NCBI GenBank assembly: GCA_001824435.1
Contig: MHXH01000016.1
Coordinates: forward strand, 14,970-78,969
From: Parcubacteria group bacterium RIFCSPLOWO2_01_FULL_48_18
Lineage (GTDB): Bacteria; Patescibacteriota; Minisyncoccia; UBA6257; WO2-01-48-18
Direction of reading: 5' to 3'
Length of the DNA stretch: 64,000 nucleotides
The notes beneath the pieces were generated by a model. That model did no database searches. It saw nothing but the letters and a program-made list of their open reading frames with translations, and was not told the origin of the DNA. Shown piece by piece: positions 1-64,000 of the stretch (position 1 is the first letter of the stretch; each line of letters begins with the position of its first letter). Made by a program: the position numbers and the translations under genes.

Positions 1-418
1 TTGCGGTTGCCCACTTCTTAACCGTTTCGAGTTCTTCTCGCCAATTTCCCCGAGAAAGCTTGAACGTCGCAAAAGCCATGAAGTCTTGCGTTCTTACTTC
101 TTCCGGTAAATCTCCTAGCTCGATAAGCGCGGTTGTATTTTCCTCTGCCCCTAGATAAGCCTTGATTGCTGATTCGGGAAATCCCGACAATCGGCCATAA
201 GTTTCGTCGTCGCCCTCATGAACGTTTCTTAGTGCTTCTGCCGTAGTTTTATCTTTTGCAACAAAAAATCGACTTTGCTCATAACGATATTTTACAGATG
301 GCCCTGCTTCACCCTCGTCAATGCCCTCAATTGCTCCGATTTCTTTTGGTAAATCTACGGGAGTAAGACCGGCGCTTCCCAATTCTCTTCTGGCCGAATC
401 TATTTCTTCTTCGGTCAA
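1..418 (-). CDS. Hypothetical protein, partial. The reading frame runs off the window start. The only candidate start codon is TTG at 418-416.
   Basis: The minus-strand frame is open from 418 to position 1 with no stop codon. It lies in the same frame as ORF 428..640 and is separated from it by a single TAA at 428-430. Confidence 0.35.
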   Translation of the reverse strand, partial: MTEEEIDSARRELGSAGLTPVDLPKEIGAIEGIDEGEAGPSVKYRYEQSRFFVAKDKTTAEALRNVHEGDDETYGRLSGFPESAIKAYLGAEENTTALIELGDLPEEVRTQDFMAFATFKLSRGNWREELETVKKWATA

Positions 419-427
419 GCTTAGCGG

Positions 428-640
428 TTACTGACCCCCTTCCCAGTCCTTGCCGATGGTTATGTCCGTAGCCGGCTTTAGACCGCCATAAACTAAAAGT
501 AGATCAATTCTGTCACCCAGAGAGTACAGTTTTCGGAAAGGTAAAGATTCTAGAGATTGTATTACCCATGCTTCTTTTTCTCTCTTGCTCTTCAAAAGTT
601 GTAAGCGTTTCCTCGGCATCAAATTGTGGCAGCCCTTCAA
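428..640 (-). CDS. Small hypothetical protein (70 aa), in frame with the partial ORF downstream of it
   Basis: ORF track. It has no recognisable motif, and a single stop codon separates it from the continuing frame. Confidence 0.3.
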   Translation of the reverse strand: MKGCHNLMPRKRLQLLKSKREKEAWVIQSLESLPFRKLYSLGDRIDLLLVYGGLKPATDITIGKDWEGGQ

Positions 641-796
641 ATCTCATAAGTTATTTCCTAACTGGTGCAGTATTCTTGAATTAGTCCGAACGCATTTCGC
701 CGCCTGCGGCGGCGAGGAATTCCCCCCGCGAAAATTCGGAAAGGCGGCGGAGTCGCACCGCTGACAATTTCAAATTTTTTTTGGCGGCATAAATTC

Positions 797-1531
797 TTAA
801 AAAAATGAAAATCCTTTCAGGAATTTATCAAAGAATATTGATTCTTCACTATTGTCTTTTATTGGTTCGAAGAAATTGAAATGAACAACATAGAAAAAAT
901 CTTTCGTATCTATCCAAAATTGGTGAGGACAAGTATTGGGATCAACTTTCATTCCATACCATTGGGACGCAGAACATTCCACCGCTCCTTTCCATGTCCC
1001 AGTGTTCATTTGAATTTCTTTCCCAGTAAGACAGTAAACATATTCTTCGTATTGGGATTCACTGGACAAATTTCTACTTCCTGCGGCAACCGGACATTGC
1101 GAATTGGAAGCGAACATTTTTTCATAAGAAGAATCTATCGAAGAAGATATTGGTTTCTTAATAATAGTAATACCACCCACGATAGCTATGACCTCTCCAT
1201 TTTTAATTTCTTGCAATTGAACGAAAGGAAAATGAGTATCCTCGTCTACCTTCCAATAAGCCGGATATTGAAACTCAAGCCCATATTTTTCACTACGATA
1301 CACCTTCCAGTCATCGGTCGATGGCGAGGAGCTCGTCGTTTTATTGGAAGGTTGCGTAGCAGTTTGAGTGGATGTCGGAGTTTTTACTTCATTGGATACA
1401 GGCGCTGGTTGTTGAGTTTGAATTTCCGTAGGAGCCACGGATTTCTTGGAAAAAATGAAATACCCACCGATTGCAACAATAGCAATGACAACGAAAATCA
1501 AAACAATATTTACAAATCCCTTTTGACTCAT
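797..1531 (-). CDS. Hypothetical membrane-anchored exported protein. The likely start is at MSQKGF (1531); the ORF track extends it to 1603.
   Basis: An N-terminal hydrophobic helix (IVLIFVVIAIVAIGGYFIF) is followed by a Thr/Ser/Pro-rich linker and a Cys-containing globular part. Confidence 0.5.
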   Translation of the reverse strand: MSQKGFVNIVLIFVVIAIVAIGGYFIFSKKSVAPTEIQTQQPAPVSNEVKTPTSTQTATQPSNKTTSSSPSTDDWKVYRSEKYGLEFQYPAYWKVDEDTHFPFVQLQEIKNGEVIAIVGGITIIKKPISSSIDSSYEKMFASNSQCPVAAGSRNLSSESQYEEYVYCLTGKEIQMNTGTWKGAVECSASQWYGMKVDPNTCPHQFWIDTKDFFYVVHFNFFEPIKDNSEESIFFDKFLKGFSFF

Positions 1532-1654
1532 ATGATTAAAAATTTTTCTTCCCCCAAAATGCGAAACCGCCAATTCGTTTTTACCCCCAAAATTGAATAC
1601 CAATTAGTCGCCGAGCGAAGCGAGGCGAACCTTTTAAACTTGCAAATTCCTTTC

Positions 1655-1966
1655 TGGTGCCGCGGGAGGGAATCGAACCCCCTACGCCAGCCTCTTCCTG
1701 GCTGATTTTGGACTATATCATCTCCGTTCTTCGCGCAAGAGTGCGGAGTCGGGCGCTTGTGCAAGATTATTGTTGGGACTCACTTGCTAGTCTCTACACC
1801 TTCTAAGAAATCTCCACCGGCTGGCGGAGCCCCCCTTAGCTTGGCTCGGGGTTGTTCTGACGGCATGTCGGAGTGTTCCCCGAATTCACCCGATTTTACA
1901 GTCTGCATTACTGCAGAAAGCCCCAAAGAATTTCAGGGCTGCGCTCTACCAATGAGCTACCGCGGC
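1655..1966 (-). tRNA. tRNA-Phe (anticodon GAA) interrupted by a ~237-nt intron in the anticodon loop. The intron is probably group I.
   Basis: The 5' exon (1966..1930, minus strand) reads GCCGCGGUAGCUCAUUGGUAGAGCGCAGCCCUGAAAU: acceptor stem, U8, D-arm GCUC/GAGC and anticodon stem CAGCC. The 3' exon (1692..1655) reads GGCUGGCGUAGGGGGUUCGAUUCCCUCCCGCGGCACCA: anticodon stem partner GGCUG, T-arm GGGGG-UUCGAUU-CCCUC, acceptor CCGCGGC complementary to GCCGCGG, discriminator A and encoded CCA. The intervening ~237 nt contain a GACUA...GAGUC P7-like pair. Confidence 0.8.
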
Positions 1967-2064
1967 AATCATGTTTAGACTATACCAATTTTTTGATTCC
2001 TTCAATATGCCCCATAATTTTTATGTTTAAGGGTGGGGGGCGGCGCGAAACGAGGTAGGAAACC

Positions 2065-3600
2065 TCACAACTTAATCTGCGCGCGATATACCGCAAAGTT
2101 CTCGCTGTTTTCAAAATCAATCATGTCAACGGATCCGTCGGGATAGACCGCGCCGGCAAGGTCGCGGCGGCCGTTCACTAAAATAGGAACCCCGAGCCAG
2201 GCCGCCTCAATCTGCCGGAGCCAGACGACGGATTCAAGGTATTTTCTAAATCCCGCGATCGCCCAGTTATTGCTGGAAGAATGGATTAAAAACCTTGCTC
2301 CGCGGTCGACGAACTTCTTCGCCACAAACGGATAGTGCAATTCACCGCAGATCGGGGTACCGAATACGATCTCTCCGGCCAGTGAAAAATTTTTCGTTTC
2401 CCCTCCTCTGGCAAACTGCAATCGGGGATCAAATACCGGACTTCGCTTCACAATGTTCGGCACGGTCTCCCGCGCCCAATTAACATAGAAAGGGCGCCAC
2501 TCGCCGAACGGCCAAAACTCGCCTCCATACGCCAGGTATCTCTTTTTGTACACATCAACAATAGAGCCGTCCTGCGCGAAAAGCATCCCCATGTTATAAC
2601 GCTCGCCGCTTGCGACCACCACGGTAGTATAGACCAATACGCGGCTTCTCGTGCTTTTGGCAAATTCACGATACTGCCGTATCAACGTCCCGGCGTTTAC
2701 CACGCCAAATTTTTCAAAAGCCTCTTCGTCACGATCATCCGTATACTCGTTCCTAAAAATATCTTCAGGGAAAACAACCAGATCCGGCGCGCTCTCCGAT
2801 TGCAAAACCCTCTCCTTAATCGGCGCAAGGCGCTGGGCAATCAGACGGCCTACGTGATCCAGCTCTGTCTTACCGAGGCCGTCCGGAAAATCTTCCACTT
2901 CTCTATCAAAGGCTTCGGTGGTCGAGACAAGTAAAATCTCGACGATGTCTTCGCGGCGCTGATATTCTTCGCTGCGGCCGCGAAGAGAAACGCGAGATAG
3001 TACAAAACCCGCAACAAGCAGCACCAGAGCAACGAGTAACCCCCTGCGGCCAGCTGCGTCAAAACTCACGCTAAAAATCCTCGGCGCGCGGGAAAACGAA
3101 ATTGAAAAACGAAGTCTTTTCAACGCAAACAGCAGAGCCGCATTCACGGCCGCAACAAACAACATCAAGAATTCAACGCCGCCGAAACGAGCAAGGCCCA
3201 AAAAGGGACTTGGCGCAAGATTGATGCCAATATCAACGACAAAATAGGGAAGGAGGGTGAGCCGCGACTCCACGTGCTCCCAAAAAGCAAAGAGAGGGGG
3301 CAAGACGCAAAACCATACCAACTCCCGGCCGGTCATTCGTTTTACAAGATATACCGAGAGCGGAAAGCCGAAAAACAAAACCGCAGATTGAAGAAAAATA
3401 ATCGGCTCAAAGGCAACAACAGCAACATATGCCGCAAGCGCAATACGAAACACCAGCGTTCCCGCAAACAATCGCAACAAGCTCCTCTCGCCGAGCACGA
3501 AAGAAAAATAGGGAATTAAAGCAACAAATGCGAAACCGTAAAGCCCAAGCGGCGGATACGACACTATCGCAAGAAGGGCGGATAGAAAACTTAACCACAT
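2065..3600 (-). CDS. lnt: Apolipoprotein N-acyltransferase
   Basis: A multi-TM N-terminal half is followed by a C-terminal carbon-nitrogen hydrolase (nitrilase-like) domain, 511 aa. Confidence 0.7.
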   Translation of the reverse strand: MWLSFLSALLAIVSYPPLGLYGFAFVALIPYFSFVLGERSLLRLFAGTLVFRIALAAYVAVVAFEPIIFLQSAVLFFGFPLSVYLVKRMTGRELVWFCVLPPLFAFWEHVESRLTLLPYFVVDIGINLAPSPFLGLARFGGVEFLMLFVAAVNAALLFALKRLRFSISFSRAPRIFSVSFDAAGRRGLLVALVLLVAGFVLSRVSLRGRSEEYQRREDIVEILLVSTTEAFDREVEDFPDGLGKTELDHVGRLIAQRLAPIKERVLQSESAPDLVVFPEDIFRNEYTDDRDEEAFEKFGVVNAGTLIRQYREFAKSTRSRVLVYTTVVVASGERYNMGMLFAQDGSIVDVYKKRYLAYGGEFWPFGEWRPFYVNWARETVPNIVKRSPVFDPRLQFARGGETKNFSLAGEIVFGTPICGELHYPFVAKKFVDRGARFLIHSSSNNWAIAGFRKYLESVVWLRQIEAAWLGVPILVNGRRDLAGAVYPDGSVDMIDFENSENFAVYRAQIKL

Positions 3601-3753
3601 GGTTTGACGCGGTGCACTAGTCCTCCATTAATTTAATTTTTTCGGGTTCTCTCGATAAAAAACTATGTTTTTTCTTACGCAACCAGCTGTATGATGACGC
3701 CAGAATTAAATTAAAGGAGGACGAGCACGCAAATCTATCATAACAAATCAAGG

Positions 3754-3778
3754 GCCCCGCAGAAACGAACTACGGGGC
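3754..3778. terminator. GC hairpin (GCCCCG...CGGGGC) at the 3' end of plsC
   Basis: A 6-bp GC stem with an 11-nt loop straddles the plsC stop codon. Confidence 0.35.
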
Positions 3779-4507
3779 ATTCAAAAGCTCCTCTAGTCTT
3801 GCCCGCAATGCGCGCGTTATCGCATTGATTTCTTCCTTGCCGGGCTTCTCCATTTGTTCAAATGTCAGTGGCGTACCAATCGTTACGACGACATTTTTGC
3901 CGACCCTGGGAACGCACCCGCGAGACGGAATAAGCTGTGCAGTGCCTCGAAGCGCCACGGGAACAACCGGCGCGCCGCTCATAAGCGCGAGTCGAGCGGC
4001 TCCCGGATAAAATTCTCCAAGAGAACCGTCGACAGGCAGTCGCCCCTCGGGAAAAATCAAGACCCGCTCACCGCTTCGAAGCCGCTCCACAAAAAATTGG
4101 TTCACCGCTTCGTTGACCTCTCGTCTCTTATCGGCCGGACCACCCACTTGAACTGACACCAGCCGTAATGCACGAAACAGCCACCGCAGCCGCGGCAAAC
4201 GCTCGTCGTATCTGCGTGTCACCATGCTGTACGGAAGGGTTGCCTTATCACGAATCATCCGCGGAAAACCGATAATTCCCATATTAATAAGGAAGCCGTC
4301 GATTATGTTTTGGTGATTGCTGTAGAAGATCGCCCCGCGGGGAAACATCCTCTCTCCATTGATACGTACCCGGTTAAGGACGCGAAAGTAGAGCCATCCG
4401 AGGCCGCACAAAACGATAGCGCAGGCCCGCCCTAAGACCGCGGCCACAGCGTACATCGTCTTCCGCATGACACGCCTCGTCTCCGACGATTGATAGCAAT
4501 GATCCAC
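3770..4507 (-). CDS. plsC: 1-acyl-sn-glycerol-3-phosphate acyltransferase
   Basis: An HxxxxD acyltransferase motif (NHQNIIDGF) and an FPEGR motif. Confidence 0.75.
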   Translation of the reverse strand: MDHCYQSSETRRVMRKTMYAVAAVLGRACAIVLCGLGWLYFRVLNRVRINGERMFPRGAIFYSNHQNIIDGFLINMGIIGFPRMIRDKATLPYSMVTRRYDERLPRLRWLFRALRLVSVQVGGPADKRREVNEAVNQFFVERLRSGERVLIFPEGRLPVDGSLGEFYPGAARLALMSGAPVVPVALRGTAQLIPSRGCVPRVGKNVVVTIGTPLTFEQMEKPGKEEINAITRALRARLEELLNAP

Positions 4508-4615
4508 AGAACAGCATACTTCGACGGGCGATCATTTGTCAACAAAAATACTCAAGGGTCCGTACCTTGGGATCCGCACCTTACTCAAGAGAAGCTGCCG
4601 GCCCTTACCAAAAAA

Positions 4616-4651
4616 TCTACACTATCATACACTGTAGTATGATAGTGTAGA
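4616..4651. promoter_or_regulatory. Perfect 15-bp inverted repeat (TCTACACTATCATAC-N6-GTATGATAGTGTAGA) in the divergent plsC / T4SS-locus intergenic region
   Basis: Seen directly in the sequence. It has an AT-rich stem and is flanked by an A-tract on the 5' side, so it reads as a hairpin followed by T6 on the minus strand. Confidence 0.4.
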
Positions 4652-4733
4652 AAGGGGGTCGGGGTCAGGACGGATTTGGTTATTCACAGTATGCGTCATG
4701 CGTTAGCATACATGCGCTGCTATAATAGAAGCA

Positions 4734-5528
4734 ATGGAAGCCGTTTCTTTTCCGAGAAAACTGGCAGCCGCACTTATACTGATTGCCGGCATTGCGGGAT
4801 TGTATGCGAGCGTTGCTCCGAATACGTTTTGGGCATTATTCTCCAAAGACAAAGAGGGCGCGGGCAGAGACGCCATTACAGCATACCTCGCGCCATCAGC
4901 GCAAGAATCGCAAAAACCGCTCTATGTCGAACCATACGGAGACGCCGCGGCTGCTGCGTCCGACAACCTTACCGGCCTGCTCGCTGACACACTGTCAGAT
5001 CAGCTCATGGCCGACGTCGGCGCCGAGAGCTTCCTGGGAGAGGGCAGCGCAGACATCTCGGAAACGCTCCCGGACTATTCCACTCTTCTAGAAAACGAAC
5101 TCGCCAAGGTCGATCCCTCCCGCATTTTCAAGGCAGGAGCATTTGACATCGTTGTCATCAACGACAATAGCCGCGAAGCAAAAAAGAAATATGACGAACG
5201 CGTAACGCCGGTCGTGGAAAAAATCTTCGCGGGCCTCAATGACAATGCATCGTCATTTTCGGAAAAAGACCTCGCCCAAGTCGTCGATAACCACAACGCG
5301 GCCATCACCATCGCTCTCGCAACGCCGGTGCCGAACGACTGGGCAGAATACCACAGAAAGGGAGTTGCCTATCTGATGGAACGAAGGGAGATTTTTCAGG
5401 CGCTTAGCGCCGTACACGACGATCCGGTAAAATCGCTTGCCGCGCTTCAATACCTCAACGCGTTCGAAGTCGAATTTACGCAATATCTAAAAGAGTATTC
5501 GGAAATCATAAAGGGCGCGACACAATGA
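4734..5528 (+). CDS. Hypothetical membrane-anchored protein, first gene of the T4SS-like locus
   Basis: An N-terminal hydrophobic segment is followed by an acidic, Ala/Asp-rich soluble region. Confidence 0.45.
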   Translation: MEAVSFPRKLAAALILIAGIAGLYASVAPNTFWALFSKDKEGAGRDAITAYLAPSAQESQKPLYVEPYGDAAAAASDNLTGLLADTLSDQLMADVGAESFLGEGSADISETLPDYSTLLENELAKVDPSRIFKAGAFDIVVINDNSREAKKKYDERVTPVVEKIFAGLNDNASSFSEKDLAQVVDNHNAAITIALATPVPNDWAEYHRKGVAYLMERREIFQALSAVHDDPVKSLAALQYLNAFEVEFTQYLKEYSEIIKGATQ

Positions 5529-5590
5529 AACCCTCATGCCTATCAACAGGGCGGGGCATACATTAATCTGCAATCTGCTATAATCAAACT

Positions 5591-7003
5591 ATGGGCGCCG
5601 CGAAAATAACGGTCCTGGCAATCATCGTCGCAGTCCTCGCGCTGGCGCCGCTTTCATTTTCGCCGCCGGGCATGCACGGCGCCTCCTCAATAATCACGCG
5701 CCAAGATGCCCTTGCCGGAGGACTAGCGGGCATCATACACGACCCAATCAGCAATATCAGAAGAATCATCGAATACATCGCGGGCAACGTTGGAAGGGTT
5801 CTCCTGGAAGCGCTTAAGCAAAAAGCTCTCGAGATGCTGACGCAAAAAATGACCGCGTATATCAGCAACAAGGGCGGGGTCCCGAGATACGTTACCAACT
5901 GGCAAAAAGAATTAGGCGATGCGTTCGGCACCGGGGCAGGAAGATTTGTCGACGAAGTTTCAGGGCTCGTACTATCAAATAAGCTCTGCCAAAATTTGCA
6001 GCAACCGGTGCTCGCCGCATTGAAAAATTTTCAATTCCAAAGCCCGTACGGCACAAGGAACGCCTGCAAGCTTAGCACCGTTGTTTCCAATGCCAATGCG
6101 TTCTTTGGAGACTTTTCCAAGGGCGGATTTGTGGCTTACAACACCCTCATGCAGCCGGAGGGCGGAGGCAATATCTACTGGGGCCTTATTACCGCAATGC
6201 AAGAAATGCGCGCGCGGGGGGACGCAGAAGCAGATGCGGCAAAATCCTCTGCAGAAGCGGGGAGCGGACTTAAAGACATAAAATACTGCCCCCCTGCGCT
6301 GTGGCAAGCAAGCTGGATCAAGGGCAAGAGCCTGCCCTATTCAGATCCTACGTGGGAACAACACTGCATATCTCCGAAGGTGACCACGCCCGGGAGCGCC
6401 AATTACGAAATGGTCGCGAGCGTCATGGACAAAGAAAAGGCGCAAATCGTCAACTCCGAATCTCTCGCCAAGGCGCTTACCGGCATTATTGCCAACTCGC
6501 TTGCGAGCAAACTAACCAAACTCGGGGAAAAAGGGCTATTTCAGGTCACAGAAACAACATCAACGGCGATCGATGTCTGTCAAGGACTTACCGGAGAGGA
6601 CCTCGTCTTCTGCCAAGCGACAAAGGATCCTCCGAATATCACCGCTGCCCGCAGCGCGGCTCTTACCGAGATAAACAAGCGGCTTAACGATTACAGCACC
6701 TATATTTCCGATCTAAAGTTGCTGCAAACGTGCCAGAGGGGCTTGTGTATCAAACGCGGGGGCAGCGCGTTGAGCACTTGTACGCTTGTATCTCCGCCTA
6801 TGAGCGACACGCAGAAAAAGATCGACGAAGCAACCTCGGTGAAAAACTCGCTGACTTCCGCAAAAAGCACAGTATCCACTGCAACTGACCCGCAGGCAAT
6901 TCTGCTTGCATACTCCAGCATCAAAGGATTGGGCAGCATTATTTCCATCCAAGACACTAAGAATCAGCTGGCGCAATGCCAGACAGACCTGGCTGCGCCG
7001 TAA
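5591..7003 (+). CDS. Hypothetical secreted Cys-containing protein with a signal peptide
   Basis: Signal peptide MGAAKITVLAIIVAVLALAPLSF. A TATAAT element lies 7 nt upstream of the ATG. It is co-oriented with the T4SS-like genes. Confidence 0.45.
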   Translation: MGAAKITVLAIIVAVLALAPLSFSPPGMHGASSIITRQDALAGGLAGIIHDPISNIRRIIEYIAGNVGRVLLEALKQKALEMLTQKMTAYISNKGGVPRYVTNWQKELGDAFGTGAGRFVDEVSGLVLSNKLCQNLQQPVLAALKNFQFQSPYGTRNACKLSTVVSNANAFFGDFSKGGFVAYNTLMQPEGGGNIYWGLITAMQEMRARGDAEADAAKSSAEAGSGLKDIKYCPPALWQASWIKGKSLPYSDPTWEQHCISPKVTTPGSANYEMVASVMDKEKAQIVNSESLAKALTGIIANSLASKLTKLGEKGLFQVTETTSTAIDVCQGLTGEDLVFCQATKDPPNITAARSAALTEINKRLNDYSTYISDLKLLQTCQRGLCIKRGGSALSTCTLVSPPMSDTQKKIDEATSVKNSLTSAKSTVSTATDPQAILLAYSSIKGLGSIISIQDTKNQLAQCQTDLAAP

Positions 7004-7007
7004 CATT

Positions 7008-9209
7008 ATGAAAAGGAAAATGTCAAAGCTTCTCCCCATTGCATTCTTTACCGTACTAATAACGGTGAGTTTACTGATTCCAGCAGACGCGCACGCTTGG
7101 ATACATGATGAAATCGCCAGCGCATTAGGAGGCGCAGTTCTCGATGTTATGTCTTTCTTCATAGGAATGGTAGCAAGCATTCTGGGTATTTTCGTGTCGA
7201 TAGCCACGATCTTTACCGGCGCGATGCTTAAGATAAACTTCGATGTTTTAAAAAACCCGGTGGCCACGGTCGGATGGGTCGCAACCAGAGATTTTGCCAA
7301 TCTGGGATTCGTACTGGTGCTTCTGATTATCGCCTTCGCGACAATTCTGCGGATCCAAAGCTACGGCATGAAAAGCCTTTTGTGGAAACTTATTATCGCC
7401 GCAGTGCTTGTCAACTTCAGCTTTACCATTGCCGCAGCCTTTATAGACTTCAGCCATATTCTCGCAAAAACTTTCATGAACAGGTCATTACCCCAAGGCC
7501 TATCCGGGCCCATGGACTACGGCACCCATCTTGCCGGAAATCTCAATCCTCAAGCGCCCTACGCTGTCGCGAGCAGCGCATCGGCGCTGGCTAAAACCGC
7601 AAGCTTTACGTCCTTGTTCCTTTCGGTTCTCTTCGGATTCGTATTTGCCATACTCTATACTCTCATTCTCATAGTCGTGATAAGTGCGCTGGGCGTCCTT
7701 TTCGTCGTACGGTTTGTACACCTCACATTTCTACTCGTCCTTGCGCCGCTTGCATGGCTCTTTTGGGCAACTCCAATGTTAAGCCACCTTGCAAAACAAT
7801 GGTGGAACTCGTTTTTACGGTGGGTCTTTTTCGCTCCGGCAGCGCTCTTTTTCATTTGGCTCTCGCTTAAAATTAGCACGCAGGCAGGTGCGCAAAAATG
7901 GTTTGAGGATACCGACGCATCACTTATAAAAGCAGGCGTAGCTACCAAGCTAGATAGTTCTATTCTTACCGGAAACCTCCTGACAAGCCTCGCAAACATG
8001 TTCCTTCTAGGCAGTCTTCTTGTCGGAAGTGTTATCGTGGCGGACAAAATGGGGGTAGACGGAGCGCGCGCAGCAGTTAACGCCGCCACTAAGGTTCCGC
8101 GGGCTACGGCCGAATTTTTGAAACGGCGCGGCGCCCTGCTTAAAAACAAGGCCCTTCAAAAGGCAATGGAAAGCAAGGCGGGTAAAAAAGTGGCGGGCGC
8201 ACTCCAAGCAATCCCGCTTTTCGGAGGCATTGTAACCCCCGCCCTAGCAGATCTTAGGGCCGGGGCCAAAGGAAAAGAAGTAGAGTTCTATCAGGAGAAA
8301 TATGCAAATTATGACCAACAGCAACTCGAGGCTGCCATGCGGCAGACAAAGAATTCTGCAGAAGCCGCTGCCCTGTCGGGTATTGCCGGTAAGAAAGGGT
8401 TTTTGCGCGCTGCCAATACAAACCTTAGTAGGAAGGAGAGGCTGCAATTGGCCGTAGTCGCGGATCAGGCTGGCCTTGCCCCAGATGGAACAAAACACTC
8501 AGACCAGATTGTAAAAGGTGACCCGACTCTAGCGTACAATATAGCCAGACTAGCTGGGAAAAACGATGAAGATAGCATGGCCGAAATGAGCAAATTTATG
8601 AAAGAAAAGATGTCTCCCGAGGATATAGCCAGAATGGACCCTTCGGCAGCCGACTTTGATCCCAAGAAGGACATTGCTGATCCTAAAAATATTGAAAATC
8701 GCCTCAGGCTTCACGTTGCTCTTTTGCTAGACACGGGTAGGCTTGGACGCGTAATCAGCGAGGGTGGGCCAGCGGTTGACTCCATTGAAAAAACTCTAAA
8801 GTGGGCACGGGCTAATCGGGACGAGGTGAAAAAAGAAGACGCCATACTCAAACTACCCCCGGATAAATCCAGAGAGAGAAGTATGGACAGACTGCTGGAC
8901 TATTGGGAACAGTCTCCTGTTACGGCTGGCCGTAAACTGCCGGTCGCTGCAGAAGAAATTAAATATAATGCCGCCGAAACATTCGGCAACGCCGACAACC
9001 AACGCACGGTCAAAATGGTACTAAGCCTAGACATCGGACGGCTCGACGAAATCATAAAAGACCCGAATCCTCTGGTACCCACCAACTTCAAAGACACCCT
9101 ACAGCAGATTAAGAGCAATATAAACCTCCTAACCGACCAAGAAAAGAAACGGATCGGGGGCCACATTAGGTACTGGAACTCTCTTAATTCCGCTAATCAA
9201 ATTACGTAA
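7008..9209 (+). CDS. VirB6/TrbL-like polytopic membrane protein with a long hydrophilic C-terminal extension
   Basis: A signal/TM segment, then at least 6 predicted TM helices across the first ~330 aa, then a ~400-aa Lys/Asp/Ala-rich tail. It sits upstream of the VirB3- and VirB4-like genes. The start was set to ATG 7008 to avoid overlap with the preceding stop. Confidence 0.45.
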   Translation: MKRKMSKLLPIAFFTVLITVSLLIPADAHAWIHDEIASALGGAVLDVMSFFIGMVASILGIFVSIATIFTGAMLKINFDVLKNPVATVGWVATRDFANLGFVLVLLIIAFATILRIQSYGMKSLLWKLIIAAVLVNFSFTIAAAFIDFSHILAKTFMNRSLPQGLSGPMDYGTHLAGNLNPQAPYAVASSASALAKTASFTSLFLSVLFGFVFAILYTLILIVVISALGVLFVVRFVHLTFLLVLAPLAWLFWATPMLSHLAKQWWNSFLRWVFFAPAALFFIWLSLKISTQAGAQKWFEDTDASLIKAGVATKLDSSILTGNLLTSLANMFLLGSLLVGSVIVADKMGVDGARAAVNAATKVPRATAEFLKRRGALLKNKALQKAMESKAGKKVAGALQAIPLFGGIVTPALADLRAGAKGKEVEFYQEKYANYDQQQLEAAMRQTKNSAEAAALSGIAGKKGFLRAANTNLSRKERLQLAVVADQAGLAPDGTKHSDQIVKGDPTLAYNIARLAGKNDEDSMAEMSKFMKEKMSPEDIARMDPSAADFDPKKDIADPKNIENRLRLHVALLLDTGRLGRVISEGGPAVDSIEKTLKWARANRDEVKKEDAILKLPPDKSRERSMDRLLDYWEQSPVTAGRKLPVAAEEIKYNAAETFGNADNQRTVKMVLSLDIGRLDEIIKDPNPLVPTNFKDTLQQIKSNINLLTDQEKKRIGGHIRYWNSLNSANQIT

Positions 9210-9220
9210 GCTTTAACCAC

Positions 9221-9571
9221 ATGCTTTCCCGCCAACAAGTAACCCAAAAACTTTCCACGCTCCCTCCTGACATTAGAGAATGGCTTATTTCTCCTGAAGT
9301 TGCTTTTTACATACGGAAGTTGGGGCAGGACCTTGAACTGGTCCGCGTCCAGACCGAACGGATTTCCGAGCTGATTTTAAGCGTCGCAGTCGGCGCAATT
9401 ACAGCCACAGAATGCCTAAACACTCTACAGGAAGATCTGGCCTTGAAACCGGAGACCGCCAGAAGGGTGGCAGAGCGGATTTACACCGAAATATTCAGCC
9501 GCATACAAGGCTCGTTGTTAAAACTCGGGGTTGATATACGAGGACTCGTGCGCCCGCAAGGGCCGTCGTAG
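9221..9571 (+). CDS. Hypothetical protein (116 aa)
   Basis: ORF in operon context with no recognisable motifs. Confidence 0.35.
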   Translation: MLSRQQVTQKLSTLPPDIREWLISPEVAFYIRKLGQDLELVRVQTERISELILSVAVGAITATECLNTLQEDLALKPETARRVAERIYTEIFSRIQGSLLKLGVDIRGLVRPQGPS

Positions 9572-9644
9572 AAATTAACTTTACGCTCGGATCTGCCCTC
9601 AACCTAGCCCCCGGGTGCGGGCTGCTCCGGCGTTATTAAATTGC

Positions 9645-9980
9645 ATGGACGCCCCCCCAAACGAAAAACCCAAAGACGAACCTGCGCCGTTCATTATAGG
9701 CGTTGGTTTTGCCGCTCCGGCGGCTCCGGCAACAGGAGAAGACTCTTCTGAAAAAAAACCAGAGGGGATCCCCACGGCCGAACCACAGGATAAATCCTTC
9801 GACGCGGCTACTTCGACTACGCTCAGTACGGGCCAGGATAAACCCCACATGCTTTTTACAACCGGAGCTGAAAAAATTAAGCCGATCTCCGAAAGCAGGC
9901 GGCCGTCAATGGGCCCGGTAGTTCTGGAAAAACAGAAGAAGGAAACGCCGAAAGCGAGAATAGAACTTCCGGAAGAGTAG
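9645..9980 (+). CDS. Hypothetical Pro/Ala-rich small protein with an uncertain start
   Basis: Low-complexity ORF. The track starts it at 9615, and MDAPP at 9645 is a plausible alternative. Confidence 0.3.
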   Translation: MDAPPNEKPKDEPAPFIIGVGFAAPAAPATGEDSSEKKPEGIPTAEPQDKSFDAATSTTLSTGQDKPHMLFTTGAEKIKPISESRRPSMGPVVLEKQKKETPKARIELPEE

Positions 9981-10030
9981 ACCCTAGACCTTAGGCTTTA
10001 GGCTCTAGGCTTTAGGTTTTAGGTTTTAGA
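9978..10030. repeat. Tandem heptamer array (TTAGGCT/TTAGGTT ...), left flank of four-helix-bundle cassette 1
   Basis: Direct reading: tagaccctagaccttaggctttaggctctaggctttaggttttaggttttag. Confidence 0.7.
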
Positions 10031-10086
10031 CGTTGCGTTAGACGCGGAAAAATTAGGATGTAATTTCTAAACCTCTAAAAGCCGAC

Positions 10087-10442
10087 ATGCACACTTATAA
10101 AGACCTTATCGTCTGGCAGAAGTCTATAGAACTGGTTACAAAAATATACCTCTTGACAGAAGGCTTTCCAAAAGAAGAAATCTATGGCCTAACGTCGCAA
10201 ATGAGACGCGCTGCCGTATCCATAGCTTCGAATATTGCTGAAGGCAGGCTACGAGGACATCCAAAAGAATTTAAGCAGTTTTTATTAACTGCTTATGTGG
10301 CTCTGGCGGCGAACTAGAAACACAGATTGAAATCGCCAAACGCCTACCCACCACAAGACGCCTCGATTACACAAGAACAGACGCCCTGCTTAGCGAGGTG
10401 ATGAAAATGTTAAATGCGATGATCTCAAGGACTAGCGCCTAA
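10087..10442 (+). pseudogene. Four-helix-bundle protein (23S rRNA intervening-sequence protein / Avd-like family), frameshifted
   Basis: The N-terminal 76 aa (YKDLIVWQKSIELV...GLTSQMRRAAVSIASNIAEG) match the family. The conserved C-terminal part (GSGGELETQIEIAKRL...MLNAMISRT) continues in another frame after a 2-nt indel near 10297-10300. Confidence 0.65.
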
Positions 10443-10474
10443 CGCCTAGCGCCTAACGGCCTAGCGCCTAAACC
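10429..10474. repeat. Tandem heptamer array (CGCCTAA/CGCCTAG), right flank of cassette 1, inverted relative to the left flank
   Basis: Direct reading. Its reverse complement (TTAGGCG...) mirrors the TTAGGCT array at 9978..10030. Confidence 0.65.
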
Positions 10475-11122
10475 ATGCAGTTTCAAATCCCCCAATTCAT
10501 CGAGACGGAAGATAAAATTGTCGGGCCGTTTACGCTCAAGCAGTTTTTATATTTTGCCGGCGCCGGAGGCATCAGTTTCGTCCTTTACTTCACGCTCAAT
10601 TTTTTCTTCTGGTTTATGATCACATTTTTCCTCGCGCTCGTCGCCGTCGGATTGGCATTTGTCAAGATCAACGGCCTGCCGCTCATCAAAATCCTCATGG
10701 CGGCAGTTGGTTTCATGATGAAGCCGCGGCTCTACGTCTGGCAGAGGCGGCTGGAAGGAAAAACCGTCGAGGTTCCCGAAGACGAGGACGAAGAAACGCC
10801 GGAAAAAGAAAAACCAGCCGAAGACGGGCATCGCCCGGCAATAAGCGGCAGCTTGAGTTCATTGGCCGAAAAGTTGAAAACCGGAAGCTCGTACATTCCA
10901 AAAAGAGAACAACCCATGCCGAGCCGGTTTTCGACGTATACCGCGGCCCCGCCAGCCGCCACCGCTCCGGCCCCAAAAACTGACAACCCACACCAACAGG
11001 CTCCGCAGCCAATCGAAAACCCGACAACACAACCTACGCCGCAACAAAACAACCAGTATGTTGAACTAGAACTGCCCAGCGGAGAAATACAAAAAGCGAA
11101 ACGAGTGGACTATGGTGAATAG
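10475..11122 (+). CDS. PrgI/VirB3-like small membrane protein with a Pro/Gln-rich C-terminal tail
   Basis: The N-terminus (QIPQFIETEDKIVGPFTLKQFLYFAG) plus two TM helices resembles the PrgI (VirB3-like) family. It lies immediately upstream of the VirB4-type ATPase. Confidence 0.5.
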   Translation: MQFQIPQFIETEDKIVGPFTLKQFLYFAGAGGISFVLYFTLNFFFWFMITFFLALVAVGLAFVKINGLPLIKILMAAVGFMMKPRLYVWQRRLEGKTVEVPEDEDEETPEKEKPAEDGHRPAISGSLSSLAEKLKTGSSYIPKREQPMPSRFSTYTAAPPAATAPAPKTDNPHQQAPQPIENPTTQPTPQQNNQYVELELPSGEIQKAKRVDYGE

Positions 11123-11150
11123 ACTAAAGTTGAAAGTTGTAAGTTGAAAG
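11123..11150. repeat. AAGTTGAAAG-type tandem repeat, left terminal repeat of four-helix-bundle cassette 2
   Basis: aaagttgaaagttgtaagttgaaagg. It is the reverse complement of the array at 11591..11623. Confidence 0.65.
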
Positions 11151-11222
11151 GGGTGGATTACAACGAGTAGATTCAAGTTATACGAAGGAGCTAGTTAACC
11201 ATTGATATGATAAAATAAGTAT

Positions 11223-11606
11223 ATGCCGGTAGAAGACCTTGAGGTGTACAAGAAACTTTGCGAACTCGCGCTAGAAATCCATGGAGCTACATTGTCCTTC
11301 CCGCGATTTGAATTGTACGAACTGGGTTCTCAACTAAGACGCTCCTCGAACTCCGCGCCCGCAAACCTCGCTGAAGGCTTCGGTAATAAACACACTAACA
11401 TCTACTTGGAAAGTATCAGCCGGGCGCAAGGAGAAATAAGAGAAACGATACGTCATCTGCGAATGGCCCATCAGAAACAATATATTGTTAAAGAAAAATT
11501 CGAATATTTTATACATGCGTGCCGCGAAAGCTCAAAGATGCTCTACGGACTTGAACGGGGATTAGTACACTCGAAGGCTTTTAAAAATACTACCTTACAA
11601 CTTTAA
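11223..11606 (+). CDS. Four-helix-bundle protein (23S rRNA intervening-sequence protein / Avd-like family), intact and divergent
   Basis: DLEVYKK...FP..ELYELGSQLRRSSNSAPANLAEGFG...GEIRET..HL matches the family pattern. Confidence 0.6.
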   Translation: MPVEDLEVYKKLCELALEIHGATLSFPRFELYELGSQLRRSSNSAPANLAEGFGNKHTNIYLESISRAQGEIRETIRHLRMAHQKQYIVKEKFEYFIHACRESSKMLYGLERGLVHSKAFKNTTLQL

Positions 11607-11623
11607 TCTTTCAACTTTAATCT
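11591..11623. repeat. CAACTTTAATC tandem repeat, right terminal inverted repeat of cassette 2
   Basis: ccttacaactttaatctttcaactttaatct. Its reverse complement shares AAAGTTGAAAG and AAGTTGTAAG with the left repeat. Confidence 0.65.
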
Positions 11624-12280
11624 ATGGTCAACGCGAAACCGGCTACTCAACAAATAGTCGAAATAAAAGAAATTAAGGACGATATCGTATATCTCAAGGG
11701 CGGCGGACTGCGCGCCGTGATTATGGTTTCCGGCGTCAATTTCGACCTGAAATCCGAAGAAGAACAGAATATCCTTCTCTACGGCTATCAAAGTTTCCTT
11801 AATTCGCTTGATTACTCGTTCCAAATCGTTGTTCACTCACGGAAGTTAAACATCGACGGCTACTTGGAAATGCTCCGGCAACGCGAGTTGCAGGAGCAAA
11901 ACGAACTCCTCAAGGCGCAAGTCGCCGAATACGTGGAATTCGTAAGCTCGTTCGTACAGATGAACGCCATCATGTCAAAAACATTTTACGCAGTCGTCCC
12001 GTACGACGTCATCCAGGTAGGGTCAAAAACCATTGCCGGCCTCGGAAGCCTTATGGAAGGAGGATCAAGGGCGCCGGTTGCAACAACAAAGGAAGAAGAC
12101 GAAACCGTAAAAATAACCCAGCTCGAACAGCGAGTCGAACAAGTTCTGGGAGGCATCCGCAGAATGGGACTCCGGGCGGTTCGCCTCAATGCGCAGGAGC
12201 TCATTGAGCTCTACTACAATTTGTATAACCCGGAGGAAAAAGAACGGACGCTCGCAATTGCAAAAGATATGACTACATAG
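11624..12280 (+). CDS. VirB4/TraE-type conjugal-transfer ATPase, N-terminal domain fragment (218 aa)
   Basis: LKGGGLRAVIMVSGVNFDLKSEEEQ is typical of the N-terminus of Gram-positive-type VirB4 proteins. It ends at a TAG immediately before a 93-bp inverted-repeat element. It is in the same frame as 12374..14188. Confidence 0.6.
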   Translation: MVNAKPATQQIVEIKEIKDDIVYLKGGGLRAVIMVSGVNFDLKSEEEQNILLYGYQSFLNSLDYSFQIVVHSRKLNIDGYLEMLRQRELQEQNELLKAQVAEYVEFVSSFVQMNAIMSKTFYAVVPYDVIQVGSKTIAGLGSLMEGGSRAPVATTKEEDETVKITQLEQRVEQVLGGIRRMGLRAVRLNAQELIELYYNLYNPEEKERTLAIAKDMTT

Positions 12281-12373
12281 TCGTATACAGCTTGTAGCTG
12301 GTAGCCGGTAGCTTCTTAATCGTGGTTTAACTTATTACCAAAAAGCTACAAGCTAAAAAGCTACAAGCTAATC
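12281..12373. mobile_element. 93-bp (31-codon, in-frame) inverted-repeat element splitting the VirB4 gene
   Basis: The left end has cagcttgtagctggtagccggtagc and the right end has aaagctacaagctaaaaagctacaagct, forming AGCTTGTAGCT / AGCTACAAGCT inverted repeats. It carries three in-frame stop codons. Confidence 0.55.
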
Positions 12374-14188
12374 ATGGGTTTCATCAATCCGTTTGGCGCG
12401 TCGTCGCCAAAACAAAAAATCGCTGTTCCTACCGCATACGAGATGGGCGGTAAGGACATCAAGGACATAATTTCTCCGCCGGCGCTTGAAATCGAGTCGA
12501 ACTTCCTCAAGCTCGGCAAGAAATTCGTCAAGAGCTACTTCGTATTCACCTATCCCCGCTTTCTTGTCAGCGGCTGGTTTTCTCCGATCATCAACATGGA
12601 CAAGGCGATGGATATCGCCATTTTCGTCCATCCAATCGAAACCGCAACAGCGCTGAAAAAGCTCCGCAGAAAAACCGCTCAAGTCCAAGCGCAGCTCGCC
12701 GAGCGGGAAGAAAAAGGATACGTATCCGACCCGGCGCTCGAAACCGCCTACCAGGACATCGAATCGCTCCGCCAATCGCTCCAGCAATCAACGGAACGCC
12801 TCTTCAATGCAGGGCTGTACTTCACCCTCTACGGAGACACGCTTGAAGAAATAAACGCCGTGGAGTCAAAGATCGTTTCAATCCTCGAGGGCCAGATCGT
12901 GTACACCAAGCCGTGTCTCTTCCAACAGTATGAAGGATTCGTATCAACGCTACCGCTCGGACACGACAAAATACTCATACACACCCCGCTTAATTCCGGA
13001 CCCATTTCTTCGTTCTTCCCGTTCGTTTCTTCTGACCTTACGTCAGACAAGGGTATTCTCTACGGCATCAACCGCCACAACAACAGCCTCGTCATATTTG
13101 ACAGGTTTTCAATGGAAAACGCGAACCAGGTCCTGTTCGCCAAGTCCGGTTCCGGGAAATCCTATACCACTAAGCTCGAAATCCTGCGCTATCTTATGCT
13201 CGGCACCGACATCCTCATCATCGATCCGGAAAACGAGTATCAGAATCTTTCGGACACCGTAGGCGGCGCGTTCTTCAAAATATCCCTGACATCCGATTAC
13301 CACATCAACCCATTCGACATCCCGAAAATTCCGAAAGGAGAAGACCCGGGAGACGTCTTGCGTTCGCATATCGTCAATCTCTCCGGCCTCCTCAAACTAA
13401 TGCTCGGTGGCGTAACGCCCGAGGAAGACGCCGTGTTAGATCGGGCTATCACCGAAACCTACGCCTCACGCGACATCACGCCTGACGCCGACTTTTCGGG
13501 GAAAACGCCGCCGCTCATGCAAGATCTCCAAACCGTGCTTGAAAACATGGAAGGCGCAAAAGACGTTGCCGCAAAATTGGAAAAATATACCAAAGGAACG
13601 TACAGCACGTTCATCAACCAACCGACGAACATCGACGTCAAAAACCGGCTTATCGTATTCAGCTTGCGCGACCTGGAGGACCAGTTGCGGCCGATGGCGA
13701 TGTACATCGTGCTCAATTTCATCTGGGGACTTATCCGCGCAGAGCTTAAACGCCGCCTCCTCATTATCGACGAGGCGTGGTGGATGATGAAAAGCGAAGA
13801 CAGCGCGTCATTTCTCTTCGGCCTGGCCAAGCGCGCGCGGAAATATTACATGGGGGTAAGCACCATCACGCAAGACGTGGAGGACTTTCTAAAGTCACCG
13901 TACGGAAAACCGATCATCACCAACTCGGCAATTCAGATCCTCCTCAAACAGGCGCCTTCTTCTATCGACGCGGTGGCCAAAACATTTAACCTCACCGAAG
14001 CAGAAAAACAACTATTGCTTGAAAGCGGAGTGGGGGAAGGATTGTTTTTTGCCGGACTCAAGCACGCAGCCATCAAGGTCATCGCTTCCTACACCGAAGA
14101 TCAAATCGTCACCACCAACCCGCAACAAATCATGGAGCAACAAAAGCTGTCGGAGCAAATAGAAAAAATGAAGGAAAAAACAAACTAA
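12374..14188 (+). CDS. VirB4/TraE-type conjugal-transfer ATPase, C-terminal ATPase portion (604 aa)
   Basis: Walker A FAKSGSGKSYT and Walker B LLIIDEAWWMM. The YPRFLVSGWFSPII segment is typical of VirB4 just after the N-terminal domain. Confidence 0.75.
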   Translation: MGFINPFGASSPKQKIAVPTAYEMGGKDIKDIISPPALEIESNFLKLGKKFVKSYFVFTYPRFLVSGWFSPIINMDKAMDIAIFVHPIETATALKKLRRKTAQVQAQLAEREEKGYVSDPALETAYQDIESLRQSLQQSTERLFNAGLYFTLYGDTLEEINAVESKIVSILEGQIVYTKPCLFQQYEGFVSTLPLGHDKILIHTPLNSGPISSFFPFVSSDLTSDKGILYGINRHNNSLVIFDRFSMENANQVLFAKSGSGKSYTTKLEILRYLMLGTDILIIDPENEYQNLSDTVGGAFFKISLTSDYHINPFDIPKIPKGEDPGDVLRSHIVNLSGLLKLMLGGVTPEEDAVLDRAITETYASRDITPDADFSGKTPPLMQDLQTVLENMEGAKDVAAKLEKYTKGTYSTFINQPTNIDVKNRLIVFSLRDLEDQLRPMAMYIVLNFIWGLIRAELKRRLLIIDEAWWMMKSEDSASFLFGLAKRARKYYMGVSTITQDVEDFLKSPYGKPIITNSAIQILLKQAPSSIDAVAKTFNLTEAEKQLLLESGVGEGLFFAGLKHAAIKVIASYTEDQIVTTNPQQIMEQQKLSEQIEKMKEKTN

Positions 14189-14191
14189 TCC

Positions 14192-14731
14192 ATGGCCGAA
14201 ACAACCCTGGAACAAAATTATATTGACACAGAGGGGGCGGAGGGGGCTGGGGCATCGGACGATATCCCCCAAGACGAGGAGGGAGGCTCGGCGGGAAACG
14301 AAGCTCAAGCCGCCCGAATGCCGTTTGGATTTGCCGAAACCCTGATAGTCGCTCTTTTTCTTACTATTATCCCCGACATACTAGACCTTGTAAGCACCGC
14401 CGCCCTTGCCACGGTCATCGCAGCGATCATCACATTTGCCCTTGTTATTGTGGACTTCCTGACTGGCATGGGAATGAATATTTATCTTATAATGAAGTTG
14501 GGCGGGCTGAAAGCACGGGTCGCGAAAACGCTTGCCAAAAAGCTGGTTCCATGGATAGTAGCTTGGATTATTGACATGTTCGTTTCCGGAGTAGAGGTAC
14601 TTCCCCTAAGAACGATTACATTTCTCGTAATAGCGGTTCTCTCGAATCTTGAGGCTAAGACAGGGATCGGGCAGAGAGCATTAACCGCGCAAGGAATTAA
14701 AACTTTCCGCGCAAAGGGAATCAAGCCGTAA
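14192..14731 (+). CDS. Hypothetical membrane protein: acidic N-terminus followed by 3-4 TM helices
   Basis: Hydrophobicity pattern. Its start codon lies 4 nt after the VirB4 stop. Confidence 0.4.
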   Translation: MAETTLEQNYIDTEGAEGAGASDDIPQDEEGGSAGNEAQAARMPFGFAETLIVALFLTIIPDILDLVSTAALATVIAAIITFALVIVDFLTGMGMNIYLIMKLGGLKARVAKTLAKKLVPWIVAWIIDMFVSGVEVLPLRTITFLVIAVLSNLEAKTGIGQRALTAQGIKTFRAKGIKP

Positions 14732-14784
14732 CGCATCGAAGGAAAAGGGGCGTATCGGTCATAAAATTACACGCTATTACATTT

Positions 14785-15477
14785 ATGAAGATCGGGGTCC
14801 TTTCGATAAAATACATTTTGCCGATTGGTCTTGCGCTGGCGCTATTTTCAATTGCCATGGCCCAAGCAAATGAACCAGTGCTTATCCTATCGTGGTCTGC
14901 CGATACGAACGTACCGTCCGGCTATGAAGGAAAGACCCTGCCTGTCTTGGATTCCACGATCACCGCATCCGCAGATCTCATAGAAAGAGATAAATTCCTG
15001 GACCTCAGCAGCGCCGAATTTATATGGTCTGTGGATGGCGACGCCTACGGCATCCGGCTCGGCGCACAAACGTTTTCCTTTCCGGTCCGCCAGGCGCGTG
15101 GCGCGAACCATTGGGTACGCCTTGAAATGACGCTGCGCGGCCAGGCATACGAACAAGACCTCTTTATACCGATCAGCTCGCCGCAGCTCGTCATCGCCGC
15201 GCAAACCCCGGACTCCTTGCTTCGCGCGGGCAAGAATACGTTAAACGCCCTTGCTTATTTCTTTTCTGTCGACTCCAAAGAAAGAGATCTCGCCTTTTCG
15301 TGGCAAGTGGACGGCGAAAACGTGCCGGTTGCCGATAACGAGAAACAGGATGAGTTAATTTTGGAGATACCCGAGGGCGCTGAATCCGGATCGGAAATTG
15401 CGATATCCGTTTCCGGACAGAGCGGACTCAATGCTCTCGAATTTGCATCCGGAGACATCGTGATGAGAATTAAATGA
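14785..15477 (+). CDS. Hypothetical secreted protein with a signal peptide
   Basis: MKIGVLSIKYILPIGLALALFSIAMAQA signal peptide. Confidence 0.4.
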   Translation: MKIGVLSIKYILPIGLALALFSIAMAQANEPVLILSWSADTNVPSGYEGKTLPVLDSTITASADLIERDKFLDLSSAEFIWSVDGDAYGIRLGAQTFSFPVRQARGANHWVRLEMTLRGQAYEQDLFIPISSPQLVIAAQTPDSLLRAGKNTLNALAYFFSVDSKERDLAFSWQVDGENVPVADNEKQDELILEIPEGAESGSEIAISVSGQSGLNALEFASGDIVMRIK

Positions 15478-15524
15478 TTCGTCCTCCGGCTTCCTGTGGC
15501 AAACCGGCTGACGGATGGAAAAAC

Positions 15525-15914
15525 ATGAAACTTTTCTTTTTAAAATACTCTACGGCGGCTGGCGCGTTTCTTTCTCTCATGCTGTTTATTTTATGGACGG
15601 CCTCGGCAGAAGCGGTAGCATTTAAGATCGGGTACACATCCGGAGAGATTGATACCTTGGTAAAAAGCGGCGGGGGCTTCGCCGGCTACATAAATAATCT
15701 GTTCCGGTTCGGCCTTAGTGCGGTCGGCATAACAGCTTTCGCCACGATCCTCCTCGGCGCCATAGAATACACGGCTTCCGCGGGAAACAGTTCGCGCCAG
15801 CAGGACGCGAAAGACAGAATTCAAAGCGCCATCTACGGAGTCGTCCTTCTTCTTTTCTCCTATATCCTGCTTAGCACCATCAATCCCAAGATCGTAGAAC
15901 TTAAGCCCCTCTGA
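15525..15914 (+). CDS. VirB2/TrbC-like pilin candidate (small protein with a signal peptide and two hydrophobic segments)
   Basis: A signal peptide, a central hydrophobic helix (SAVGITAFATILLGAI) and a C-terminal TM helix (IYGVVLLLFSYILLSTI) give T-pilin-like topology. The start at 15525 (MKLFF) is preferred over the track's 15474. Confidence 0.4.
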   Translation: MKLFFLKYSTAAGAFLSLMLFILWTASAEAVAFKIGYTSGEIDTLVKSGGGFAGYINNLFRFGLSAVGITAFATILLGAIEYTASAGNSSRQQDAKDRIQSAIYGVVLLLFSYILLSTINPKIVELKPL

Positions 15915-15944
15915 GGCTATGGTTCGCACCCCAAGAATCAAACC

Positions 15945-17042
15945 ATGAAAAAAGTTATTGTTATATTCATCTTAGTACTCATGCTCGCTGCCGCTGTCGG
16001 CGCCATGATTATATTGAGTAAGCGATCGGCGCAGGTCATTACGCAAGAGCGCGCCGTGGAAGAACAGAAAAAAACCGAAGAGCAGAAAAAGCAGGATCCA
16101 CTCAAACGACTTTCCGGCCAGCCGGCACTCGGTTTTTGGTTCTCGCAGGACACGCTATATTACCTCAACGGCGCCGGACAGATTTATTCCGTTAACATCC
16201 AGAACGGCGAGGAAAAGCAAGTCTCTTCCTACGCGATAGAAAACGTGCGAGCCATCACGCCCTCTGCGAAAGGGGATGGAGCGCTCATAACCTTTTCCGA
16301 CCGCGGAGAAAATCTGGTAAGCATGTATCGCGTCGCGGAAAATTCCTGGACGCCGCTCGACAAGAATATACGGTCTGCCGCATGGTCTCCTGACGGCCAA
16401 TGGCTGGCGCAATTACGGGAAACGTTCGGCGGTGTGCTCGTCCTTGAGCTTGTCAAGCTCTCCGGCGGAGAAAGAACCGAGCTCGCCCGCCTATCCATGC
16501 GCGACGCGCGCCTTACCTGGATCGGCGGACAACAACTCATTGTCTCGTCTCCTCCTTCGAAAGATTTTCCGGCCCCTGCGCTCACAATCAACGTCCTAAC
16601 AAAGACCGTCTCGCCGCTCGCGCTTGAAAAACCGGGGCTTTCATTCGCATGGTCAGCGTCAGGTAAACAAGCTCTCGCGTTCTGGGTCGATGACAACGGC
16701 AAAAATCAAACTGCGCTTGTCAATGATTCGGGAGTCGTCCTCAAAAATTTCCAGACGCCACTCCTACCGCACAAATGCGCGTTCAGCGGAGAACAACAGC
16801 TGTACTGCGGCGTGCCGGCAAATGTAAACCTTGCCACCGTGGCCGATTTACCCGATGCATACCTTATGCAAAAGGTTCGTCTTGTGGATCACGTAGCACT
16901 CGTCGACGCACAAACGTCACGTCTCAAGATTATCTTCTCTCGTCAAGAACCCTCGCTCGATATTTACAAACCTCACGTACACGACAACAAACTTTTCTTC
17001 ATCAACCGCTACGATGGCGCCATCTACTCGTTGGAGTTGTAA
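15945..17042 (+). CDS. Membrane-anchored beta-propeller-like (TolB-like) protein, last gene of the locus
   Basis: An N-terminal TM helix and a Lys/Glu linker are followed by repeated strand-rich segments containing WSPDG / AWS motifs. Confidence 0.4.
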   Translation: MKKVIVIFILVLMLAAAVGAMIILSKRSAQVITQERAVEEQKKTEEQKKQDPLKRLSGQPALGFWFSQDTLYYLNGAGQIYSVNIQNGEEKQVSSYAIENVRAITPSAKGDGALITFSDRGENLVSMYRVAENSWTPLDKNIRSAAWSPDGQWLAQLRETFGGVLVLELVKLSGGERTELARLSMRDARLTWIGGQQLIVSSPPSKDFPAPALTINVLTKTVSPLALEKPGLSFAWSASGKQALAFWVDDNGKNQTALVNDSGVVLKNFQTPLLPHKCAFSGEQQLYCGVPANVNLATVADLPDAYLMQKVRLVDHVALVDAQTSRLKIIFSRQEPSLDIYKPHVHDNKLFFINRYDGAIYSLEL

Positions 17043-17126
17043 GTTGCAAGTCGACAGCGGAAAGTTAAAAACCGGACGCAGGAACCGGTTTTTTAATCTT
17101 TCAGCTCACAACTTTAATCTTTAATC
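17033..17126. mobile_element. Cargo-less copy of the AAGTTG inverted-repeat element with an embedded bidirectional terminator hairpin
   Basis: The left end (agttgtaagttgcaag...ggaaagtt) and right end (cacaactttaatctttaatc) match the terminal repeats of cassette 2. The centre is AAAAACCGG-N9-CCGGTTTTTT (17066..17096). Confidence 0.55.
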
Positions 17127-17132
17127 CGATCG

Positions 17133-17576
17133 CTAGTCGAACGGCCTCACCACCACGTGTCGATCTATTCCCTCTCCCTCGCTTGCGGTAACAACGTCCG
17201 GCCGCGTCGCCAACTCAACGTGCACCAAGCGCCTCTCATACGCATTCATGGGCGGCAACGCAACTTCTTTTTTTGTCAGCCCAACCTTGCGGGCGGCGAC
17301 TTTCGCAAGCTCCAAAATAAGTTTCTCGCGGTCGCTGCGATAATTGTTGATATCGACAAAAACGGGCACGACGCCCTGCTTGCGGGCTATCTGCTTAATC
17401 ACAAATTCAAGCGCGTCTTTGAGTTCATCCTTGAGAAAAATGGGCTTGCCGACGGCATCATTAATGTATACGGCAAGCCTCTTCTTCTCGCTGTAGTATT
17501 CAACGACCGGCTCCAAGTATCCCATCAGGCGTATGAGCGTGACCGTTGTTTGTTTTAACGATTCGTTGGGTTCCAT
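17133..17576 (-). CDS. jag: Jag/KhpB-like RNA-binding protein (KH + R3H domains)
   Basis: It lies downstream of yidC. The R3H region reads NAYERRLVHVELA. Confidence 0.65.
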   Translation of the reverse strand: MEPNESLKQTTVTLIRLMGYLEPVVEYYSEKKRLAVYINDAVGKPIFLKDELKDALEFVIKQIARKQGVVPVFVDINNYRSDREKLILELAKVAARKVGLTKKEVALPPMNAYERRLVHVELATRPDVVTASEGEGIDRHVVVRPFD

Positions 17577-18292
17577 GTTTTTAGGCTTCTATTAATAACG
17601 ATTTGTTGAATTATACTAAAAATGGTCGTTGTCAGCCAGTACAGGCCGATCGCGGACGGGAGTCCCCATAAGATAAAAATGGTAACTGCCGGCATAGTAT
17701 ACACCATCTGCTTTCCCATATTTGCCATAGGGTTTTTACTTCCCTCGGTCGCCTGCTGTGGCGGCGAAGCCGCCTTAGCCAAGCTCAATTTCCCCTGAAC
17801 AAACTGAGCGGCGGCCGCCACAACGGCAATCGGTATACTCCGCCGCGCAAGATCAACGACGCTTAAAAAGTAATGGTTGATCGGTGCAGATATCCCCGGC
17901 ATAAAACTATATAAATCGCCGTAAGCGGTTTCCGAAAGGCCAACATTAAATACTTTCCACAGCGCGATAAAGACAGGGATTTGGACCGCGAGCAGCATCA
18001 GTCCGCTGAGCGGATTCACCTTATGCTCTCGATAGAGCGCCATCATCAGCTCTGCCTGCCGCGCCTTGTCGCGCTTATGGTCCTCTTGTATCTTTTTCAG
18101 CTGCGGTTGAATCCGCGACATAACCGCCTGCGCATGGGCGCCTTTGTGGAACAAGGGCCACAGCACCACGCGAATAATGATGGTTAAGAGGATGACTGCA
18201 AGTCCCATGTCTTGAAACGTCACTTTGTCATACAAAAAAATGAGCGCGTTCAAGAGCGGTCGGTATAAAATGGCATGGAATAATTCTCCCAT
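17555..18292 (-). CDS. yidC: Membrane protein insertase YidC (short form)
   Basis: Polytopic protein with the conserved YidC/Oxa1 core. It sits in the rnpA-yidC-jag arrangement. The start is at MGELFH, 6 nt from the rnpA stop. Confidence 0.7.
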   Translation of the reverse strand: MGELFHAILYRPLLNALIFLYDKVTFQDMGLAVILLTIIIRVVLWPLFHKGAHAQAVMSRIQPQLKKIQEDHKRDKARQAELMMALYREHKVNPLSGLMLLAVQIPVFIALWKVFNVGLSETAYGDLYSFMPGISAPINHYFLSVVDLARRSIPIAVVAAAAQFVQGKLSLAKAASPPQQATEGSKNPMANMGKQMVYTMPAVTIFILWGLPSAIGLYWLTTTIFSIIQQIVINRSLKTWNPTNR

Positions 18293-18297
18293 CGAAA

Positions 18298-18636
18298 CTA
18301 TCTCGTGGCGCGCCCGAGAAGCGCTCGAAGCTCTTCCCGCATAGAGCCCTCGACCCGCCGTTCCGACATCGCGCCCGATTTTACAAAAACACAAATATCG
18401 TGTCCGCCTCCCGTAACCTCTTCCTTCCGTATCGTTTCTGTCAATACCCTACGTAAACGATTCCTCGCTGCCGCGCGCATACGTCCTCCCACCATGACCG
18501 CATATCTGTTATACGGAAGGCCGCTTGCTTTCGCGCCGACGCCGAGAAAGCGCCCGCGAACAAAACGATCAAACTTCTGCCGCGACCCGGGCAGGCGATT
18601 TCTAAAAAGCGGCAGTCGTAATTTTCTCTTCAACAT
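18298..18636 (-). CDS. rnpA: Ribonuclease P protein component
   Basis: A basic ~112-aa protein between rpmH and yidC. Confidence 0.65.
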   Translation of the reverse strand: MLKRKLRLPLFRNRLPGSRQKFDRFVRGRFLGVGAKASGLPYNRYAVMVGGRMRAAARNRLRRVLTETIRKEEVTGGGHDICVFVKSGAMSERRVEGSMREELRALLGRATR

Positions 18637-18684
18637 AGGTATGGCGAGGGCCTATCCCCCCGACACGGCGAACCGAGATATGCG

Positions 18685-18825
18685 TTACGGACGTGCGTAC
18701 GGCGCAAGCACGCCTCTTTTCTTGCGGCGTCTGCGCACTAAAACCCGACGACCGCCGGGCGTCTGGCTTCTCTTCAAGAAACCATGCGTCCGTCGCCGTT
18801 TCTTCTTTTTCGGCCGGTACGTCAT
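18685..18825 (-). CDS. rpmH: 50S ribosomal protein L34
   Basis: The translation [46 protein letters not shown] matches the L34 signature. It is absent from the ORF track (<60 aa) and was found by hand translation. Confidence 0.8.
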
Positions 18826-19044
18826 TGACATTACTATTGAGATTAGCAAGAATGAAGTAAAAATTCAACGCGTTGCGCGACACAGAACACGGTGCCGCAT
18901 CGCATCCAAAAACCGTCTTATGTTGTCCACACCTTGTACACATTCTCTGCTTAAAATAACTTTGCAACCCTCGACAATATATTTTATGATTCGCACATGC
19001 GCGCCGCATTAATGCCGTCGCTGATGCTTTAAATTTGTTCCCAT
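18826..19044. promoter_or_regulatory. rpmH-dnaA intergenic region, candidate oriC/dnaA promoter with DnaA-box-like 9-mers
   Basis: TTGTCCACA at 18923..18931 is one mismatch from TTATCCACA. TTGTACACA and AT-rich stretches are also present. It sits in the classical rpmH/dnaA divergent position. Confidence 0.45.
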
Positions 19045-20403
19045 ATGAACATAAACCTTGAAGATTTTTGGAAAAACGTACTCGGCGAAGTAGAACTCGA
19101 GATATCAAGGCCTAATTTCGTCACATGGCTGAAGGGCAGCCGCCTTGTAGACAAAAAGGACGGCGTCGCGCTGGTAAGCCTTCCCAGCAACTTTGCCCGC
19201 GAATGGGTGGAAAACAAATACAATAAATTGATACTCCGTTCGCTGCGCGCGCTCGACCAATCCTTAAAGCGCGTGGAATACACCATCGACGCTTCTCAGC
19301 ACAACAAGATCCTTCCGCAGAAGACGCCGGTACTCATTACCAACCAACTTGCGTTTCAAGAATTCAGAGTCGATCCAGAAACAAATCTTAACCCCCGGTA
19401 TACGCTCTCATCGTTCATCGTTGGTTCATCAAACGAACTCGCGTACGCGGCAACGACCGCAGTGATTAACGAAATCGGAACAAAGTACAATCCGCTTTTC
19501 ATTTACGGAGGCGTGGGTCTTGGAAAGACTCATCTGCTGCAAGCGATGGGCAATGAAATAAAAAACCTGCACAAAAATAAAATTCGCGCGCGGTATGTAA
19601 CGTCGGACCGGTACGTCAACGACGTAGTGTGGGCTATCCGCAACAAACGGATGGACGACATCAGAGAGAAATACAGGAACGTTGACATCCTCATCATTGA
19701 CGACATCCAGTTTGTCGGCGGCAAAGAGAGAACGGAAGAGGAATTCTTCCATACATTCAATGCGCTGTATGAAATGAATAAACAAATTGTTATATCGTCG
19801 GATCGCGCCCCGCGGGCAATTCCCACCCTTGAAGAACGCCTGCGTTCGAGATTCGAAGGCGGAATGATCGCCGATATCGGGTTCCCAGACTACGAAATGC
19901 GCGTTGCCATTCTGAAAACGAAACTGCAAGAAAAAAATCAGGAATTACCGGACGACATCATCGATCTTGTCGCCTCCCGCATCCAGCGCAACATTCGAGA
20001 ACTTGAGGGAGTCCTCAATCGGATCTTGTTCCATCAACAGAAAAAAAACGAACCGGCAAGCATTAAAACCGCAGAAGGAATCATTCAAGAAAATGCGACG
20101 CAACCGGTTAAACAAATCAGTTTTCAGCAGATCACGCAAGCCGTATCTTCGTTCTTCGAAATCCCCGAAAAAGACCTCCTGGGGCGTTCGCGGAAGAAAG
20201 AAATCGTGTTTCCGCGCCAAATTGCCATGTACATCATCCGAGAAGAGCTCAGTGCGTCTTATCCCGAAATCGGGAGCAGGCTCGGGAAAAGGGATCACAC
20301 GACGGCGATTTATGCCTATGAAAAAATATCTAAAGAGATTCAGAAAAACCCCGCGCTCGCGAGTAAAATCAACTTATTGAAAGAGAAAATACATAACAGT
20401 TAG
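19045..20403 (+). CDS. dnaA: Chromosomal replication initiator protein DnaA
   Basis: AAA+ Walker A GGVGLGKTHLL and a C-terminal DnaA-box-binding domain. Confidence 0.9.
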   Translation: MNINLEDFWKNVLGEVELEISRPNFVTWLKGSRLVDKKDGVALVSLPSNFAREWVENKYNKLILRSLRALDQSLKRVEYTIDASQHNKILPQKTPVLITNQLAFQEFRVDPETNLNPRYTLSSFIVGSSNELAYAATTAVINEIGTKYNPLFIYGGVGLGKTHLLQAMGNEIKNLHKNKIRARYVTSDRYVNDVVWAIRNKRMDDIREKYRNVDILIIDDIQFVGGKERTEEEFFHTFNALYEMNKQIVISSDRAPRAIPTLEERLRSRFEGGMIADIGFPDYEMRVAILKTKLQEKNQELPDDIIDLVASRIQRNIRELEGVLNRILFHQQKKNEPASIKTAEGIIQENATQPVKQISFQQITQAVSSFFEIPEKDLLGRSRKKEIVFPRQIAMYIIREELSASYPEIGSRLGKRDHTTAIYAYEKISKEIQKNPALASKINLLKEKIHNS

Positions 20404-20594
20404 TAACCCTGTGAAATGGCATTGGATAATTACTGAACAAGCGCGATGTTCCGAAGGACGTCCTGTCGCTTTCCGCTTTATACAGTTTTTCCCCCCAACT
20501 TATACTCCTTCTTTCTCCTTACGAATAGAGACAAAAGAGGATAAAGAATAAGAAACAAAGCGTTGTCCACTTATCCCCTCCCCCTACTATAACT
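20404..20594. promoter_or_regulatory. dnaA-dnaN intergenic region with DnaA-box-like motifs and an AT-rich element (second oriC candidate)
   Basis: TTGTCCACT and TTATCCCC near 20560..20578, ATTGGATAA at 20421, and the AT-rich aaaagaggataaagaataagaaacaaag. Confidence 0.4.
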
Positions 20595-21719
20595 ATGAAA
20601 TTATTAATATTAAGAGAGAATTTAAAACAGGTAGTAGGTATTGTTGATCGCGCCGTGAGCAATTCGTCTTCTCTGCCGGTACTAAGAAATATTTTGGTAA
20701 TCGCAGCAAATGGTACCATTTCTGTTTCTGCAACAAATTTGGAATTGGCCGTTACCGCGACGCTTACCGGCAAGATTACCGAAGAAGGTTCACTCACTAT
20801 TCCTGCACACGTCTTTTCTGCAATCGTAGGAAGCGTTTCTTCGGAAAAGATACATCTCGAAAAGAAAGGGAATTCGGTACTGGTAAAGACAGACAACTAT
20901 GAAGCCGCGATTCAAACGATCCACGAAAAAGAATTTCCCATTATACCGAAGGCAAAAAATACGCGCGAGTTTATAGATATCGACGGCAATCTTTTAAGGT
21001 CTGCTTTCGACCAGGTAATTAATGCGGCTGCAACGGTCTCGGATTTTCGTCAAGAACTTTCCGGAGTATTATTTTCTTTTCAAGGGGATTCGATTATCTG
21101 CGCCGCAACCGATAGCTTCCGGCTCGCTGAAAAAACGATATCACACGCTCAGTACCAAACTAATATCGAAAAAGGTTTTACGGTTATTATACCGGCGAAG
21201 AATGTTCAGGAGCTTATTAAAATACTACCGTCGGGAACGGTTCGCATCCACGTCGACCAGAATGAAATCATTTTTAAAAACGAGGAACGTGAGATCGTTT
21301 CGCGCCTTATTGAGGGAAAGTTTCCTGATTACCGGAATATCATTCCGACGTCATTTGATTTCAACGCGCACGTGCCTATCAATGAGCTTCTGGAAGGCCT
21401 CAAGCTCGTTCATGTGTTTGCAAGTCGGCTCAATGATATTAAAATAGCGATTGCCGATAGTCATAAAACCGCTGAATTATCTTCGCGCGAAACCGGCTTA
21501 GGAGAAAACCGTTACCTCGTTCCGATAAAAGGAGAGGGGACGGCGTTTGAAGTCATGTTTAACGGCATCTACTTCTCGGACGGATTGAGGTCTGTCGCAA
21601 AAGCGGCAAAAAACGAGAGGGCATTTCTCGGGCTCAACAAAAGTTCTCGCCCTTCCCTCATACGAGCGGTTGAAGACAAATCGCTTCTCTATGTTCTTAT
21701 GCCTATCAGGCAGCCGTAA
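20595..21719 (+). CDS. dnaN: DNA polymerase III beta sliding clamp
   Basis: Follows dnaA; 374 aa with a three-domain clamp pattern. Confidence 0.85.
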   Translation: MKLLILRENLKQVVGIVDRAVSNSSSLPVLRNILVIAANGTISVSATNLELAVTATLTGKITEEGSLTIPAHVFSAIVGSVSSEKIHLEKKGNSVLVKTDNYEAAIQTIHEKEFPIIPKAKNTREFIDIDGNLLRSAFDQVINAAATVSDFRQELSGVLFSFQGDSIICAATDSFRLAEKTISHAQYQTNIEKGFTVIIPAKNVQELIKILPSGTVRIHVDQNEIIFKNEEREIVSRLIEGKFPDYRNIIPTSFDFNAHVPINELLEGLKLVHVFASRLNDIKIAIADSHKTAELSSRETGLGENRYLVPIKGEGTAFEVMFNGIYFSDGLRSVAKAAKNERAFLGLNKSSRPSLIRAVEDKSLLYVLMPIRQP

Positions 21720-21998
21720 ATGTTAAGATCTCTTACGCCGGATCTGAATCGGCTCATCCGGCGTCTCAACCTATTTGAGAAAATAGAAGAACGGAGGGTT
21801 CTTAAGAAGACCGAAGCGGTCCTTGCAGAGCTTGCCGGCGCAGATCGTATATCTTCGCTTAAGGTTCGTCCGCTTTCCTGCAAAAAGGGGGTGCTTTTGA
21901 TATGGTGTGAGGATTCGAGCACGGCGCACTACTTGAAAAGCAACGAAGGTCGGATTAAAAACGCCGCGCGAGTAGAGCGGGTGCGGTATATATCTTAA
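21720..21998 (+). CDS. DUF721/DciA-like small protein
   Basis: GVLLIWCEDSSTAHYLKSNEGRI resembles the DUF721 core. It sits immediately after dnaN. Confidence 0.4.
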   Translation: MLRSLTPDLNRLIRRLNLFEKIEERRVLKKTEAVLAELAGADRISSLKVRPLSCKKGVLLIWCEDSSTAHYLKSNEGRIKNAARVERVRYIS

Positions 21999-22020
21999 AA
22001 ATCCGACGGACTCGGATGGG

Positions 22021-23505
22021 CTATTTTCTTAGAAGTAGAGGGAAAAGTTTTCCCGGCTTTTGGATCATAAACTTGCCTCCTTGCCATGGAGAGCTGCTAT
22101 TTTTGTAACCCAACCATTGCGAAATCACTGACGCCGTGTGCGGCATAAAGGGTTGTAGCATTTCATTCAGGTTGGCAAGGGCGAGCCATATACTTGAGGC
22201 CGTGTCTTCGAATTCTTTTTCCCCGGGTGTTTGCTGCCACGGCTTTTGCGCATTGATATAGCGGTCGGCCCGACCCATCAGATTCCATACGGCCTCAAGT
22301 GCCGTATTAAATTTAAACTCGGTTAAAGCAGCGCTGTAATCTTTCCAGCTGAGCAAGACATCTTTTTTTAAGTCGTCTTTCCCGACTGTTACCTGCCCTG
22401 CCTTGATCATCAGGGTTAGAGAGCGGCTGACCAGGTTGCCCAATCCGTGAGCCAGGTCATCGGCATATCTTCTTGCAAGTCTTTCCATGGAGAAGTCGCC
22501 GTCTTCACAGGGAGGAATTTCTCTAAGAAGAAAGTAGCGGGTAGGATCAATGCCCCATTCTTTTGTTACATCTTTGGGATCGATGACGTTGCCCAAGCTC
22601 TTTGACATTTTTTCTCCTTCAGCCGTTACATAACCATGGACAAAAACTGTGTTCGGTAGGCGCAGTCCTGCCGAGAGAAGCATTGCTGGCCAGTAAATTG
22701 CGTGAAAGCGTAAAACCCCCTTGCCGATCATATGAATTATTTTTGTATCCTCGTCGCGCCAAAACTTTTCGAAGGTACGGCCTCCTTGCGCAAAATCGAT
22801 ACCTGTAACATAGTTTGTGAGCGCGTCGAACCAGACGTACATGATTTGATGGTTGTCGTCGGGTACCGGTATTCCCCATCCGTCGGCGCGCGTTATGCTT
22901 CGTGAAATACTGAAGTCTTCGAGGCCCGACTCGATAAATCTTTCGACTTCATGTTTCCGGCGTTCCGGCACGATTCTAATGCGGTCTTCAGCGTAGATTG
23001 CCCCGAGCTGTTTCTGGTATGCCGAGAGCCGAAAAAAATAGTTCTCTTCCTCGACGGTCTCTGGCTTGGTATGATGCTCCGGACAAAGGCCCTCAGCGAG
23101 CTCTGATTCTTTGTAGAAAAGTTCGCAGCCCACGCAATAGAGGCCGCGGTACACTTTCCTGAATATGTCTTTTGCGCACATCCGCCAGAACTTTTTTGCT
23201 CCTTCGACGTGACGAACCTCGGTGGTGCGTATGAAGTCGTCGTAGGAAATATCCAGAACTGTTTTGAGCTTCTTGAATTTTTCGGCGTTCGCGTCCACAA
23301 GCTCTTTGACGGGGACCCTCGCGAGTTTCGCCGCCTGCACGTTTTTGAGGCTGTTCTCGTCGGTGCCGGTTAAAAAATAAACCTCGTCTTCCATAAGGCG
23401 GCGGTAGCGGGCGACGACATCGGCTTGTACGGCTTCAAGCCCGAATCCGATATGCGGATCCGCATTTACATACGGAATCGCGGTTGTGATGAGTAGTTTT
23501 GACAT
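22021..23505 (-). CDS. metG: Methionine--tRNA ligase
   Basis: A class I HIGH-type motif (PYVNADPHIGFG) and KMSKS. Confidence 0.9.
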   Translation of the reverse strand: MSKLLITTAIPYVNADPHIGFGLEAVQADVVARYRRLMEDEVYFLTGTDENSLKNVQAAKLARVPVKELVDANAEKFKKLKTVLDISYDDFIRTTEVRHVEGAKKFWRMCAKDIFRKVYRGLYCVGCELFYKESELAEGLCPEHHTKPETVEEENYFFRLSAYQKQLGAIYAEDRIRIVPERRKHEVERFIESGLEDFSISRSITRADGWGIPVPDDNHQIMYVWFDALTNYVTGIDFAQGGRTFEKFWRDEDTKIIHMIGKGVLRFHAIYWPAMLLSAGLRLPNTVFVHGYVTAEGEKMSKSLGNVIDPKDVTKEWGIDPTRYFLLREIPPCEDGDFSMERLARRYADDLAHGLGNLVSRSLTLMIKAGQVTVGKDDLKKDVLLSWKDYSAALTEFKFNTALEAVWNLMGRADRYINAQKPWQQTPGEKEFEDTASSIWLALANLNEMLQPFMPHTASVISQWLGYKNSSSPWQGGKFMIQKPGKLFPLLLRK

Positions 23506-23566
23506 GAATGGCGGCGATTACGGCAGATTCATGTAGGGCGCCTTGCCGTTTTACCCCGAACGGGGT

Positions 23567-24586
23567 TTACGCCCCCAATCGTGCTCCTTTTCTCTTCCCC
23601 CAGTCTTCAACAATCTCTTGCAGTACCACCACTGACGGGATAGCGAGGATCATGCCAACAACTCCGCCTACCGCCGAACCCGTCATCAGCGCGAGGATGA
23701 CCACCACAGGATTGATTCCCACGAGCTTTTTTGTGATGAGCGGAACCGCAAGATGGTTTTCGAGCTGCTGGATAACAATAAAAACTAGTAGCGTGAAGAA
23801 GGCCAGTTTTGTGGACTCTGCGAGTGCCGCCAGGATTGCGACGGCCGCCGCAAATATGGGACCGGCGATCGGCACGATCTCAAACGCGCCCGCCACGAAC
23901 CCGAGCAGGAACGCATAGTTGACGCCCAAGAGCCTGAGCGCCCCAAAGCTTAACAAACCGATGAGAATGCTGAGCGAAAGCTGGGTTTGAAGCCAGCGCC
24001 CTAGTTTCTTTTTGACGCGCAACCAGAGGTTAATGAGGTAGTCTTCGTACGCGGCTGGAGTAACGGCGCGAATGAATTCCGTAACCCCGTTCTCGTTTAC
24101 CAATATATAAAACGTTACGATCGTAGTCGCAAGAAGAACGGCTACTCCGCCGATTAGCGAGCCGAGGAGATTAAATACCGAACCGCCGCTTTCAAGGAGC
24201 ATGGTGAGCGAATCGAGCGAAACGGAGAGCGAAGAGCGCAGCTCTTCAAATATTTCGGGGCTGAAGTAGAGGCTTAGCTGAGGCGTGAGGTTTTCAAGGT
24301 GGTCGAGAAAGTTTCTCAGTTCGACGACAACCGGAGGAATGATGAGGTACAATGCCGTGGCCACGGTGGCGACGGCGAGAAGATAAAGAAAAATAGCGGA
24401 AAGTACCCGCGGCACCCCTCCCTTTTGAAGCGTGTTGACAACCGGTTCGACCGCCGATGAAATAATGAGCGAAAAAAACAGGACGACAAGCGCCTTTACG
24501 GCAAAATACGCCAATAGAATGATAAGCACGACCGTGATTGCCCTCCAAAATGTCAACCACGATACGTCGTGAATGCTACGTTCCAA
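23567..24586 (-). CDS. AI-2E family transporter (PerM-like)
   Basis: 8-TM topology with a conserved AFEIVPIAGP segment. Confidence 0.65.
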   Translation of the reverse strand: MERSIHDVSWLTFWRAITVVLIILLAYFAVKALVVLFFSLIISSAVEPVVNTLQKGGVPRVLSAIFLYLLAVATVATALYLIIPPVVVELRNFLDHLENLTPQLSLYFSPEIFEELRSSLSVSLDSLTMLLESGGSVFNLLGSLIGGVAVLLATTIVTFYILVNENGVTEFIRAVTPAAYEDYLINLWLRVKKKLGRWLQTQLSLSILIGLLSFGALRLLGVNYAFLLGFVAGAFEIVPIAGPIFAAAVAILAALAESTKLAFFTLLVFIVIQQLENHLAVPLITKKLVGINPVVVILALMTGSAVGGVVGMILAIPSVVVLQEIVEDWGKRKGARLGA

Positions 24587-24667
24587 TGAAATAGAGTGTT
24601 TAGCGCTTAGCGTTCAGCGTTTATCCGCCAGCCGGCGGACTAATCGCCATACTCCATACCCTAAACC
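24587..24667. repeat. Intergenic repeat element: heptamer arrays (TAGCGCT..., CCCTAAA x2) flanking the 16-bp palindrome TCCGCCAGCCGGCGGA (24624..24639)
   Basis: Direct reading. Confidence 0.6.
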
Positions 24668-25936
24668 CTAAAATGCGAGTATTTTCTCAAATTGGACCGA
24701 GTCTTTGTACGGGCCGATCACCGCTAAGTTCAGCCCCGCGTTCGTGAAGATTTCCCTTGAAACATTCCGTATGTCCTCGGCGGTCACCCCATTTATTTTC
24801 TCTAAAATTTGATCGATAGTCAAAATTTCCCTGCGGACGACCTCTTGACTGCCGTAGAAAGAAGCTAGTTCATCCGAAGTTTCAAGGCTTATCGCCATGC
24901 TGCCGGCAATCTTTCTTTTGGCGTTGATGAGTTCTTCTGCGTCAACGGACCCGTCCCTTAATCGCGCGAATTCTTCAAGGATTGCGCGGACCACATTGGT
25001 GATCTTATCGAGCGCGACCCCGGCCGAAACAGAAAGATAGCCGTGATCGCTATAGAGATCGTTTGAGGTATGAATGTAGTACGCCGCGCCCATTTGTTCC
25101 CGGACGCGCTGGAAGAGTCGTGAGCTCATCCCCCCGCCTAGCAGATTGGCAATGAGCGTAAGCGTGTTTCGCCGTTCGTCAAAAGCGTCAAAGGCCCTTA
25201 CTCCTAATACAAGATGAGCTTGGTCGGTTTCCTTGTGCCGTGTTAGCGTCGCAGGCCCTTTTTGTGTTTCGATCGTGCGGGGCATCGATCCCTTTTCGTC
25301 GGCAGCGATGCGGTCGAACGCTTCGGTTGTCATTCGCCGCACGGCCGTTTCGTCGGTCCCGCCCGCAACGATTAATACCGTAGCGTTGGGAAGGTAGTGT
25401 CTCTTCCGATAGGACAGAAAGTCATTCCTCTGAAGAGATAAGACTATTTCTTTCTTGCCGATAACGTCCCAGCCAGCCGGTTGGTCGCCGTAGAGGAGGG
25501 TGGTAAAGAGTTCGTGGATCTGTTGCATTGGCGCGTCTTCGTACATGTTGATTTCTTCAATAATTACCCCGCGTTCTTTGTCAATCTCTTCTTCTCGAAG
25601 AAGCGAACGAAGATAAATGTCGGAGAGTACATCGAAGATTTTTCCTGCATCTTCGTTGCGCGCCTTGGCATAGAAGCCCGTGTATTCATGGCTGGTGAAG
25701 GCATTGTAGTGGGCGCCGAGCGCGTCAAGTTCGGAGGCGACGTCGATCGGCCTCGGGCGCCGCTCGGTTCCCTTAAAACACATGTGCTCGAGAAAATGAG
25801 AGAGGCCGTTGACCTGCTTTGATTCATATTTTGATCCCGCTTCAACCAAAAACAACACCGTGGTGGTGAGGCTTCCTTTTTGCGGAACGGTGACGAGCCG
25901 TAGCCCGTTCTTTAAAGTTGTTTTAGAAAAAGACAC
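24668..25936 (-). CDS. M16 family zinc peptidase (insulinase-like)
   Basis: HxxEH motif (HFLEHM). Confidence 0.75.
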   Translation of the reverse strand: MSFSKTTLKNGLRLVTVPQKGSLTTTVLFLVEAGSKYESKQVNGLSHFLEHMCFKGTERRPRPIDVASELDALGAHYNAFTSHEYTGFYAKARNEDAGKIFDVLSDIYLRSLLREEEIDKERGVIIEEINMYEDAPMQQIHELFTTLLYGDQPAGWDVIGKKEIVLSLQRNDFLSYRKRHYLPNATVLIVAGGTDETAVRRMTTEAFDRIAADEKGSMPRTIETQKGPATLTRHKETDQAHLVLGVRAFDAFDERRNTLTLIANLLGGGMSSRLFQRVREQMGAAYYIHTSNDLYSDHGYLSVSAGVALDKITNVVRAILEEFARLRDGSVDAEELINAKRKIAGSMAISLETSDELASFYGSQEVVRREILTIDQILEKINGVTAEDIRNVSREIFTNAGLNLAVIGPYKDSVQFEKILAF

Positions 25937-26000
25937 GATTTTTTGACTGTTGATACGGCTTAGGCGGTATAAAACATTATGTAGTATATCACAAAGGATT

Positions 26001-27347
26001 TTAAGTTTCCAGCTTCTTCGTCAGGTAGTCAGCAAGACCTCCGGTTTCAATTCTCTCCTGTTTCATCGTATCCCTGTCCCGTACCGTCACGCCGTCCTTT
26101 TCCAGGCTTTCGAAGTCAACGGTAATGCAAAATGGCGTTCCGATTTCGTCTTGGCGGCGGTAGCGGCGGCCGATGGTGCCGGATTCGTCGTATTGAACCA
26201 AGCCGTTAATCTCCGTACGCAGCTCTTCATAGATTTTTTGCGCCAGCTCCACTAACCGTGGCTTGTTTTTTACCAGGGGTAAAACCGCGACTTTCACTGG
26301 CGAGAGGGCCGGGTGAAGGCGGAGTATGATTTCTTCCTCCTTGGCGGACTGCGTGGTGATAGTTCGACCGCCCGCTATTTTTTCGTAGGCATCAATAAGA
26401 AATACAAGAACTGCGCGGTCTGCTCCGGCAGAGGTTTCCATGACGTGAGGGATGCATTTTTTCTTTTTTTCGGAATCAAAATAAGAGAGATCGCGGCCGG
26501 AATATTTTGCGTGATTTGATAGATCCCAGTCGCCGCGGTAATGGATTCCTTCTATCTCCTGCCAGCCGAGCGGTTCGGGGAACCGATACTGGATGTCGGC
26601 CGCCCTTTTTGCATAATGCGCCAATTCCTCTTTTTTGTGTTCGTGGAAACGCAGATTCCCCTTTTTGATTCCGAGGTTGAGATACCACCGTAATCTTTGT
26701 TCCCGCCAGTGTTCAAACCAATGCTTTGCAGAGCCGGTTGCGCCCGCAGGAAGAAAAAACCATTGCATTTCCATCTGTTCAAATTCCCGCATGCGGTAGG
26801 TAAAATTTCCAGGAGTAATTTCATTCCGAAACGCCTTGCCTATTTGCGCGAGCCCGAAGGGGGGCTTGAGCCGCATGGATTCCAGGATCCATGGGAAATT
26901 GAGATATATTCCTTGTGCGGTTTCCGCGCGTAGATACGTTTCGCTTGCCGCGTCCTCTACCGGCCCCACGAACGTTTTCATCATGAGATTGAACTTTCTT
27001 TCTTTGGTGAGTTTTCCGTCACAGTCCGGACAAGACTCTTTTTTCAGCTGATCTTTCCTGAAGCGACGATGGCACGATATGCATTCAACCAAGGGATCGG
27101 CGAATCCGGCGCCCAAGTGTCCGGACGCCTCCCAAGTTTTCGGGTTCATCAAAATCGCGGCGTCCAAGCCGAGCACGTTGCGGCCGGCGTACACCATATC
27201 GTTCCACCACGCCGACTTTACGCTATTTTTGAGTTCGACTCCCAGCGGCCCGTAATCATATGAACTGGAAAAACCACCGTAGATTTCGGAGGATTGCGCA
27301 ATGAAGCCGCGGCGCTTCGCAAGATTTACAATATCGTCTATACGCAT
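26001..27347 (-). CDS. glyQS: Glycine--tRNA ligase (dimeric class II type)
   Basis: ~448 aa with class II motifs and an anticodon-binding C-terminus. Confidence 0.85.
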   Translation of the reverse strand: MRIDDIVNLAKRRGFIAQSSEIYGGFSSSYDYGPLGVELKNSVKSAWWNDMVYAGRNVLGLDAAILMNPKTWEASGHLGAGFADPLVECISCHRRFRKDQLKKESCPDCDGKLTKERKFNLMMKTFVGPVEDAASETYLRAETAQGIYLNFPWILESMRLKPPFGLAQIGKAFRNEITPGNFTYRMREFEQMEMQWFFLPAGATGSAKHWFEHWREQRLRWYLNLGIKKGNLRFHEHKKEELAHYAKRAADIQYRFPEPLGWQEIEGIHYRGDWDLSNHAKYSGRDLSYFDSEKKKKCIPHVMETSAGADRAVLVFLIDAYEKIAGGRTITTQSAKEEEIILRLHPALSPVKVAVLPLVKNKPRLVELAQKIYEELRTEINGLVQYDESGTIGRRYRRQDEIGTPFCITVDFESLEKDGVTVRDRDTMKQERIETGGLADYLTKKLET

Positions 27348-27352
27348 GGTTG

Positions 27353-29272
27353 TTATTCGATGACCACCCGTTCGTATTCGGTTACGGTAGGGTCGTCGGG
27401 TACGTCGCTCCCGAGACCGATGTCGTATGATTCGGGCCGAGCGCCGGTGAATTCATCGGTGGCAATAAGACGCGTTTCTTTTACAAGCGGTACGTAGCCC
27501 CCTATGTTGAGAATTGAAGGAGTTGTTCGGACTTGGAATATCGCTTCTGCGGCTTCATCAACAACCCCTCGGTTCGCGTGCAGTTTGTCGATGCGCCACG
27601 TAACCTCGGATGTCCTTTCGTCGTACTTCGGCACGGTATTCGCCGTATTGCTTTTTACTGTGCCGGTCCATTCTACGCCAGCCTCCAGTGCGGTTCGTAC
27701 TTCGACGTTGCGCATATCGGCACCGTGCGTTTTTATGATCCAGTGGACGGTGAATTCGGTGGGCGCGTTTACCTTCATTGGCATCGGTCCCTTATTGAGG
27801 ATTCCGGATGCTGCGTCGCGGAATAGCGCCTTGGCATCGATCTCGACCCGGCCCGCAACTTTATTCTCCGCCTCGGCAACGGCAACCGTCTTTTCCGCGG
27901 CTACCAGTGAGGGAACCGTGGGAGATTCTACAATCACCTTAAGCTTGAGCGCATAGTTTTTATCATTAAGCCGTCGGGTGGGATAGGCGTCTTTGGTGTT
28001 TATGTCGAAATACACGACTCCTCCTGCATCTGCGGGAAGCGAGCGAAGCCCTGGGGTATTCGCGCCGTTCCACGTAAGCGTGTTGTTAATGCTTTCGAAA
28101 AAAGCCTTGGACTTGACCGTTTTGAGATTAAACAGTTCCCCGGAAAGTTGCGCCTTGATGATCACGTCGGCAAGCGCAACTCCGGTGTTATTTTCGTATG
28201 CGATTTCATACCGGATTGCGTCGGATAGTCGTGTCACGTAGTCGTTTTTTCCGTTAGCCGCTATGTTGACATAGATCGGTGAGGGCGCTATGGCAAATGA
28301 CGCTGACCTTCGGTCGATGACGACTGTTTTGTTCCATGCGGCTATTTCAAGGCGTGCGCCCACGTTGAAGAAAGTTCCCTCGTTGCCGTATGCTCTGCCG
28401 ACGATGGCGATCTTGTTCGTTTCTTGGTTGCTGACGAGCTCGAATTTCCAGACGTTGTTTTCTCCAGCCGCTTTTTTGTCAGACGAGAGGAATTCATAGT
28501 TGGTCGGATAGTCGAGCGTAAGGGTGACGTCGCGGAATACCTGGCTTGAGATGTTGCGGAACGAGAATTCGAGGCTGAACTCCTCTCCGCTAAGCACTTT
28601 GTTCGGAGACATGACGTCGAGCCTGAGCGCCGCCTCGCCGACGTTTATGACAAAGCGCGCTTCTTGGACGAACCGTGATGTAACACCAGCGGTCGCATAG
28701 GAAAACAATCCGCGAAGTTCTTTGGTGCTTTTTTCGCCTTTGAGCGGGACCAATTGGAACGTTTCTTGCGTAACGGCTCCGGCGTCGAGGTTTTCTAGTT
28801 CCTTGGCGATGATAGCTTGATCAAGCGCGCCTATTGCCTGGATGCCGTCCGGAAGGAATAGTTCGATCCTCGCGCCGGACAATGCCGACGGGGATTCGTT
28901 GGCGATATTTAGCCGTACCTCGAACGGTACGCCGAGAAGAACCTCGTCCGGTCCATCGATGATGAGCGAAGCGCCTTCGACGGTGCGGGACGTTGAAAGA
29001 TAGAAATATGCCGTTGCTGCGCCCCCAATGAGGGTAAGACCGAATAGGAAAATCGTGAGCTTGAGGAATGAAAACGGCGGCTTGGGAATCTTCGGTTTCT
29101 GCCGTTTTTGTTTTTTGCTGGAGGCGCTCATGGGGATTTCTTTTTGCGGACTGACGGGATCCATGGTGCCGTATGCTTCTTGTTGCTTGCGCACCAGCTC
29201 ACGGTAACGCGATCGGCGTTCTTCGGGTCCCGAGGGGCTGTAGAGTTCTTTTTCAAGATCTTCTAGTGACAA
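27353..29272 (-). CDS. Large membrane-anchored surface protein with repeated beta domains
   Basis: A basic cytoplasmic N-terminus and a single TM helix (LTIFLFGLTLIGGAATAYFYL) are followed by a ~550-aa strand-rich ectodomain. Confidence 0.45.
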   Translation of the reverse strand: MSLEDLEKELYSPSGPEERRSRYRELVRKQQEAYGTMDPVSPQKEIPMSASSKKQKRQKPKIPKPPFSFLKLTIFLFGLTLIGGAATAYFYLSTSRTVEGASLIIDGPDEVLLGVPFEVRLNIANESPSALSGARIELFLPDGIQAIGALDQAIIAKELENLDAGAVTQETFQLVPLKGEKSTKELRGLFSYATAGVTSRFVQEARFVINVGEAALRLDVMSPNKVLSGEEFSLEFSFRNISSQVFRDVTLTLDYPTNYEFLSSDKKAAGENNVWKFELVSNQETNKIAIVGRAYGNEGTFFNVGARLEIAAWNKTVVIDRRSASFAIAPSPIYVNIAANGKNDYVTRLSDAIRYEIAYENNTGVALADVIIKAQLSGELFNLKTVKSKAFFESINNTLTWNGANTPGLRSLPADAGGVVYFDINTKDAYPTRRLNDKNYALKLKVIVESPTVPSLVAAEKTVAVAEAENKVAGRVEIDAKALFRDAASGILNKGPMPMKVNAPTEFTVHWIIKTHGADMRNVEVRTALEAGVEWTGTVKSNTANTVPKYDERTSEVTWRIDKLHANRGVVDEAAEAIFQVRTTPSILNIGGYVPLVKETRLIATDEFTGARPESYDIGLGSDVPDDPTVTEYERVVIE

Positions 29273-29379
29273 GTTCTTGGAATTTGGAATCTTGAATTTG
29301 GAGCTCGGAAGCCCTAACCCTTGAACCCCGAATTCAGATTCTAATTCTAAATTCTAAATTCTAAATTCCAGATTCTTTT
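29273..29379. repeat. Heptamer tandem arrays (GAATTTG..., ATTCTAA x4)
   Basis: ggaatttggaatcttgaatttggag ... attctaattctaaattctaaattctaaattcc. Confidence 0.6.
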
Positions 29380-29847
29380 TTATTGGTAGCCGAAAGCTCT
29401 GTGCAGTTTATCATGGATTTGCGAAAAAATCTGCTCTCTCGAGATTGCGCTGGGCAGCGCTCCGGCCGCGACCGCTTGATCGAGGAGCCGGAGGGACCGC
29501 GAAACAGTTTCCCATAAGAGATCATTTTGTTCGAGCTCCGCAGCGTGTTCGCGGACAAAGGCAAGGATGCGGAGCGCTCCTGCGAAAACGACCGGATCAG
29601 ACCTGATGTGCCTAAATGAGATTTGCGTGAGCGCGTCCGCGATACAGGACCGTTTTTTTTCCACCAGCCTTCCCTCGATAAGGCGAAGCGGTTCAAGGTG
29701 GGGCCCCAATTTGGAAACGACCCTTTGGGCGCTTCGCGCAAGTGCGGTTATCTTCCCGAATTCTCTGGTGAGAATGGAAACAACACTGTCCGACTCCCCG
29801 GAAGTTTCTTTGGTCAGCGTGATGCCGATGAATATGTGGTCAATCAA
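29380..29847 (-). CDS. recO: RecO-like DNA repair protein (short)
   Basis: The N-terminal OB-fold segment IGITLTKETSGESDSVVSILTREFGKITALARSA resembles the RecO N-terminus. Confidence 0.4.
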   Translation of the reverse strand: MIDHIFIGITLTKETSGESDSVVSILTREFGKITALARSAQRVVSKLGPHLEPLRLIEGRLVEKKRSCIADALTQISFRHIRSDPVVFAGALRILAFVREHAAELEQNDLLWETVSRSLRLLDQAVAAGALPSAISREQIFSQIHDKLHRAFGYQ

Positions 29848-29944
29848 CCTAGCTTTTTAGCTTCTTAGCCTTTTAGGGAAGCTTGTCGATATGGCGTTCT
29901 CAACAGCTCTAATAAGCTACAAGCTAGTAAGCCACCAGCCTTAC
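29848..29944. repeat. Tandem array (AGCTTTTTAG/CTTCTTAG/CCTTTTAGG) plus AGCTACAAGCTA motif shared with the VirB4-splitting element
   Basis: Direct reading. Confidence 0.55.
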
Positions 29945-30799
29945 CTATGGAGTAGTGGTAGTGGTGGCATATCGCCATTGTGTTCCGTCGCAAATCGCGA
30001 GTTTGTTGACGCTGCCGGCGAGGAAGAACAACCTGCCGGTTTCTCCTGCTGCGTCGCAGTCGCTGGCAGTAGCGCTGCTCCTAAAGCCGATCTGAAGATA
30101 GGCGCTGGAGGTTACATGGAATGCGCTGGTTGGAGAAGTTCCGACGCCAATCCCGACAAGGCTGGACGCGGGGTTTACATAAAAGAATGGAGCGCTGCCG
30201 ACGCTTATAGTTCCGTCGATAGATGTATTGCCGGCGAAATAGCCGTCCTGCCATTTTTGCCCTGAAGCGCCGACGTGTTTGCCGCTTGCGTTGGGAAGCA
30301 GGTCGGAATCAAAGGTTACCGCCGATACTTTTGAAATGGCAGAGCGCAGGGTCTTGGTGAACGCCCGCGTTGGGTCGGTAGTATTATATGACAGCGTCAG
30401 GTTTATTTGCACCGTATCCTTTGCCGGAGGATTGGAGAATTTTGTAAACGTAAGCTGGTCAACGGTTGTTTTGCTGTCTGTAAGCGCCACGTCAGCGCCA
30501 GACCCCTCTTTGACATAAATGATGTTGCTGTTAACGAAAATCCTGGTAGGATCTTTTGCGGTTTCCTCCATCCGCAGTATCAGCGACGAGCTGGCATCTT
30601 CGATAAGCGAGGCGTTACGGACGAGCCGTTGAATAGTTTGCATGATGAAATTTGACTGATCGGTCACTTCGACCGCCGCCGATTCTCTTCCCTGAATTCT
30701 CAAGCTGCTATATAGAATGCCGACCAAAAAGATGCTTCCGATGACAAAAAGCGAAACATAGAGGAGAAGCTCTACAAATGAAAAACCGCGGATACTCAT
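29945..30799 (-). CDS. Type IV pilin / pseudopilin-like protein with a prepilin N-terminal cleavage/methylation motif
   Basis: MSIRG|FSFVELLLYVSLFVIGSIFLVGILY matches the G/FxxxE prepilin signature. The start is at MSIRGF (30799) rather than the track's 30868. Confidence 0.65.
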   Translation of the reverse strand: MSIRGFSFVELLLYVSLFVIGSIFLVGILYSSLRIQGRESAAVEVTDQSNFIMQTIQRLVRNASLIEDASSSLILRMEETAKDPTRIFVNSNIIYVKEGSGADVALTDSKTTVDQLTFTKFSNPPAKDTVQINLTLSYNTTDPTRAFTKTLRSAISKVSAVTFDSDLLPNASGKHVGASGQKWQDGYFAGNTSIDGTISVGSAPFFYVNPASSLVGIGVGTSPTSAFHVTSSAYLQIGFRSSATASDCDAAGETGRLFFLAGSVNKLAICDGTQWRYATTTTTP

Positions 30800-30897
30800 A
30801 AATGTGGAACGCGTTTTGCTGTAAGCGTTGACCGAAGAGCGGCGTTTGGGCGTAGCCAAGCGCCGCATAGTATTAGTATAGCATAAAGAAAGGACGG

Positions 30898-32220
30898 TTA
30901 GAAAAGGGTATGCTGTCCGGCGGCGGATTCCTTTTCGTCTTCGTCGAAAATTTTGACCTTTCCGTACTCGCCGTCATATCCCGGCATGATACGAAGCCGT
31001 CCTTCGCGCACCCTCCCAATGGCCTCTGCGATTTTCGGACGCGCCGAAGATAGAAGATCCGGGATCGGAACATCGAGGAGCACCGACAATTCGCTGTTAA
31101 ACGTTTTGACGAGCGATTCGTATTCCAGCTTTACCGCCTTTGAAGACGTTCCCAGGCCTAGAGATTCGGCGACTATCTCATCCAGCGGGACGAGATTTTT
31201 GAAGGGAATGCGCCTTGAGTTGCGGTACGCCTGCGGCCGATCGGCCAGCTGTTCTACTCTATTCATCACGCCGATGGTAAGAGGTTTGCCGCACGCCGGG
31301 CAGGTGTTCTTGCGCTGTTTTGATTCTTGCGGCGCATAAACGATGCCGCAGGTCCGGTGGCCGTCAAAATGATATTTTCCTTCTTCCGGAAAAAACTCGA
31401 GTGTCATCAAAAACGCAGACGTACGCGGACTTGAAACGCCCGCCTGACTGGCGGGTAGGGATTCACGCGGGATCCCGCTTTTTATAGCATCCACGATGCC
31501 CGCATACGACAGTTCGGTATCAAAAACATTCGCTTCTCGGCCGATGCGCCTCAAGCTGTGCGAGTCAGAGTTTGAAACAATAGATACGGCATCAAGCTTT
31601 GATAGCCGCCAGTTCATTTGGGGGTCTGACGACAGGCCCGTCTCGACCGCGTAGATATATTTTGTGTGTTCTCCAAAACATTCCTCCAATGAATCAAAGC
31701 CGGACATTGATCCGAAGACGGAGAACCAGGGAGTCCAAATATGCGCCGGGATAAACAAACAGTTTTCATTTGATCCAAGGACGATTTTAAGAGCTTCTTC
31801 GCTGTCGAGGCCGAGGATTGGCCGGCCGTCTGATGCGAGGTTGCCGATCCAGCCTAATTTGGCGTTGATCGCTTCGACTGTCTCGAAATTCGGAGCAAAG
31901 ATGAGATTATGGACGCGCCGAGTTTTTCCGCCTCGTCGGTAGATATTTGAAATCTCCGCGGTAAGCATAAACCGCGTTTGCGCGAATGTTCCCTTGAGCG
32001 TCTTCTCTTTGTATTTTTCTTTCAGCTTGAATAGGCCCGGTTCCGCGGGTTCCAGTTTCTCTTTTAATTCTTTGATCCACCCCGGATGCGTAAAATCTCC
32101 GGTGCCCATGACGAGAATTCCTTTGTCGTCGGCCCAGCGATCCAGTTCTTCGGGTACCATGTCTTTTGAGGTGGCACGGGAGTATTTGGAGTGTATTTGA
32201 AGGTCGGCGATAAACCTCAT
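30898..32220 (-). CDS. PHP-domain protein of the endonuclease Q-like family
   Basis: The N-terminus reads ADLQIHSKYSRATS. A CPACGK zinc-ribbon-like motif lies near the C-terminus. Confidence 0.4.
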   Translation of the reverse strand: MRFIADLQIHSKYSRATSKDMVPEELDRWADDKGILVMGTGDFTHPGWIKELKEKLEPAEPGLFKLKEKYKEKTLKGTFAQTRFMLTAEISNIYRRGGKTRRVHNLIFAPNFETVEAINAKLGWIGNLASDGRPILGLDSEEALKIVLGSNENCLFIPAHIWTPWFSVFGSMSGFDSLEECFGEHTKYIYAVETGLSSDPQMNWRLSKLDAVSIVSNSDSHSLRRIGREANVFDTELSYAGIVDAIKSGIPRESLPASQAGVSSPRTSAFLMTLEFFPEEGKYHFDGHRTCGIVYAPQESKQRKNTCPACGKPLTIGVMNRVEQLADRPQAYRNSRRIPFKNLVPLDEIVAESLGLGTSSKAVKLEYESLVKTFNSELSVLLDVPIPDLLSSARPKIAEAIGRVREGRLRIMPGYDGEYGKVKIFDEDEKESAAGQHTLF

Positions 32221-32310
32221 ACAGACTTACTATATCATGTTCGAGAAGTTTTCATAAACGCGCGTATTTCATATTCCACAGCCGCGAGGTATAATGAAAA
32301 ACATAAACCT

Positions 32311-33168
32311 ATGGGTCATCGGCCGATTCCAAGACTTGACCGGAAAAAGCGTTACTTGCAGGTAGCGCTCAACAGCACGCTCGGTCAGGCAAAGAAAATC
32401 ATCGATCAGCTTCCGGCAAGCGACCGAATTTTAATTGAGGTAGGAACTCCGCTCATTAAGCGGTACGGAATGAACGCCGTAGAAAAGCTGAATAAGTGGT
32501 GGAGATGGCGGATTTCCGGAAGCTGGGGGGTAGGTAGCGATTCTTTCGTCCGCGTAGAATCTTTAGAGCAGCCCCATAGCTTGGGAGAAGCAGTCGGTTT
32601 GATGGAGGAACTGTTTGGGGCATATCGAAATGTTGGCGTGTCGAAATACCGAAACATTGCGCATCCTGTGCAGTCGGCGCCGGCGCCCTTCGTTCCGTAC
32701 GTTGTTGCCGACATAAAAACAATGGATCGCGGAGAGACCGAGGTACAAATGTCAGCGAGAGCAGGCGCAAGCGGCGTCATTGCGCTTGGAACTGCGCCGG
32801 CAGAAACCCTCAATGCGTTTGTTGAAGCCTGCGACAAATACAAGGTGGACGCAATGATCGACATGATGAACGTTGAATATCCGCTGGCGACGCTTAGGAA
32901 ACTGAAAAAGCAGCCGGCAGTGGTGTTGCTTCATCGTGGGGTAGACGAAGAACAATTCAATAAAGAAAAACAAATTCCCCTGCACGAGATCAGGAGGATT
33001 AAAGGGAATTACGATATAATGATTTCAATTGCCGGGGGCGATACTCTTCGCGAGGCGCAGCGGGCGATTTTCAACGACGCGGACATCGTCGTGATTTGGA
33101 AGTCGGTGTATCAGAGTGTAGCCGACACCGCGAAGCTGGTTCAAGAATTCTTGAAAGAAATAAAATAG
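32311..33168 (+). CDS. 3-hexulose-6-phosphate synthase / OMP-decarboxylase-fold (KGPDC) family protein with a ~60-aa insertion
   Basis: LQVALNSTL...ILIEVGTPLIK...VVADIKTMD...IAGGDTL tracks the HPS motifs. The start is set at ATG 32311, with a TATAAT ~16 nt upstream. Confidence 0.45.
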   Translation: MGHRPIPRLDRKKRYLQVALNSTLGQAKKIIDQLPASDRILIEVGTPLIKRYGMNAVEKLNKWWRWRISGSWGVGSDSFVRVESLEQPHSLGEAVGLMEELFGAYRNVGVSKYRNIAHPVQSAPAPFVPYVVADIKTMDRGETEVQMSARAGASGVIALGTAPAETLNAFVEACDKYKVDAMIDMMNVEYPLATLRKLKKQPAVVLLHRGVDEEQFNKEKQIPLHEIRRIKGNYDIMISIAGGDTLREAQRAIFNDADIVVIWKSVYQSVADTAKLVQEFLKEIK

Positions 33169-33181
33169 GGGCGAAAGGATT

Positions 33182-33439
33182 TTAAAAAGATAGAATAGTT
33201 CCCCTGCTGACATCTTCTTTTTTGACGTCGCTAAGAAGAATACCGGCGCTTTCGCCGGCACGAAGGGCATCCGCCTTCCTGTTAAACACCTCTATCGATT
33301 TTACCCCCGAGGTCTTCCCGTTTATTTCTGTGCCCATCCCCGGCTTGAGTTCGCCCGATAAAAGTTTACCAGCCACCACAACCCCCCTTCCTTCTATATA
33401 AAATACGTCTTGGATTTCAAATTCTGCTTGGTGGTTCAT
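33182..33439 (-). CDS. Stand-alone EF-Tu domain-2-like beta-barrel protein (85 aa)
   Basis: GRGVVVAGKLLSGELKPGMGTEI... resembles domain II of translational GTPases. Confidence 0.35.
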   Translation of the reverse strand: MNHQAEFEIQDVFYIEGRGVVVAGKLLSGELKPGMGTEINGKTSGVKSIEVFNRKADALRAGESAGILLSDVKKEDVSRGTILSF

Positions 33440-33448
33440 GACGGTTGT

Positions 33449-34219
33449 CTATTTATGTGATTTTTCTTTCAAAAATTCCGTGAGGGTTTTTACCCCTTCA
33501 AAGAATTCTATGGGCATTGCGAAGATAACGGTTTTAGACGGGTCCGGATTGATTTTTTCGATCGTCTGAAGCGTTCGCATTGAGAGGCCTCCGGGCGCTT
33601 CGCTGATGACGCGAGCAGCCTTTGCCAGTTTTTCTGAAGCCGCATATTCGCCCTCGGCGCGGATAATAACTGCGCGCCGCTCCCGTTCTGATTCTGCCTG
33701 TTTTGCCATGACGCGTTTCATGTCCGCCGGAAGCTCTATGTCTTGTATTTTGATTGTTGAGACATCAATGCCCCACGGCTCGGTGGCAACATCAACGAGC
33801 TTTTTAATATCGCCGGCCACCTTGTCGCGTTCGGACAGGAGCGTGTCCAGTTCTATTCCGCCGATAATGTCTCGAAGCGTTGCCTGGGCGTAGAGCGCAA
33901 CCGCCTCCCGAAAATTTTTGATTTCGAGCATTGCTTTCTCGGCATTGTCCACCTTGAAATAGACCACGGCGTTGATGCCAACCGTTACGTTGTCTTTCGT
34001 GATGACCTCTTGTTGAGGAATATCCACCGTGTCGATACGCAGATCCGTTTTTAACATCCGTTGCAGTCCTGGGAAAATCCACGTGAGGCCTGGATTGCGG
34101 GTGCTCGTGTATCTGCCCAACGTCAACACCACGCCGCGTTCATATTGATCGATGATCCGCAGCCCCGGCAAGACGAAAAAGAAAATAACGACGACAAACG
34201 GAATGAGTAAAAACCCCAT
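33449..34219 (-). CDS. SPFH/band-7 (stomatin/prohibitin-like) membrane protein
   Basis: An N-terminal TM helix followed by an SPFH core. Confidence 0.7.
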   Translation of the reverse strand: MGFLLIPFVVVIFFFVLPGLRIIDQYERGVVLTLGRYTSTRNPGLTWIFPGLQRMLKTDLRIDTVDIPQQEVITKDNVTVGINAVVYFKVDNAEKAMLEIKNFREAVALYAQATLRDIIGGIELDTLLSERDKVAGDIKKLVDVATEPWGIDVSTIKIQDIELPADMKRVMAKQAESERERRAVIIRAEGEYAASEKLAKAARVISEAPGGLSMRTLQTIEKINPDPSKTVIFAMPIEFFEGVKTLTEFLKEKSHK

Positions 34220-34256
34220 GGTCTGATTATACCGCTTTTAAGCGGGCAGCGCAGCC

Positions 34257-34679
34257 CTATTTGTGAATAAGTTTTCCTGCCCGTTCTACAATCTCTTCGG
34301 GCAATAACTCTGACTTTACCAGGTAGTCGAGCGCGCCCAGTTTTTTTGTCTGGGCCTCGTATGCATCGCGGCCGAGATTGCTGATGACCGCGATCGGTAT
34401 ATGAGCGGTTTCCGGATCGCTTTTGAGTTTGCGTAGAAGTCGTATTCCGGAAAATTCGAGATTGTGACTGTCTTTTAACGAGGTGCTTTCCATAAAGGGT
34501 TTGTCGCTGCCGAGGACGAGATCGAGAAGGATTATGTCCGGCTTGCCGTCGCGCGCGGCCAAGAGTCCGTTTTTTGCGTCGCGCGCCTCAATAACCTCGA
34601 AATCCGAAAGCGAGAATTTGGTTTTCAGCATGAGCATGTCTTCGGCCTCGTCTTCGATGATAAGGATGCGATTTGGCAT
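34257..34679 (-). CDS. Single-domain response regulator (CheY-like receiver)
   Basis: ILIIEDE...DIILLDL...K motifs, with no output domain. Confidence 0.7.
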   Translation of the reverse strand: MPNRILIIEDEAEDMLMLKTKFSLSDFEVIEARDAKNGLLAARDGKPDIILLDLVLGSDKPFMESTSLKDSHNLEFSGIRLLRKLKSDPETAHIPIAVISNLGRDAYEAQTKKLGALDYLVKSELLPEEIVERAGKLIHK

Positions 34680-34681
34680 TA

Positions 34682-34760
34682 CGATTTGAGTTGAGAGTCA
34701 TGAGTTGAAGGCCGTCAGGCTCAAGATGGCCAGCAGATTGCAACTCCCATAACTTACAAT
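34682..34760. repeat. Diverged copy of the AAGTTG-type inverted-repeat element between the response regulator and histidine kinase genes
   Basis: The left end is gagttgagagtcatgagttgaagg and the right end is ttgcaactcccataacttacaa. Confidence 0.4.
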
Positions 34761-34761
34761 T

Positions 34762-36963
34762 TTAGCTCTGTGGTTGAGGATTAATTGGCATATCGACCAC
34801 GAAGGTGGTTCCTTTGCCGATCCCTTCGCTCTTTGCCGTGAGCGTTCCTCTATGTTCCTCGATAATCTTTTTCACGACGTACAGACCGAGGCCTGTTCCG
34901 CTGGAAGCAACCCGTATTGCTTCGTCGGTGCGATAGAATTTCTGGAATAACTTGCCGACATCTTCCGGTTTAATACCGATGCCGGTATCTGAAACAATGC
35001 AGCGCCAGCGTCCTGTTGTTTTCTCCAGCGAAATCGTTACCGACCCCCCAGGTGTATACTTGATTGCATTGTCGATCAGGTTATACAGGGCCTCGTGGAG
35101 GTGTTTACGATCGAAGCGAGCTTGAAGAGAATCTTGATCTTGGCGATGCTCTAGCTGGAGTTTTTTTGCTTCTGCCGGTTGGCGTAGTTCTTCCACAATT
35201 TTTTTCACGAATGCGTATGCGTCAGCCTCTTCTAATTTTAGCTTCAGCCCCCCGCCTTCGATATATGCCGTGTTGAGCAGGTCGTTAATGAGCGCCGCCA
35301 GGCGATTGGCGGATTCGTAGATACTGGTTAAGAATGAAGCCCTGGTTTTTTCATCTACTTCATTTTTGATGATCATCGACATCATGCCCCTGATGACCGT
35401 TGTGGGGGTGCGTAGTTGGTGGGAGGCCATGTTGAGAAAATCCGTTTTGAGCTTGCTTAGCTCCTCGAGGTGCGTATTCGCCTTTTCCAGTTCCTTATTG
35501 CGTTGATCTAATGCGGCAGTGGCGTCCTTCACTTTTTTTTCAAGGTCTTTGTTGACGCTTTGAAGGTATGCGGAGAGCGCCTTGGTTTCGTCGTAGAGAA
35601 GCGCGTTCTCGAGCGCGACGGAAACTTGGCGGGAGAACAGCTCGAGCCGCTCGAGATCATGATCGGTGAAGTCCCCAACCATTTTAGGGCCGACTGTCGC
35701 AGCTCCGCCGAGCTCGTCCTTGACGACGAACGGAATAAATAGGCGTACGTTTTGATCCTCGAAGCTTCTCTTGAGCTGTTCGACGTCCGATTTCAGCCCC
35801 CCGCCATACAGGTTTATGAACGAGAAGAGGTCTTCCAGGAAAAGGATTTTTTTGTTGTGCTTGAGCGATCGGATGATAATATTGTCCGCGTAATTGAAAA
35901 TGGGGGCTCCCGGATCGTAACCGAGAATTTTAGATGCGTCGATGTTGTTCGTTTCGCCGCCCCTGATCAACATGGCTACCCGCTCAACGCCGAGTATTTT
36001 TTTGAGCACGAATGTTCCCGTTTCAACGAGCTGGGTGAGATCTAGAATGTATGCCAATCTTTTAATGTCTTCGTCAGCATCTTCTTCCGTGTGCTCGCCA
36101 GGCCGCAACCTCGATGTATAGAAATACGAGAAAACTCTGATGCAGAGGGCGAATGTGGTGATGCCAACGGCTGCGAGGACCATGTATTTGAGGAATTCAT
36201 TCGTGGTAATAAAACCTGGCGCTGCCCAGAACGCCGTTGCGGCAATCAGGCTCGCTGTTGCCGCAGCAGATCCGTATACGAAGACGCGGCGGAGAAACTC
36301 TTCTACGTTAAGGAACCGTTTAGTGATAACCGCATAGACGCCAAGCGGTACAGCTGGGGCAAGTAATATGTACGGATAAAGAAAAACCGGCATGCGATAT
36401 AGAAAAAGGAAAAAGGCGGCGGCACCTATGATATAAAGTATGAGCGCCAGCTGGAGATATTTTAATCTAAGGCGAAGAAAACCTTGTGCGTATTTGAGGC
36501 GCCCTCGTATTTGGTAGAGGAGGAAAAAGAGCAACACAAGGCAAAGGGCGTTCAATGCATACAGGCCGGTCGTCCGACCTGGGAAGAAATCAACTTGTTC
36601 CGGCGCTGACGAAATGATCAGCGGCGTAAAGTTAATGATGAAGAAAAACGCAAATGCTCCGTATGAAGCCATGACCAGGATTGGTCTTTTCTGTCCCTGC
36701 CCCGTGATCCGGTGGACCAGATGTACGTATGTGGAAACGGCAATAATGACCCCGACGACGGAGAGCCGCAACCATAGGAGCGCTTCATGTTCTGAAATTG
36801 CGCGGAACCACAGAAAAGATGCGCCGGCCCATATGGTAATGCCCGCTGCCGATGCAGCCGAGAAGAACTTGTTTTTATTGAGGCCGCCGCGCCAGAGAGC
36901 ATAGATTGTCGATGACAAACCAGAAATGAAGTTTACGGCGGCAAGAAAACCAAATACGCCCAT
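34762..36963 (-). CDS. Sensor histidine kinase (polytopic N-terminus, HisKA + HATPase_c)
   Basis: H-box ASHQLRTP, plus N, G1 and G2 boxes (DTGIGI, GTGLGL). Confidence 0.75.
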   Translation of the reverse strand: MGVFGFLAAVNFISGLSSTIYALWRGGLNKNKFFSAASAAGITIWAGASFLWFRAISEHEALLWLRLSVVGVIIAVSTYVHLVHRITGQGQKRPILVMASYGAFAFFFIINFTPLIISSAPEQVDFFPGRTTGLYALNALCLVLLFFLLYQIRGRLKYAQGFLRLRLKYLQLALILYIIGAAAFFLFLYRMPVFLYPYILLAPAVPLGVYAVITKRFLNVEEFLRRVFVYGSAAATASLIAATAFWAAPGFITTNEFLKYMVLAAVGITTFALCIRVFSYFYTSRLRPGEHTEEDADEDIKRLAYILDLTQLVETGTFVLKKILGVERVAMLIRGGETNNIDASKILGYDPGAPIFNYADNIIIRSLKHNKKILFLEDLFSFINLYGGGLKSDVEQLKRSFEDQNVRLFIPFVVKDELGGAATVGPKMVGDFTDHDLERLELFSRQVSVALENALLYDETKALSAYLQSVNKDLEKKVKDATAALDQRNKELEKANTHLEELSKLKTDFLNMASHQLRTPTTVIRGMMSMIIKNEVDEKTRASFLTSIYESANRLAALINDLLNTAYIEGGGLKLKLEEADAYAFVKKIVEELRQPAEAKKLQLEHRQDQDSLQARFDRKHLHEALYNLIDNAIKYTPGGSVTISLEKTTGRWRCIVSDTGIGIKPEDVGKLFQKFYRTDEAIRVASSGTGLGLYVVKKIIEEHRGTLTAKSEGIGKGTTFVVDMPINPQPQS

Positions 36964-37134
36964 ATTTCAATTATGGATAATTTATGCGTTTTCCGCTAAT
37001 AAGCGGTATTGCCGTAGTCCCTGCATTTGTGGACATCGGCGTCCACAAAGGTACTTAATAATACTATCGGTCTCTCGCTGCTTGGGAGAAGGGATATTTG
37101 AAAATCGAAGAAGCTTAAAAGGACAAGGCGGTAT

Positions 37135-37812
37135 CTATGGTCCGCCCCCTATATATGCATCGGGTTCGGCGAATTTGACGATATTCTTTCTTTGAAACGC
37201 CTCGATCCAGCGATCCTCTTCTCCGGCGGGAACTCGCACCAGTCCCCAATTGAAGTTTGGCGCGCCGACAACCGGTTCCGGAAAATGCGGTTCCCATGTC
37301 AGCTGGAATGAACGAACGACGTTGTGCGCTTGCTCGACCGTTGCGTCCTCTTTAAATACCACGATAATTTGTCCCTCTTTGTACGCCTTTGCCGGTAGAT
37401 CCGCGTCGACTGTCTTCAATTTTTCGAAATAATATACTGCGGAACCCATTCCCGAAACAGTCAGGGCTATTAGTATATAAAACGCCGTAATTTTTACCGC
37501 TTGAGGTCGTAATGCTCGAGATGCGCCGTATAAAATAAGCGTAGTGATTAGCAGATCAACGGTGATATAGTATAGCGGCGGTGGCATGTACCGGCACATT
37601 TGAATTGCAGCCGGTGTATAATCTGGACGCCCGAATGGGTATAAGAATCCGAATGGCGGCGCAGCGTTTCCGCAAGGAACCGCCAAGAAGAAATAGGAGG
37701 CGCCAATGACTACCGCGTCGAACAGGAATAACACGAAAAAAGCACGATCCAATTTTGTCGGAAACATTCGCCATAGCAGATGCAACACGTTGTACAATGA
37801 TTTGGTATTCAT
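37135..37812 (-). CDS. Hypothetical polytopic membrane protein
   Basis: ~5 hydrophobic helices followed by a soluble C-terminal domain. Confidence 0.4.
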   Translation of the reverse strand: MNTKSLYNVLHLLWRMFPTKLDRAFFVLFLFDAVVIGASYFFLAVPCGNAAPPFGFLYPFGRPDYTPAAIQMCRYMPPPLYYITVDLLITTLILYGASRALRPQAVKITAFYILIALTVSGMGSAVYYFEKLKTVDADLPAKAYKEGQIIVVFKEDATVEQAHNVVRSFQLTWEPHFPEPVVGAPNFNWGLVRVPAGEEDRWIEAFQRKNIVKFAEPDAYIGGGP

Positions 37813-38369
37813 TGGTTGTTAAGCAATTGATACACGCCTTTTTCAACCCACGGTGCGCGTCAGCATTCTTTATTGCTGCCCCGAGGCTGTTGCCATAAGT
37901 TGTTTTTTCCGATTCCCGTTTAACCTTGATTATGGTTTTCCCCATCCGGATCTGCCGAGCTGCCGTTCTCCACCTAATAATTTTATCTGATCCGTATTCG
38001 CGTTGCAAGGCGATCGTTCCGTTATTCACCGGACTCGGTGCAAAGACTTGATAGTATAAAATATGATGCTATGCTGTTCTTGGAATTGCAAACCGAGCAA
38101 TTATGCGAGGCGTCCATGAGGAATCTCATGAGGAAGTTAAGGAGGCCTTCGCCCAAGAAAGAATGGAGGGAGTTGTTTTAGTGCCAATTCAATAAGTGGT
38201 TTGGCATTTTTTTCATAGGCCGCTTAACTCGATAGCCCCGCGTCAGCTTGCCGCGTGGAACCCCTTGAAGGGCTTGGCAGGGTATGGTATGATACGGAGG
38301 TAAAGGCATGGTAATGGTAGCTGTAACGCATGTTCATTTCTGTCCCGACCCATCGGGATTTTAATTTTA

Positions 38370-38450
38370 ACCGACGCTAAATTTTAAATGCGAAAAACGC
38401 GAAACCGATGCTAAATCCGCCAGCCGGCGGATATAAATGCGAAACAGCCT
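38370..38450. repeat. Repeat element: AAATGCGAAA x3 and GCTAAAT x2 flanking a second copy of the 16-bp palindrome TCCGCCAGCCGGCGGA (38416..38431)
   Basis: Direct reading. Confidence 0.55.
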
Positions 38451-38516
38451 TTTTGATATTTCGCGTGAGCGGTTTTCGTATCGGCGTACGCGTGAACGCT
38501 TTTTCGCATCGACGGT

Positions 38517-39938
38517 ATGGTTATAAAAGAATTCGTTAGAGCGATTGATCAAATCGCCCAAGAAAAAGGAATACCGAAAGAGCGCGTGGTCGAGACCATA
38601 GAGGCTGCGCTTGCGGCGGCGTATAAGAAAGAATACGGAAAGCGCGGAGAGGTTATCCGCGCCCATCTTGATTTTGGAAATAACGCCATCCAGTTCAGAC
38701 AGATAAAGATAGCGGTAGATAAAGACTCGGTGCGCATTATTGAGGAAGGTGAAAGGGCGCAGGCGCCGAAATTGATGCAATCAATCGAGGAAGTTTCCGA
38801 GCAGGTTGAAGCTCGCGCCAGCGAACAGGAAGAAGGAGAGAAAAAACTGAGATACAATCCGGACCGCCATATTTTTATTGAAGAAGCGCGGGCGATCAAG
38901 CCGGATGCCCAGCTTGAAGAGGAAATCGAATTTCCTCTTGAAACTCACGAGGATTTTGGCAGAATCGCGGCGCAGACGGCCAAACAGGTGGTCATTCAAA
39001 AGCTGCGCGAAGCAGAGCGCCTGTCGCTTTTTGAAGAATACAGAAACAAAGAGGGTCAGCTCATCAGCGGCATTGTTCAGAATTTCGAGCGGGGAAATGT
39101 GTATATCAATCTTGGTAAGACGACCGGAGTGATGTTCGGGAATGAAACGATTCCGGTGGAACGATATAGTCCGGGCCAGAGGCTTAGGTTTTACGTATTG
39201 GGCGTTCAGGAGGAAGGGAGGCTTCCGGGCGTGATTTTATCCCGAGCTCATCCGAAATTCGTGGAAAAATTGTTTGAATTGGAAGTGCCGGAAATCGCAG
39301 AAGGGGTGGTTGAGGCGAAAGCGATTGCGCGGGAGCCGGGCAACCGGACCAAAATCGCTGTCGCGTCCAAGGATGAGCACATAGATCCCGTGGGTTCGTG
39401 CGTGGGCCAGCGAGGCAGCCGCGTCATGGCGGTGATTAATGAGCTTGGCCAGGAAAAGATTGATATTATTCCGTGGTCTGACGATCCGGCGAAATTCGTG
39501 GCCAATGCTCTTTCTCCGGCGAAGGTGAAACGTGTGGAAATTCGCCCGCGCCGCGAGGCGCTGGTGTATGTCGGAGAAGACCAGTTGAGTCTTGCTATCG
39601 GAAGGGGCGGGCAGAATGTGCGGCTCGCGGCCAAGTTGACCGGATGGAAGATCGACGTTCGCTCACAGGCCGAGCCGGAAAAGGTTCAAGAAGGAGGAAT
39701 TGCGCAGAGCGAAGAGGAGAAGGCAACGGAAATTGAAAAAGAGAAGAGCGAGAAGGAAGAATTCGACTTGGGCTCGCTTCCCGGGGTAGGACCAAAAGGA
39801 GTAGGGGCGCTCCGGTCCGCAGGCCTTGGATCCCTAGAAAAGCTACAGGCAGCCACCAAAGAGGAATTGCTTGTAGTAGAGGGGGTCGGAGAAAAGACAG
39901 CGCAAAAAATCCTCGATCATCTACGACAGCTAAAATAA
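38517..39938 (+). CDS. nusA: Transcription termination/antitermination factor NusA with a C-terminal acidic/HhH extension
   Basis: S1 and KH domains (GSCVGQRGSRV) and a C-terminal HhH region. Confidence 0.85.
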   Translation: MVIKEFVRAIDQIAQEKGIPKERVVETIEAALAAAYKKEYGKRGEVIRAHLDFGNNAIQFRQIKIAVDKDSVRIIEEGERAQAPKLMQSIEEVSEQVEARASEQEEGEKKLRYNPDRHIFIEEARAIKPDAQLEEEIEFPLETHEDFGRIAAQTAKQVVIQKLREAERLSLFEEYRNKEGQLISGIVQNFERGNVYINLGKTTGVMFGNETIPVERYSPGQRLRFYVLGVQEEGRLPGVILSRAHPKFVEKLFELEVPEIAEGVVEAKAIAREPGNRTKIAVASKDEHIDPVGSCVGQRGSRVMAVINELGQEKIDIIPWSDDPAKFVANALSPAKVKRVEIRPRREALVYVGEDQLSLAIGRGGQNVRLAAKLTGWKIDVRSQAEPEKVQEGGIAQSEEEKATEIEKEKSEKEEFDLGSLPGVGPKGVGALRSAGLGSLEKLQAATKEELLVVEGVGEKTAQKILDHLRQLK

Positions 39939-40015
39939 TGATCCTTGGTCGCTGACTACTAACCTATCCGTTTCGGAGTCGATGGGTTTTCGTCAGGGGC
40001 CGAAAGTTAATACGT

Positions 40016-41992
40016 ATGTTCTACGATTATCTTCCTATCGTTGCGTCGCTTCTTGCCGTTCTGTACGGCATATACTTGATTCGCTGGGTTTTGATCCGTC
40101 CCGCCGGAGACGAGAGAATGCGTAAGATAAGTGCCGCGATCCAGAAAGGATCGATTGCGTACTTGAACAGGCAATACCGTGCCGTGGGGGTCGCGGGCTT
40201 GGTTATTCTGGTGGCGCTCGTTGCCGCATTCGATATGATGATGGGCATTGCGTTTGTCGTCGGCGCAGGCCTTTCTGCGGCAGCGGGTTATCTGGGAATG
40301 ATGGTGGCGGTGCGATCGAATACGAGAACCGCCGAAGCGGCGAAAACCGGCCTGTCGCCGGCTATGGCGGTCGCGTTTCGCGCGGGATCGGTAACCGGAT
40401 TTTTCGTCGTGGCACTTTCACTGCTCGCGGTTGGTGGATTTTACCTTGCCACGAAAAATCCATTCTCGCTGATCGGGCTGGGGCTTGGCGCGAGTCTTAT
40501 TTCGATATTTGCTCGTTTGGGCGGCGGCATCTTTACGAAAGCAGCTGACGTGGGAGCGGATTTGGTGGGTAAGGTAGAGGCAGGAATTCCGGAAGACGAC
40601 CCCCGTAACCCGGCGGTTATCGCAGATAACGTAGGAGATAACGTGGGTGATTGCGCGGGAATGGCAGCAGACCTTTTTGAAACGTATGCGGTTACTATGA
40701 TTGCGGCAATTCTGCTTGGAAACAGCATATTCAATGGATCGGAGTATGCCCTGGCCCTTCCGCTGCTTATTGGCGCCGCGGCGATCGTTGCATCTGTGGC
40801 AGGGTCGCTGTTTGTGAAGTTGGATAAAGGTAATTCCATCATGGGCGCTTTGTATAAAGGCCTTGTCGCTTCGTCGGTATTTGCCGCGCTTCTGTTTATT
40901 CCCGTGGTGAATTGGACTTTCCCCGATAACTTTTCTGATGTTTATCTAAGCGCGCTTATCGGCCTGGCGGTCACCGGAGCCATGGTGTGGGTGACGGATT
41001 ATTATACCGCGAAGCGGTTTCGGCCGGTCGGTTCTATTGCAAAGGCATCTCAATCCGGGCATGCGACAAACATCATTATGGGCCTTTCGGTCGGCATGGA
41101 ATCGACGACGCTGCCGATTATCATCATCGTCGCGGGGATTCTAGCGAGTTACGGGCTTGCGGGGATATATGGCGTGGCGGTTGCCGCAGTGGCTATGCTT
41201 TCGGTTGCCGGGATGATCATTGCCATCGATTCATTCGGCCCGATTACCGACAACGCGGGCGGCATTGCGGAAATGGCCGATTTGCCAAAGAGCGTGCGTG
41301 AAATCACTGATAATCTCGATGCGGTGGGCAATACGACTAAAGCAGTGACCAAGGGATATGCGATTGCCTCTGCCGGGCTTGCCGCGATCGTGTTATTCGC
41401 CGGCTATGCTGAGGAGTTGGCTGCCAAAGGAAAGGATGCGGTCTTTCGATTAGATGATCCGTACGTGCTGGCAGGGCTTTTTGTGGGCGGTGCCATTCCT
41501 TATCTTTTTGCCTCGATTGCAATGAGAGCAGTCGGCCGGACCGCAGGATCGGTTGTGGAAGAGGTGCGGCGGCAGTTTAAGGAAATTTCTGGAATTATGG
41601 AGTATAAGAATGAGCCGGATTATGCCCGCGCAGTTGACATTGTGACGCGAGCGGCGCTGAAAGAGATGGTTGTGCCTTCGCTTATGCCAATCGCTGTAGT
41701 TTTGCTGGTAGGCCTAACGCTCGGCGCAGAAGCCCTTGGAGGATTGCTTATCGGCTCGATTATTTCGGGTCTCTTCGTCGCAATCGCGATGACTTCCGGA
41801 GGAGCCGCATGGGATAACGCGAAAAAGCTTATCGAATCCGGGGGGTACGGCGGCAAGGGGTCAGAAGCGCACAAGGCAGCGGTGACTGGTGATACGGTCG
41901 GCGATCCGTATAAAGACACCGCAGGACCGGCGATAAATCCATTGATTAAGGTGATTAATATCGTCGCCCTACTCTTGGTTCCATTCTTATAA
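40016..41992 (+). CDS. hppA: Membrane-bound proton/sodium-translocating pyrophosphatase
   Basis: 16-TM pattern with a conserved [10 protein letters not shown] segment. Confidence 0.85.
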
Positions 41993-42074
41993 ACATAAAA
42001 CCCGACCTAGTTGAAAAACAAAAACTTATTTGTTAAATTTTATAAAAGGCCAGTGATAGTAGCGTAGAAATATT

Positions 42075-42380
42075 ATGAGCAATGACGAAAGCGAAGCAAA
42101 ACCAAGATCCGATATTATAGATCTCCTAGAGTCAGCACAAGGTTTACACACAACGGATGAACGCGGGACGCCGTCAGGATTTGATTTAAAACAAAGGATT
42201 TCCGAGGTCGCATCAATTATCGAAACTGTTCTAGATATTCAAAGGGGGGTTGACGGCGGTGATATATTGAGAGCGGCTAAGGGTTTCCTAGAAAAGGTGG
42301 ATAACCCGACGTTGCCGCGTCAACTTCGTGATCGACTTTCTGACGCAATCATGCGAGCAGAAAATGGGATAGAAGACTAA
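42075..42380 (+). CDS. Hypothetical small soluble protein
   Basis: ORF only. Confidence 0.3.
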   Translation: MSNDESEAKPRSDIIDLLESAQGLHTTDERGTPSGFDLKQRISEVASIIETVLDIQRGVDGGDILRAAKGFLEKVDNPTLPRQLRDRLSDAIMRAENGIED

Positions 42381-42464
42381 AATTAGTTTTGATTTTGTTA
42401 AAAACATGGAAATTTTTTAAAGATCGAATCAGGTTATCTTATTAATCAATTAGGTAATAAAAAC

Positions 42465-42812
42465 ATGGGATTTTCTGGAGAAAAATATTCTAAGGAGGTA
42501 TATGAAGAAGCAGAAGAGGAAGCGCGTGGCGCCGAACGCTCTTATCAAGATAGGGGCACCATAACCGGAATGAGTAGGGAAGCGGCACAAAGAATCTATG
42601 ATGGGCTTTGGGAGAATGCAGCTAAAGCAAGAAGTAGAGTGGAAAGGTTGTATGCGAAGGGTCAGGCAGAAGCGATTGCTCTTAATGAACAATATGAACG
42701 TCTTCGAACTCAAGCTCAAGAAGCGATTAAAGCTCTCGCGGACTTTGAGCGGGAAAAGCTTGGCATGCATAAAGAAGAACCCAGCTCTTCTAGCGAAAAC
42801 GGGGAAAACTAA
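42465..42812 (+). CDS. Hypothetical small coiled-coil protein
   Basis: ORF only; Glu/Ala/Arg-rich. Confidence 0.3.
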   Translation: MGFSGEKYSKEVYEEAEEEARGAERSYQDRGTITGMSREAAQRIYDGLWENAAKARSRVERLYAKGQAEAIALNEQYERLRTQAQEAIKALADFEREKLGMHKEEPSSSSENGEN

Positions 42813-42830
42813 TTTTAGGGCAGACACAAA

Positions 42831-43412
42831 ATGAATCTTATCCCAACCGTCATCGAAAAGACAAATCTCGGCGAACGAGCGTATGACATCTATTCGCGGC
42901 TTTTAAAAGAGCGGATTGTTTTCCTCGGGGGACCGATTATAGATCCGGTGGCTAACACGATCATTGCCCAACTCCTGTTTTTAGAACACGAGGACCCCAA
43001 GAAAGACATCGATCTTTATATCAATACCCCGGGCGGCTCGGTTACGGCCGGCCTTGCGATCTATGATGCAATGCAGTATGTCAAACCCGATGTGCGTACC
43101 ATCTGCATCGGTATGGCCGCTTCAATGGGAGCGGTGCTTTTGGCCGCGGGCGCAAAGGGGAAACGGGTTGTCCTCCCGAATTCCGAAATCTTGCTGCATC
43201 AGGTGATGGGCGGCGCCGAAGGACAAGCTATAGAGATCGAAATTACCGCTAAACACATCGTTGCAATTAAAGAAAAACTGAATCGCATTTTGGCGAAGCA
43301 TACCGGCCAGTCGCTCGATAAAATTGAACGCGACACCGACCGCGATTTTTATCTTTCGGCGGAAGAAGCCAAAAAATACGGCCTCATCGATCAGATTATT
43401 AAAACGAAGTAG
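42831..43412 (+). CDS. clpP: ATP-dependent Clp protease proteolytic subunit
   Basis: Ser (GMAASMG) and His catalytic-site segments. Confidence 0.9.
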
Positions 43413-43444
43413 TTTTAAAATTTGTCAGCGGCGCAAAAGGAAAT

Positions 43445-43470
43445 CCGCCCCGGAATTGAGGGCGGTTTCT
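43445..43470. terminator. Bidirectional terminator hairpin between clpP and the convergent HD-domain gene
   Basis: CCGCCC-N8-GGGCGG followed by TTTCTT. Confidence 0.5.
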
Positions 43471-44120
43471 TATTGTGCAGGGAACGCTTTGGTGGCGAAC
43501 GTTAGTATGCCGGCGCGCTCGAGTTCTAGGATGAGTTCTTTTTGGTCTGCGTTGTCTTTGAGGTACTGCGCCCGTTTTTCTTCGGGCGAGAGGAGCTTGC
43601 CGGATCTCTCGTTGTCTCTGGTCATGAGGGCGTCGTAGTAGTCTGCGAGCGCAAGTATTCTGCCGTGCGCCATGAAGATTTGTTCCTTGTCCCGGGCGAA
43701 AGATTCTGTGGGCCGCGGAACTGTTTGTGGATATGGATGCTGGCTGAACCGGTGATGATATTTCATAATGTGGGCGCTCCAGACGTTTTTCCATTGCATC
43801 AGCAAACGGAATCCTATTTCTACATGCGGTTCCATATTTTTTCTGTCGTCGTCGGTGAAGCGGTCTTTTTTCGCGAGGAGGGCATTGTCTATGAGCGCTT
43901 TGCCGATGTCGTGAAATAATCCTGCCCACAAAAGCGCCTTGGCGTTCATGTCGAGGTATGCACCGATTTGCGCCGCGAGGGTTCCTACGCGTATCGAGTG
44001 GCGGTAAGTTGCCTCATCGTGCTCTTTGAGAATATTCAAGTGTTCGATGATAAGAGGCCAGCGGTCGGGGTTTACGCTATGGCGGGAAAGCGTCTCTGTA
44101 AGGAGGCGCTCTTCTTCCAT
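43470..44120 (-). CDS. HD-domain phosphohydrolase with a degenerate HD-GYP-like C-terminal motif
   Basis: H...HDIGK and HHRFSQHPYP. The start is likely at MEEERLL (44120). Confidence 0.5.
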   Translation of the reverse strand: MEEERLLTETLSRHSVNPDRWPLIIEHLNILKEHDEATYRHSIRVGTLAAQIGAYLDMNAKALLWAGLFHDIGKALIDNALLAKKDRFTDDDRKNMEPHVEIGFRLLMQWKNVWSAHIMKYHHRFSQHPYPQTVPRPTESFARDKEQIFMAHGRILALADYYDALMTRDNERSGKLLSPEEKRAQYLKDNADQKELILELERAGILTFATKAFPAQ

Positions 44121-44362
44121 TGGTACCTCCTTTTCAAGTTGTTCGGGTGTAGACACGGTTGTTGCACAGAAGATGCGGTTACTGAATACCAGTATAATAA
44201 AACTTATGCGCTGTTTCAACTTGGCACGCCGAGGTTATTGTGCCAAACAAAAAGTTTTTTGGAAACGATCCATCGCCGCCAGCCCGCCCTTCCTTAATAT
44301 TATAACACGGGGGGGCCTATGCGGATAAAAAATGACCGCCATCGGGGCGGTCTTCCGGCTCT

Positions 44363-45445
44363 CTAATATGAGAAAATGTTTCTTCCTAGCGTGATGGAGG
44401 GATTATTCTCCTTGTCGTTGGTTGAGACAATGAATTTTTCCGACGGATTCGCAAGGAATGCGTCGGCCGCAGCGTCGTAAAGCCGAGGGACGATTCTGTC
44501 GAAATAGGGATAATAGAGAGGGAATAGTTCAACGTCTATCTCCTTGAGGAAGTTTTTTGCCCGCGATCTGCTCATCGGTTCGGGAACGCGGAGGTTATCC
44601 ACATTTGGTTGGATTAAAATAATGGCGGCTCCTTCGGCAATTGCGCAGCGCAGCTGGTTTGTTATGAGTACTCGTACGTTGTCGCGGATATAATGGAGGA
44701 GCTTGCGAGAGAGGGATTCGTCGTCCGGCGGAGGATCCCAGTTGTAGGTTATCATGTGCGCGAGAATGACGAGTTCTTTTGGATCGCTCCCGCCGTTTTT
44801 GCGAGCTTGAATGATAGAAGTCGTAGGAAGGGGTTCGAGGCGTGCCGCATCGCTGTAAGCGACCCCATCGATCCATTGAGGCCCAAAATAGACCGGATGT
44901 GCCGATGATGCAACTACCGCAGAAGAGATGGTTGTCTCCGGCGTGCTATCCGGAGAGAAAACAGTTGCCTTGCCCCCGTGGTCTTTGTTGCTTGGAGTGG
45001 CAAGTATGGAGAAGCGAGGAAACGACATTGAGAACCTATCCCGTTCCGGTGTTATGGTGCTCCGGATGAGAAATCGGAAATGGTCTCCGTTCACGATCCC
45101 GGCCCTCTTTCCAAATGCTCGTTGTAATCCCCGCAAGGCAAGATTGACCGTTGAGAGCGTTTTGGGGCCGACCATGTTTTTCAGCCTTGTCGACCGGAAG
45201 AGATTTTCCATACGGACCGGATCAAGGCCGGAACAGAAGAAGGCGGCAGAGATCGAACCGGCGGATGACCCCCAAACAGAAGAAATAAGATTTCTATGCG
45301 GCCAGAGGGGTTTTAAAAATGCTTGCGTGGATGCTAGCGCATGCATCGCACCAGCGCCGCAGCTTACCGCAGCCGTGAAGCCAGCCTCGTTGATGCGCCT
45401 GAGAAGCCGACCCGCTGCATCGGGCGGTACAGCCGTATCCGGCAT
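44363..45445 (-). CDS. Patatin-like phospholipase family protein
   Basis: GxSxG nucleophile elbow (GSSAG) and a DGV Asp motif. Confidence 0.5.
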   Translation of the reverse strand: MPDTAVPPDAAGRLLRRINEAGFTAAVSCGAGAMHALASTQAFLKPLWPHRNLISSVWGSSAGSISAAFFCSGLDPVRMENLFRSTRLKNMVGPKTLSTVNLALRGLQRAFGKRAGIVNGDHFRFLIRSTITPERDRFSMSFPRFSILATPSNKDHGGKATVFSPDSTPETTISSAVVASSAHPVYFGPQWIDGVAYSDAARLEPLPTTSIIQARKNGGSDPKELVILAHMITYNWDPPPDDESLSRKLLHYIRDNVRVLITNQLRCAIAEGAAIILIQPNVDNLRVPEPMSRSRAKNFLKEIDVELFPLYYPYFDRIVPRLYDAAADAFLANPSEKFIVSTNDKENNPSITLGRNIFSY

Positions 45446-45640
45446 ATCCGATCACCCCCTTGTATGAACGCGTGGTTACGCGCGAGAGAGAAGCCCATTT
45501 TCAAACCTCTGTCCCAATTATAGCTGAATGCAAAGAAAAAATCAAGCAGAATACAAGACTCATAGAATCTGCAAAAATAACATATTTCACCGTCGCCACT
45601 TGCACGTACGACGCATTTTGTTAGCATTAAAGCATAATCC

Positions 45641-48028
45641 ATGGATCGATTTTCTGCAAAGTTTCATGTAGCTCTTTTGTGCGGCGGCCCATCGCTTGAG
45701 CGGGGCATTTCCCTCAATTCTGCCCGGTCGGTAGTGGACCATCTCGAATCCGAAGAAATCTCCGTACAGCCAATCTATTTTGATTTCAGGAAAAATCCCT
45801 ACAAAATTTCAAGGGCGCAATTGTATTGCAACACTCCCTCTGATTTTGACTTCAAGTTGAACCGAACGGCAACGCCGTTCACGGAACGATCGCTTGTCCG
45901 TTTTCTCAGGGCGGTAGATATTATTTTCCCCGTTATGCACGGACCATTCGGCGAGGACGGCGAGATCCAGTCTTTTCTTGAACGGTATAACCTCCCGTTC
46001 GTCGGCTCAGGGGCAAAAACATGTAAAAAGGCCTTTGATAAATTTACTGCAAATGAATATATAAAACAGCACGGCTTTTTTACTTTGCCATCGGTTGTGC
46101 TCAAGATATATCATCACGATCATAAATACATTCTCGAAAGATTTTTCAAAGAGTATCGAGTCAAGCGTGCCGTGGTAAAACCCGCAAGCGGAGGATCGAG
46201 CATCGGGGTGTTTTCGGTATCCAGCGCTCGCGAAGCGCTGGAAAAATCGAACCTTCTTTTCTCGAGACGAATGGACACCCGTGTCGTAGTTGAACCCTTT
46301 GCCAAGGGGGCAGAGTTTACGACTGTCATGCTTGAAAATCGTTTCGGGCTGCCGGTTGCGTTGCCGCCCACCGAGATCGAAACCGACTATGCCGAGCATC
46401 AAATTTTCGATTTCAGGAAAAAATACCTGCCGACTCGCCAAGTAACATGGCATTGCCCCCCCAGATTTGATAATTGGACGATCGAAAAAATTCAAGCGCA
46501 GGCAGAACAACTGTTTGCGTTATTTCATATGCGCGATTTTGGCAGATTTGACGGTTGGGTACTGCCCGGCGGAGATATCTGGTTTTGCGATCTTAACCCG
46601 ATAAGCGGCATGGAGCAAAATAGTTTTCTGTTTCAGCAGGCATCGCGCATCGGCATGACGCACGGCGATGTGCTGCGTCACATTGTTAGAAGGGCATGCG
46701 AGAGATACGGCATAGATTTTCCAGAGATCGTCCTGAAGCCCCCCGCGCGCCGCAAAAAGGTAAATATCATAATGGGCGGCGACAATTCCGAAAGGCAGGT
46801 TTCTTTGATAAGCGGTACGAATGTATGGCTTAAGCTCCGCCGCTCCAAGCGGTACGAACCGCAGCCATATCTGTTGGATACCAGAGGTTATGTATGGCGG
46901 CTGCCCTATCATCTGTGTTTGAATCATACTGTTGAAGAAATTGCCGAGGATTGCGAGGGGTATCAATATACGAAGAACAGACTTGCTGTATTCGAAGAGC
47001 GCGCTCGGCTGCGATTGGGATTCTTGAAACCAAAAGACAAAGAAGAATTTTTTGAACCGAGCAAATTAGCGTTCAAGAAGTTCATTAAAACATCGGACCT
47101 CATTTTTATCGCCCTTCACGGAGGCGACGGAGAGAATGGAAATTTGCAGAAATTGCTTGGCGCGCAGGGAGTAAAGTTCAACGGTCCGTACGAAGAAGCG
47201 TCCCGACTTTGCATGGACAAGTGGGACACTGCAAGCTTTATCAACAACGCGGGTATCGCGGGCGTCAGTGCTATTCCAGGCAAAACGATTGAAACCCGTG
47301 CCGTGCTCCGGTTCGATGACCGGGGCATCAGATTATTCTGGCGAAAAACCAGGAAGGAGATTGGGGCAAAGACGTTGATCGTAAAGCCTCGCGCCGACGG
47401 TTGCACCACCGGAGTTGTTCATCTCCGCTCGCCGAACGACCTTAAAAAATACGCAGAGCTGCTCTTTAAAAAAGCGCCCGTTGTGCCGCGGCAGACATTT
47501 AGGGGGCAGAGGGATATTATAGAAATGCCTCCGGCCTTGCCCCGTGACCTGCTCTTCGAGAAATTTATTGAAACCGACGCATTGCGCGTTAAAGCCGGTA
47601 CGTTAAAATATCAGCGTCGCACGGGGTGGATTGAAATTACTGTCGGCATCGTTGAGATAGACGGCGAACTCAAGGTCCTTAGTCCAAGCATTACCGTGGT
47701 TGAGAGCGAAGTGTTAACCGTAGAGGAAAAGTTTCAGGGCGGCACCGGCGTCAACATTACGCCGCCGCCGCCGAGCATCATGAAACCGGCAGTACTCAAG
47801 AGGGTGAAGGACCTGATTGAGGAAGTCGCGCGCAAGATCGGCATCCGCGGTTATTCGCGGATTGACGCGTTTGCCAATGTTGACAGCGGCGACGCGTTGA
47901 TTATCGAGGTAAACACGCTGCCCGGCCTTACCCCTTCAACCGTTTTTTTTCACCAGGCGTTGGCAGAATCACCTCCGCTTTTTCCCGCGGAACTCCTGGA
48001 GATTTTGATCCGGAATAAAAGGTATTAA
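45641..48028 (+). CDS. ddl: Tandem-domain D-alanine--D-alanine ligase family protein (two ATP-grasp Ddl-like modules fused)
   Basis: The Ddl N-terminal signature occurs twice (HVALLCGGPSLERGISLNSA and KVNIIMGGDNSERQVSLISG), each followed by an ATP-grasp region. 795 aa. Confidence 0.6.
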   Translation: MDRFSAKFHVALLCGGPSLERGISLNSARSVVDHLESEEISVQPIYFDFRKNPYKISRAQLYCNTPSDFDFKLNRTATPFTERSLVRFLRAVDIIFPVMHGPFGEDGEIQSFLERYNLPFVGSGAKTCKKAFDKFTANEYIKQHGFFTLPSVVLKIYHHDHKYILERFFKEYRVKRAVVKPASGGSSIGVFSVSSAREALEKSNLLFSRRMDTRVVVEPFAKGAEFTTVMLENRFGLPVALPPTEIETDYAEHQIFDFRKKYLPTRQVTWHCPPRFDNWTIEKIQAQAEQLFALFHMRDFGRFDGWVLPGGDIWFCDLNPISGMEQNSFLFQQASRIGMTHGDVLRHIVRRACERYGIDFPEIVLKPPARRKKVNIIMGGDNSERQVSLISGTNVWLKLRRSKRYEPQPYLLDTRGYVWRLPYHLCLNHTVEEIAEDCEGYQYTKNRLAVFEERARLRLGFLKPKDKEEFFEPSKLAFKKFIKTSDLIFIALHGGDGENGNLQKLLGAQGVKFNGPYEEASRLCMDKWDTASFINNAGIAGVSAIPGKTIETRAVLRFDDRGIRLFWRKTRKEIGAKTLIVKPRADGCTTGVVHLRSPNDLKKYAELLFKKAPVVPRQTFRGQRDIIEMPPALPRDLLFEKFIETDALRVKAGTLKYQRRTGWIEITVGIVEIDGELKVLSPSITVVESEVLTVEEKFQGGTGVNITPPPPSIMKPAVLKRVKDLIEEVARKIGIRGYSRIDAFANVDSGDALIIEVNTLPGLTPSTVFFHQALAESPPLFPAELLEILIRNKRY

Positions 48029-48105
48029 ACGGAAATATCCCAAACAGGTGGCGTCGTCTGGAAAGAGCATACACAGCATACCACTGATCGGGCTTTGCCT
48101 TCGAA

Positions 48106-48933
48106 TCATCGAACCGCGTCTTCAAATAAAGTTATTAGGAATTTTGTATTTACACCCGCCTTTCCGTTGCCGATGCGCAAGCTATCAATTTTTATTACGG
48201 GCATAATTTCCTTATTCGTTGCCGCAATAAATGCCTCGGAGGCGCCCCTAAGTTCCTGCAAACGGATGTTTCTCTCTTGTATAACGAAGTATTTTCGCGC
48301 TAAAGAAAGCACGAATTTTCTGGTTATTCCCAAAAGAATATCCCGCCTCGGCGTGATAAGGACATTGCGCCTGAATATAAAAAAATTGCTCGTCGTGCAT
48401 TCCAGCGCTTTGCCGTTTGACACATATAGGGTTTCGAGCGCCCCCCTGCGCAGTCTACGAATATGATCGTGAAACGCACTGAGATAGTTAATGGTTTTCG
48501 CCCGAGCAAATTCCCGTTGATGCTCTTTCGTAATCAGTTTAATTCCCTTTGTATGCGCCGACTGCGGGTAGGTATGTGGTTGTTCCAGAAGGATACAAAT
48601 ATCGGAAGAAAAACTCTTTGCGTCTTTGTCAAAATTTTTGGCCAAGACTAGGATACGAATATCCGCCTCTCCTATTTTATTCTTCTCAAGCAAAAACCCT
48701 ATTATTCTTTCAATTCTTTGCGCGGATATGGGCAACGACAGGTAGAGCGCCCGCGCGGAGTTTTTGAGCCGCGCGAGGTGTTCCGCAAGCCGGAAAGGCA
48801 CACCTCCATACATTCGTATAAATTCAAAAACACCGTATCCCCGCTGAAGGCCTAGGTTGCGAACATTAATATTTGCGTTTTGTACGGAAACAATTTTTCC
48901 GTTTACAAAACACCAACGAGGCGATGCCATCAT
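48106..48933 (-). CDS. Class IV aminotransferase (D-amino-acid / branched-chain family)
   Basis: Fold-type IV PLP enzyme pattern with a conserved Lys region. Divergently adjacent to the Ddl fusion gene. Confidence 0.65.
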   Translation of the reverse strand: MMASPRWCFVNGKIVSVQNANINVRNLGLQRGYGVFEFIRMYGGVPFRLAEHLARLKNSARALYLSLPISAQRIERIIGFLLEKNKIGEADIRILVLAKNFDKDAKSFSSDICILLEQPHTYPQSAHTKGIKLITKEHQREFARAKTINYLSAFHDHIRRLRRGALETLYVSNGKALECTTSNFFIFRRNVLITPRRDILLGITRKFVLSLARKYFVIQERNIRLQELRGASEAFIAATNKEIMPVIKIDSLRIGNGKAGVNTKFLITLFEDAVR

Positions 48934-49205
48934 AATCGTGCCGCTATGCCGGCTCCTGCCATTATATCATTTTTTTACCCCGCACCAGAAAGCCCCAGAC
49001 TCCTGTTTGGGGATGAAGGTGCTAAGCCCGAAGGGCTTTCGGTGCGGGGTTTCGCTCCGCGCCGAATCGAAAGAAGCCGCCGACTCCTGTCGGCGGAGCT
49101 TCACTACCTAACACAAATCGACTAGAGCATAGGGGGGTAGCAGCTTCTCTGCGATTATCCCCAATGGAGTTGATCCTTTCTTCGACACCCGGTATCATAA
49201 ATGTA

Positions 49206-49259
49206 ATGGAACGGTTTGCAACTGCAACTACCACGACCACGACCCGCACGTACCGCTGA
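49206..49259 (+). CDS. thrL: Thr-rich leader peptide (MERFATATTTTTTRTYR), candidate thr attenuator
   Basis: A 17-codon ORF with 8 Thr codons, ending 68 nt before the thrA start. Confidence 0.5.
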   Translation: MERFATATTTTTTRTYR

Positions 49260-49326
49260 GGCGATGTTGTAGTTAAAAGCGTAAAAATTGGAATCATACA
49301 TCGGCCTCAGGGGGGTCGATTTTCTT

Positions 49327-51765
49327 ATGAAGATCAAACGGGTTTTAAAATTCGGCGGCACATCGTTGGGATCTCCAGATGCCATCAGAAGAGCCAGCGC
49401 CATTATCAGGGAAGCGGCGCAGCGGGGGGCAATAGCCGTTGTTGTTTCTGCGTTTTCCGGCGTTACTGATCAGCTTTTGTGCTGCGCCAGATGGGCAGAG
49501 AAACAGAATCCTGAATTGAGGCAAGAACTGCGTCGGCTACGCATGCGTCATTTTGAAACGGCTCGAAAACTTTTTCCGGCAAAGCTTCGCGAGGAAGCTA
49601 GGGCGCCCTTGGAGCAATTATTTAAAGAATTGGAGGGGCGTCTTATGCGCATTGAAAAAGGAAAGGCTGCGTCGGTTCAAGACCTCGATGCTGTCGCAGG
49701 CATTGGAGAACGCCTATCCGCCCCCATCATTGCCGCTTACCTAAACAGTTTTGACACCAAACGTCATCCGTTCAGGTCATACACTATAGACGCCAGGGGT
49801 TTAATTAAGACCGACAGCTGCTTCGGAAGGGCCAGTGTTGATTTTGTTAAGACCGACCGCAATATTAAAGAGTTTTTCCATGGCCGTCCCGGAGGTAAAA
49901 ATATGGTTCCCGTGCTAACCGGCTTTATCGGGTCAACCGATGGGGGCGAAACCACAACGCTCGGTCGAGGCGGGTCTGATTACACTGCCGCAATCGTCGC
50001 TGCGGCCATCGATGCGAAACTCGTCGAAATATGGACCGATGTTGATGGGGTAATGAGTGCCGACCCCAATCTTGTTACGCACGCATATCTCTTGCCGCAA
50101 CTGACCTATTCCGAAGCGATTGAAATGGCATATTTCGGCGCTAAGGTTATCCATCCGGCAACCATGCTTCCGGCAATTAAAAAGAAAATTCCTATTCTCA
50201 TCAAAAATACATTTAACCCATCCTCGTCAGGCACTCTTATTTCCCATGGCGCATCCAGCGATAACAATCAAACCGTAAAAGGCATTACCGCAATAGATGA
50301 TGTTGCCATTATAAATATAGGTGGCGTGAGTTTGGCGGGTATACCCGGTTCAGCCGCCAGAGTTTTTAAGGCGACTGCCGCCGCGGGCGCCAATGTTGTT
50401 TTAATATCGCAGGCGTCGTCAGAGCATACAATCTGCATTGCGATAAAAAGAGAGAGCCTTGCCCCGGCCCTCTATTCTCTCCGAAAAGAATTTAGGGAAG
50501 CGATAAAACAAAAACAGGTAACGCTTCACACAATCAAGGATCAATCCATTGTTGCCGTCGTGGGAGACGGCATGCGGGGAACGCCTGGCGTTGCCGGCAA
50601 GTTATTTAACGCCCTTGCTGAACACGGGATAAACATTTCCGCGATTGCCCAAGGGGGCTCTGAACGAAATATTTCTCTTGTAGTAAAATCGTCCGACAAA
50701 GCAGCTGCGCTTAACGTCATCCATAATGCGTTTTTACGGGTTCCGCCAAAACACATCTTTCTAGCAGGCACCGGCAATATAGGGGGCAAGCTTCTAGAGC
50801 AGATGAAGGCCCATCCTCATCTCAGGGTATGCGGTCTTATTAACACCGATTTTATGCTTTCTGACTCGAGGGGCATTCAACTTGACCGGTGGAGCATTTT
50901 ATTGGGTCGCGGCCAGCAAGCTAACGTACAAACATGGCTCTCGCGGGCACGAACCCTCAATCTGTCGAATAAAATTTTTGTTGATTGCACTGCCAGCAAA
51001 AAAATCGCTCGGCAGTACTGCAACATTGCCCGGGCCGGTTTTCATATTGTAACGCCGAACAAGATATTCAATGTGTTACCATTTGACGAATACCAAAAGC
51101 TGCGCCGCATTTTGGCGCAAAACAACAAGCGCTTCCTTTATGAAACAACGGTTGGCGCGGCTATGCCGATCATCTCTACGCTAAGAGATCTTGTTGCTAG
51201 CGGGGATGGCATTACCAGGATCGAGGGTATTTTTTCCGGAACGCTCAGTTATATCCTAAGCGCTTACGACGGAAAAAGACCGTTTAGCTCGGTGGTGCTG
51301 GAAGCGAAGGAAAAAGGCTATACCGAGCCCGATCCTAGAACTGACCTTTCAGGAGAAGATGTGGGAAGAAAACTGCTTATTCTGGCCCGCGAAATAGGCC
51401 TGCCGCTTGAAATGGAAGACATAAAAGTCCAAAGTTTGGTGCCTCCCCCCCTGCGAAAAGTAAAATCGGCAGACTCGTTTTTGGCGCGTTTGAAAGACTA
51501 CGACAAACAGTTTGAAAAACTATGCAAACGCGCTAGAGTAAGAGGACGGGCGCTGCGATACGTGGCAACGCTTCAAGGAAGGCGGGCGTCGGTATCGCTT
51601 AAAGAAATTCCATTGACCGATCCTTTGTCCTCTACTCGTGGCGCTGATAATATCTTTGTTTTTTATACCAAGCGCTACAACGAACGGCCGTTGGTGGTTC
51701 AAGGGCCCGGAGCCGGCGCCGCAGTCACCGCTGGAGGGGTGTTGACGGACATTCTTAAAATCTAG
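49327..51765 (+). CDS. thrA: Bifunctional aspartokinase / homoserine dehydrogenase
   Basis: An aspartokinase N-terminus (KFGGTSLGS), ACT domains and a homoserine dehydrogenase C-terminus. The start is at MKIKRV. Confidence 0.85.
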   Translation: MKIKRVLKFGGTSLGSPDAIRRASAIIREAAQRGAIAVVVSAFSGVTDQLLCCARWAEKQNPELRQELRRLRMRHFETARKLFPAKLREEARAPLEQLFKELEGRLMRIEKGKAASVQDLDAVAGIGERLSAPIIAAYLNSFDTKRHPFRSYTIDARGLIKTDSCFGRASVDFVKTDRNIKEFFHGRPGGKNMVPVLTGFIGSTDGGETTTLGRGGSDYTAAIVAAAIDAKLVEIWTDVDGVMSADPNLVTHAYLLPQLTYSEAIEMAYFGAKVIHPATMLPAIKKKIPILIKNTFNPSSSGTLISHGASSDNNQTVKGITAIDDVAIINIGGVSLAGIPGSAARVFKATAAAGANVVLISQASSEHTICIAIKRESLAPALYSLRKEFREAIKQKQVTLHTIKDQSIVAVVGDGMRGTPGVAGKLFNALAEHGINISAIAQGGSERNISLVVKSSDKAAALNVIHNAFLRVPPKHIFLAGTGNIGGKLLEQMKAHPHLRVCGLINTDFMLSDSRGIQLDRWSILLGRGQQANVQTWLSRARTLNLSNKIFVDCTASKKIARQYCNIARAGFHIVTPNKIFNVLPFDEYQKLRRILAQNNKRFLYETTVGAAMPIISTLRDLVASGDGITRIEGIFSGTLSYILSAYDGKRPFSSVVLEAKEKGYTEPDPRTDLSGEDVGRKLLILAREIGLPLEMEDIKVQSLVPPPLRKVKSADSFLARLKDYDKQFEKLCKRARVRGRALRYVATLQGRRASVSLKEIPLTDPLSSTRGADNIFVFYTKRYNERPLVVQGPGAGAAVTAGGVLTDILKI

Positions 51766-51800
51766 AATATGGAATTTGAAATTTGAAGACTATTTGAAAT

Positions 51801-51837
51801 AAAAAAAGTGGCGCTCGCAAACAGCGTGTAGCGCCAC
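51801..51837. terminator. Bidirectional terminator hairpin GTGGCGC-N16-GCGCCAC with an A-tract on the 5' side
   Basis: Direct reading. The GAAATTTGA tandem repeats at 51766..51800 lie just before it. Confidence 0.55.
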
Positions 51838-51862
51838 AGATATGACAGTGCCGTCGTGATAG

Positions 51863-52060
51863 TTATACTAGCCTTACCACTCGTTCCACGAAGGGATCAA
51901 GGAAGCCCGATACATTCCCGCCAGCGGAACGGATGCGCCCATCAACGATTTCAACCCGGATAGCCAAACCTAAACCAGAGTAGAAATCAGGGTTAAGGCC
52001 AAGCATGCTCATGACTTCATTTTGGCGGTCAAGCTTGATGATTGCGACAAGGTTATTCAC
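51863..52060 (-). CDS. Hypothetical small protein (65 aa)
   Basis: ORF with its own terminator downstream. Confidence 0.3.
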   Translation of the reverse strand: MNNLVAIIKLDRQNEVMSMLGLNPDFYSGLGLAIRVEIVDGRIRSAGGNVSGFLDPFVERVVRLV

Positions 52061-52136
52061 GGAGTTCTCCTCGTGTCTTTGGTGGGCTAACTATCAAGCG
52101 GTCCGAACGATTACATTATAGCACCTCATTAATATC

Positions 52137-53225
52137 ATGTCAATCCCCAAAATATGTAAATTGCGAGTTGGCATATTGGGCGCGACAGGCATTGTGGGAC
52201 AAAAGTTTATTGTCCTGCTTCAAAACCATCCGTGGTTTGAGCTCGTTTCTGTTGCTGCGTCTGAAGAATCAGCCGGAAAAACGTACGAAAAGGCGGTTGC
52301 CGGAAGATGGAAGCAGCAAGTCGATATCCCAAAAAATGTCGCTCGAACGAAGGTGTCCCAATGCGACCCGCACGCCATGCAAGCGGACTTCGTGTTTTCC
52401 GGATTGGACGGGGCAGTGGCCAAAGACATCGAAAGGTCTTTTGCGGAAAGCGGTATTCCGGTTATTTCCAATACCAAAACGTACCGCATGGAAGAAGACG
52501 TACCGCTCCTTATCCCCGAAATTAATCCGGACCATATTCGGCTCATTGATATACAACGTAAAAGGCGGCAGTGGTCCGGATTTATCGTTACCAATCCCAA
52601 CTGTGTTGCAATTCCGCTGGCAATGGCGCTTAAACCTATTTATGACGCCGTGGGAATCCAAAAAGTTTCTGTGGTGTCTATGCAGGCGATCTCGGGCGCC
52701 GGATTTCCCGGCGTCGCCTCTATAGATATTGTGGACAACCTCATTCCATATATCGTTGGGGAAGAGCCGAAGGTAGAAACCGAACCGTTGAAACTCTTGG
52801 GAAAACTTGCGGCTGGAAAAGTGAAATTCGCCGCATTTCCGATTTCAGCGCAGTGCAACAGAGTGGCAGTACAAGATGGACATTTTTTGAATATTTCGTT
52901 TACAACCGCAAAAAAAACATCGGTCGAGCGGCTTAAAAAATTGATACGAGATTTCAGAGGCGAGCCGCAAAAACTAAAATTGCCCTCTGCGCCCCAAAAT
53001 CCGCTTATATATCTCGATGATGATTTTAGGCCGCAACCGCGGCTGGACCGTGACCGCGAAGGTGGAATGGCGATAACCATAGGCCGCCTCCGTGAATGCC
53101 CTGTATTTGGGTATAAGATGGCGGTTCTCGGCCACAACACTATCCGCGGAGCTGCCGGCGCAGCTATTCTTAACGCTGAGTTGCTGTATAAAAAGGGTTA
53201 TCTTGTTCGTTCTCGTTTCTCATAG
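52137..53225 (+). CDS. asd: Aspartate-semialdehyde dehydrogenase
   Basis: An NAD-binding motif VGILGATGIVGQ and the catalytic Cys region. Confidence 0.85.
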   Translation: MSIPKICKLRVGILGATGIVGQKFIVLLQNHPWFELVSVAASEESAGKTYEKAVAGRWKQQVDIPKNVARTKVSQCDPHAMQADFVFSGLDGAVAKDIERSFAESGIPVISNTKTYRMEEDVPLLIPEINPDHIRLIDIQRKRRQWSGFIVTNPNCVAIPLAMALKPIYDAVGIQKVSVVSMQAISGAGFPGVASIDIVDNLIPYIVGEEPKVETEPLKLLGKLAAGKVKFAAFPISAQCNRVAVQDGHFLNISFTTAKKTSVERLKKLIRDFRGEPQKLKLPSAPQNPLIYLDDDFRPQPRLDRDREGGMAITIGRLRECPVFGYKMAVLGHNTIRGAAGAAILNAELLYKKGYLVRSRFS

Positions 53226-53353
53226 TAATCTGATGAGGTCGCCAGCGGTAATTCTATACTTGTACTACGAAACAGCATTGCGGATCTCCGATTTTTCGAG
53301 TATCTCAATAATATTCTAACATTCTCAAGAATGTCAGAATATTGTGGCAGGAC

Positions 53354-53641
53354 ATGACGGACAAAGTCAAAAATCAAAAACAAATGGAACGGCACTTTAA
53401 GGGCGTAGCAAATCACCGCCGCATTGAGATTCTTATGGTTATCGCCGAACACGAAGGAGTTACGCTGGACAACCTATCGCGCATCGTTTCGTGCAATTTT
53501 AAAACGCTTTCCGAACATACGCGCCGGCTCGTCCAAGCCGGTTTGATAAATAAGAAATACCACGGACGGTTTGTCCGCCATACACTCTCGCCATATGGCA
53601 GAATGTTCTATAAGTTTATCGTGACGCTCCGACATTCTTGA
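53354..53641 (+). CDS. ArsR-family HTH transcriptional regulator
   Basis: A winged-helix core (LDNLSRIVSCNFKTLSEHTRRLVQAGLI). Imperfect palindromes ACATTCT..AGAATGT lie at 53310..53343 and 53631..53659. Confidence 0.6.
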   Translation: MTDKVKNQKQMERHFKGVANHRRIEILMVIAEHEGVTLDNLSRIVSCNFKTLSEHTRRLVQAGLINKKYHGRFVRHTLSPYGRMFYKFIVTLRHS

Positions 53642-53775
53642 GAATATTAGAATGTTATGTGGTAGGGATAATGGAAATGTGAAGTCGTAAATTCCCGCGA
53701 CATTTCGCTGAGTGGGATAAATATAAGAGGTGCCACGGGGCGTAGGAATGGAATGAGGGTGTCGCCGTTCACATA

Positions 53776-54285
53776 ATGCGTACCAACACAAAACAAAGCA
53801 TCACATTAATCGGCATGCCGGGGTCGGGTAAGTCGACTATCGGGCGGCTCGTTGCGCGGCGGCTGAATTGGAATTTCGTCGACCTCGATGACGTCATTAA
53901 AGAAAAAGATGGAAAGAGCCACGCGGAGATTCTTGAATTCGACGGAGAGAAAACGCTCCTTGCGCGTGAAGAGGCGCATACGCTTGGACTTGTTTTTTCA
54001 AACCTTGTATTCTCGCCGGGCGGGAGCATTATCTATTCGCCGAAGGCGATGGAAAAACTCCGCAGTGAAACGCGCGTCATCTATCTTGCGCTTCCGCTTC
54101 CTGAAATAAAAAAACGCCTCGGCAAAAAAATCAACGACCGCGGCATTGTGGGGCTTGCCAAAAAAGGGATTGAAGGATTATTTAAAGAACGCGCGCCGCA
54201 GTACAAAGCGGCTGCCCACCATACTGTTGATTGTTTGAACCTGCGTAAACAGGAAATTGTAAAAAGAATTCTTCAAGACGCATGA
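53776..54285 (+). CDS. aroK: Shikimate kinase
   Basis: Walker A GMPGSGKST, ~169 aa. Confidence 0.8.
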   Translation: MRTNTKQSITLIGMPGSGKSTIGRLVARRLNWNFVDLDDVIKEKDGKSHAEILEFDGEKTLLAREEAHTLGLVFSNLVFSPGGSIIYSPKAMEKLRSETRVIYLALPLPEIKKRLGKKINDRGIVGLAKKGIEGLFKERAPQYKAAAHHTVDCLNLRKQEIVKRILQDA

Positions 54286-55613
54286 AATACTACAGTACCA
54301 ACAAACGCGCTCCGCTTGTTACTTTTAAAGAAGCGCTTCTCCGTGGTCTTGCGCCGGACGGAGGCCTGTACATGCCGCAGTCGTTCCCGAAATTTCCTAT
54401 TTCTTTTTGGAATGATATCGAAAAAACAAGCTCTGGTCGCGTTGCATTTGATCTTTTGCGTCATTTTATCACAGACATACCGGCGCCAGCATTTAAAAAA
54501 ATCATCCGTGATGCATTCAATTTTCCGGCACCGCTTGTGCGACTTAACGACAATGTATATGTGCTGGAACTCTTTCACGGCCCAACGCTTTCTTTCAAAG
54601 ATTTCGGCGCGCGATTTATGGCGCGTACAATGGGATATTACCTCCGTTCCCAGAAAAAGAAATTGTATATTTTTGTGGCTACGTCCGGAGATACCGGAAG
54701 CGCGGTTGCGCACGGTTTTTTTAATATTCCCGGAGTACGCGTGTTCATTCTGTATCCTTCGGGTCGCGTGAGCAGAAACCAGGAGAAACAACTTACGACA
54801 TTCGGAAAAAATATCACGGCGTTTGAAATTAAGGGGAATTTTGACGACTGTCAGCAGCTCGCAAAACAGCTTTTGAACGATCCCGATATTCGAAAAAGGG
54901 CTCTCGTTTCATCCGCCAATTCAATAAACATCGGCCGTCTACTGCCGCAGATGTTTTATTATCTCTTCGGTTGGGCGCAGCTTCAAAGCCGTAGAACTGT
55001 CGAGCTATCGAGCTGTCAAGTTCCTATTTTTGTGGTCCCGAGCGGTAATTTCGGGAATATATGCGCCGGGCTTTTTGCAAAAAAACTTGGGCTTCCGGCC
55101 AAAAAATTCATCGCGGCGGTAAATATAAACAGCGGCGTGCCGGAATATTTAAAGACTGGCCGCCTTCCCGTGAAAAAAACGAGGCGCACGCTTTCAAGCG
55201 CAATGGACGTGGGACTCCCAAGCAATTTCGCGCGGATCCTTGATTTATATGGCCATAACCGGGAGTCTTTGCAAAAAGATTTAGACGCGGCCATAGTGAC
55301 AGATCGTGAAACAAAAAAGACCATCCACGAAACATACGAGAAATATGGTTATATCGCCGATCCCCATACTGCGGTAGGAATTGCCGCAGGGCTTCGGTAT
55401 CGCGAATCGGGCCGGGGAAACGATCCGATAATTGTCCTTTCAACCGCCCATCCCGCAAAATTTCCGGAAGCCGTCGAAAAACAAATTAAAGAAAAGCTTA
55501 CTGTGCCCGGCTCGCTCCGCAGAATAATCAGAAGAAAGAACAGGGGCGTCCTCGCAAAGAACAACCCTGAAGATCTAAAAAGACTTATCGGAAAATACAT
55601 AAAACATCCATGA
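54282..55613 (+). CDS. thrC: Threonine synthase
   Basis: PLP-binding FKDFGARFMA region; overlaps the aroK stop. Confidence 0.85.
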   Translation: MKYYSTNKRAPLVTFKEALLRGLAPDGGLYMPQSFPKFPISFWNDIEKTSSGRVAFDLLRHFITDIPAPAFKKIIRDAFNFPAPLVRLNDNVYVLELFHGPTLSFKDFGARFMARTMGYYLRSQKKKLYIFVATSGDTGSAVAHGFFNIPGVRVFILYPSGRVSRNQEKQLTTFGKNITAFEIKGNFDDCQQLAKQLLNDPDIRKRALVSSANSINIGRLLPQMFYYLFGWAQLQSRRTVELSSCQVPIFVVPSGNFGNICAGLFAKKLGLPAKKFIAAVNINSGVPEYLKTGRLPVKKTRRTLSSAMDVGLPSNFARILDLYGHNRESLQKDLDAAIVTDRETKKTIHETYEKYGYIADPHTAVGIAAGLRYRESGRGNDPIIVLSTAHPAKFPEAVEKQIKEKLTVPGSLRRIIRRKNRGVLAKNNPEDLKRLIGKYIKHP

Positions 55614-55852
55614 AGAAATAGACGGCCGGGGAGGACGATTTGTCTTTAAGCATTAGTCAATTTTTTACGATCGCAAAGATATTGGCCAGGCTCCTACGGC
55701 CCACAATGACGAACGAAAAAAGGAAACTCTTTCTTTCCAAGAAGAGAGGAGTTATCTTGTTTTTATCCGAGGGCCGTGCTATCATAGAATAATTCGTCCA
55801 CCCCCTATGTTGTGTAAGCGGGGGCGTTTGGTATTTGGAGCATTGTTTTCCA

Positions 55853-57739
55853 ATGAGTCTAATGAACACTTTTTTCCGATTACAATCGAAGTTTGCTCCG
55901 GCCGGCGATCAGCCTAAGGCGATACGAGCGCTCGTGTCGGGCCTAAGAAAGGGATATCGCTATCAGACGCTTTTGGGAGTTACGGGGTCAGGAAAAACTT
56001 TTTCGGCGGCCCGCATCATCGCGGCAACTCAGAAGCCGACGCTGGTTATTGCGCCGAACAAGACGCTCGCGGCCCAGCTGTATCAGGAATATAAATACTT
56101 TTTCCCGCACAACAAGGTGTGTTATTTTGTTTCGTATTACGATTATTATCAGCCGGAGGCGTATCTGCCCGTGACCGATACGTACATTGAAAAAGAAGCC
56201 ATGATTAATGAAGAAATTGATCGTTTCCGGCATTTGGCGACTTCTGCGCTTATGACGCGCCGCGATGTTATTGTCGTCGCGTCCGTTTCGTGCATCTACA
56301 ATCTTGGCGTGCCGGAGAATTATTTCGGCGGCGCGTTAAAACTCGGACTCGGCCAGCTGATCAGCCGGGCCGATCTCATCCGGCAGTTCAGCCGTATGGG
56401 ATATGAACGGAACAATACGGTGTTGAAACGTGGTACATTCCGCGCGCGGGGAGAGACGATTGAATTGGCGCCGCCCGCGGAAGAGATTATGTATCGCATC
56501 GTGTTGCAGGATCAACAGATCGCCCGCATAGATATTGCGAATCTCCTGACGCGCAAAACCATAGAATCGATTTCCGATCTTTTGATTTTCCCGCCGAAAC
56601 ATTTTGTAACTACTGCGCCGGAGCGCGAGCGCGCAGTCCGCGACATCAAAACGGAATTAAAAGATCAACTGGCGTATTTCGACAAGAAAGGGTTTTTGTT
56701 GGAAGCAGAACGGTTGGAGCGCCGCACAAAGTATGATTTGGAAATGATTGGAACTATCGGCTATTGCCACGGCATTGAAAACTATTCGCGCCATCTCAGC
56801 GGAAAGCTTCCGGGAGAGCCGCCGGAAACGCTCCTTTCATATTTCCCGCGCGATGAAAACGGCAAACCGGACTTTCTCACGATTATTGACGAATCGCACA
56901 TAACCGTACCGCAGGTCCGCGGCATGTACGAAGGGGATATTTCACGAAAAAAGGTTCTGGTTGAACACGGATGGCGGCTAGCGTCAGCGCTCGACAACCG
57001 GCCATTGAATTTTAAAGAGTTTGAAGAGCGGATCGGTCAAGTAATATGTACTTCGGCGACGCCGGGGCCGTTTGAACATAAACGCTCTTCGCAAGTTGTA
57101 GAACAGGTTGTGCGGCCTACCGGATTGGTTGATCCGCCAATCGAAATAAGGCCGGTATTTGTAAAAAAACCAAAAATCAACCTTCGTCCCGAGCTCAGGT
57201 CGGGGGGAAACCAAAAACCAAAAAGTGAATGGAGTCAAATTGACGACATAATGGAGGAGGCGGCAAAAAATTCCAGCCAAGGCGGCCGGACAATCATTAA
57301 TACTCTTACCAAAAAAACAGCAGAAGAGTTGACCGAATTTCTTCTTGGAAAAAGTTTTAGAGCGCGATATATGCACAGTGATACGCCGACCCTGGAACGG
57401 ACAAAAATACTTCAGGATTTTAGAAAAAACGAGTTTGACGTTTTAGTCGGCATCAATCTTTTACGCGAAGGCTTGGATCTGCCCGAGGTAACCTTGGTTG
57501 CAATTTTGGATGCTGACCGGGAAGGATTTTTACGGTCAGAAACATCGTTGATTCAAACTATGGGCCGCGCGGCCCGCAATGTCCGCGGCAAGGTGATCCT
57601 CTATGCCGATACGATGACCGGTTCAATGAAGCGCGCAATAAAAGAATGCAGCCGCCGCCGGAAGATTCAGCTTGCATACAATAAAAAGCATAATATTACG
57701 CCCAAAACGGTCGAGAAAGAAGTAAGAGAATTCTCGTAA
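55853..57739 (+). CDS. uvrB: Excinuclease ABC subunit B, apparently lacking the C-terminal UVR domain
   Basis: Helicase motifs GVTGSGKT, DESH and GRAARN. It ends shortly after the helicase core. Confidence 0.85.
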   Translation: MSLMNTFFRLQSKFAPAGDQPKAIRALVSGLRKGYRYQTLLGVTGSGKTFSAARIIAATQKPTLVIAPNKTLAAQLYQEYKYFFPHNKVCYFVSYYDYYQPEAYLPVTDTYIEKEAMINEEIDRFRHLATSALMTRRDVIVVASVSCIYNLGVPENYFGGALKLGLGQLISRADLIRQFSRMGYERNNTVLKRGTFRARGETIELAPPAEEIMYRIVLQDQQIARIDIANLLTRKTIESISDLLIFPPKHFVTTAPERERAVRDIKTELKDQLAYFDKKGFLLEAERLERRTKYDLEMIGTIGYCHGIENYSRHLSGKLPGEPPETLLSYFPRDENGKPDFLTIIDESHITVPQVRGMYEGDISRKKVLVEHGWRLASALDNRPLNFKEFEERIGQVICTSATPGPFEHKRSSQVVEQVVRPTGLVDPPIEIRPVFVKKPKINLRPELRSGGNQKPKSEWSQIDDIMEEAAKNSSQGGRTIINTLTKKTAEELTEFLLGKSFRARYMHSDTPTLERTKILQDFRKNEFDVLVGINLLREGLDLPEVTLVAILDADREGFLRSETSLIQTMGRAARNVRGKVILYADTMTGSMKRAIKECSRRRKIQLAYNKKHNITPKTVEKEVREFS

Positions 57740-57971
57740 GTTTTATAAAAAACAATAAGGAGAAAGAATGTGAAAAAAAATCGACCCGCTGAACGTTGTC
57801 AGCGGGGGTGGTGAGATGCCCGGGTCAGGCTTCTAAAAACTTCCCATGGCGTTTTTCTAGCAATCTTGGGTCTCACCGCTCCAAGATTCTGAATCTATTA
57901 TAGCAAATCTACAGAATTTGTCAATACCCCGAAAATTTGGCTTAAATAATAGATAGTTCTTAATTCGTAGT

Positions 57972-60608
57972 ATGTCAATAACCGAAAAAATCATTATAAA
58001 AGGCGCTCGGGTGCATAACTTGAAAAACATCGGCCTTGAGCTACCGAAGAATAGATTGATTGTTTTTACCGGCCTTTCCGGTAGCGGGAAGTCGTCTTTG
58101 GCGTTTGACACTATTTTTGCCGAAGGTCAGCGAAGATACATTGAATCGCTCTCGCCGTATGCGCGGCAGTTTTTGGGCCAGATGGAAAAGCCGGATGTTG
58201 ACGATATCGAAGGACTTTCGCCGGCAATTTCAATTGATCAAAAAGCACATTCGCACAATCCCCGCTCTACCGTGGCAACGCTTACCGAGATTTACGATTA
58301 TCTGCGGGTATTGTTTGCGCGCATCGGCAAACCGCACTGTCCGATCTGCGGAAGAGTAATCCATAAAATGAGCGTGGAAGAAATGGTTGAAACAATACAA
58401 GCGAAAAGCGAGGAGCGAAAAGGGAAAAGTGAATATGCTATGATTTTAGCGCCAGTGGTGCGCGGACGGAAAGGAGAATATTTTCAATTGCTCCAAGATT
58501 TATTCATGGAAGGGTTTGGCGAGGTGCGGATTGACGGTAAATTTCATTCTCTCCACGAACGCATTGAACTGGGAAGATATAAAATGCACACCATTGAAGC
58601 GGTAGTTGATAAGCTGGCGATCAATGATCGGCCACGATTATTTGAAGCAGTGGAAACCGCACTTGATAAAGGAAAGGGGTTGGTGAATGTAATTTTTGAC
58701 GGCCCGAATATCAAGACAGCGGATGTCCAGAAATTGCGCAAGGTTAGGACGTCCGATGTCCAAAATATTGAGGCTGCAAATGAATTATTGCTTTCCTCTC
58801 ACTGGACATGCCCTCACGACGATTTTGCGTTTCCGGAAATTGAGCCGCGCCTGTTTTCTTTTAACAGCCCGTATGGCGCGTGCGAAGCGTGTTCGGGCAT
58901 TGGCCACGATTATTTCGATCCTTCGATTCTTTGCGAAACGTGCAAGGGTAAACGCCTGAAGAATGAATCGCTTGCGGTCAAAATACGCCATCAGAGCATT
59001 GCGGATCTCTCGGCGCTCACGATCGATAAGGCGTATGAATTTTTCGGCACGCTTGAGGCGCATCTGAATGAGAGCGAAAAGATCATCGCTTCGAACCTGT
59101 TGAAAGAAATTGTTTCGCGGCTTGAATTTCTCCTTGAGGTCGGCCTCGATTATATTACGCTGGATCGCGAGGCCGGCACGCTCTCGGGCGGAGAATCGCA
59201 GCGCATCCGGCTGGCCAGCCAGATTGGATCAAAACTTTCCGGCACGCTCTATGTGCTCGACGAGCCCACTATCGGCCTTCACGAACGCGATAATGAACGG
59301 CTACTCAAAATTCTTAAAAATTTGCGCGATCTCGGCAATACCGTGATCATGGTTGAACACGATGAGCGGGCCATCCGCGAATCCGACTATTTGGTGGATA
59401 TCGGTCCGGGGCCGGGGAGGCGCGGCGGAGAGATTGTGGCAGTCGGTCCGATTCCGGAAGCATTGAAAGCAAAAAAAGAAAAATCTCTCACGCTGCAGTA
59501 TTTGAACGGGAGCGAAAAAATAGAAATTCCACAAACTCGGCGCACGAAAAATAAAGGATGGCTGGGATTTGTCGGCGCTCATGCAAACAACATTAACAAT
59601 CTCAATTTTGAAATCCCGCTCGGCAGGTTGGTCTGCGTTACCGGCGTTTCCGGAAGCGGCAAATCAACGCTGCTCGAGAATATCGTGTACAAGAATCTGC
59701 AATTGAAACTCGGAAGATTCGGCGACCTTGAACATGTCGCGAAAGTAACCGGAGTTGAATATATCAGCCGCGTCGTAGAGGTGGATCAATCGCCGATCGG
59801 CAGAACTCCTCGTTCGAACCCCGCGACATATACCGGCGTATTCGCGCCGATCCGTGATCTTTTTTCCATGCTTCCGGCATCACGGGAGCGCGGGTACCGT
59901 CCGGGCAGATTCAGCTTCAACGTTCGGCCAGCTGGCGGAGGCGGCCGATGCGAAGCGTGCGAGGGCGCAGGAGCGAAAATCGTCAAGATGCACTTTTTGC
60001 CTGACGTGCTGGTGAAGTGCGACGTTTGCCGCGGCAAGCGGTTTAACAGCGAAACGCTTCAGGTACAATACAAAGGAAAGCATATTGCCGAAGTGCTCGA
60101 CATGACTGCTGAAGACGCACATGAGCTGTTTGAGGGCATATTTACTGTTGCGGATAAGCTGAAGGTAATGCGGGAGGTCGGCCTTGACTATATAAAACTC
60201 GGCCAGAGCGCGACGACGCTTTCCGGCGGCGAAGCGCAGCGAATAAAATTGTCCAAAGAATTGGCGCGGCCGCTTGCGCGCAATACTGTATTCATTCTGG
60301 ATGAACCGACCACCGGCCTGCACTACCACGACGTGAAAATGCTGTTACGGGTTTTAGATCGGTTGGTGGAAAAAGGGAATACCGTTCTTCTGATCGAACA
60401 CAATATGCACGTGATTAAAACCGCGGATTACATCATTGATATGGGCCCTGAAGGAGGAGGTCGCGGCGGAAAAATCATCGCCACCGGAACGCCGGAGGAA
60501 ATCGCGAAGAACAGACATTCGTATACGGGCAGATACCTGAAAGGTTATTTGACACGAAAGGAAGGTGGGGCTCATAAAGCAAATAGCCTACCGACGCGAA
60601 GCCGGTAG
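57972..60608 (+). CDS. uvrA: Excinuclease ABC subunit A
   Basis: Two ABC ATPase modules ([20 protein letters not shown]) and zinc-finger Cys clusters. Confidence 0.9.
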
Positions 60609-60654
60609 GCATATATACCATCATGAAAGGTTAATCAGATTCGACTGCGAATCC

Positions 60655-61137
60655 TTAACTTTCCGCAATCCTTGCAGTATATGACCAGGGGCTTGACCAT
60701 TCTACGTTGTTTGGCACCCAGTCTTTGTTAAAACGAAACTCGTAAAGCCAGCCATCGCCGGTATCCAGTTGAAACGTACCGAGATCATAGCTGCCTCTAT
60801 GGGGATGAAAAACGGCCTTGAATTTCTTGTGCCACCACGGATTTCTAAAACTGTCGACGAGCCCCTTAACCTCGGCTCTACGGACAGCTTTTGAAGCGCC
60901 GAACATGAGCTTGTCATGAAACCTAACATTCACATCCACACGAATGAATCGGATGCCGGTAATCACGACGCCCTCGTTCCCACAATCCTTTTCGTCAGGA
61001 AATCGGATTCCGTAGATCACGCGCAGTGCCTCACGAGTAAGTTCCAGCGGAGTCATCTGTGAGGCGGTGATAGAATGGTTTGTTCTCGACACCGTTGTAC
61101 CTCCCGTCACGAGAGTTGCGGCCAAGAAGACTCTCAA
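60655..61137 (-). CDS. Hypothetical protein (160 aa)
   Basis: ORF only. Confidence 0.3.
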   Translation of the reverse strand: MRVFLAATLVTGGTTVSRTNHSITASQMTPLELTREALRVIYGIRFPDEKDCGNEGVVITGIRFIRVDVNVRFHDKLMFGASKAVRRAEVKGLVDSFRNPWWHKKFKAVFHPHRGSYDLGTFQLDTGDGWLYEFRFNKDWVPNNVEWSSPWSYTARIAES

Positions 61138-61356
61138 CCGGCTGCCGTCTCAGCAGCGATGTAGGCACGACATTTTCTTTTCGTCATCTTGAGCTTGTCC
61201 AGAAACTTCACGGAAGTTTTACGCAGGTGAGATCTTTCGGCTTCGCACACCCTACCTCGCCAAGGATAGTAGTAGAGGGGTATTGCCCACATTGCTGCCG
61301 GGACATAATGTTAAAGAACCACCCGATCGTAACAATATTAGCATGGAAGACAAGAG

Positions 61357-62574
61357 GTGTCAACTATTTTGGGCTTAAAAAATAAAGCAAAGTTCTTTCC
61401 GAACTCTCCGGGCGTATATTTGTTTTTAGATAAGAAAAAGGGGCCGTTGTATATCGGCCGAGCAGGATCGCTAAAAAGGCGGGTGGCCAGTTATTTTCTC
61501 GCCAAGCGTGACTTTCGGATTGCCGAAATGGTTTCAGAGGCGGCAAGCATTACCTATCAAAAAACTTCTACTATCCTGGAAGCGATTATTCTTGAGGCAA
61601 ATCTAATAAAAAAATACTGGCCCAAATATAATGTGCGGGACAGGGATGACCGCTCGTTCGTCTACCTTGTAATTCTCAAAGGGAAATATCCGAAACCGGT
61701 TATTGTCCGCGGTCGGCAGCTCCAACAGTATGGCGCGCTGTCGCGAGAAGTATTCGGCCCATATCAAAATTACCGTCTTCTGAACACCGCCCTGGGAATT
61801 GCGCGCAAGATTTTTCCGTTCAGTACATGCGCGTCCGACACAAAACCGTGCTTTTATTATCAAATTGGGTTGTGTCCGGGCGTTTGTGTCGGAGCAATCG
61901 GCGTGAAAGAGTACGGCCGCAATATCAAAAACCTCGCGTTGTTTTTCCGTGGAGAGCGCAAGCGGCTTTTGAGAAAACTGGAGAAAGAAAACCCGGAAAA
62001 AATTAAAGCGTTGAAGCACGTCCGAGATGTCGCGCTCATTTCTGCCGATAACTTTCGACCTTCAATTTTCAACAAGGGCGGCGTACGCATCGAAGGCTAT
62101 GATATTTCTCATCTTTCCGGGCAAGAGCCGGTTGGCGCGATGGTGGTTTTTGAAAATGAAGCCAGAAACCCTTCGCGGTATCGATTATTCAAAATACGGG
62201 GAGCGAAAACCCAAAGCGATACGGATATGTTACAGGAGGTGTTTGCGCGCCGCCTGAAGCACAAGGAATGGCCATATCCGAACATTGTGTTCGTGGACGG
62301 TGGTGTCGCGCAAGCGCGCGCAGGGCAAAACATTTTGAAAAAATACAATGTTTCGGTTCCGGTGGTCGGCCTCGCAAAAACCGGCGGCCACAGCGCAGCC
62401 GCCTATCAGCAGGACAAACTGATTATCCTCGGCGCCAAGAAAAATGCGCGGGAAATTATTTTTTCGTCGAAACGGCTATTTCAACAAATTCGCAACGAAG
62501 CGCACCGATTCGCGATCGCGTTCAGCAGAAAAAGGCGTCGGAAGAAAAATATGGTGGCGATGAGAGCGAGGTAA
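61357..62574 (+). CDS. uvrC: Excinuclease ABC subunit C, short form (GIY-YIG + RNase H-like endonuclease domain; UVR and HhH regions not evident)
   Basis: GIY-YIG (GVYLF...LYIGRAGSLKRRVASYF), a Cys-rich region and the C-terminal endonuclease domain (IEGYDISHLSG). Confidence 0.7.
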   Translation: MSTILGLKNKAKFFPNSPGVYLFLDKKKGPLYIGRAGSLKRRVASYFLAKRDFRIAEMVSEAASITYQKTSTILEAIILEANLIKKYWPKYNVRDRDDRSFVYLVILKGKYPKPVIVRGRQLQQYGALSREVFGPYQNYRLLNTALGIARKIFPFSTCASDTKPCFYYQIGLCPGVCVGAIGVKEYGRNIKNLALFFRGERKRLLRKLEKENPEKIKALKHVRDVALISADNFRPSIFNKGGVRIEGYDISHLSGQEPVGAMVVFENEARNPSRYRLFKIRGAKTQSDTDMLQEVFARRLKHKEWPYPNIVFVDGGVAQARAGQNILKKYNVSVPVVGLAKTGGHSAAAYQQDKLIILGAKKNAREIIFSSKRLFQQIRNEAHRFAIAFSRKRRRKKNMVAMRAR

Positions 62575-62646
62575 GTGGGATAGCTGTGGGAACGTTGTCT
62601 CGTTTCCTTGAGTCTTCCAAACGTTGATTACCCCGAAGCGGTCTTC

Positions 62647-63132
62647 TCATTTAGTTAACCTCTCCAGTATCTTTAAGTCGTCCGAGATTAGTGCCAATTC
62701 ATTAACGTCGGCCTTCTCAATTTCTCCGATGAGTTTTTCTTTTTCGCTTGGAGATAAACAAGAAACCTTGAATATTTTGTCTTTTAATTCGCCTTTTAAT
62801 GGGCCGGCGTCTCTCCGGCTCATTTCTATGAAACGAAGAGAGGAAAAGAAAATGCCCAGCTCTTGTTCCAAAATGCCGAAATTCTCTTCCCTGGCTCCCA
62901 GGGGCAGATTTCCAAAAAAATCTTTTATAACGCCGTTCTTTTCCCCCGTGGCATAAACTAGCCTGGGCTTTTTAGAAGTGATTTCCCAAATTTGTCTCTC
63001 GATTTCCACGCCGAATTCTTTGTTTTTCGAATCCGGAACGAGCATGAACCCCCCGTCTTTTATGACGATTTCGCCGATAAATCTGCGGTTAGACCTATCG
63101 AATATTTTGAGCGATTTGTCCGGCGGTTGCAT
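62647..63132 (-). CDS. Hypothetical protein (161 aa), overlapping and downstream of the HExxH gene
   Basis: 38-nt overlap with the upstream gene. Confidence 0.3.
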   Translation of the reverse strand: MQPPDKSLKIFDRSNRRFIGEIVIKDGGFMLVPDSKNKEFGVEIERQIWEITSKKPRLVYATGEKNGVIKDFFGNLPLGAREENFGILEQELGIFFSSLRFIEMSRRDAGPLKGELKDKIFKVSCLSPSEKEKLIGEIEKADVNELALISDDLKILERLTK

Positions 63133-63964
63133 AGAATGATTCCCGGGAATCTTTCTGGACTCTTTCGATATAAGCCCTTAGTTTTTCACTGCGTTCAAAT
63201 ATATTCCAATCGGAGTCGCCTAAATACGATCTCACCATCTCGTCAATTGCCATAAAGCGGTTCGGCGAACTTTCGAAAAGCCATTTTGCATTCATAAAAT
63301 AACTGCCAAAACTCTCGGCGAAATCCTCGGTAGCCCTAATGTCGGAGTCTTTGATCTGTTGGGGATAGTAGAAAATAGTTTCGCCCGTATCGTTTCTCGC
63401 CGTCATGTCTTCTATCATGGTCATTCTCCAGTAAACCGGCGCCCGCCCCATCTTTTTCAATGCCTTTTTCGCTATGCCGTCGTTGAATATCCCGTAAGGG
63501 CTTGCCGGATCGAAAGCGTGGCCGAGTTCGTGAAAGATGAGCCGAGCTTCGCTCCACAAACTTCCTTCTTCCCGCAGGTAGGTTTGCTCAACCTCTATTA
63601 TGGAGTAACCGCCTCGTCTTATATGGCGGGCGGCCCGAAAACCTTCTATGTCGTATTCTTCCGGTATTTTTCTTTCCTCCTCCGGCGAATCGATAACCTT
63701 AACCGTGTCAATAACGGCCAGTATCTTATTAAGAGATTCTCCGAACGCGGTTTCCATGATTTTGTAATAGTCTTCCTGCCCCAGGCTGCTTTTAACCTCT
63801 GTGCTATCAATGGCGAATTCTACCGAGCCTAATTTTTGTTTCTGTTTTTGGAGAAAATCTTGGAGTTCCTTCGTTCGCGCTTCTTTTGTCGGGATGAACA
63901 GGCCCCGGGCTTCCGGAGGAGCGGACGTTAAAATTGTAACCGTCGTGAGCAAGTTGGAGCCCAA
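63095..63964 (-). CDS. Hypothetical HExxH-motif protein (putative zinc metallopeptidase-like)
   Basis: HELGH motif (LIFHELGHAFD). Confidence 0.35.
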   Translation of the reverse strand: MGSNLLTTVTILTSAPPEARGLFIPTKEARTKELQDFLQKQKQKLGSVEFAIDSTEVKSSLGQEDYYKIMETAFGESLNKILAVIDTVKVIDSPEEERKIPEEYDIEGFRAARHIRRGGYSIIEVEQTYLREEGSLWSEARLIFHELGHAFDPASPYGIFNDGIAKKALKKMGRAPVYWRMTMIEDMTARNDTGETIFYYPQQIKDSDIRATEDFAESFGSYFMNAKWLFESSPNRFMAIDEMVRSYLGDSDWNIFERSEKLRAYIERVQKDSRESFYATAGQIAQNIR

Positions 63965-64000
63965 GAGTATTCTCTCGAAATTTTTGGGATCGGTCGTTAC

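Follow-up and report, generated by a model that had tools for sequence, protein, structure and literature searches.

The convergent junction and its heptamer arms

The window, the whole 64,000-nt stretch of DNA that was analysed, contains a T4SS-like locus whose last gene converges on a jag-like R3H-domain gene (Table 1). The stop codons were located at 17040-42 (+) for the T4SS-locus gene and at 17133-35 (−) for jag, and direct reading places 90 nt between the two genes. The jag gene is the first of a jag-yidC-rnpA block adjoining dnaA in the gene tables of L087, and the gene adjoining it was assigned to yidC (Pfam 60KD_IMP). The interval between the two stop codons is wholly occupied by a 95-bp segment (17034..17128) in which a 9-bp hairpin flanked by A and T runs separates five heptamers from five others of complementary type. 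The first left unit (GAGTTGT, followed by AA) holds the stop codon of the T4SS-locus gene and corresponds to the final codons and TAA stop of that ORF; it is native coding sequence. The C terminus itself seems native, its relatives ending in ..YSLKLK* and ..YSFTL*; only two relatives of the 365-aa gene were found in the database. The right arm stops 4 nt short of the jag stop codon, and no start codon follows it. The core between the arrays measures 25 nt and holds neither a PF05635 ORF nor any other gene, so that the original prediction of an interior with only a terminator-like hairpin, set between convergent T4SS-locus and jag genes, agrees with the direct reading. Rfam gave no rRNA in the 64-kb window and no family at 16900..17300, and no RNase III gene lies within the window, a statement that applies to the window and not to the whole genome.

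Table 1. Features of the junction and other heptamer-bounded elements in the window
Feature	Position	Strand	Details
Cassette 1, architecture as cassette 2	9978..10476	+	Heptamers TTAGGCT / GCGCCTA; period-7 runs
Cassette 2, full AAGTTG type	11119..11625	+	Left arm 11119-11151, gene 11223..11606, right arm 11593-11625
Gene-less heptamer hairpin	12281..12373	+	GTAGCTN / AAGCTAN; between TraC-N and TraC-C genes; −33.6 kcal/mol, z = −7.0
Last gene of T4SS-like locus, 365 aa	15945..17042	+	ORF list; synteny with L002 and L003
Left arm, five in-phase AAGTTGN-type heptamers	17034..17068	+	GAGTTGT AAGTTGC AAGTCGA CAGCGGA AAGTTAA
Central hairpin, candidate bidirectional intrinsic terminator	17067..17093	.	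AAAAACCGG (17067-75), 9-nt loop, CCGGTTTTT (17085-93)
Right arm, five in-phase NCAACTT/NAATCTT-type heptamers	17094..17128	+	TAATCTT TCAGCTC ACAACTT TAATCTT TAATCCG
jag-like R3H-domain gene	17133..17576	−	Pfam R3H E = 1.5e-15; convergent with T4SS-locus gene
Gene-less heptamer hairpin spacer	24587..24667	−	TTAGCGN / CCCTAAA types, central GC hairpin; fold z = −3.3
Gene-less heptamer hairpin spacer	29273..29379	−	GGAATTT / AAATTCT; fold z = −4.7
Gene-less heptamer hairpin spacer	29848..29944	−	TAGCTTN / AAGCTAN; adjoins RecO-like gene; fold z = −3.5
Weak degenerate hairpin spacer	34680..34761	−	Between histidine-kinase and response-regulator genes; fold z = −1.5

The central hairpin has the layout A5-CCGG-N9-CCGG-T6, with a 9-bp stem preceded by an A-run and followed by a T-run, and was assigned energies of −9.5 kcal/mol (+ strand) and −10.5 kcal/mol (− strand) by RNAfold. 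A G+C-containing stem-loop followed by a U-run is therefore present on both strands, just downstream of the convergent stop codons, and this predicted structure probably serves as a two-way transcription stop. As a terminator it is weak, with only four G-C pairs and a loop of 9 nt, and the loop length is the reason that it was not listed by the consensus terminator scan. If termination at the apex is efficient, neither transcript would carry both arms, and the arms at this site would be a vestige rather than a functional stem in RNA.

In the predicted fold of the whole segment, an outer stem (GUUGGAGUUGU / ACAACUUUAAU) and a middle stem nest around the central hairpin, with energies of −27.3 kcal/mol (+ strand) and −28.4 kcal/mol (− strand). 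This nesting would suit paired arms acting as an RNase III site or as a hairpin that protects the 3' end of either or both convergent operons, with the central hairpin as no more than the tip, and RNase III cleavage is documented for the heptamer stem of the Coxiella intervening sequence (IVS) (PMC4990558). We nevertheless consider such a role rather improbable here, as the segment reaches a z of only about −2.5 against shuffles compared to −7.0 for its neighbour at 12281..12373, the two outermost right units are left unpaired in the minimum-energy fold, and termination at the apex would keep the arms off one RNA. The arms alone gave −20.2 kcal/mol versus −12.6 kcal/mol for shuffles (z = −2.7). 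As modelled, then, the arms of the segment are degenerate and pair only moderately.

Arms shared with four-helix-bundle cassettes

Upstream of the segment, cassette 2 fits tightly into the junction of two genes, from the stop codon of PrgI (TAG 11120-22) to the start codon of TraC-N (ATG 11624), at which its right arm ends. Its 33-nt inverted repeat (11119-11151 / 11593-11625) is 85% complementary, and when the complete cassette is folded in silico the closing stem is formed by the arms. The gene between them is intact and encodes a four-helix-bundle (FHB) protein with a full-length match to Pfam PF05635 (4.5e-27) and further matches to NCBIfam TIGR02436 and to PDB 2GSC (E = 9e-8). In cassette 1 the FHB gene is frameshifted, the Pfam match covering profile positions 1-66 of 106 and the C-terminal half lying in another frame.

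It had been predicted that the ends of the segment match the terminal repeats of cassette 2, and pairwise alignment confirmed this, both arms matching in the right order and orientation. The left arms agree at 21/26 positions ungapped, a score reached by 0/1000 shuffles, while the right arms agree at 22/22 with a single 7-nt indel, a score reached by 1/1000 shuffles. An exact 15-mer (ACAACTTTAATCTTT) is common to the two elements (E = 0.006). When the 64-kb window was scanned for AAGWTKN units three in a row, only cassette 2 and the segment were flagged. The similarity is not one of AAGTTG runs lacking conserved order or spacing: there are five in-phase units per side, with the arms ordered as in cassette 2. 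When arm homology was searched elsewhere, in a 308-kb database, the right arm matched the arm of L010 at 19/19 positions directly 3' of the FHB stop codon, and also at 31/35 (E = 8e-7), that of L007 at 23/24 and that of L013 at 27/30; short-match statistics are inflated by heptamer arrays. For the right arm, resemblance to these three is no weaker than resemblance to cassette 2. These alignments show that both arms are homologous to those of cassette 2, which lies 5.5 kb upstream, and to those of FHB cassettes in other phyla.

The same data bear on whether the segment is simply an ordinary native terminator that resembles cassette 2 by chance, both being AT-rich, low-complexity spacers. In L003, where VirB4 is 79% identical, the orthologous spacer measures 81 nt and, instead of heptamer arms, holds another, strong hairpin of the bidirectional terminator type; in L002 the orthologous spacer measures 0 nt, and the other junctions of L002 are without elements. 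The L003 terminator, the coding origin of the first left unit and the inflated statistics would all be compatible with chance resemblance. They are outweighed by the agreement of both arms in order and orientation, the five in-phase units on each side, the matches of the right arm to FHB-cassette arms in unrelated genomes and the lack of any other such pair found by the scanner in 64 kb, and we give chance resemblance hardly any credence.

When the segment was aligned to full cassettes (L007 and cassette 2), credible alignment was confined to the arms and a short stretch preceding the right one, the interior being noise, and no remnant of an FHB gene or leader was recognisable in the 25-nt core. 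The window holds at least six further heptamer-hairpin spacers of other sequence types, among which the elements at 12281..12373 and 29848..29944 are related to each other (pair similarity z = 6.4). The original prediction named a further degenerate copy of the segment at 34682..34760. Marginal similarity of this spacer to cassette 2 was found (z of about 3.1 to 3.5), but its similarity to the segment was not significant (z = 1.0).

To place these elements in a wider family, 80 loci encoding relatives of the cassette-2 protein were surveyed. Period-7 runs adjoin the FHB gene in 60 of the 80, and on both sides in 34, while periods of 5, 6, 8 and 9 were found in 12, 4, 3 and 0 loci, respectively. 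For most of the 35 closest loci the inverted-repeat scores were 30-80, compared to at most 27 in shuffles. Arms of the AAGTTG/AAGATT type accompany the closest proteins (approximately 60-77% identity), whose hosts are Saccharibacteria, anammox Planctomycetota, Peribacteria, Doudnabacteria, Taylorbacteria and a deltaproteobacterium; more distant FHB proteins are accompanied by CAGGTGT, CCGGGTT, TAGGTGN or CCGATTN arms. This comparison of sequences shows that the heptamer type tracks the protein lineage rather than the host. Since the arms within one element also share their unit repertoire more than arms across elements do (0.649 versus 0.571; 2/1000), the unit of inheritance, as judged from sequence, is the FHB gene together with its arms, and horizontal spread of the full cassette across phyla is well supported. 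In 63/66 loci the FHB cassettes point the same way as the gene upstream, and in 52/67 the same way as the gene downstream; their arms start at the upstream stop codon, and the median distance from their end to the next ATG is about 3 nt. The idea that arrays with TAG, TAA or TGA supply stops in three frames, 7 not being a multiple of 3, was rejected, as 11/34 left arms did so versus 7.3 expected, a count reached by 156/2000 shuffles and not significant. No earlier description of heptamer-armed FHB cassettes outside rRNA was found in the literature searched, which covered few subscription journals.

Unit order is not mirrored between the arms (0.649 versus a permuted null of 0.66), and selection on an exact helix is therefore not demonstrated. 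An alternative proposal is that the arrays are primarily binding sites for a protein, as proposed for TAACTGA repeats, with hairpin formation secondary. Such a role would be consistent with a period fixed at 7 across very different unit sequences, with the unit repertoire shared between unmirrored arms, and with the homology of PF05635 proteins to the nucleic-acid-binding protein Avd (PMC10053308); TAACTGA arrays, moreover, also end about 1 nt before start codons and seem horizontally spread (PMC4679880). Against it, the two arrays are consistently inverted and fold better than shuffles, and no start codon follows the right arm at the present site. Binding as the primary role was consequently judged unlikely.

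Gene-less relatives and the origin of the segment

Gene-less forms were also found in L021, L027 and L031, the last with two copies, and the predicted co-occurrence of full cassettes and empty forms with ends of one type was observed both in the window and in L031, L027, L021 and L004. A metagenome scan returned 67 stretches comprising 54 distinct sequences, 45 of which have at least three in-phase units on both arms, more than the search pattern required; the median fold z of the metagenome hairpins was −3.25. The gene-less forms share a compact design of arms plus a loop of 15-50 nt, and the loops of the 45 relatives are all different. Near-identical copies were not seen, similarity being confined to the arms within the 64-kb window. 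On inspection of the segment and its 45 relatives no target-site duplication was evident, the outer boundaries of heptamer arrays being fuzzy.

These observations divide the original suggestion of a mobile or recombining miniature. The part that applies to the full cassette, gene and arms together, agrees with its spread across phyla. Mobility of the 17034..17128 copy in its own right did not find the same support, as no target duplication is visible, the loops of the relatives all differ, and the sequence at the site is the same in L086-L089, four further assemblies of this organism, with no polymorphism among them.

The segment may instead be the relic of a complete FHB cassette that stood at this junction and lost its gene by deletion, the miniature itself never having been mobile. 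FHB genes decay often, as indicated by the frameshift in cassette 1 and the truncated ORFs in L013, L016, L036 and L039. A right arm at least as close to L010, L007 and L013 as to cassette 2 would fit a separate acquisition, and 45 different loops are unlike a burst from one master element. On the other hand, the core retains no recognisable FHB gene or leader sequence, full cassettes are almost always co-oriented in operons rather than placed at convergent gene ends, and the gene-less forms consistently keep to one compact design. Decay at the site is therefore regarded as a serious candidate with somewhat less than an even chance.

The interpretation that we favour, with a probability of roughly 0.7, is that 17034..17128 is a gene-less, IVS-like member of the PF05635 heptamer-armed cassette family outside rRNA, with its apex probably serving as a terminator. 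The segment would descend from a full AAGTTG/AAGATT-type cassette, via either copying of a miniature or loss of the gene in place, and its apex hairpin would now act as the bidirectional intrinsic terminator of the T4SS-like and jag-yidC-rnpA operons. In any read-through RNA the arms could pair (−20 kcal/mol) and offer a long imperfect duplex like the RNase III substrates of rRNA IVSs. Across the family, pairing of the arms would allow the insertion to be excised or tolerated, with the right arm delivering the downstream start codon within a few nucleotides.

A broader proposal, which we put forward as conjecture and think rather unlikely, is that all heptamer-bounded PF05635 cassettes constitute one horizontally mobile class, in which an Avd-like protein would recognise its own arms and drive spread while, at the RNA level, the arms would allow the host to cut out the insertion or to tolerate it. 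This class would take in the ORF-bearing 23S rRNA intervening sequences of the classical kind, the operon cassettes that lack a promoter and are wedged between stop and start codons in CPR, anammox bacteria, Desulfobacterales and others, abundant gene-less miniatures such as 17034..17128 and, possibly, the TAACTGA-type intergenic heptamer arrays.

Genes annotated as "four helix bundle protein" or "23S rRNA-intervening sequence protein" are among the commonest unexplained small genes in CPR, Bacteroidetes and cyanobacteria. The observation that the FHB gene travels with inverted period-7 arrays, and that gene-less hairpin derivatives populate operon junctions, replaces a vague annotation with a defined element whose putative parts can be put to the test: recognition of the arms by the protein, processing by RNase III, and insertion at stop/start junctions. 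It also offers a candidate origin for intergenic heptamer repeats that have been described without a mechanism. For annotation, heptamer-hairpin spacers should not be taken for ordinary terminators or assembly noise. Within the family, the 95-bp segment ranks as a minor and partly degenerate member.

Comparison with known systems

The Correia/NEMIS elements of Neisseria are intergenic miniature inverted-repeat elements of about 100-150 bp that are co-transcribed with their neighbours; their hairpins serve as RNase III substrates and, in some cases, as terminators. In Correia elements the terminal repeats are fixed at 26 bp, a TA is duplicated at the target, and near-identical copies number in the hundreds. 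The inverted ends, small size, intergenic position and co-transcription of the present family recall these elements and REPINs, and would permit a classical miniature inverted-repeat transposable element (MITE) or REPIN moved by a transposase, either Correia-like or a REP with its RAYT (REP-associated tyrosine transposase). L004 does encode a Y1 (RAYT/IS200-like) transposase near the same T4SS locus. Like a MITE, the segment shares its terminal inverted repeats with full-length partners (cassette 2 and FHB cassettes elsewhere), and the partner in the window encodes a PF05635 four-helix-bundle protein without known catalytic activity. However, no homologue of the L004 transposase was found in the 64-kb window, and a Pfam scan of 30 window ORFs gave no transposase. 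Unlike Correia elements, moreover, the family has variable-number heptamer arrays as ends instead of a fixed terminal inverted repeat, no visible duplication around the 45 gene-less copies, and unrelated loops in copies that are not near-identical. Its ends also co-vary with the FHB protein lineage, and its units are variable heptamers, unlike the conserved palindromic REP. Movement by such a transposase was accordingly judged very improbable.

An integron attC site was also considered and rejected. Some units resemble the GTTRRRY / RYYYAAC core sites that generally characterise attC, but the motif order is reversed and the ends are multi-unit arrays; the 30 window ORFs scanned include no integrase. 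Avd acts on RNA in partnership with a reverse transcriptase. Neither a reverse transcriptase nor a template/variable repeat pair was seen in the Pfam scan of 30 window ORFs. The PF05635 / cd16375 family is homologous to Avd, the nucleic-acid-binding four-helix-bundle protein of diversity-generating retroelements (PMC10053308); unlike Avd, the gene-less copy encodes nothing.

TAACTGA heptamer direct repeats have been described in Beggiatoaceae, Cyanobacteria and Bacteroidetes (MacGregor 2015; PMC4679880). These arrays are nearly all intergenic, occur in operons of unrelated function, and overlap the upstream stop or end close to the start; as they are scattered patchily over the phylogeny, horizontal spread is suggested, with "no mechanism evident" (PMC4679880). 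The present arrays are likewise tandem heptamers, of related sequence (TAACTGA versus TAATCTT, ACAACTT and TAACTAA), and cassette 2 and most of its relatives likewise end within a few nucleotides of a start codon, while the segment faces the 3' end of jag. Unlike the cassette arrays, the TAACTGA repeats are described as direct; neither an inverted partner nor an association with PF05635 genes is part of that description.

The closest resemblance is to rRNA intervening sequences, whose origin and mobility have been open questions for more than 25 years (PMC4990558). The ORF-less IVSs of Salmonella, Yersinia and Campylobacter (23S helix 25/45) are, like the segment, hairpins of about 100 nt without a gene that coexist with ORF-bearing relatives, and the rRNA genes of CPR hold both insertions encoding 23S_rRNA_IVP and short ORF-less insertions, the latter unclassified (PMC11270868). 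Unlike the segment, a spacer between mRNAs, ORF-less IVSs sit in rRNA and are removed by RNase III, leaving the rRNA fragmented; no description of heptamer arms in them was found in the literature searched. ORF-containing 23S IVSs, as in Coxiella burnetii and Leptospira, occupy an rRNA helix (23S helix 25 or 45), from which the segment differs in lying between protein-coding genes, in having no ORF and in its terminator-like apex. Their ORF tends to decay, and horizontal spread by an unknown mechanism is suspected (PMC4990558). The 23S IVS of Coxiella combines an S23p ORF with a 28-bp terminal stem containing tandem GACAGAT heptamers, two to three times, and is cut by RNase III at the first repeat (PMC4990558). 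Cassette 2 carries the same S23p / PF05635 family in its loop; the terminal inverted repeats of the segment pair into a closing stem in the predicted fold, as do, more strongly, those of cassette 2; and the terminal stem of the segment, like that of the Coxiella IVS, contains tandem heptamers.

The arms of the segment and their likeness to cassette 2

The host of the segment (17034..17128) is a Parcubacteria-group (CPR) bacterium, in which a T4SS-like gene row (PrgI, split TraC/VirB4, a pilin-like gene and a 365-aa gene) ends at the segment and is convergent with jag-yidC-rnpA, which adjoins dnaA-dnaN. The stop-to-stop interval, 90 nt from the TAA of ORF 15945..17042 to the jag stop (17133..17576, minus strand), is filled exactly by the segment, and no gene lies between its inverted heptamer arrays (arms). 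The first left unit is native C-terminal coding sequence, the ends in relatives being ..YSLKLK* and ..YSFTL*. The order jag-yidC-rnpA/dnaA-dnaN (17133..21719) and a cumulative GC-skew minimum near 22000..24000 suggest that the chromosomal replication origin region lies inside the window.

Parts of the segment and gene-less heptamer hairpin spacers in the window
Feature	Coordinates	Composition
Left arm	17034..17068	5 units, 7-nt phase: GAGTTGT AAGTTGC AAGTCGA CAGCGGA AAGTTAA
Central hairpin	17067..17093	AAAAACCGG + 9-nt loop + CCGGTTTTT
Right arm	17094..17128	5 units, 7-nt phase: TAATCTT TCAGCTC ACAACTT TAATCTT TAATCCG
Gene-less spacer	12281..12373	own unit type
Gene-less spacer	24587..24667	own unit type
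Gene-less spacer	29273..29379	own unit type
Gene-less spacer	29848..29944	own unit type

The reference for comparison was cassette 2, in which a 33-nt, 85% complementary inverted repeat (11119-11151/11593-11625) encloses an intact four-helix-bundle (FHB, PF05635) gene. The left arm of the segment equals that of cassette 2 at 21 of 26 positions, a score reached by 0/1000 shuffles, and the right arm at 22 of 22 with one 7-nt unit as an indel (1/1000 shuffles). A scan of the 64 kb for AAGWTKN arrays, set to three units in a row and no more than 2 mismatches, flagged cassette 2 and the segment alone, and in each a right-type array came after a left-type one. Since both arms match and these two alone were flagged, the similarity was judged to be real and ordered, beyond scattered AAGTTG words, as originally predicted. 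The right arm was also identical (19/19) to an arm of a Peribacteria cassette (L010) that starts directly after the FHB stop codon, matched two further foreign arms at 23/24 (L007) and 27/30 (L013), and gave a match of 31/35 (E = 8e-7, database of 308 kb). At the sequence level, the arms were thus shown to be homologous to full-cassette arms.

The original observation is confirmed and its interpretation supported in part: the segment is a cargo-less relative of the cassette 2 element, a terminator is plausible, and the mobility proposed for this copy is only a possibility. The further copy proposed at 34682..34760 is marginal (fold z −1.5; z of ~3 against cassette 2 and 1.0 against the segment). 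Within its family the segment is a small member that has partly decayed, and the point of interest is the family-level picture that it exposes rather than the segment alone.

Gene-less hairpins and turnover at gene junctions

The four gene-less spacers of the window have fold z values of −3.3 to −7.0, and two of them, at 12281 and 29848, are related to each other (z = 6.4). Gene-less AAGTTG/AAGATT-type hairpins were also found beside full cassettes in Taylorbacteria (L031, two copies), Saccharibacteria (L027) and Patescibacteria (L021), and in the relative L004 a gene-less hairpin has the same arm sequence as the FHB cassette of that genome, 1.9 kb from it. Metagenomes were scanned with a pattern of two left units, 35-65 nt and two right units, which gave 67 stretches (54 distinct). 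Of the 54, 45 have three or more in-phase units on each arm, above the demand of the pattern; about six hits were apparent chance matches inside ORFs. The gene-less set has a median fold z of −3.25, and the FHB gene is also present in only 4/67 metagenome loci. The loops of the gene-less copies are all different, and no target-site duplication was seen at them.

In L031, a complete gene-less left and right hairpin lies between two ORFs (1363..1904), with an FHB ORF and then a further right arm directly after it, and the other hairpin is at the preceding gene junction (342..430); from residue motifs, the flanking ORFs look like atpG and atpD of ATP synthase. At 51763..51860 of the window, a short GGAATTT/GAAATTT heptamer run follows an aspartokinase/homoserine-dehydrogenase gene and is succeeded by a strong GC hairpin (GTGGCGCT..AGCGCCAC), so that here too a heptamer array stands beside a terminator-like hairpin. 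The 31-nt, 90% complementary inverted repeat at 53308..53658, enclosing a 99-aa winged-helix (MarR/ArsR-like) ORF (53342..53641), does not consist of heptamer arrays.

The same junctions were compared in relatives. The four junctions occupied in the window are all without a spacer in the distant, syntenic L002, where the gene/jag and PrgI/TraC intervals are 0 and 7 nt. In L003 (VirB4 79% identical), the site of the segment is an 81-nt spacer that lacks heptamer arms and contains a strong bidirectional terminator hairpin unlike that of the segment, and the TraC-N/TraC-C junction is unoccupied. The cassette 1 junction holds a gene-less AGGGTTT-type hairpin in L003 and an intact FHB cassette in L004; in the window, the FHB gene of cassette 1 (9978..10476) is a frameshifted pseudogene, in which frame 1 meets a stop after 76 aa, its conserved C-terminal half (..GSGGELETQIEIAKRL..) being read in another frame. 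These junctions thus acquire, lose and swap elements far more quickly than the host genes diverge. Among assemblies of the species, however, four others are identical at the segment site, and several from ENA match the window at 100% identity.

TraC/VirB4 itself is encoded by two ORFs (11624..12280, 218 aa; 12374..14188, 604 aa) with a heptamer hairpin between them, aligning to residues 1-217 and 237-803 of a single 804-aa L002 protein. The split is deduced to be widespread in the clade because most database relatives are ~580 aa, and to be older than the hairpin because in L003 and L005 the halves are present 8-9 nt apart. L004 also carries a 224-aa Y1 (IS200/RAYT-like) transposase gene (341..1015) a few kb upstream of the T4SS-like locus, of which no homologue was found in the window. 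Elsewhere in the window, a complete group I intron (1687..1944; Rfam, 51.8 bits) lies within 1657..1975 on the minus strand. Its flanks, with a T-arm and ..GCGGCACCA 3' end (~1657-1690) and a GCCGCGGTAGCTCATTGGTAGAGCGCAGCCCTGAAA 5' half (~1940-1975), read like two halves of a tRNA gene; ARAGORN did not call the interrupted gene. A 795-aa ORF (45641..48028) matches both D-Ala-D-Ala ligase domains twice in succession and so resembles a Ddl fused in tandem.

FHB cassettes across genomes

The sample comprised 80 loci from species-representative genomes, each encoding a relative of the cassette 2 protein. The closest proteins (~60-77% identity) are from Saccharibacteria, anammox Planctomycetota, Peribacteria, Doudnabacteria, Taylorbacteria, a deltaproteobacterium, Ignavibacteria and Bacteroidetes; because these phyla are very different, horizontal transfer is indicated. 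In nearly all of the 35 closest loci the gene is flanked by inverted repeats (scores 30-80 versus ≤27 in shuffles), which on direct reading are tandem heptamer arrays. Period-7 runs adjoin the FHB gene in 60/80 loci, on both sides in 34; periods 5, 6, 8 and 9 were found in 12, 4, 3 and 0.

The closest proteins have the unit types of the window (left AAGTTGN/AAGATTN, right NCAACTT/NAATCTT). More distant proteins have CAGGTGT/GACACCT units in Desulfobacterales, CCGGGTT/GGAACCC in some GC-rich genomes, and TAGGTGN and CCGATTN elsewhere. AAGTTG-type arms occur in a deltaproteobacterium and anammox bacteria, and CCGGGTT arms in another planctomycete. The heptamer type was thus seen to track protein lineage and not host phylum, from which gene and arms were deduced to be inherited, and transferred, as one. 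The two arms of one element share their unit repertoire (2/1000 versus swapped arms), but mirrored unit order between them was looked for and not found; this points to concerted evolution, register-tolerant pairing or protein recognition of units rather than a fixed helix. In L010, the left arm has ~24 AAGATTA/AAGTTGA units (1311..1478, 168 nt) versus ~3 in the right, so that arms are capable of great, asymmetric expansion.

The FHB cassettes are promoterless-looking inserts within gene rows, co-oriented with the upstream gene in 63/66 loci and with the downstream gene in 52/67. On the left, the array begins at the upstream stop codon or within ~10 nt of it, and this stop is often the TAG in a terminal TAGATTA unit; on the right, the median distance from array to downstream ATG is ~3 nt. 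Cassette 2 spans from the PrgI stop (TAG 11120-22) to the TraC-N start (ATG 11624), and the predicted fold of its whole 516-nt RNA is closed by its arms.

Proposed working and known systems

The apex of the segment, a 9-bp hairpin between A5 and T6 (−9.5/−10.5 kcal/mol) and between convergent stops, would, as plausibly predicted, stop transcription of both converging operons as a bidirectional terminator, and the L003 hairpin presumably does likewise. If termination is efficient, neither RNA would contain both arms, so the arms would be vestigial at this site, which fits the degeneracy of the segment (fold z = −2.5; the hairpin at 12281 has −7.0). Where transcription reads through, the arms (computed pairing energy of the arms alone, −20 kcal/mol) could pair and would then look like a substrate of RNase III. 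For the family, cassettes would be co-transcribed, the arms permitting RNA-level excision or tolerance and passing the ribosome on to the next start codon.

No Rfam family matched the segment, and a search of the accessible literature found no description of heptamer-armed FHB cassettes outside rRNA or of gene-less derivatives. The cassette 2 protein matches PDB 2GSC and TIGR02436. PF05635 genes have been seen wedged within cas operons (PMC3936711), and the DGR protein Avd is a homologue of PF05635 proteins (PMC10053308). CPR rRNA genes have been reported to hold both 23S_rRNA_IVP genes and short ORF-less insertions (PMC11270868). The family described here is one of elements like the 23S rRNA intervening sequence (IVS) but outside rRNA, together with miniature forms. 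The Coxiella burnetii 23S rRNA IVS has the same parts as the cassettes: an S23p (PF05635) ORF and a 28-bp terminal stem containing two or three tandem GACAGAT heptamers in strain-variable number, the first repeat being the RNase III cut site. The ORF of this IVS is in decay, and its suspected mobility lacks an explanation (PMC4990558). In placement and unit sequence, the right arms of the cassettes resemble the intergenic TAACTGA heptamer direct repeats of Beggiatoaceae, cyanobacteria and Bacteroidetes, which mostly end ~1 nt before start codons and have apparently spread horizontally with "no mechanism evident" (PMC4679880).

Follow-up and report, generated by a model that had tools for sequence, protein, structure and literature searches.

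A tandem D-Ala:D-Ala ligase encoded in a Parcubacteria genome as a putative bacterial counterpart of the double DDL of plants

Ordinary D-Ala:D-Ala ligases (Ddl) have one module per chain and form homodimers. The DDL of plants, in comparison, is encoded in the nucleus and unites two D-Ala:D-Ala ligases in one fusion protein; it is found throughout the plant lineage and is one of four peptidoglycan genes retained even in flowering plants (PMC9954125); named members include At-DDL of Arabidopsis, PpDDL of Physcomitrella (BAE45860) and the rice protein BAF22630. When ddl is knocked out in moss, D-alanine is no longer joined for peptidoglycan (PMC9954125), and the peptidoglycan of moss has the normal D-Ala-D-Ala pentapeptide (PMC9434261). 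Multi-enzyme fusions in the D-Ala branch are also represented by MurC-Ddl of Chlamydia (NF011171) and by MurF-Alr (NF008897). At the residue level, a hydrogen-bond triad, E15-S150-Y216 in E. coli DdlB, is typical of dipeptide and not of depsipeptide ligases (PMC3378904). The Y216F variant of DdlB gains depsipeptide (D-Ala-D-Lac) activity, which the same source also words as a change from dipeptide to depsipeptide ligase, and the Ddl of Lactobacillus reuteri has a natural Phe at this position, the F258Y exchange of which leads to vancomycin sensitivity (PMC3378904).

We analyzed a window of 64,000 nucleotides, that is, the whole stretch taken from contig MHXH01000016.1 of Parcubacteria group bacterium RIFCSPLOWO2_01_FULL_48_18, that encodes a protein of 795 aa in which the Pfam domains Dala_Dala_lig_N (PF01820) and Dala_Dala_lig_C (PF07478) are each found twice (table 1). 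When the halves were scanned separately, both exceeded the Pfam gathering scores for both domains, with 85.4 and 85.4 bits for the N half and 68.5 and 54.3 bits for the C half. The whole protein passes the curated models TIGR01205 (308.3 bits, cutoff 245.65), NF002528, and NF002378, and it remains far under the NCBIfam cutoffs of the Van-type ligase models (VanA, 112.7 vs. 775; VanG, 198.9 vs. 495; D_ala_D_lac, 148.9 vs. 550). The Pfam search found no Mur_ligase domain in it, and the MurC-Ddl model NF011171 gave 157.7 against a cutoff of 1015; unlike the MurC-Ddl and MurF-Alr fusions, this protein has neither a Mur ligase nor a racemase module. Both halves open with the motif GG-x-S-x-ER-x-(I/V)-SL-x-S, and the two modules are only 20% identical to each other. 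The original prediction, made from the sequence alone, of two complete Ddl modules in series, each with a Gly-rich N-terminal signature, is therefore borne out.

Table 1. Positions (in the window) of the tandem ddl gene, its modules and key codons, and the adjoining features
Feature	Position	Strand	Remarks
Patatin-like phospholipase gene	44363..45445	-	Actual head-to-head neighbor of ddl-ddl; outside the system
Divergent intergenic region, patatin gene/ddl-ddl, 195 bp	45446..45640		Presumably contains both promoters
Tandem ddl-ddl gene	45641..48028	+	795 codons plus stop, single unbroken ORF
N module, residues 1-360	45641..46720	+	Ddl of dipeptide-ligase type
Codons K261-Y262, omega-loop Lys-Tyr of N module	46421..46426	+	Invariant in 184/184 and 194/194 sequences; low-pLDDT loop
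Linker between N and C modules, about residues 357-371	46709..46753	+	DdlB alignment stops/resumes here; pLDDT down to 71 at residues 361-370
C module, residues 372-795	46754..48025	+	Divergent Ddl, E384-C588-F698 at the E-S-Y triad positions
Codon C588, DdlB S150 position	47402..47404	+	Cys in 173/184 sequences
Codons K697-F698, omega-loop Lys-Phe of C module	47729..47734	+	183/184 sequences have Phe where DdlB has Y216
Spacer between convergent stop codons of ddl-ddl/aminotransferase gene, 77 bp	48029..48105		One weak terminator-like hairpin, minus strand, 48063..48038
Class IV (fold-type IV) PLP aminotransferase gene, 275 aa	48106..48933	-	Convergent with ddl-ddl, divergent from thrA; neighbor, not conserved partner
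thrA	49288..51765	+	Head-to-head with aminotransferase gene

Residues of both modules were compared with those of E. coli DdlB, which served as a validated numbering reference. The ATP, Mg, and substrate set that was checked (E15, K97, K144, E187, K215, R255, D257, E270, N272, and G276) is complete in both modules except for a conservative E270D substitution in the N module, and it is near-invariant in 184-194 homologs that are 31-100% identical; neither half is thus the degenerate duplicate that the original prediction had allowed for. In the N module E20-S186-Y262 corresponds to the E15-S150-Y216 triad, and K134, K180, E225, K261, R302, D304, and N319 are retained, with D317 replacing the Mg ligand E270 and S328-F329 replacing S281-L282. 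The C module likewise retains K527, K582, E665, K697, R740, D742, E756, and N758, has T767-V768 where DdlB has S281-L282, and, compared with DdlB, is extended by three inserts (about residues 413-478, 610-635, and 643-662). Because Phe occupies the Y216 position and Cys the S150 position, the E-S-Y triad cannot form in the C module. An omega-loop Phe is shared with the depsipeptide ligases LmDdl2 of Leuconostoc (1EHI), L. reuteri Ddl (F258), and DdlB Y216F (1IOW), from which the C module differs, as far as the alignments show, in its Cys at S150 and its inserts; the likeness observed is one of residues.

Both halves could be aligned with solved Ddl chains, and an AlphaFold2 model of the protein superposes on these with a target TM of 0.79-0.88, 1EHI being among the structural matches. 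For the whole chain the pLDDT is 87.6 and the pTM is 0.85, and because only the two omega loops are uncertain the model suggests that the two modules pack against each other in a defined way. Taken one at a time, the modules have the fold, domain order, and catalytic residues of single-module enzymes such as E. coli DdlB (2DLN/1IOV), the DdlA-type proteins (3I12, 3TQT), and the Thermus enzyme (6U1H), whereas the protein as a whole differs from these in fusing two unlike modules, the second of which is enlarged by the inserts.

Species-level genomes that carry the same single ORF number at least 299, most of them with Patescibacteria labels, and the cultured Opitutia isolate ISCC 51 (Verrucomicrobiota; ortholog QXD22482), which has a genome of 4.8 Mb, carries it as well. 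At least 120 homologs have a length of 764-837 aa, nearly all of them cover 96-100% of the query, and about 100 representatives of 50%-identity clusters are covered end to end. A near-identical protein, labeled Parcubacteria, differs from that of the window by one residue, and 47 of the 80 related genomes carry CPR-type names. A chlamydial origin of the contig, considered at first in view of patatin, H+-PPase, and DUF11, was dropped. The homolog records disagree in their taxon labels (Gammaproteobacteria and Rickettsiales are among those given), and taxa are named here as recorded. Split genes were considered as evidence for a heterodimer and set aside, most half-length matches being fragments at contig ends; the C-type module stands alone in a single convincing case (L083). 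We found no report of a tandem Ddl from bacteria in the literature searched. The 2017 study of Sato and Takano reportedly analyzed the origins of plant peptidoglycan enzymes and may already treat the bacterial tandem Ddl.

The matches to the window protein also include eukaryotic proteins. Coffea eugenioides XP_027176337 aligns in one stretch over residues 9-789 with 47% identity (E value 5e-182), and Populus and two chlorophyte proteins are also among the matches. Plant DDL and the window protein have in common two Ddl modules in one chain, the N type followed by the C type, with a linker that is co-linear across bacterial and plant homologs. In Coffea and nine sequences grouped with it, the K-Y, D, and S-F residues of the N module and the C and K-F residues of the C module are found in 10/10, and the T-V pair of the C module is found in 9/10, the remaining sequence being gapped there; the C-module inserts of the window protein are also present in the Coffea sequence. 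A difference lies at the N terminus, where the window protein lacks an extension or transit peptide and the Coffea match begins at Coffea residue 82. Coffea and eight N-extended representatives form a neighbor-joining cluster of their own with 93.5% bootstrap support, and because this cluster is separate the window gene is taken to be an ortholog and not a plant contaminant. Judged by sequence, then, the window protein is the bacterial counterpart of the already known double DDL of plants, a relationship that the original prediction had missed.

The role of moss DDL in D-Ala-D-Ala supply is known from genetics; in bacteria a corresponding role is suggested by gene neighborhoods and fusions. 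In 18 of the 80 related loci ddl-ddl adjoins an alanine racemase gene, which in most cases follows it on the same strand after 2-16 bp. Other recurrent neighbors are GlmM-like and MurI-like genes, and a relative that is 75% identical has PBP2, MreC, and MreB nearby. Natural Ddl-Ddl-MurF (P0160) and Ddl-Ddl-MurF-Alr (P0177) fusions exist, the extra modules of which pass TIGR01143 with 323 and 357 bits, respectively (cutoff 288.6). Through these fusions the family is linked to the D-Ala branch of peptidoglycan synthesis. Neighbors of two loci (L038 and L042) were considered as VanH-like candidates that would support D-Ala-D-Lac synthesis and were rejected, because these 2-Hacid_dh proteins of about 410 aa have an ACT domain and are thus SerA-like; no vanH- or vanX-like neighbor was found in the loci examined.

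The window itself offers a plainer setting. Neither alanine racemase nor murF was found in its 64 kb, and, in agreement with the original prediction that no mur genes are adjacent, no mur gene or Mur ligase was found among the large ORFs scanned there. Promoter and terminator scans yielded nothing exceeding shuffle expectation, hairpin count included; the sole consensus promoter-like match in the intergenic region upstream of ddl-ddl lies on the minus strand. On the bacterial chromosome the window ddl-ddl sits near dnaA/dnaN. We regard it as mostly an ordinary housekeeping gene for cell-wall precursors that is not part of a special operon.

The ligase had also been predicted to be paired head-to-head with a class IV aminotransferase of D-amino-acid type. 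The aminotransferase gene is indeed present, and its product matches PF01063 with 156.6 bits. Among solved proteins the strict D-amino-acid transaminase of Haliscomenobacter hydrossis (PDB 7P7X/7P8O) matches it best (E value 7e-40), and the K-T-I-N-Y motif of the window protein, containing the catalytic Lys, is aligned with K143-Y147 of that enzyme. Like this non-canonical enzyme it has equivalents of R28*, F33, R90, K143, and Y147 (alignment against the residues given in PMC8401098), and unlike it the window protein has Thr for R179 and ATNK for the STIK turn. Instead of the canonical carboxylate trap (Y31, R98, and H100 of the Bacillus enzyme) it resembles the non-canonical H. hydrossis type (R28*, R90). 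On these grounds a D-amino-acid type is plausible, although the curated cutoffs were reached neither for DAAT (TIGR01121, 131.8 vs. 277.45) nor for BCAT (TIGR01122, 141.7 vs. 245.55).

The proposed pairing, on the other hand, was not supported. The aminotransferase gene is encoded on the minus strand and ends with its stop codon at 48106; the two genes therefore face each other with their 3' ends across 77 bp. Gene context was examined by tblastn of 42 window proteins (ORFs taken as genes) against 80 related loci; the aminotransferase accompanies the ligase in 0 of these 80 other loci (E value of 1e-10 or less) and is also missing from the gene context of the 75%-identical relative. On the grounds of this absence and of the convergent orientation a conserved functional pair was rejected; the recurrent partner elsewhere is alanine racemase. 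The patatin gene was likewise not found beside the Ddl-Ddl fusion in the other loci.

We consider it probable (about 0.7) that the window protein belongs to the family of plant-type tandem D-Ala:D-Ala ligases, as one of its bacterial members, and supplies D-Ala-D-Ala, its enzymatic activity being deduced from the features described earlier. Two anciently diverged Ddl modules, one of N type and one of C type, are joined in one polypeptide, most likely as a fixed two-module body in which the C module would stand in for the second subunit of the homodimer; the original prediction had named a pseudo-dimer as one possibility and the making of two different dipeptides as the other. Each module has its own complete ATP-grasp site. 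Catalysis is probable for both, with the N site as a standard dipeptide-ligase site and the C site as a fixed variant (Cys for Ser150, Phe for Tyr216, and Thr-Val for Ser281-Leu282). The product would be the D-Ala-D-Ala dipeptide that is added by MurF to UDP-MurNAc-tripeptide. Because the C module is without the E-S-Y triad and the N module has Asp for Glu270, either site could differ or be weaker. The lack of murF, alr, and other mur genes in the window, as far as its ORFs were scanned, also counts against this reading.

Such a difference could amount to a division of labor, in which the N module would make D-Ala-D-Ala and the C module would join D-Ala to another acceptor (a D-lactate-like D-2-hydroxy acid, D-Ser, or another D-amino acid), so that cell-wall precursors with two kinds of terminus would come from one protein. 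The nearly universal Phe at the Y216 position, together with the Cys at S150 that leaves no triad, is consistent with this, as are the depsipeptide activity gained by DdlB Y216F and the natural Phe of L. reuteri Ddl (PMC3378904). The second-subsite residues are moreover fixed but different (C module, T-V; N module, S-F; DdlB, S-L), and because the differences between the modules are invariant from bacteria to plants they argue for two distinct selected functions. The Y216F variant of E. coli DdlB is, however, said in the primary work to keep its dipeptide activity. The scores of the Van-type curated models far below cutoff and the lack of a vanH- or vanX-like neighbor in the loci examined, where the 2-hydroxyacid dehydrogenases have the ACT domain and size of SerA, speak against a second kind of terminus, and moss, with the same C-module signature family, makes ordinary D-Ala-D-Ala pentapeptide (PMC9434261). 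We therefore rate this division of labor as unlikely.

Much less probable still is that a single module is catalytic and the other persists as a structural or regulatory pseudo-subunit that keeps the dimer interface. Catalytic-site substitutions do occur (N module, E270D; C module, S150C and Y216F), and Arabidopsis T-DNA lines in which transcription of the C-terminal half alone persists show no chloroplast phenotype (PMC9954125), which would fit with a single half being enough. Against this, across 184 sequences, those of plants among them, the equivalents of K97, K144, E187, K215, R255, D257, and N272 show little or no variation in either module. Pseudo-enzymes normally lose their ATP and Mg ligands. 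As for an assembly or sequencing artefact that fused two adjacent ddl genes, a lost stop codon can in principle fuse tandem paralogs, but no sign of this was found, and the comparative data refute it: the unbroken ORF recurs in hundreds of genomes, as judged from the at least 120 full-length homologs, the 299 loci, the cluster representatives, the cultured isolate, and the plants, always with the same co-linear linker. The sequencing error that the original prediction had named as a possible explanation can thus be dismissed.

Beyond D-Ala-D-Ala supply by a plant-type tandem ligase, we put forward more tentatively that the family is a conserved hetero-pair, composed of an N-terminal dipeptide ligase and a C-terminal module of relaxed or depsipeptide type (or with other kinetics or regulation), that had a single origin among bacteria. 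Green plants might then have acquired their double DDL horizontally, as this bacterial fusion, so that it would be neither a plant invention nor a cyanobacterial inheritance.

Among Ddl proteins, the tandem enzymes described here constitute a large subfamily, and one of their two sites has the Phe variant that is elsewhere linked to D-Ala-D-Lac synthesis and glycopeptide insensitivity. The bacterial Ddl-Ddl is a concrete candidate for the source of the plant DDL gene, and its bacterial carriers, most of them labeled Patescibacteria and one of them a cultured Verrucomicrobiota isolate, offer tractable systems for the role of the second site. If the tentative reading of a hetero-pair acquired horizontally by plants is true, Opitutia ISCC 51 and other carriers that can be cultured would become models for the second active site of the plant enzyme.

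The tandem Ddl-Ddl character of the window protein was borne out by domain analysis, in which the Ddl N-terminal and C-terminal domains from Pfam were each found twice in the 795-aa product. Each half scanned alone exceeded the gathering scores for both domains (85.4 and 85.4 bits for residues 1–365, 68.5 and 54.3 bits for residues 366–795). The full-length protein also scored above the cutoff of three curated NCBIfam Ddl subfamily models, with 308.3 bits for TIGR01205 (cutoff 245.65), and far below every cutoff of the VanA-, VanC-, and VanG-type models and that of the MurC-Ddl model.

Searching databases for the fused architecture recovered it at full length from many sources. With a word-indexed search, 120 homologues of 764–837 aa were listed, at 61–100% identity and nearly all covering 96–100% of the query; scanning one genome per species gave at least 299 loci; and when 50%-identity cluster representatives were searched exhaustively with HMMER, 380 clusters reached E ≤ 1e-30, about 100 of whose representatives are covered end to end. 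A protein labeled Parcubacteria group bacterium RIFCSPHIGHO2_02_FULL_48_10 differs from that of the window by one residue. Among 80 kept genome loci, 47 have Patescibacteria/CPR-type names in the record labels as given, and the others are recorded as Gammaproteobacteria, Rickettsiales, Bdellovibrionales, Moanabacter, others, or unclassified. One ddl-ddl cluster includes Opitutia bacterium ISCC 51, a cultured isolate with a 4.8-Mb genome. The tandem Ddl-Ddl is common in its lineage rather than rare, and an assembly artefact is excluded by the 120 listed full-length homologues, the 299 loci, and the cultured isolate.

Both halves match solved Ddl chains unaided (up to E 3e-29 for the N half and 1e-19 for the C half). 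In a three-way alignment with Escherichia coli DdlB, whose sequence as used for numbering agrees with PDB 1IOV/2DLN at all 306 residues, the equivalents of E15, K97, K144, E187, K215, R255, D257, N272, and G276 are present in each half, so that the degenerate half allowed for in the original prediction was not found. Little or no variation occurs at these positions in either module among 194 family members (44–100% identity) or in a wider set of 184 that reaches down to 31% and includes plant sequences. In the N module the E-S-Y triad is intact (E20, S186, Y262), with Asp at the E270 position in 178 of 184 sequences and Ser-Phe at S281-L282. The C module has Cys at the S150 position (173 of 184), Phe at the Y216 position (183 of 184), Thr-Val at S281-L282, and three inserts relative to DdlB. 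With identity between the modules as low as 20%, the duplication, or fusion of two paralogues, is ancient. A stand-alone C-type Ddl of 420 aa (P0230; positions 368..1630, plus strand, of relative locus L083), 46% identical to the window C half and with the matching Cys / Lys-Phe / Thr-Val signature, indicates that a C-type module can exist unfused; it starts 2 nt past an unrelated ORF that by eye is phosphatidylserine-decarboxylase-like.

An AlphaFold2 model of all 795 residues from a 58-sequence alignment has a mean pLDDT of 87.6, with values below 50 confined to residues 1–4 and the omega loop of the C module, and 55–61 in that of the N module. Given a pTM of 0.85 for the two-module chain, the relative placement of both modules is confidently predicted. 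The model matched only single Ddl chains in the PDB (target TM 0.79–0.88, query TM at most 0.40), indicating that no tandem Ddl has been solved.

The aminotransferase proposed as a divergent, head-to-head partner is instead tail-to-tail with the ligase gene across 77 bp, since its stop codon lies at 48106; it is oriented toward the thr operon, and its association with the ligase is not conserved. The true head-to-head neighbor of the ligase gene encodes a phospholipase. The class IV assignment held, and the D-amino-acid type is plausible. The best solved matches are the Haliscomenobacter hydrossis non-canonical D-amino-acid transaminase (DAAT) entries 7P8O/7P7X (E 7e-40), followed by related non-canonical DAATs, BCATs (about 1e-31), and canonical Bacillus DAAT (3e-22). 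In an alignment read by eye the equivalents of R28*, F33, R90, K143, and Y147 of the H. hydrossis enzyme are kept and R179 is absent, and no cutoff of the curated NCBIfam DAAT and BCAT models is reached. A D-amino-acid role would plausibly fit the absence of alanine racemase from the 64-kb window. As originally predicted, no mur genes adjoin the ligase; none is among the large ORFs scanned in the window, which also include nusA, H+-PPase, clpP, an HD protein, uvrB, uvrA, uvrC, yidC, metG, a class II aminoacyl-tRNA synthetase, and a histidine kinase.

Coordinates of features in the window
Feature	Position	Strand	Basis or content
Tandem ddl-ddl ORF, 795 codons, uninterrupted	45641..48028	+	ORF reading, Pfam
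Class IV aminotransferase ORF, 275 codons	48106..48933	-	PF01063, 156.6 bits
Patatin-like phospholipase	44363..45445	-	
thrA-asd-aroK-thrC, head-to-head with aminotransferase	49288..55613	+	thrA bifunctional AK/HSD; shikimate kinase gene between asd and thrC
tRNA-Phe(GAA)	1655..1966	-	ARAGORN, introns allowed
Group I intron match	1687..1944		Rfam RF00028, 51.8 bits (gathering score 50)
PrgI/VirB4-like cluster	10475..14188	+	PrgI-family protein and VirB4/TraG-like P-loop ATPase among ORFs without Pfam match
dnaA and dnaN, adjacent	19045..21719	+	
639-aa protein	27353..29272	-	Sole Pfam match a weak DUF11 repeat
ORFs adjacent to the 639-aa protein	29945..30868, 4734..9209		No Pfam match (several ORFs)

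Elsewhere in the window, a ~237-nt group I intron splits the tRNA-Phe gene in its anticodon loop, and ARAGORN at default settings found no tRNA. The cumulative GC skew has its minimum at ~22–24 kb, dnaA and dnaN are adjacent, and the window therefore probably spans the chromosomal replication origin. The PrgI/VirB4-like cluster may be type IV secretion or conjugation-like. The threonine pathway genes would be an unexpected capacity if the host really has a Parcubacteria-type reduced genome.

A tblastn comparison of 42 window proteins (ORFs taken as genes) with the 80 related loci revealed no window neighbor conserved beside ddl-ddl: the aminotransferase was found at none, thrA at one, and asd at two. 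Neighboring ORFs at related loci were also clustered, and the immediate neighbors scanned against Pfam. Alanine racemase lies downstream in 15 of 70 loci, typically on the same strand and 2–16 bp past the stop, and an Asp/Glu-family racemase in two; upstream neighbors among 69 loci include M24 peptidase (10), GlmM-like mutase (5), and alanine racemase (3). A 75%-identical relative has PBP2, mreC, and mreB a few kb away. Two representatives from metagenome contigs are predicted fusions, Ddl-Ddl-MurF (P0160, 1262 aa, 15.6-kb contig) and Ddl-Ddl-MurF-alanine racemase (P0177, 1638 aa, 12.8-kb contig), whose extra ligase modules score 323 and 357 bits with the curated murF model (cutoff 288.6). These recurrent neighbors and fusions place the family, as judged from gene content, in the Alr → Ddl → MurF branch of peptidoglycan precursor synthesis.

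The relative already known comes from plants. In At-DDL, as in its Physcomitrella homologue, two putative DDL enzymes are fused in one gene, an arrangement present throughout the plant lineage (PMC9954125). In the exhaustive HMMER search, a 956-aa Coffea eugenioides protein (XP_027176337) matched window residues 9–789 in one stretch (47% identity, E 5e-182), and proteins from Populus deltoides, [Myrmecia] bisecta, and Tetraselmis astigmatica were also among the matches. The Coffea DDL has the same module-specific residues and C-module inserts as the window protein. A neighbor-joining tree grouped it with eight unnamed representatives, most with N-terminal extensions (93.5% bootstrap), although this crude tree does not place that group among the bacterial sequences. 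The co-linear match, common residues and inserts, and this grouping identify the window protein, on sequence grounds, as a bacterial orthologue of the plant-type tandem DDL. Our search found no paper on a bacterial tandem Ddl or its link to the plant gene; Sato & Takano 2017, outside that search, may cover it.

We consider the protein most probably (about 0.7) a housekeeping D-Ala-D-Ala ligase that would act as an intramolecular hetero-pair whose two sites are both catalytic. That one module is a pseudo-subunit seems very improbable, as the ATP and Mg ligands invariant in both modules fit it poorly. The fixed Cys/Phe site suggests the main alternative, that the C module might make a different D-Ala-D-X product: the E15-S150-Y216 triad is tied to dipeptide versus depsipeptide specificity, Y216F confers depsipeptide activity on E. 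coli DdlB, and in Lactobacillus reuteri a Phe that occurs naturally here accounts for D-Ala-D-Lac synthesis (PMC3378904). Such a product is nevertheless unlikely given the low Van-type scores, the lack of vanH/vanX neighbors (two dehydrogenase neighbors are SerA-like), and the ordinary D-Ala-D-Ala pentapeptide of the moss peptidoglycan precursor (PMC9434261). In the moss knockout, D-alanine is no longer dimerized for peptidoglycan and giant chloroplasts form (PMC9954125). To the known plant-type tandem DDL the window protein adds a bacterial member, and the interest of the tandem Ddl lies in its two conserved, non-equivalent active sites together with the orthology between bacteria and plants.

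Follow-up and report, generated by a model that had tools for sequence, protein, structure and literature searches.

The analysed window, a 64-kb stretch of DNA, contains the gene thrA, which is preceded by a short open reading frame (ORF) rich in threonine codons and by a terminator-like hairpin (Table 1). The product of thrA contains the Pfam domains AA_kinase, ACT, and Homoserine_dh, and matches the NCBIfam family NF006959 with a score of 913 bits (cut-off 726). The nearest relatives of both ThrA and UvrB are Patescibacteria proteins, which agrees with the description of the genome as CPR-like in an earlier sequence-only reading of the window. The gene upstream of the thrA leader is a divergent aminotransferase gene, and therefore the hairpin before thrA is not the terminator of this gene. 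No ORF with an amino-acid run that could belong to the aminotransferase gene was found on the minus strand of the intergenic region. The interval between thrA and asd contains a minus-strand hairpin with a T-run (51809-51838) and a minus-strand ORF of 65 amino acids, and an ArsR-like ORF separates asd from the kinase-thrC pair. These intervening features make it plausible that, as had been proposed, asd and thrC of the window are in separate units. Since these genes are separated from thrA, the putative attenuator of the window precedes thrA alone. In relatives, the attenuator would regulate a compact operon, thrA-asd-(shikimate-kinase-like homoserine kinase)-thrC.

Table 1 Features of the thrA leader region and the downstream gene, in window coordinates
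Feature	Position	Strand	Basis
-35-like hexamer TTGATC of the putative leader promoter	49170-49175	+	Consensus scan; arrangement common to 13/13 leader-bearing loci
-10-like hexamer TATCAT, after a 17-nt spacer, end 7 nt before leader ATG	49193-49198	+	Consensus scan, 13 loci
Leader ORF MERFATATTTTTTRTYR plus TGA	49206-49259	+	Sequence; equivalent Thr-run ORFs in 11 relatives
Regulatory Thr codons, 8 ACN in 10, proposed ribosome stalling site (region 1)	49221-49250	+	Sequence, cluster count
Putative antiterminator 5' arm CUGAGGCGAUG (region 2), overlaps leader stop codon	49256-49266	+	Folds, repeat finder
GUUGUAGUU, candidate complementary partner of Thr-codon segment AACUGCAAC (49220-49228) in a 1:2 (anti-antiterminator) helix	49266-49274	+	Fold of pre-terminator transcript
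Putative antiterminator 3' arm CAUCGGCCUCAG, equal to terminator 5' arm plus loop (region 3)	49299-49310	+	Fold, covariation
Terminator-like hairpin AUCGGCCUC-AGG-GGGGUCGAU (49300-49320) with U-tract UUUCUU (49321-49326), adjoins thrA ATG	49300-49326	+	Fold
thrA, bifunctional aspartate kinase/homoserine dehydrogenase I, regulated gene	49327-51765	+	Pfam, NCBIfam, nearest relatives

The leader ORF begins with the ATG at 49206, ends with the TGA at 49257-49259, and its 17 codons encode MERFATATTTTTTRTYR. Eight of the codons specify threonine, as the sequence-only reading had stated: ACT at 49221 and 49227, ACC at 49230, 49236, and 49242, and ACG at 49233, 49239, and 49248. There are no isoleucine codons in the leader. 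The distance from the leader to thrA, given previously as 68 nt, is 67 nt (49260-49326), with the thrA ATG at 49327. When all six frames of the 64 kb are read, only one cluster of at least six ACN codons within eight codons is present (49218-49253), and random sequences generated by a Markov-1 model contain 0.025 such clusters per 64 kb. A longer in-frame ORF of 31 amino acids from 49164 was set aside. Similar N-terminal extensions in loci L001 and L085 are translations of the conserved promoter sequence, and the 17-codon ORF is preferred for this reason.

A contig search with a 50-sequence ThrA alignment yielded mostly Bacteroidota and Proteobacteria, and one close Patescibacteria locus. Most of the Patescibacteria relatives were obtained by a metagenome scan and exact-protein look-ups. 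Among 15 distinct Patescibacteria thrA loci, whose ThrA proteins are 53-58% identical, the equivalent Thr-run leader is kept in twelve, one contains an Ile-run leader (L090), and two have none (L081, L113). The sequence-only reading had called the element unexpected, which holds at the level of the phylum, but not within the thrA-bearing clade of Patescibacteria, where it is the rule. Likewise, Thr-run leaders, regarded in that reading as the hallmark of thr-operon attenuation in Proteobacteria, are not confined to that phylum, because Thr-run ORFs are also located upstream of Bacteroidota thrA genes.

The thirteen leader-bearing Patescibacteria loci have a common promoter arrangement. In each of them, a sigma70-like -10 box ends 6-10 nt before the leader ATG (mode 7), and no Shine-Dalgarno motif precedes the ATG. 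In the window, 1% of shuffled sequences score as well as the promoter. The leader transcript would thus start at the leader AUG or, at most, about 2 nt away from it. Given the position of the -10 box and the lack of a Shine-Dalgarno motif, a leaderless transcript is the probable template for translation of the leader ORF. Shine-Dalgarno motifs are generally not used in the genome of the window (27 genes tested), and a -10 box lies 6-8 nt before the ATG in 6 of 27 other genes of the genome.

The region between the leader and thrA can form two alternative structures. The G-rich stem followed by ATTTTCTT that had been noticed before corresponds to the terminator-like hairpin ATCGGCCTC-AGG-GGGGTCGAT (49300-49320) followed by TTTCTT, with nine pairs and a predicted energy of -10.9 kcal/mol. 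The U-tract is interrupted in the window (UUUUCUU). The reported complementarity of CTGAGGC (49256-49262) and GCCTCAG (49304-49310) is real, and a repeat finder detected the two arms as segments 49253-49262 and 49304-49313, which are 10 nt long and 90% complementary. The pairing of 49256-49266 with 49299-49310 takes the 5' arm of the terminator, and the two structures are thus mutually exclusive. Both of them were formed in RNA folding, which was one of the checks suggested by the sequence-only reading. When the transcript is truncated before the 3' arm of the terminator, eight of the nine nucleotides of the terminator 5' arm are paired upstream, with a predicted energy of -17.2 kcal/mol.

In the model, a ribosome at the stop codon covers the antiterminator arm CUGAGGCGAUG. 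The window leader is then predicted to fold into the terminator, and with the ribosome stalled at Thr codon 10, into the antiterminator. With the ribosome at codon 13, the last of the run, the minimum free energy fold reverts to the terminator. The unconstrained minimum free energy fold of the full leader is the antiterminator form (-35.5 kcal/mol), and therefore an untranslated transcript is not predicted to terminate by thermodynamics alone. The candidate 1:2 duplex has a predicted energy of -14.3 kcal/mol, compared to -12.5 ± 3.3 kcal/mol for shuffled sequences, of which 29% are equally good. This pairing surpasses shuffled sequences at p ≤ 0.02 in 8 of 13 loci, the window not being among them, and is the weak part of the case for the window.

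The alternative structures are conserved in the relatives. In 13 of 13 loci, the leader is followed at the corresponding position by a hairpin and a T-run. The antiterminator arm is within a ribosome footprint of the leader stop codon in all of them, no more than about 16 nt before and 12 nt after it, so that the stop codon is either inside the arm or at most about 16 nt from it. With the ribosome at the stop codon, the terminator is the predicted fold of 13 of 13 leaders. With the ribosome stalled in the middle of the run, the terminator 5' arm is paired upstream in 13 of 13 loci according to the co-transcriptional model, in which the transcript is truncated before the terminator 3' arm, whereas equilibrium folds of full-length leaders switch to the antiterminator in only 6 of 13. 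Duplexes of region 2 with the terminator arm have a mean energy of -13.0 kcal/mol when both arms come from the same locus and -9.9 kcal/mol when they are swapped, and 3 of 20,000 permutations reach the value of the own pairs. For L082, L084, and L086, the antiterminator does not surpass controls with shuffled arms. In an alignment trimmed to predicted helix ends, and therefore leaning towards structure, the 7-bp outer helix is 92.9% paired, with four of the seven pairs changed on both sides (e.g. C-G in six sequences and U-A in six). The whole 18-pair structure is 75.9% paired in the same alignment, compared to 27-58% when the 3' partners are slid. A MAFFT alignment of whole leaders was out of structural register and unusable for counting pairs. 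A covariance model trained on 12 antiterminator sequences found nothing but these sequences in 399 kb (the window plus loci), indicating that there are no additional copies, and did not match the Bacteroidota leaders, L090, L081, or L113.

Based on the mutually exclusive folds, the conservation of the leader, and the covariation of the arms, the element before thrA is very probably a ribosome-mediated (leader-peptide) transcription attenuator, as the sequence-only reading had suggested from the threonine codons. Neither of the two grounds for rejection given in that reading applies, since mutually exclusive structures can form and the Thr-run ORF recurs in relatives. We infer from computation where transcription starts, that it terminates, and that it responds to threonine, and the following mechanism can be proposed. 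The attenuator would set the expression of thrA according to the supply of charged tRNA-Thr. Transcription from the sigma70-type promoter TTGATC-17-TATCAT presumably begins at the leader AUG or no more than about 2 nt away, and the 17-codon ORF may be translated as a leaderless message while the RNA polymerase is still on the leader. When Thr-tRNA is ample, the ribosome would reach the UGA (49257-49259) and cover CUGAGGCGAUG (49256-49266), so that 49300-49320 could fold into the terminator and transcription would end in the U-tract just before thrA. When Thr-tRNA is scarce, the ribosome would stall within the Thr run (49221-49244), and 49256-49266 would pair with 49299-49310. The 5' arm of the terminator would thus be sequestered, enabling the polymerase to read into thrA. 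With less assurance, we favor the broader proposal that leader-peptide attenuation takes a leaderless, clade-specific form in those Patescibacteria (CPR) that still synthesize threonine. The transcript would then begin with the leader AUG, a 70S ribosome would load onto the nascent 5' end, and its progress through the Thr run (Ile run in L090) would determine the choice between terminator and antiterminator.

It is unlikely that the switch is translational, with alternative hairpins gating the access of ribosomes to the thrA start and the polymerase not terminating. The arrangement in the window is compatible with such control, because the U-tract adjoins the thrA ATG, and the terminator stem hides most of GGGGGG (49310-49315), the only Shine-Dalgarno-like sequence. 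The predicted duplex of this sequence with the anti-Shine-Dalgarno sequence (-10.9 kcal/mol) is the second-strongest of the 27 genes tested, but such motifs are generally unused in the genome. In addition, the hairpin and T-run of the relatives are located 30-115 nt further upstream of thrA than in the window, and therefore cannot mask the start codon. All 13 loci retain a GC hairpin followed by at least four T, the pattern that marks intrinsic termination. Transcriptional and translational effects could coexist in the window. Less probable than translational control is the explanation that the ORF arose by chance and amino acids are not sensed at all, the hairpin being constitutive or belonging to a non-coding RNA. 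It would fit the 1:2 pairing of the window, which is not above chance, and the fold z-score of 49155-49335, which is only -2.07. However, the Thr cluster is unique in 64 kb, and Thr-run ORFs occupy the same place in 12 of 15 loci, even though the peptides are otherwise dissimilar. Furthermore, the arms of the antiterminator and terminator covary, the stop codon and the antiterminator arm are fixed relative to each other, and every leader ATG has a promoter precisely in front of it.

The two remaining explanations are the least probable, and we consider both highly improbable to the same degree. According to one of them, a T-box or another riboswitch that binds a ligand or tRNA senses threonine or tRNA-Thr directly, and the ORF is incidental. 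Aspartokinase genes are controlled by riboswitches in other phyla, and the Thr codons (ACC/ACU) could in principle serve as specifier triplets. Nevertheless, no Rfam family, T-box included, matched 48850-49450 on either strand at E ≤ 10, and the leaders of 12 related loci yielded none at gathering score. If the promoter has been called correctly, the transcribed leader, at only about 120 nt, is too short for a T-box. The conserved part of the element is the codon run together with the ATG and the stop codon of its frame. The other explanation is that the small peptide is the functional product, a micro-protein, and the hairpin merely its terminator. Some leader peptides act in trans, such as peTrpL of Sinorhizobium meliloti (PMC7298713). 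In contrast, the leader peptides of Patescibacteria are dissimilar beyond the Thr run, except for the C-terminal residues GEF, EEF, or GAF, whose identity is set by the conserved RNA motif GAGUUUUAGURGUU. The position of the stop codon varies among loci, but the RNA motif does not move with it. In L110 and L111, the ORF ends at a TAG directly in front of the conserved CCGAGG, whereas in L084 and L086 it continues through this site to a later TAG.

The proposed attenuator resembles thrL of Escherichia coli and other Enterobacterales (RF00506), the classical Thr/Ile attenuator. In both systems, a short ORF with a Thr-codon run directly precedes the gene for aspartokinase I/homoserine dehydrogenase I, an intrinsic terminator (predicted in the window) is located between the leader and the gene, and an alternative hairpin takes the 5' arm of the terminator, with the position of the ribosome deciding, or in the window presumably deciding, between them. 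However, thrL senses both threonine and isoleucine, whereas the leader of the window lacks Ile codons. Whereas thrL is led by a Shine-Dalgarno sequence, the ATG of the window leader lies 7 nt after the -10 box, lacks this motif, and is probably leaderless. The host here also belongs to a different phylum, the Patescibacteria. Membership in the families Thr_leader (RF00506) and T-box (RF00230) was rejected, because no Rfam covariance model matched 48850-49450 at E ≤ 10, and no leader family was found at gathering score in 16 related loci. The RF00506 model is narrow, since it also missed L033 and L047, which are gammaproteobacterial loci. T-box riboswitches likewise read the supply of aminoacyl-tRNA through a choice between terminator and antiterminator before amino-acid genes. 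They bind tRNA directly, reach about 200 nt or more in length, and contain the conserved T-box sequence, whereas the element described here has a codon run between an ATG and a stop codon and no T-box match.

The Thr-run ORFs of the Bacteroidota and Xanthomonadales thrA loci obtained (e.g. MCETTTTITTTP in L030, MNNTTITTIITTGASTRRK in L056, and MSGATTTITTTITVTTRPVRPVVFA in L044) are located in the same place before homologous thrA genes and contain the same kind of codon run, but with Thr mixed with Ile. The antiterminator model of Patescibacteria did not match the Bacteroidota and other non-gammaproteobacterial loci searched (L030 and L056 included) at E ≤ 1; gammaproteobacterial loci such as L044 were outside this search. 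Leaderless leader ORFs have been described elsewhere, as 14 predicted leader-peptide ORFs of Deinococcus deserti (PMC4007540) and as polycysteine short ORFs of mycobacteria (bioRxiv 10.1101/834739). Those ORFs likewise have their AUG at or next to the transcript start and are rich in an amino acid relevant to the downstream genes. Their starts were mapped, whereas we infer the start here from promoter spacing alone, and the amino acid, phylum, and RNA sequences differ.

The element of Patescibacteria, as a probable ribosome-mediated transcription attenuator, is of a known kind. Since the mechanism itself is textbook, the advance lies in the distribution and the variant form, not in the principle. 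No report of a leader peptide or attenuation in Patescibacteria or the candidate phyla radiation was found in the one literature library searched, which is no proof of novelty. These bacteria are usually described as lacking most biosynthesis and much regulation. If the proposed attenuation is correct, the thrA-bearing clade makes threonine and adjusts the synthesis to demand. If the leaderless reading is also correct, the element would be the first class of amino-acid-sensing cis-regulatory RNA known to us in Patescibacteria, and indirect evidence for transcription-translation coupling and routine leaderless initiation in reduced genomes. Because the mechanism needs a ribosome close behind the RNA polymerase, it would offer a testable handle on both processes in organisms for which growth in isolation is not yet possible. 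Rfam has no family for the element, and the 13 leader sequences could seed a model that would improve annotation, because gene finders do not call such short ORFs.

The window leader is a 17-codon ORF with eight Thr codons, as the earlier sequence-only reading had claimed and as the sequence of 48700–49700 bears out. The thrA ATG is at 49327, and the gap between the leader stop codon and thrA is therefore 67 nt, not 68 nt as first given. The downstream gene, previously named a bifunctional aspartokinase/homoserine dehydrogenase, contains AA_kinase, ACT and Homoserine_dh domains and scores 913 bits against the NCBIfam equivalog bifunctional aspartate kinase/homoserine dehydrogenase I (cut-off 726), in agreement with that assignment. 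The leader is located in a 393-nt divergent intergenic region. Since the aminotransferase gene on its other side is on the minus strand, the hairpin before thrA is not the terminator of that gene. Eight-codon stretches with at least six ACN codons occur once in the six frames of the 64-kb window (49218–49253), compared to 0.025 expected in window-sized Markov-1 random sequences.

The nearest relatives of the window ThrA are about 50 Patescibacteria proteins with 52–58% identity, followed by those of Ignavibacteria and Bacteroidota (~48%). UvrB likewise has close relatives in Patescibacteria only (~70%), and the phylum assignment, which fits the genome's proposed CPR-like character, therefore does not depend on thrA alone. 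The leader was also sought in relatives, and a Thr-run ORF is present directly 5' of thrA in 12 of 15 distinct Patescibacteria loci, window included. The locus L090, with a thrA homologue 53% identical, has an Ile-run leader in place of the Thr run, with the same promoter spacing and terminator/antiterminator layout. Two of the 15 loci (L081 and L113) have no leader ORF upstream of thrA. In L082, L083 and L084, thrA is the first gene of a compact cluster thrA-asd-SKI-type kinase-thrC.

Features of the window and leader peptides of related thrA loci (L-numbers)
Feature	Position	Strand	Sequence or basis
Leader peptide, window	49206 (ATG), 49257–49259 (TGA)	+	MERFATATTTTTTRTYR
Terminator-like hairpin	49300–49320	+	ATCGGCCTC-AGG-GGGGTCGAT; terminator scan; followed by TTTCTT, then thrA ATG
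Antiterminator	49256–49266 : 49299–49310	+	CUGAGGCGAUG : CAUCGGCCUCAG; predicted folds and repeat finding
Candidate 1:2 pairing	49220–49228 : 49266–49274	+	AACUGCAAC : GUUGUAGUU; predicted fold
Class IV aminotransferase, upstream of leader	48106–48933	-
Gene starts with -10 box 6–8 nt before ATG	4734, 5591	+
Gene starts with -10 box 6–8 nt before ATG	30868, 32220, 34219, 36963	-
Structured element	48977–49105	+ favoured
Its paralogous hairpins	48993–49012, 49077–49096
tRNA gene with intron	1655–1966	-
Rfam Intron_gpI match	1687–1944
Shikimate-kinase-family protein	53776–54285	+
thrC	54282–55613
ArsR/SmtB-like insertion	53310–53656
ArsR/SmtB-like ORF	53342–53641
Inverted repeat	53310–53335 / 53631–53656
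Ddl-domain ORF	45641–48028	+
Hairpin between thrA and asd (region 51809–52060)	51809–51838		T-run on - strand
65-aa ORF	51863–52060	-
bAvd and reverse-transcriptase genes, L081	9210–10403
Ile-run leader, L090	2392–2492		MTKRILTNDIIIAISR
Leader, L001			MIFFALTTTTATIQANTGEF
Leader, L082			MKLVFAIITTTTTRFPAGEF
Leader, L083			METQSLTIVTGTTTTTTRL
Leader, L084			MNKVIFTTTTTTTSLQPRS
Leader, L085			MIKFIFTTTTFTTRLIAEEF
Leader, L086			MILRIVFTTTTTTTTSIKPRL
Leader, L088			MKIIAATITTTTTSSNFAGAF
Leader, L091			MKFFTTTTTTITTQRFADGY
Leader, L100			MRFSLTTTTATTTTQSVVGEF
Leader, L110			MNSRVVFTTTTTTTSS
Leader, L111			MNKVVFTTTTTTTSP

The window terminator hairpin has a predicted energy of -10.9 kcal/mol. The antiterminator (-17.2 kcal/mol) occupies eight of the nine nucleotides of the terminator 5' arm, and the leader stop codon falls within its own 5' arm. 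In constrained folding, the terminator forms when the ribosome footprint covers the stop codon and again when it is placed at codon 13, the end of the Thr run; with the footprint centred on Thr codon 10, the antiterminator forms instead. Folded without constraint, the full leader has the antiterminator form as its minimum-energy structure (-35.5 kcal/mol). Mutually exclusive structures are predicted: of the 1:2, 2:3 and 3:4 pairings expected of an attenuator, 2:3 and 3:4 are predicted, and the candidate 1:2 pairing of the window is no better than shuffled controls. Downstream of the stop codon, the sequence UUUUAGURGUU or GUUGUAGUU can pair with ACN-ACN codons; of the 13 leader-bearing loci (the window, 11 Thr-run relatives and L090), 8 show this pairing to be better than in shuffled controls (p ≤ 0.02).

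A GC hairpin with a T-run closes the leader in all 13 loci, and a ribosome at the stop codon leads to the terminator fold in each of them in constrained folding. The stalled-ribosome switch appears in only six of the 13 full-length equilibrium folds. In a co-transcriptional model, with the transcript cut just before the terminator 3' arm and the ribosome stalled mid-run, the terminator 5' arm pairs at or near the leader stop codon (~16 nt upstream to 12 nt downstream) in 13 of 13 loci, with energies of -12.8 to -24.8 kcal/mol. The antiterminator arms vary between loci with compensation, as in L001 (CACUGGGG:CCCCAGUG), L091 (GCUGAUGGC:GCCAUCAGC), L100 (GUCGGGGA:UCCCCGGC) and L083 (GUCGAGGC:GCCUCGGC). 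Region 2, the antiterminator 5' arm, pairs with its own terminator arm at a mean of -13.0 kcal/mol and with swapped arms at -9.9 kcal/mol, the own value being reached in 3 of 20,000 permutations; L082, L084 and L086 are individually weak in this test. In an alignment that is fitted, because it was trimmed to helix ends for pair counting, the outer 7-bp helix is 92.9% paired with both-sided changes in four pairs, and the entire 18-pair structure is 75.9% paired, against 27–58% once the 3' partners are slid by 1–3 columns.

Directly 5' of the leader ATG, all 13 loci contain a sigma70-like -35/-10 pair with a 16–17-nt spacer and, in most of them, a TG extension. The -10 box ends 6–10 nt before the ATG (mode 7), and only L084 has a Shine-Dalgarno (SD)-like tetramer in between. 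The window promoter, TTGATC-17-TATCAT-AAATGTA-ATG, is equalled in score by 1% of shuffles. SD motifs are essentially absent 5' of 27 long ORFs of the window, where the anti-SD duplex averages -0.9 kcal/mol versus -3.2 kcal/mol at control positions. A strong TATAAT-like -10 box ends 6–8 nt before the ATG of 6 of the 27 genes; at control distances the counts are 1 and 0. This points to leaderless mRNAs as a common type in the genome. Because the promoter is close to the leader ATG and SD motifs are missing genome-wide, the leader ORF is probably translated from a leaderless transcript; judged from spacing, leaderless translation seems to be a normal mode in this organism. Precedents for leaderless leader peptides are the 14 predicted in Deinococcus deserti (PMC4007540) and the leaderless polycysteine short ORFs of mycobacteria (bioRxiv 10.1101/834739).

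Based on the ORF, the exclusive predicted folds, conservation and covariation, the element is very likely a transcription attenuator of the leader-peptide type that senses Thr and is probably leaderless, and both the original observation and its interpretation hold. The predicted attenuator is conserved within the thrA-bearing Patescibacteria clade and shares its logic with the classical thr, trp and his leader-peptide attenuators. A purely translational switch could operate in the window, whose hairpin directly adjoins the thrA ATG, but it does not fit the relatives, in which the hairpin and T-run are positioned 30–115 nt further upstream of thrA. The uniqueness of the ACN cluster in the window, together with conservation and covariation, excludes a chance origin of the ORF and structure. 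The peptide is unlikely to function itself as a micro-peptide, since the peptides have in common only the Thr run and C-terminal residues dictated by the RNA, and the RNA motif is fixed while the stop codon moves between loci.

A T-box or other riboswitch is excluded, because the leader is short and no Rfam family, including Thr_leader, matched window positions 48850–49450 (E ≤ 10) or 12 related leaders (gathering score). By sequence and structure model, the Patescibacteria element belongs neither to Thr_leader nor to another Rfam family. A covariance model built from 12 Patescibacteria antiterminators recovered only its own 12 sequences in 399 kb of window and non-gammaproteobacterial loci; no locus from Bacteroidota or elsewhere in that set matched. 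The strategy is widespread, as thrA is preceded by Thr-run ORFs in several loci of Xanthomonadales and Bacteroidota too. A survey from 2010 added Firmicutes to the Proteobacteria and Actinobacteria from which leader peptides were then known (PMC2965389); the literature searched contained no report of a leader peptide or attenuation in Patescibacteria or the candidate phyla radiation.

Between the aminotransferase gene and the leader promoter is a highly structured element of ~130 nt (plus strand -72.1 kcal/mol, z -6.1; minus strand z -4.0), which has no Rfam match and is not present in the relatives. Its two paralogous 7-bp hairpins have identical, anti-SD-like CUCCUG hexaloops, and stem changes between the copies are compensatory. 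Downstream of thrA, a strong hairpin adjoins a 65-aa ORF without family match; L081 has a small minus-strand ORF at the equivalent position and, ~3 kb downstream of thrA, bAvd and reverse-transcriptase genes that look like a diversity-generating retroelement.

The shikimate-kinase-family gene overlaps thrC; in relatives, the same gene has asd on one side and thrC on the other. Among NCBIfam models, the protein scores best against NF040667, the Desulfovibrio-type homoserine kinase, with 130 bits where the cut-off is 197. This enzyme type has been described previously (PMC5764234), and the window protein probably provides the homoserine kinase step that is otherwise missing. An insertion with a 99-aa ArsR/SmtB-like ORF between ~26-nt inverted repeats splits asd from the kinase-thrC pair; in relatives, these genes are contiguous. 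A 795-aa ORF, in which both domains of D-Ala-D-Ala ligase (N- and C-terminal) occur twice, looks like a tandem-fused Ddl. Default ARAGORN reported zero tRNAs in the whole window; its intron-aware mode identified tRNA-Phe(GAA), interrupted by 237 nt of intron. The intron is located in the anticodon loop and belongs to group I (Intron_gpI, 51.8 bits).
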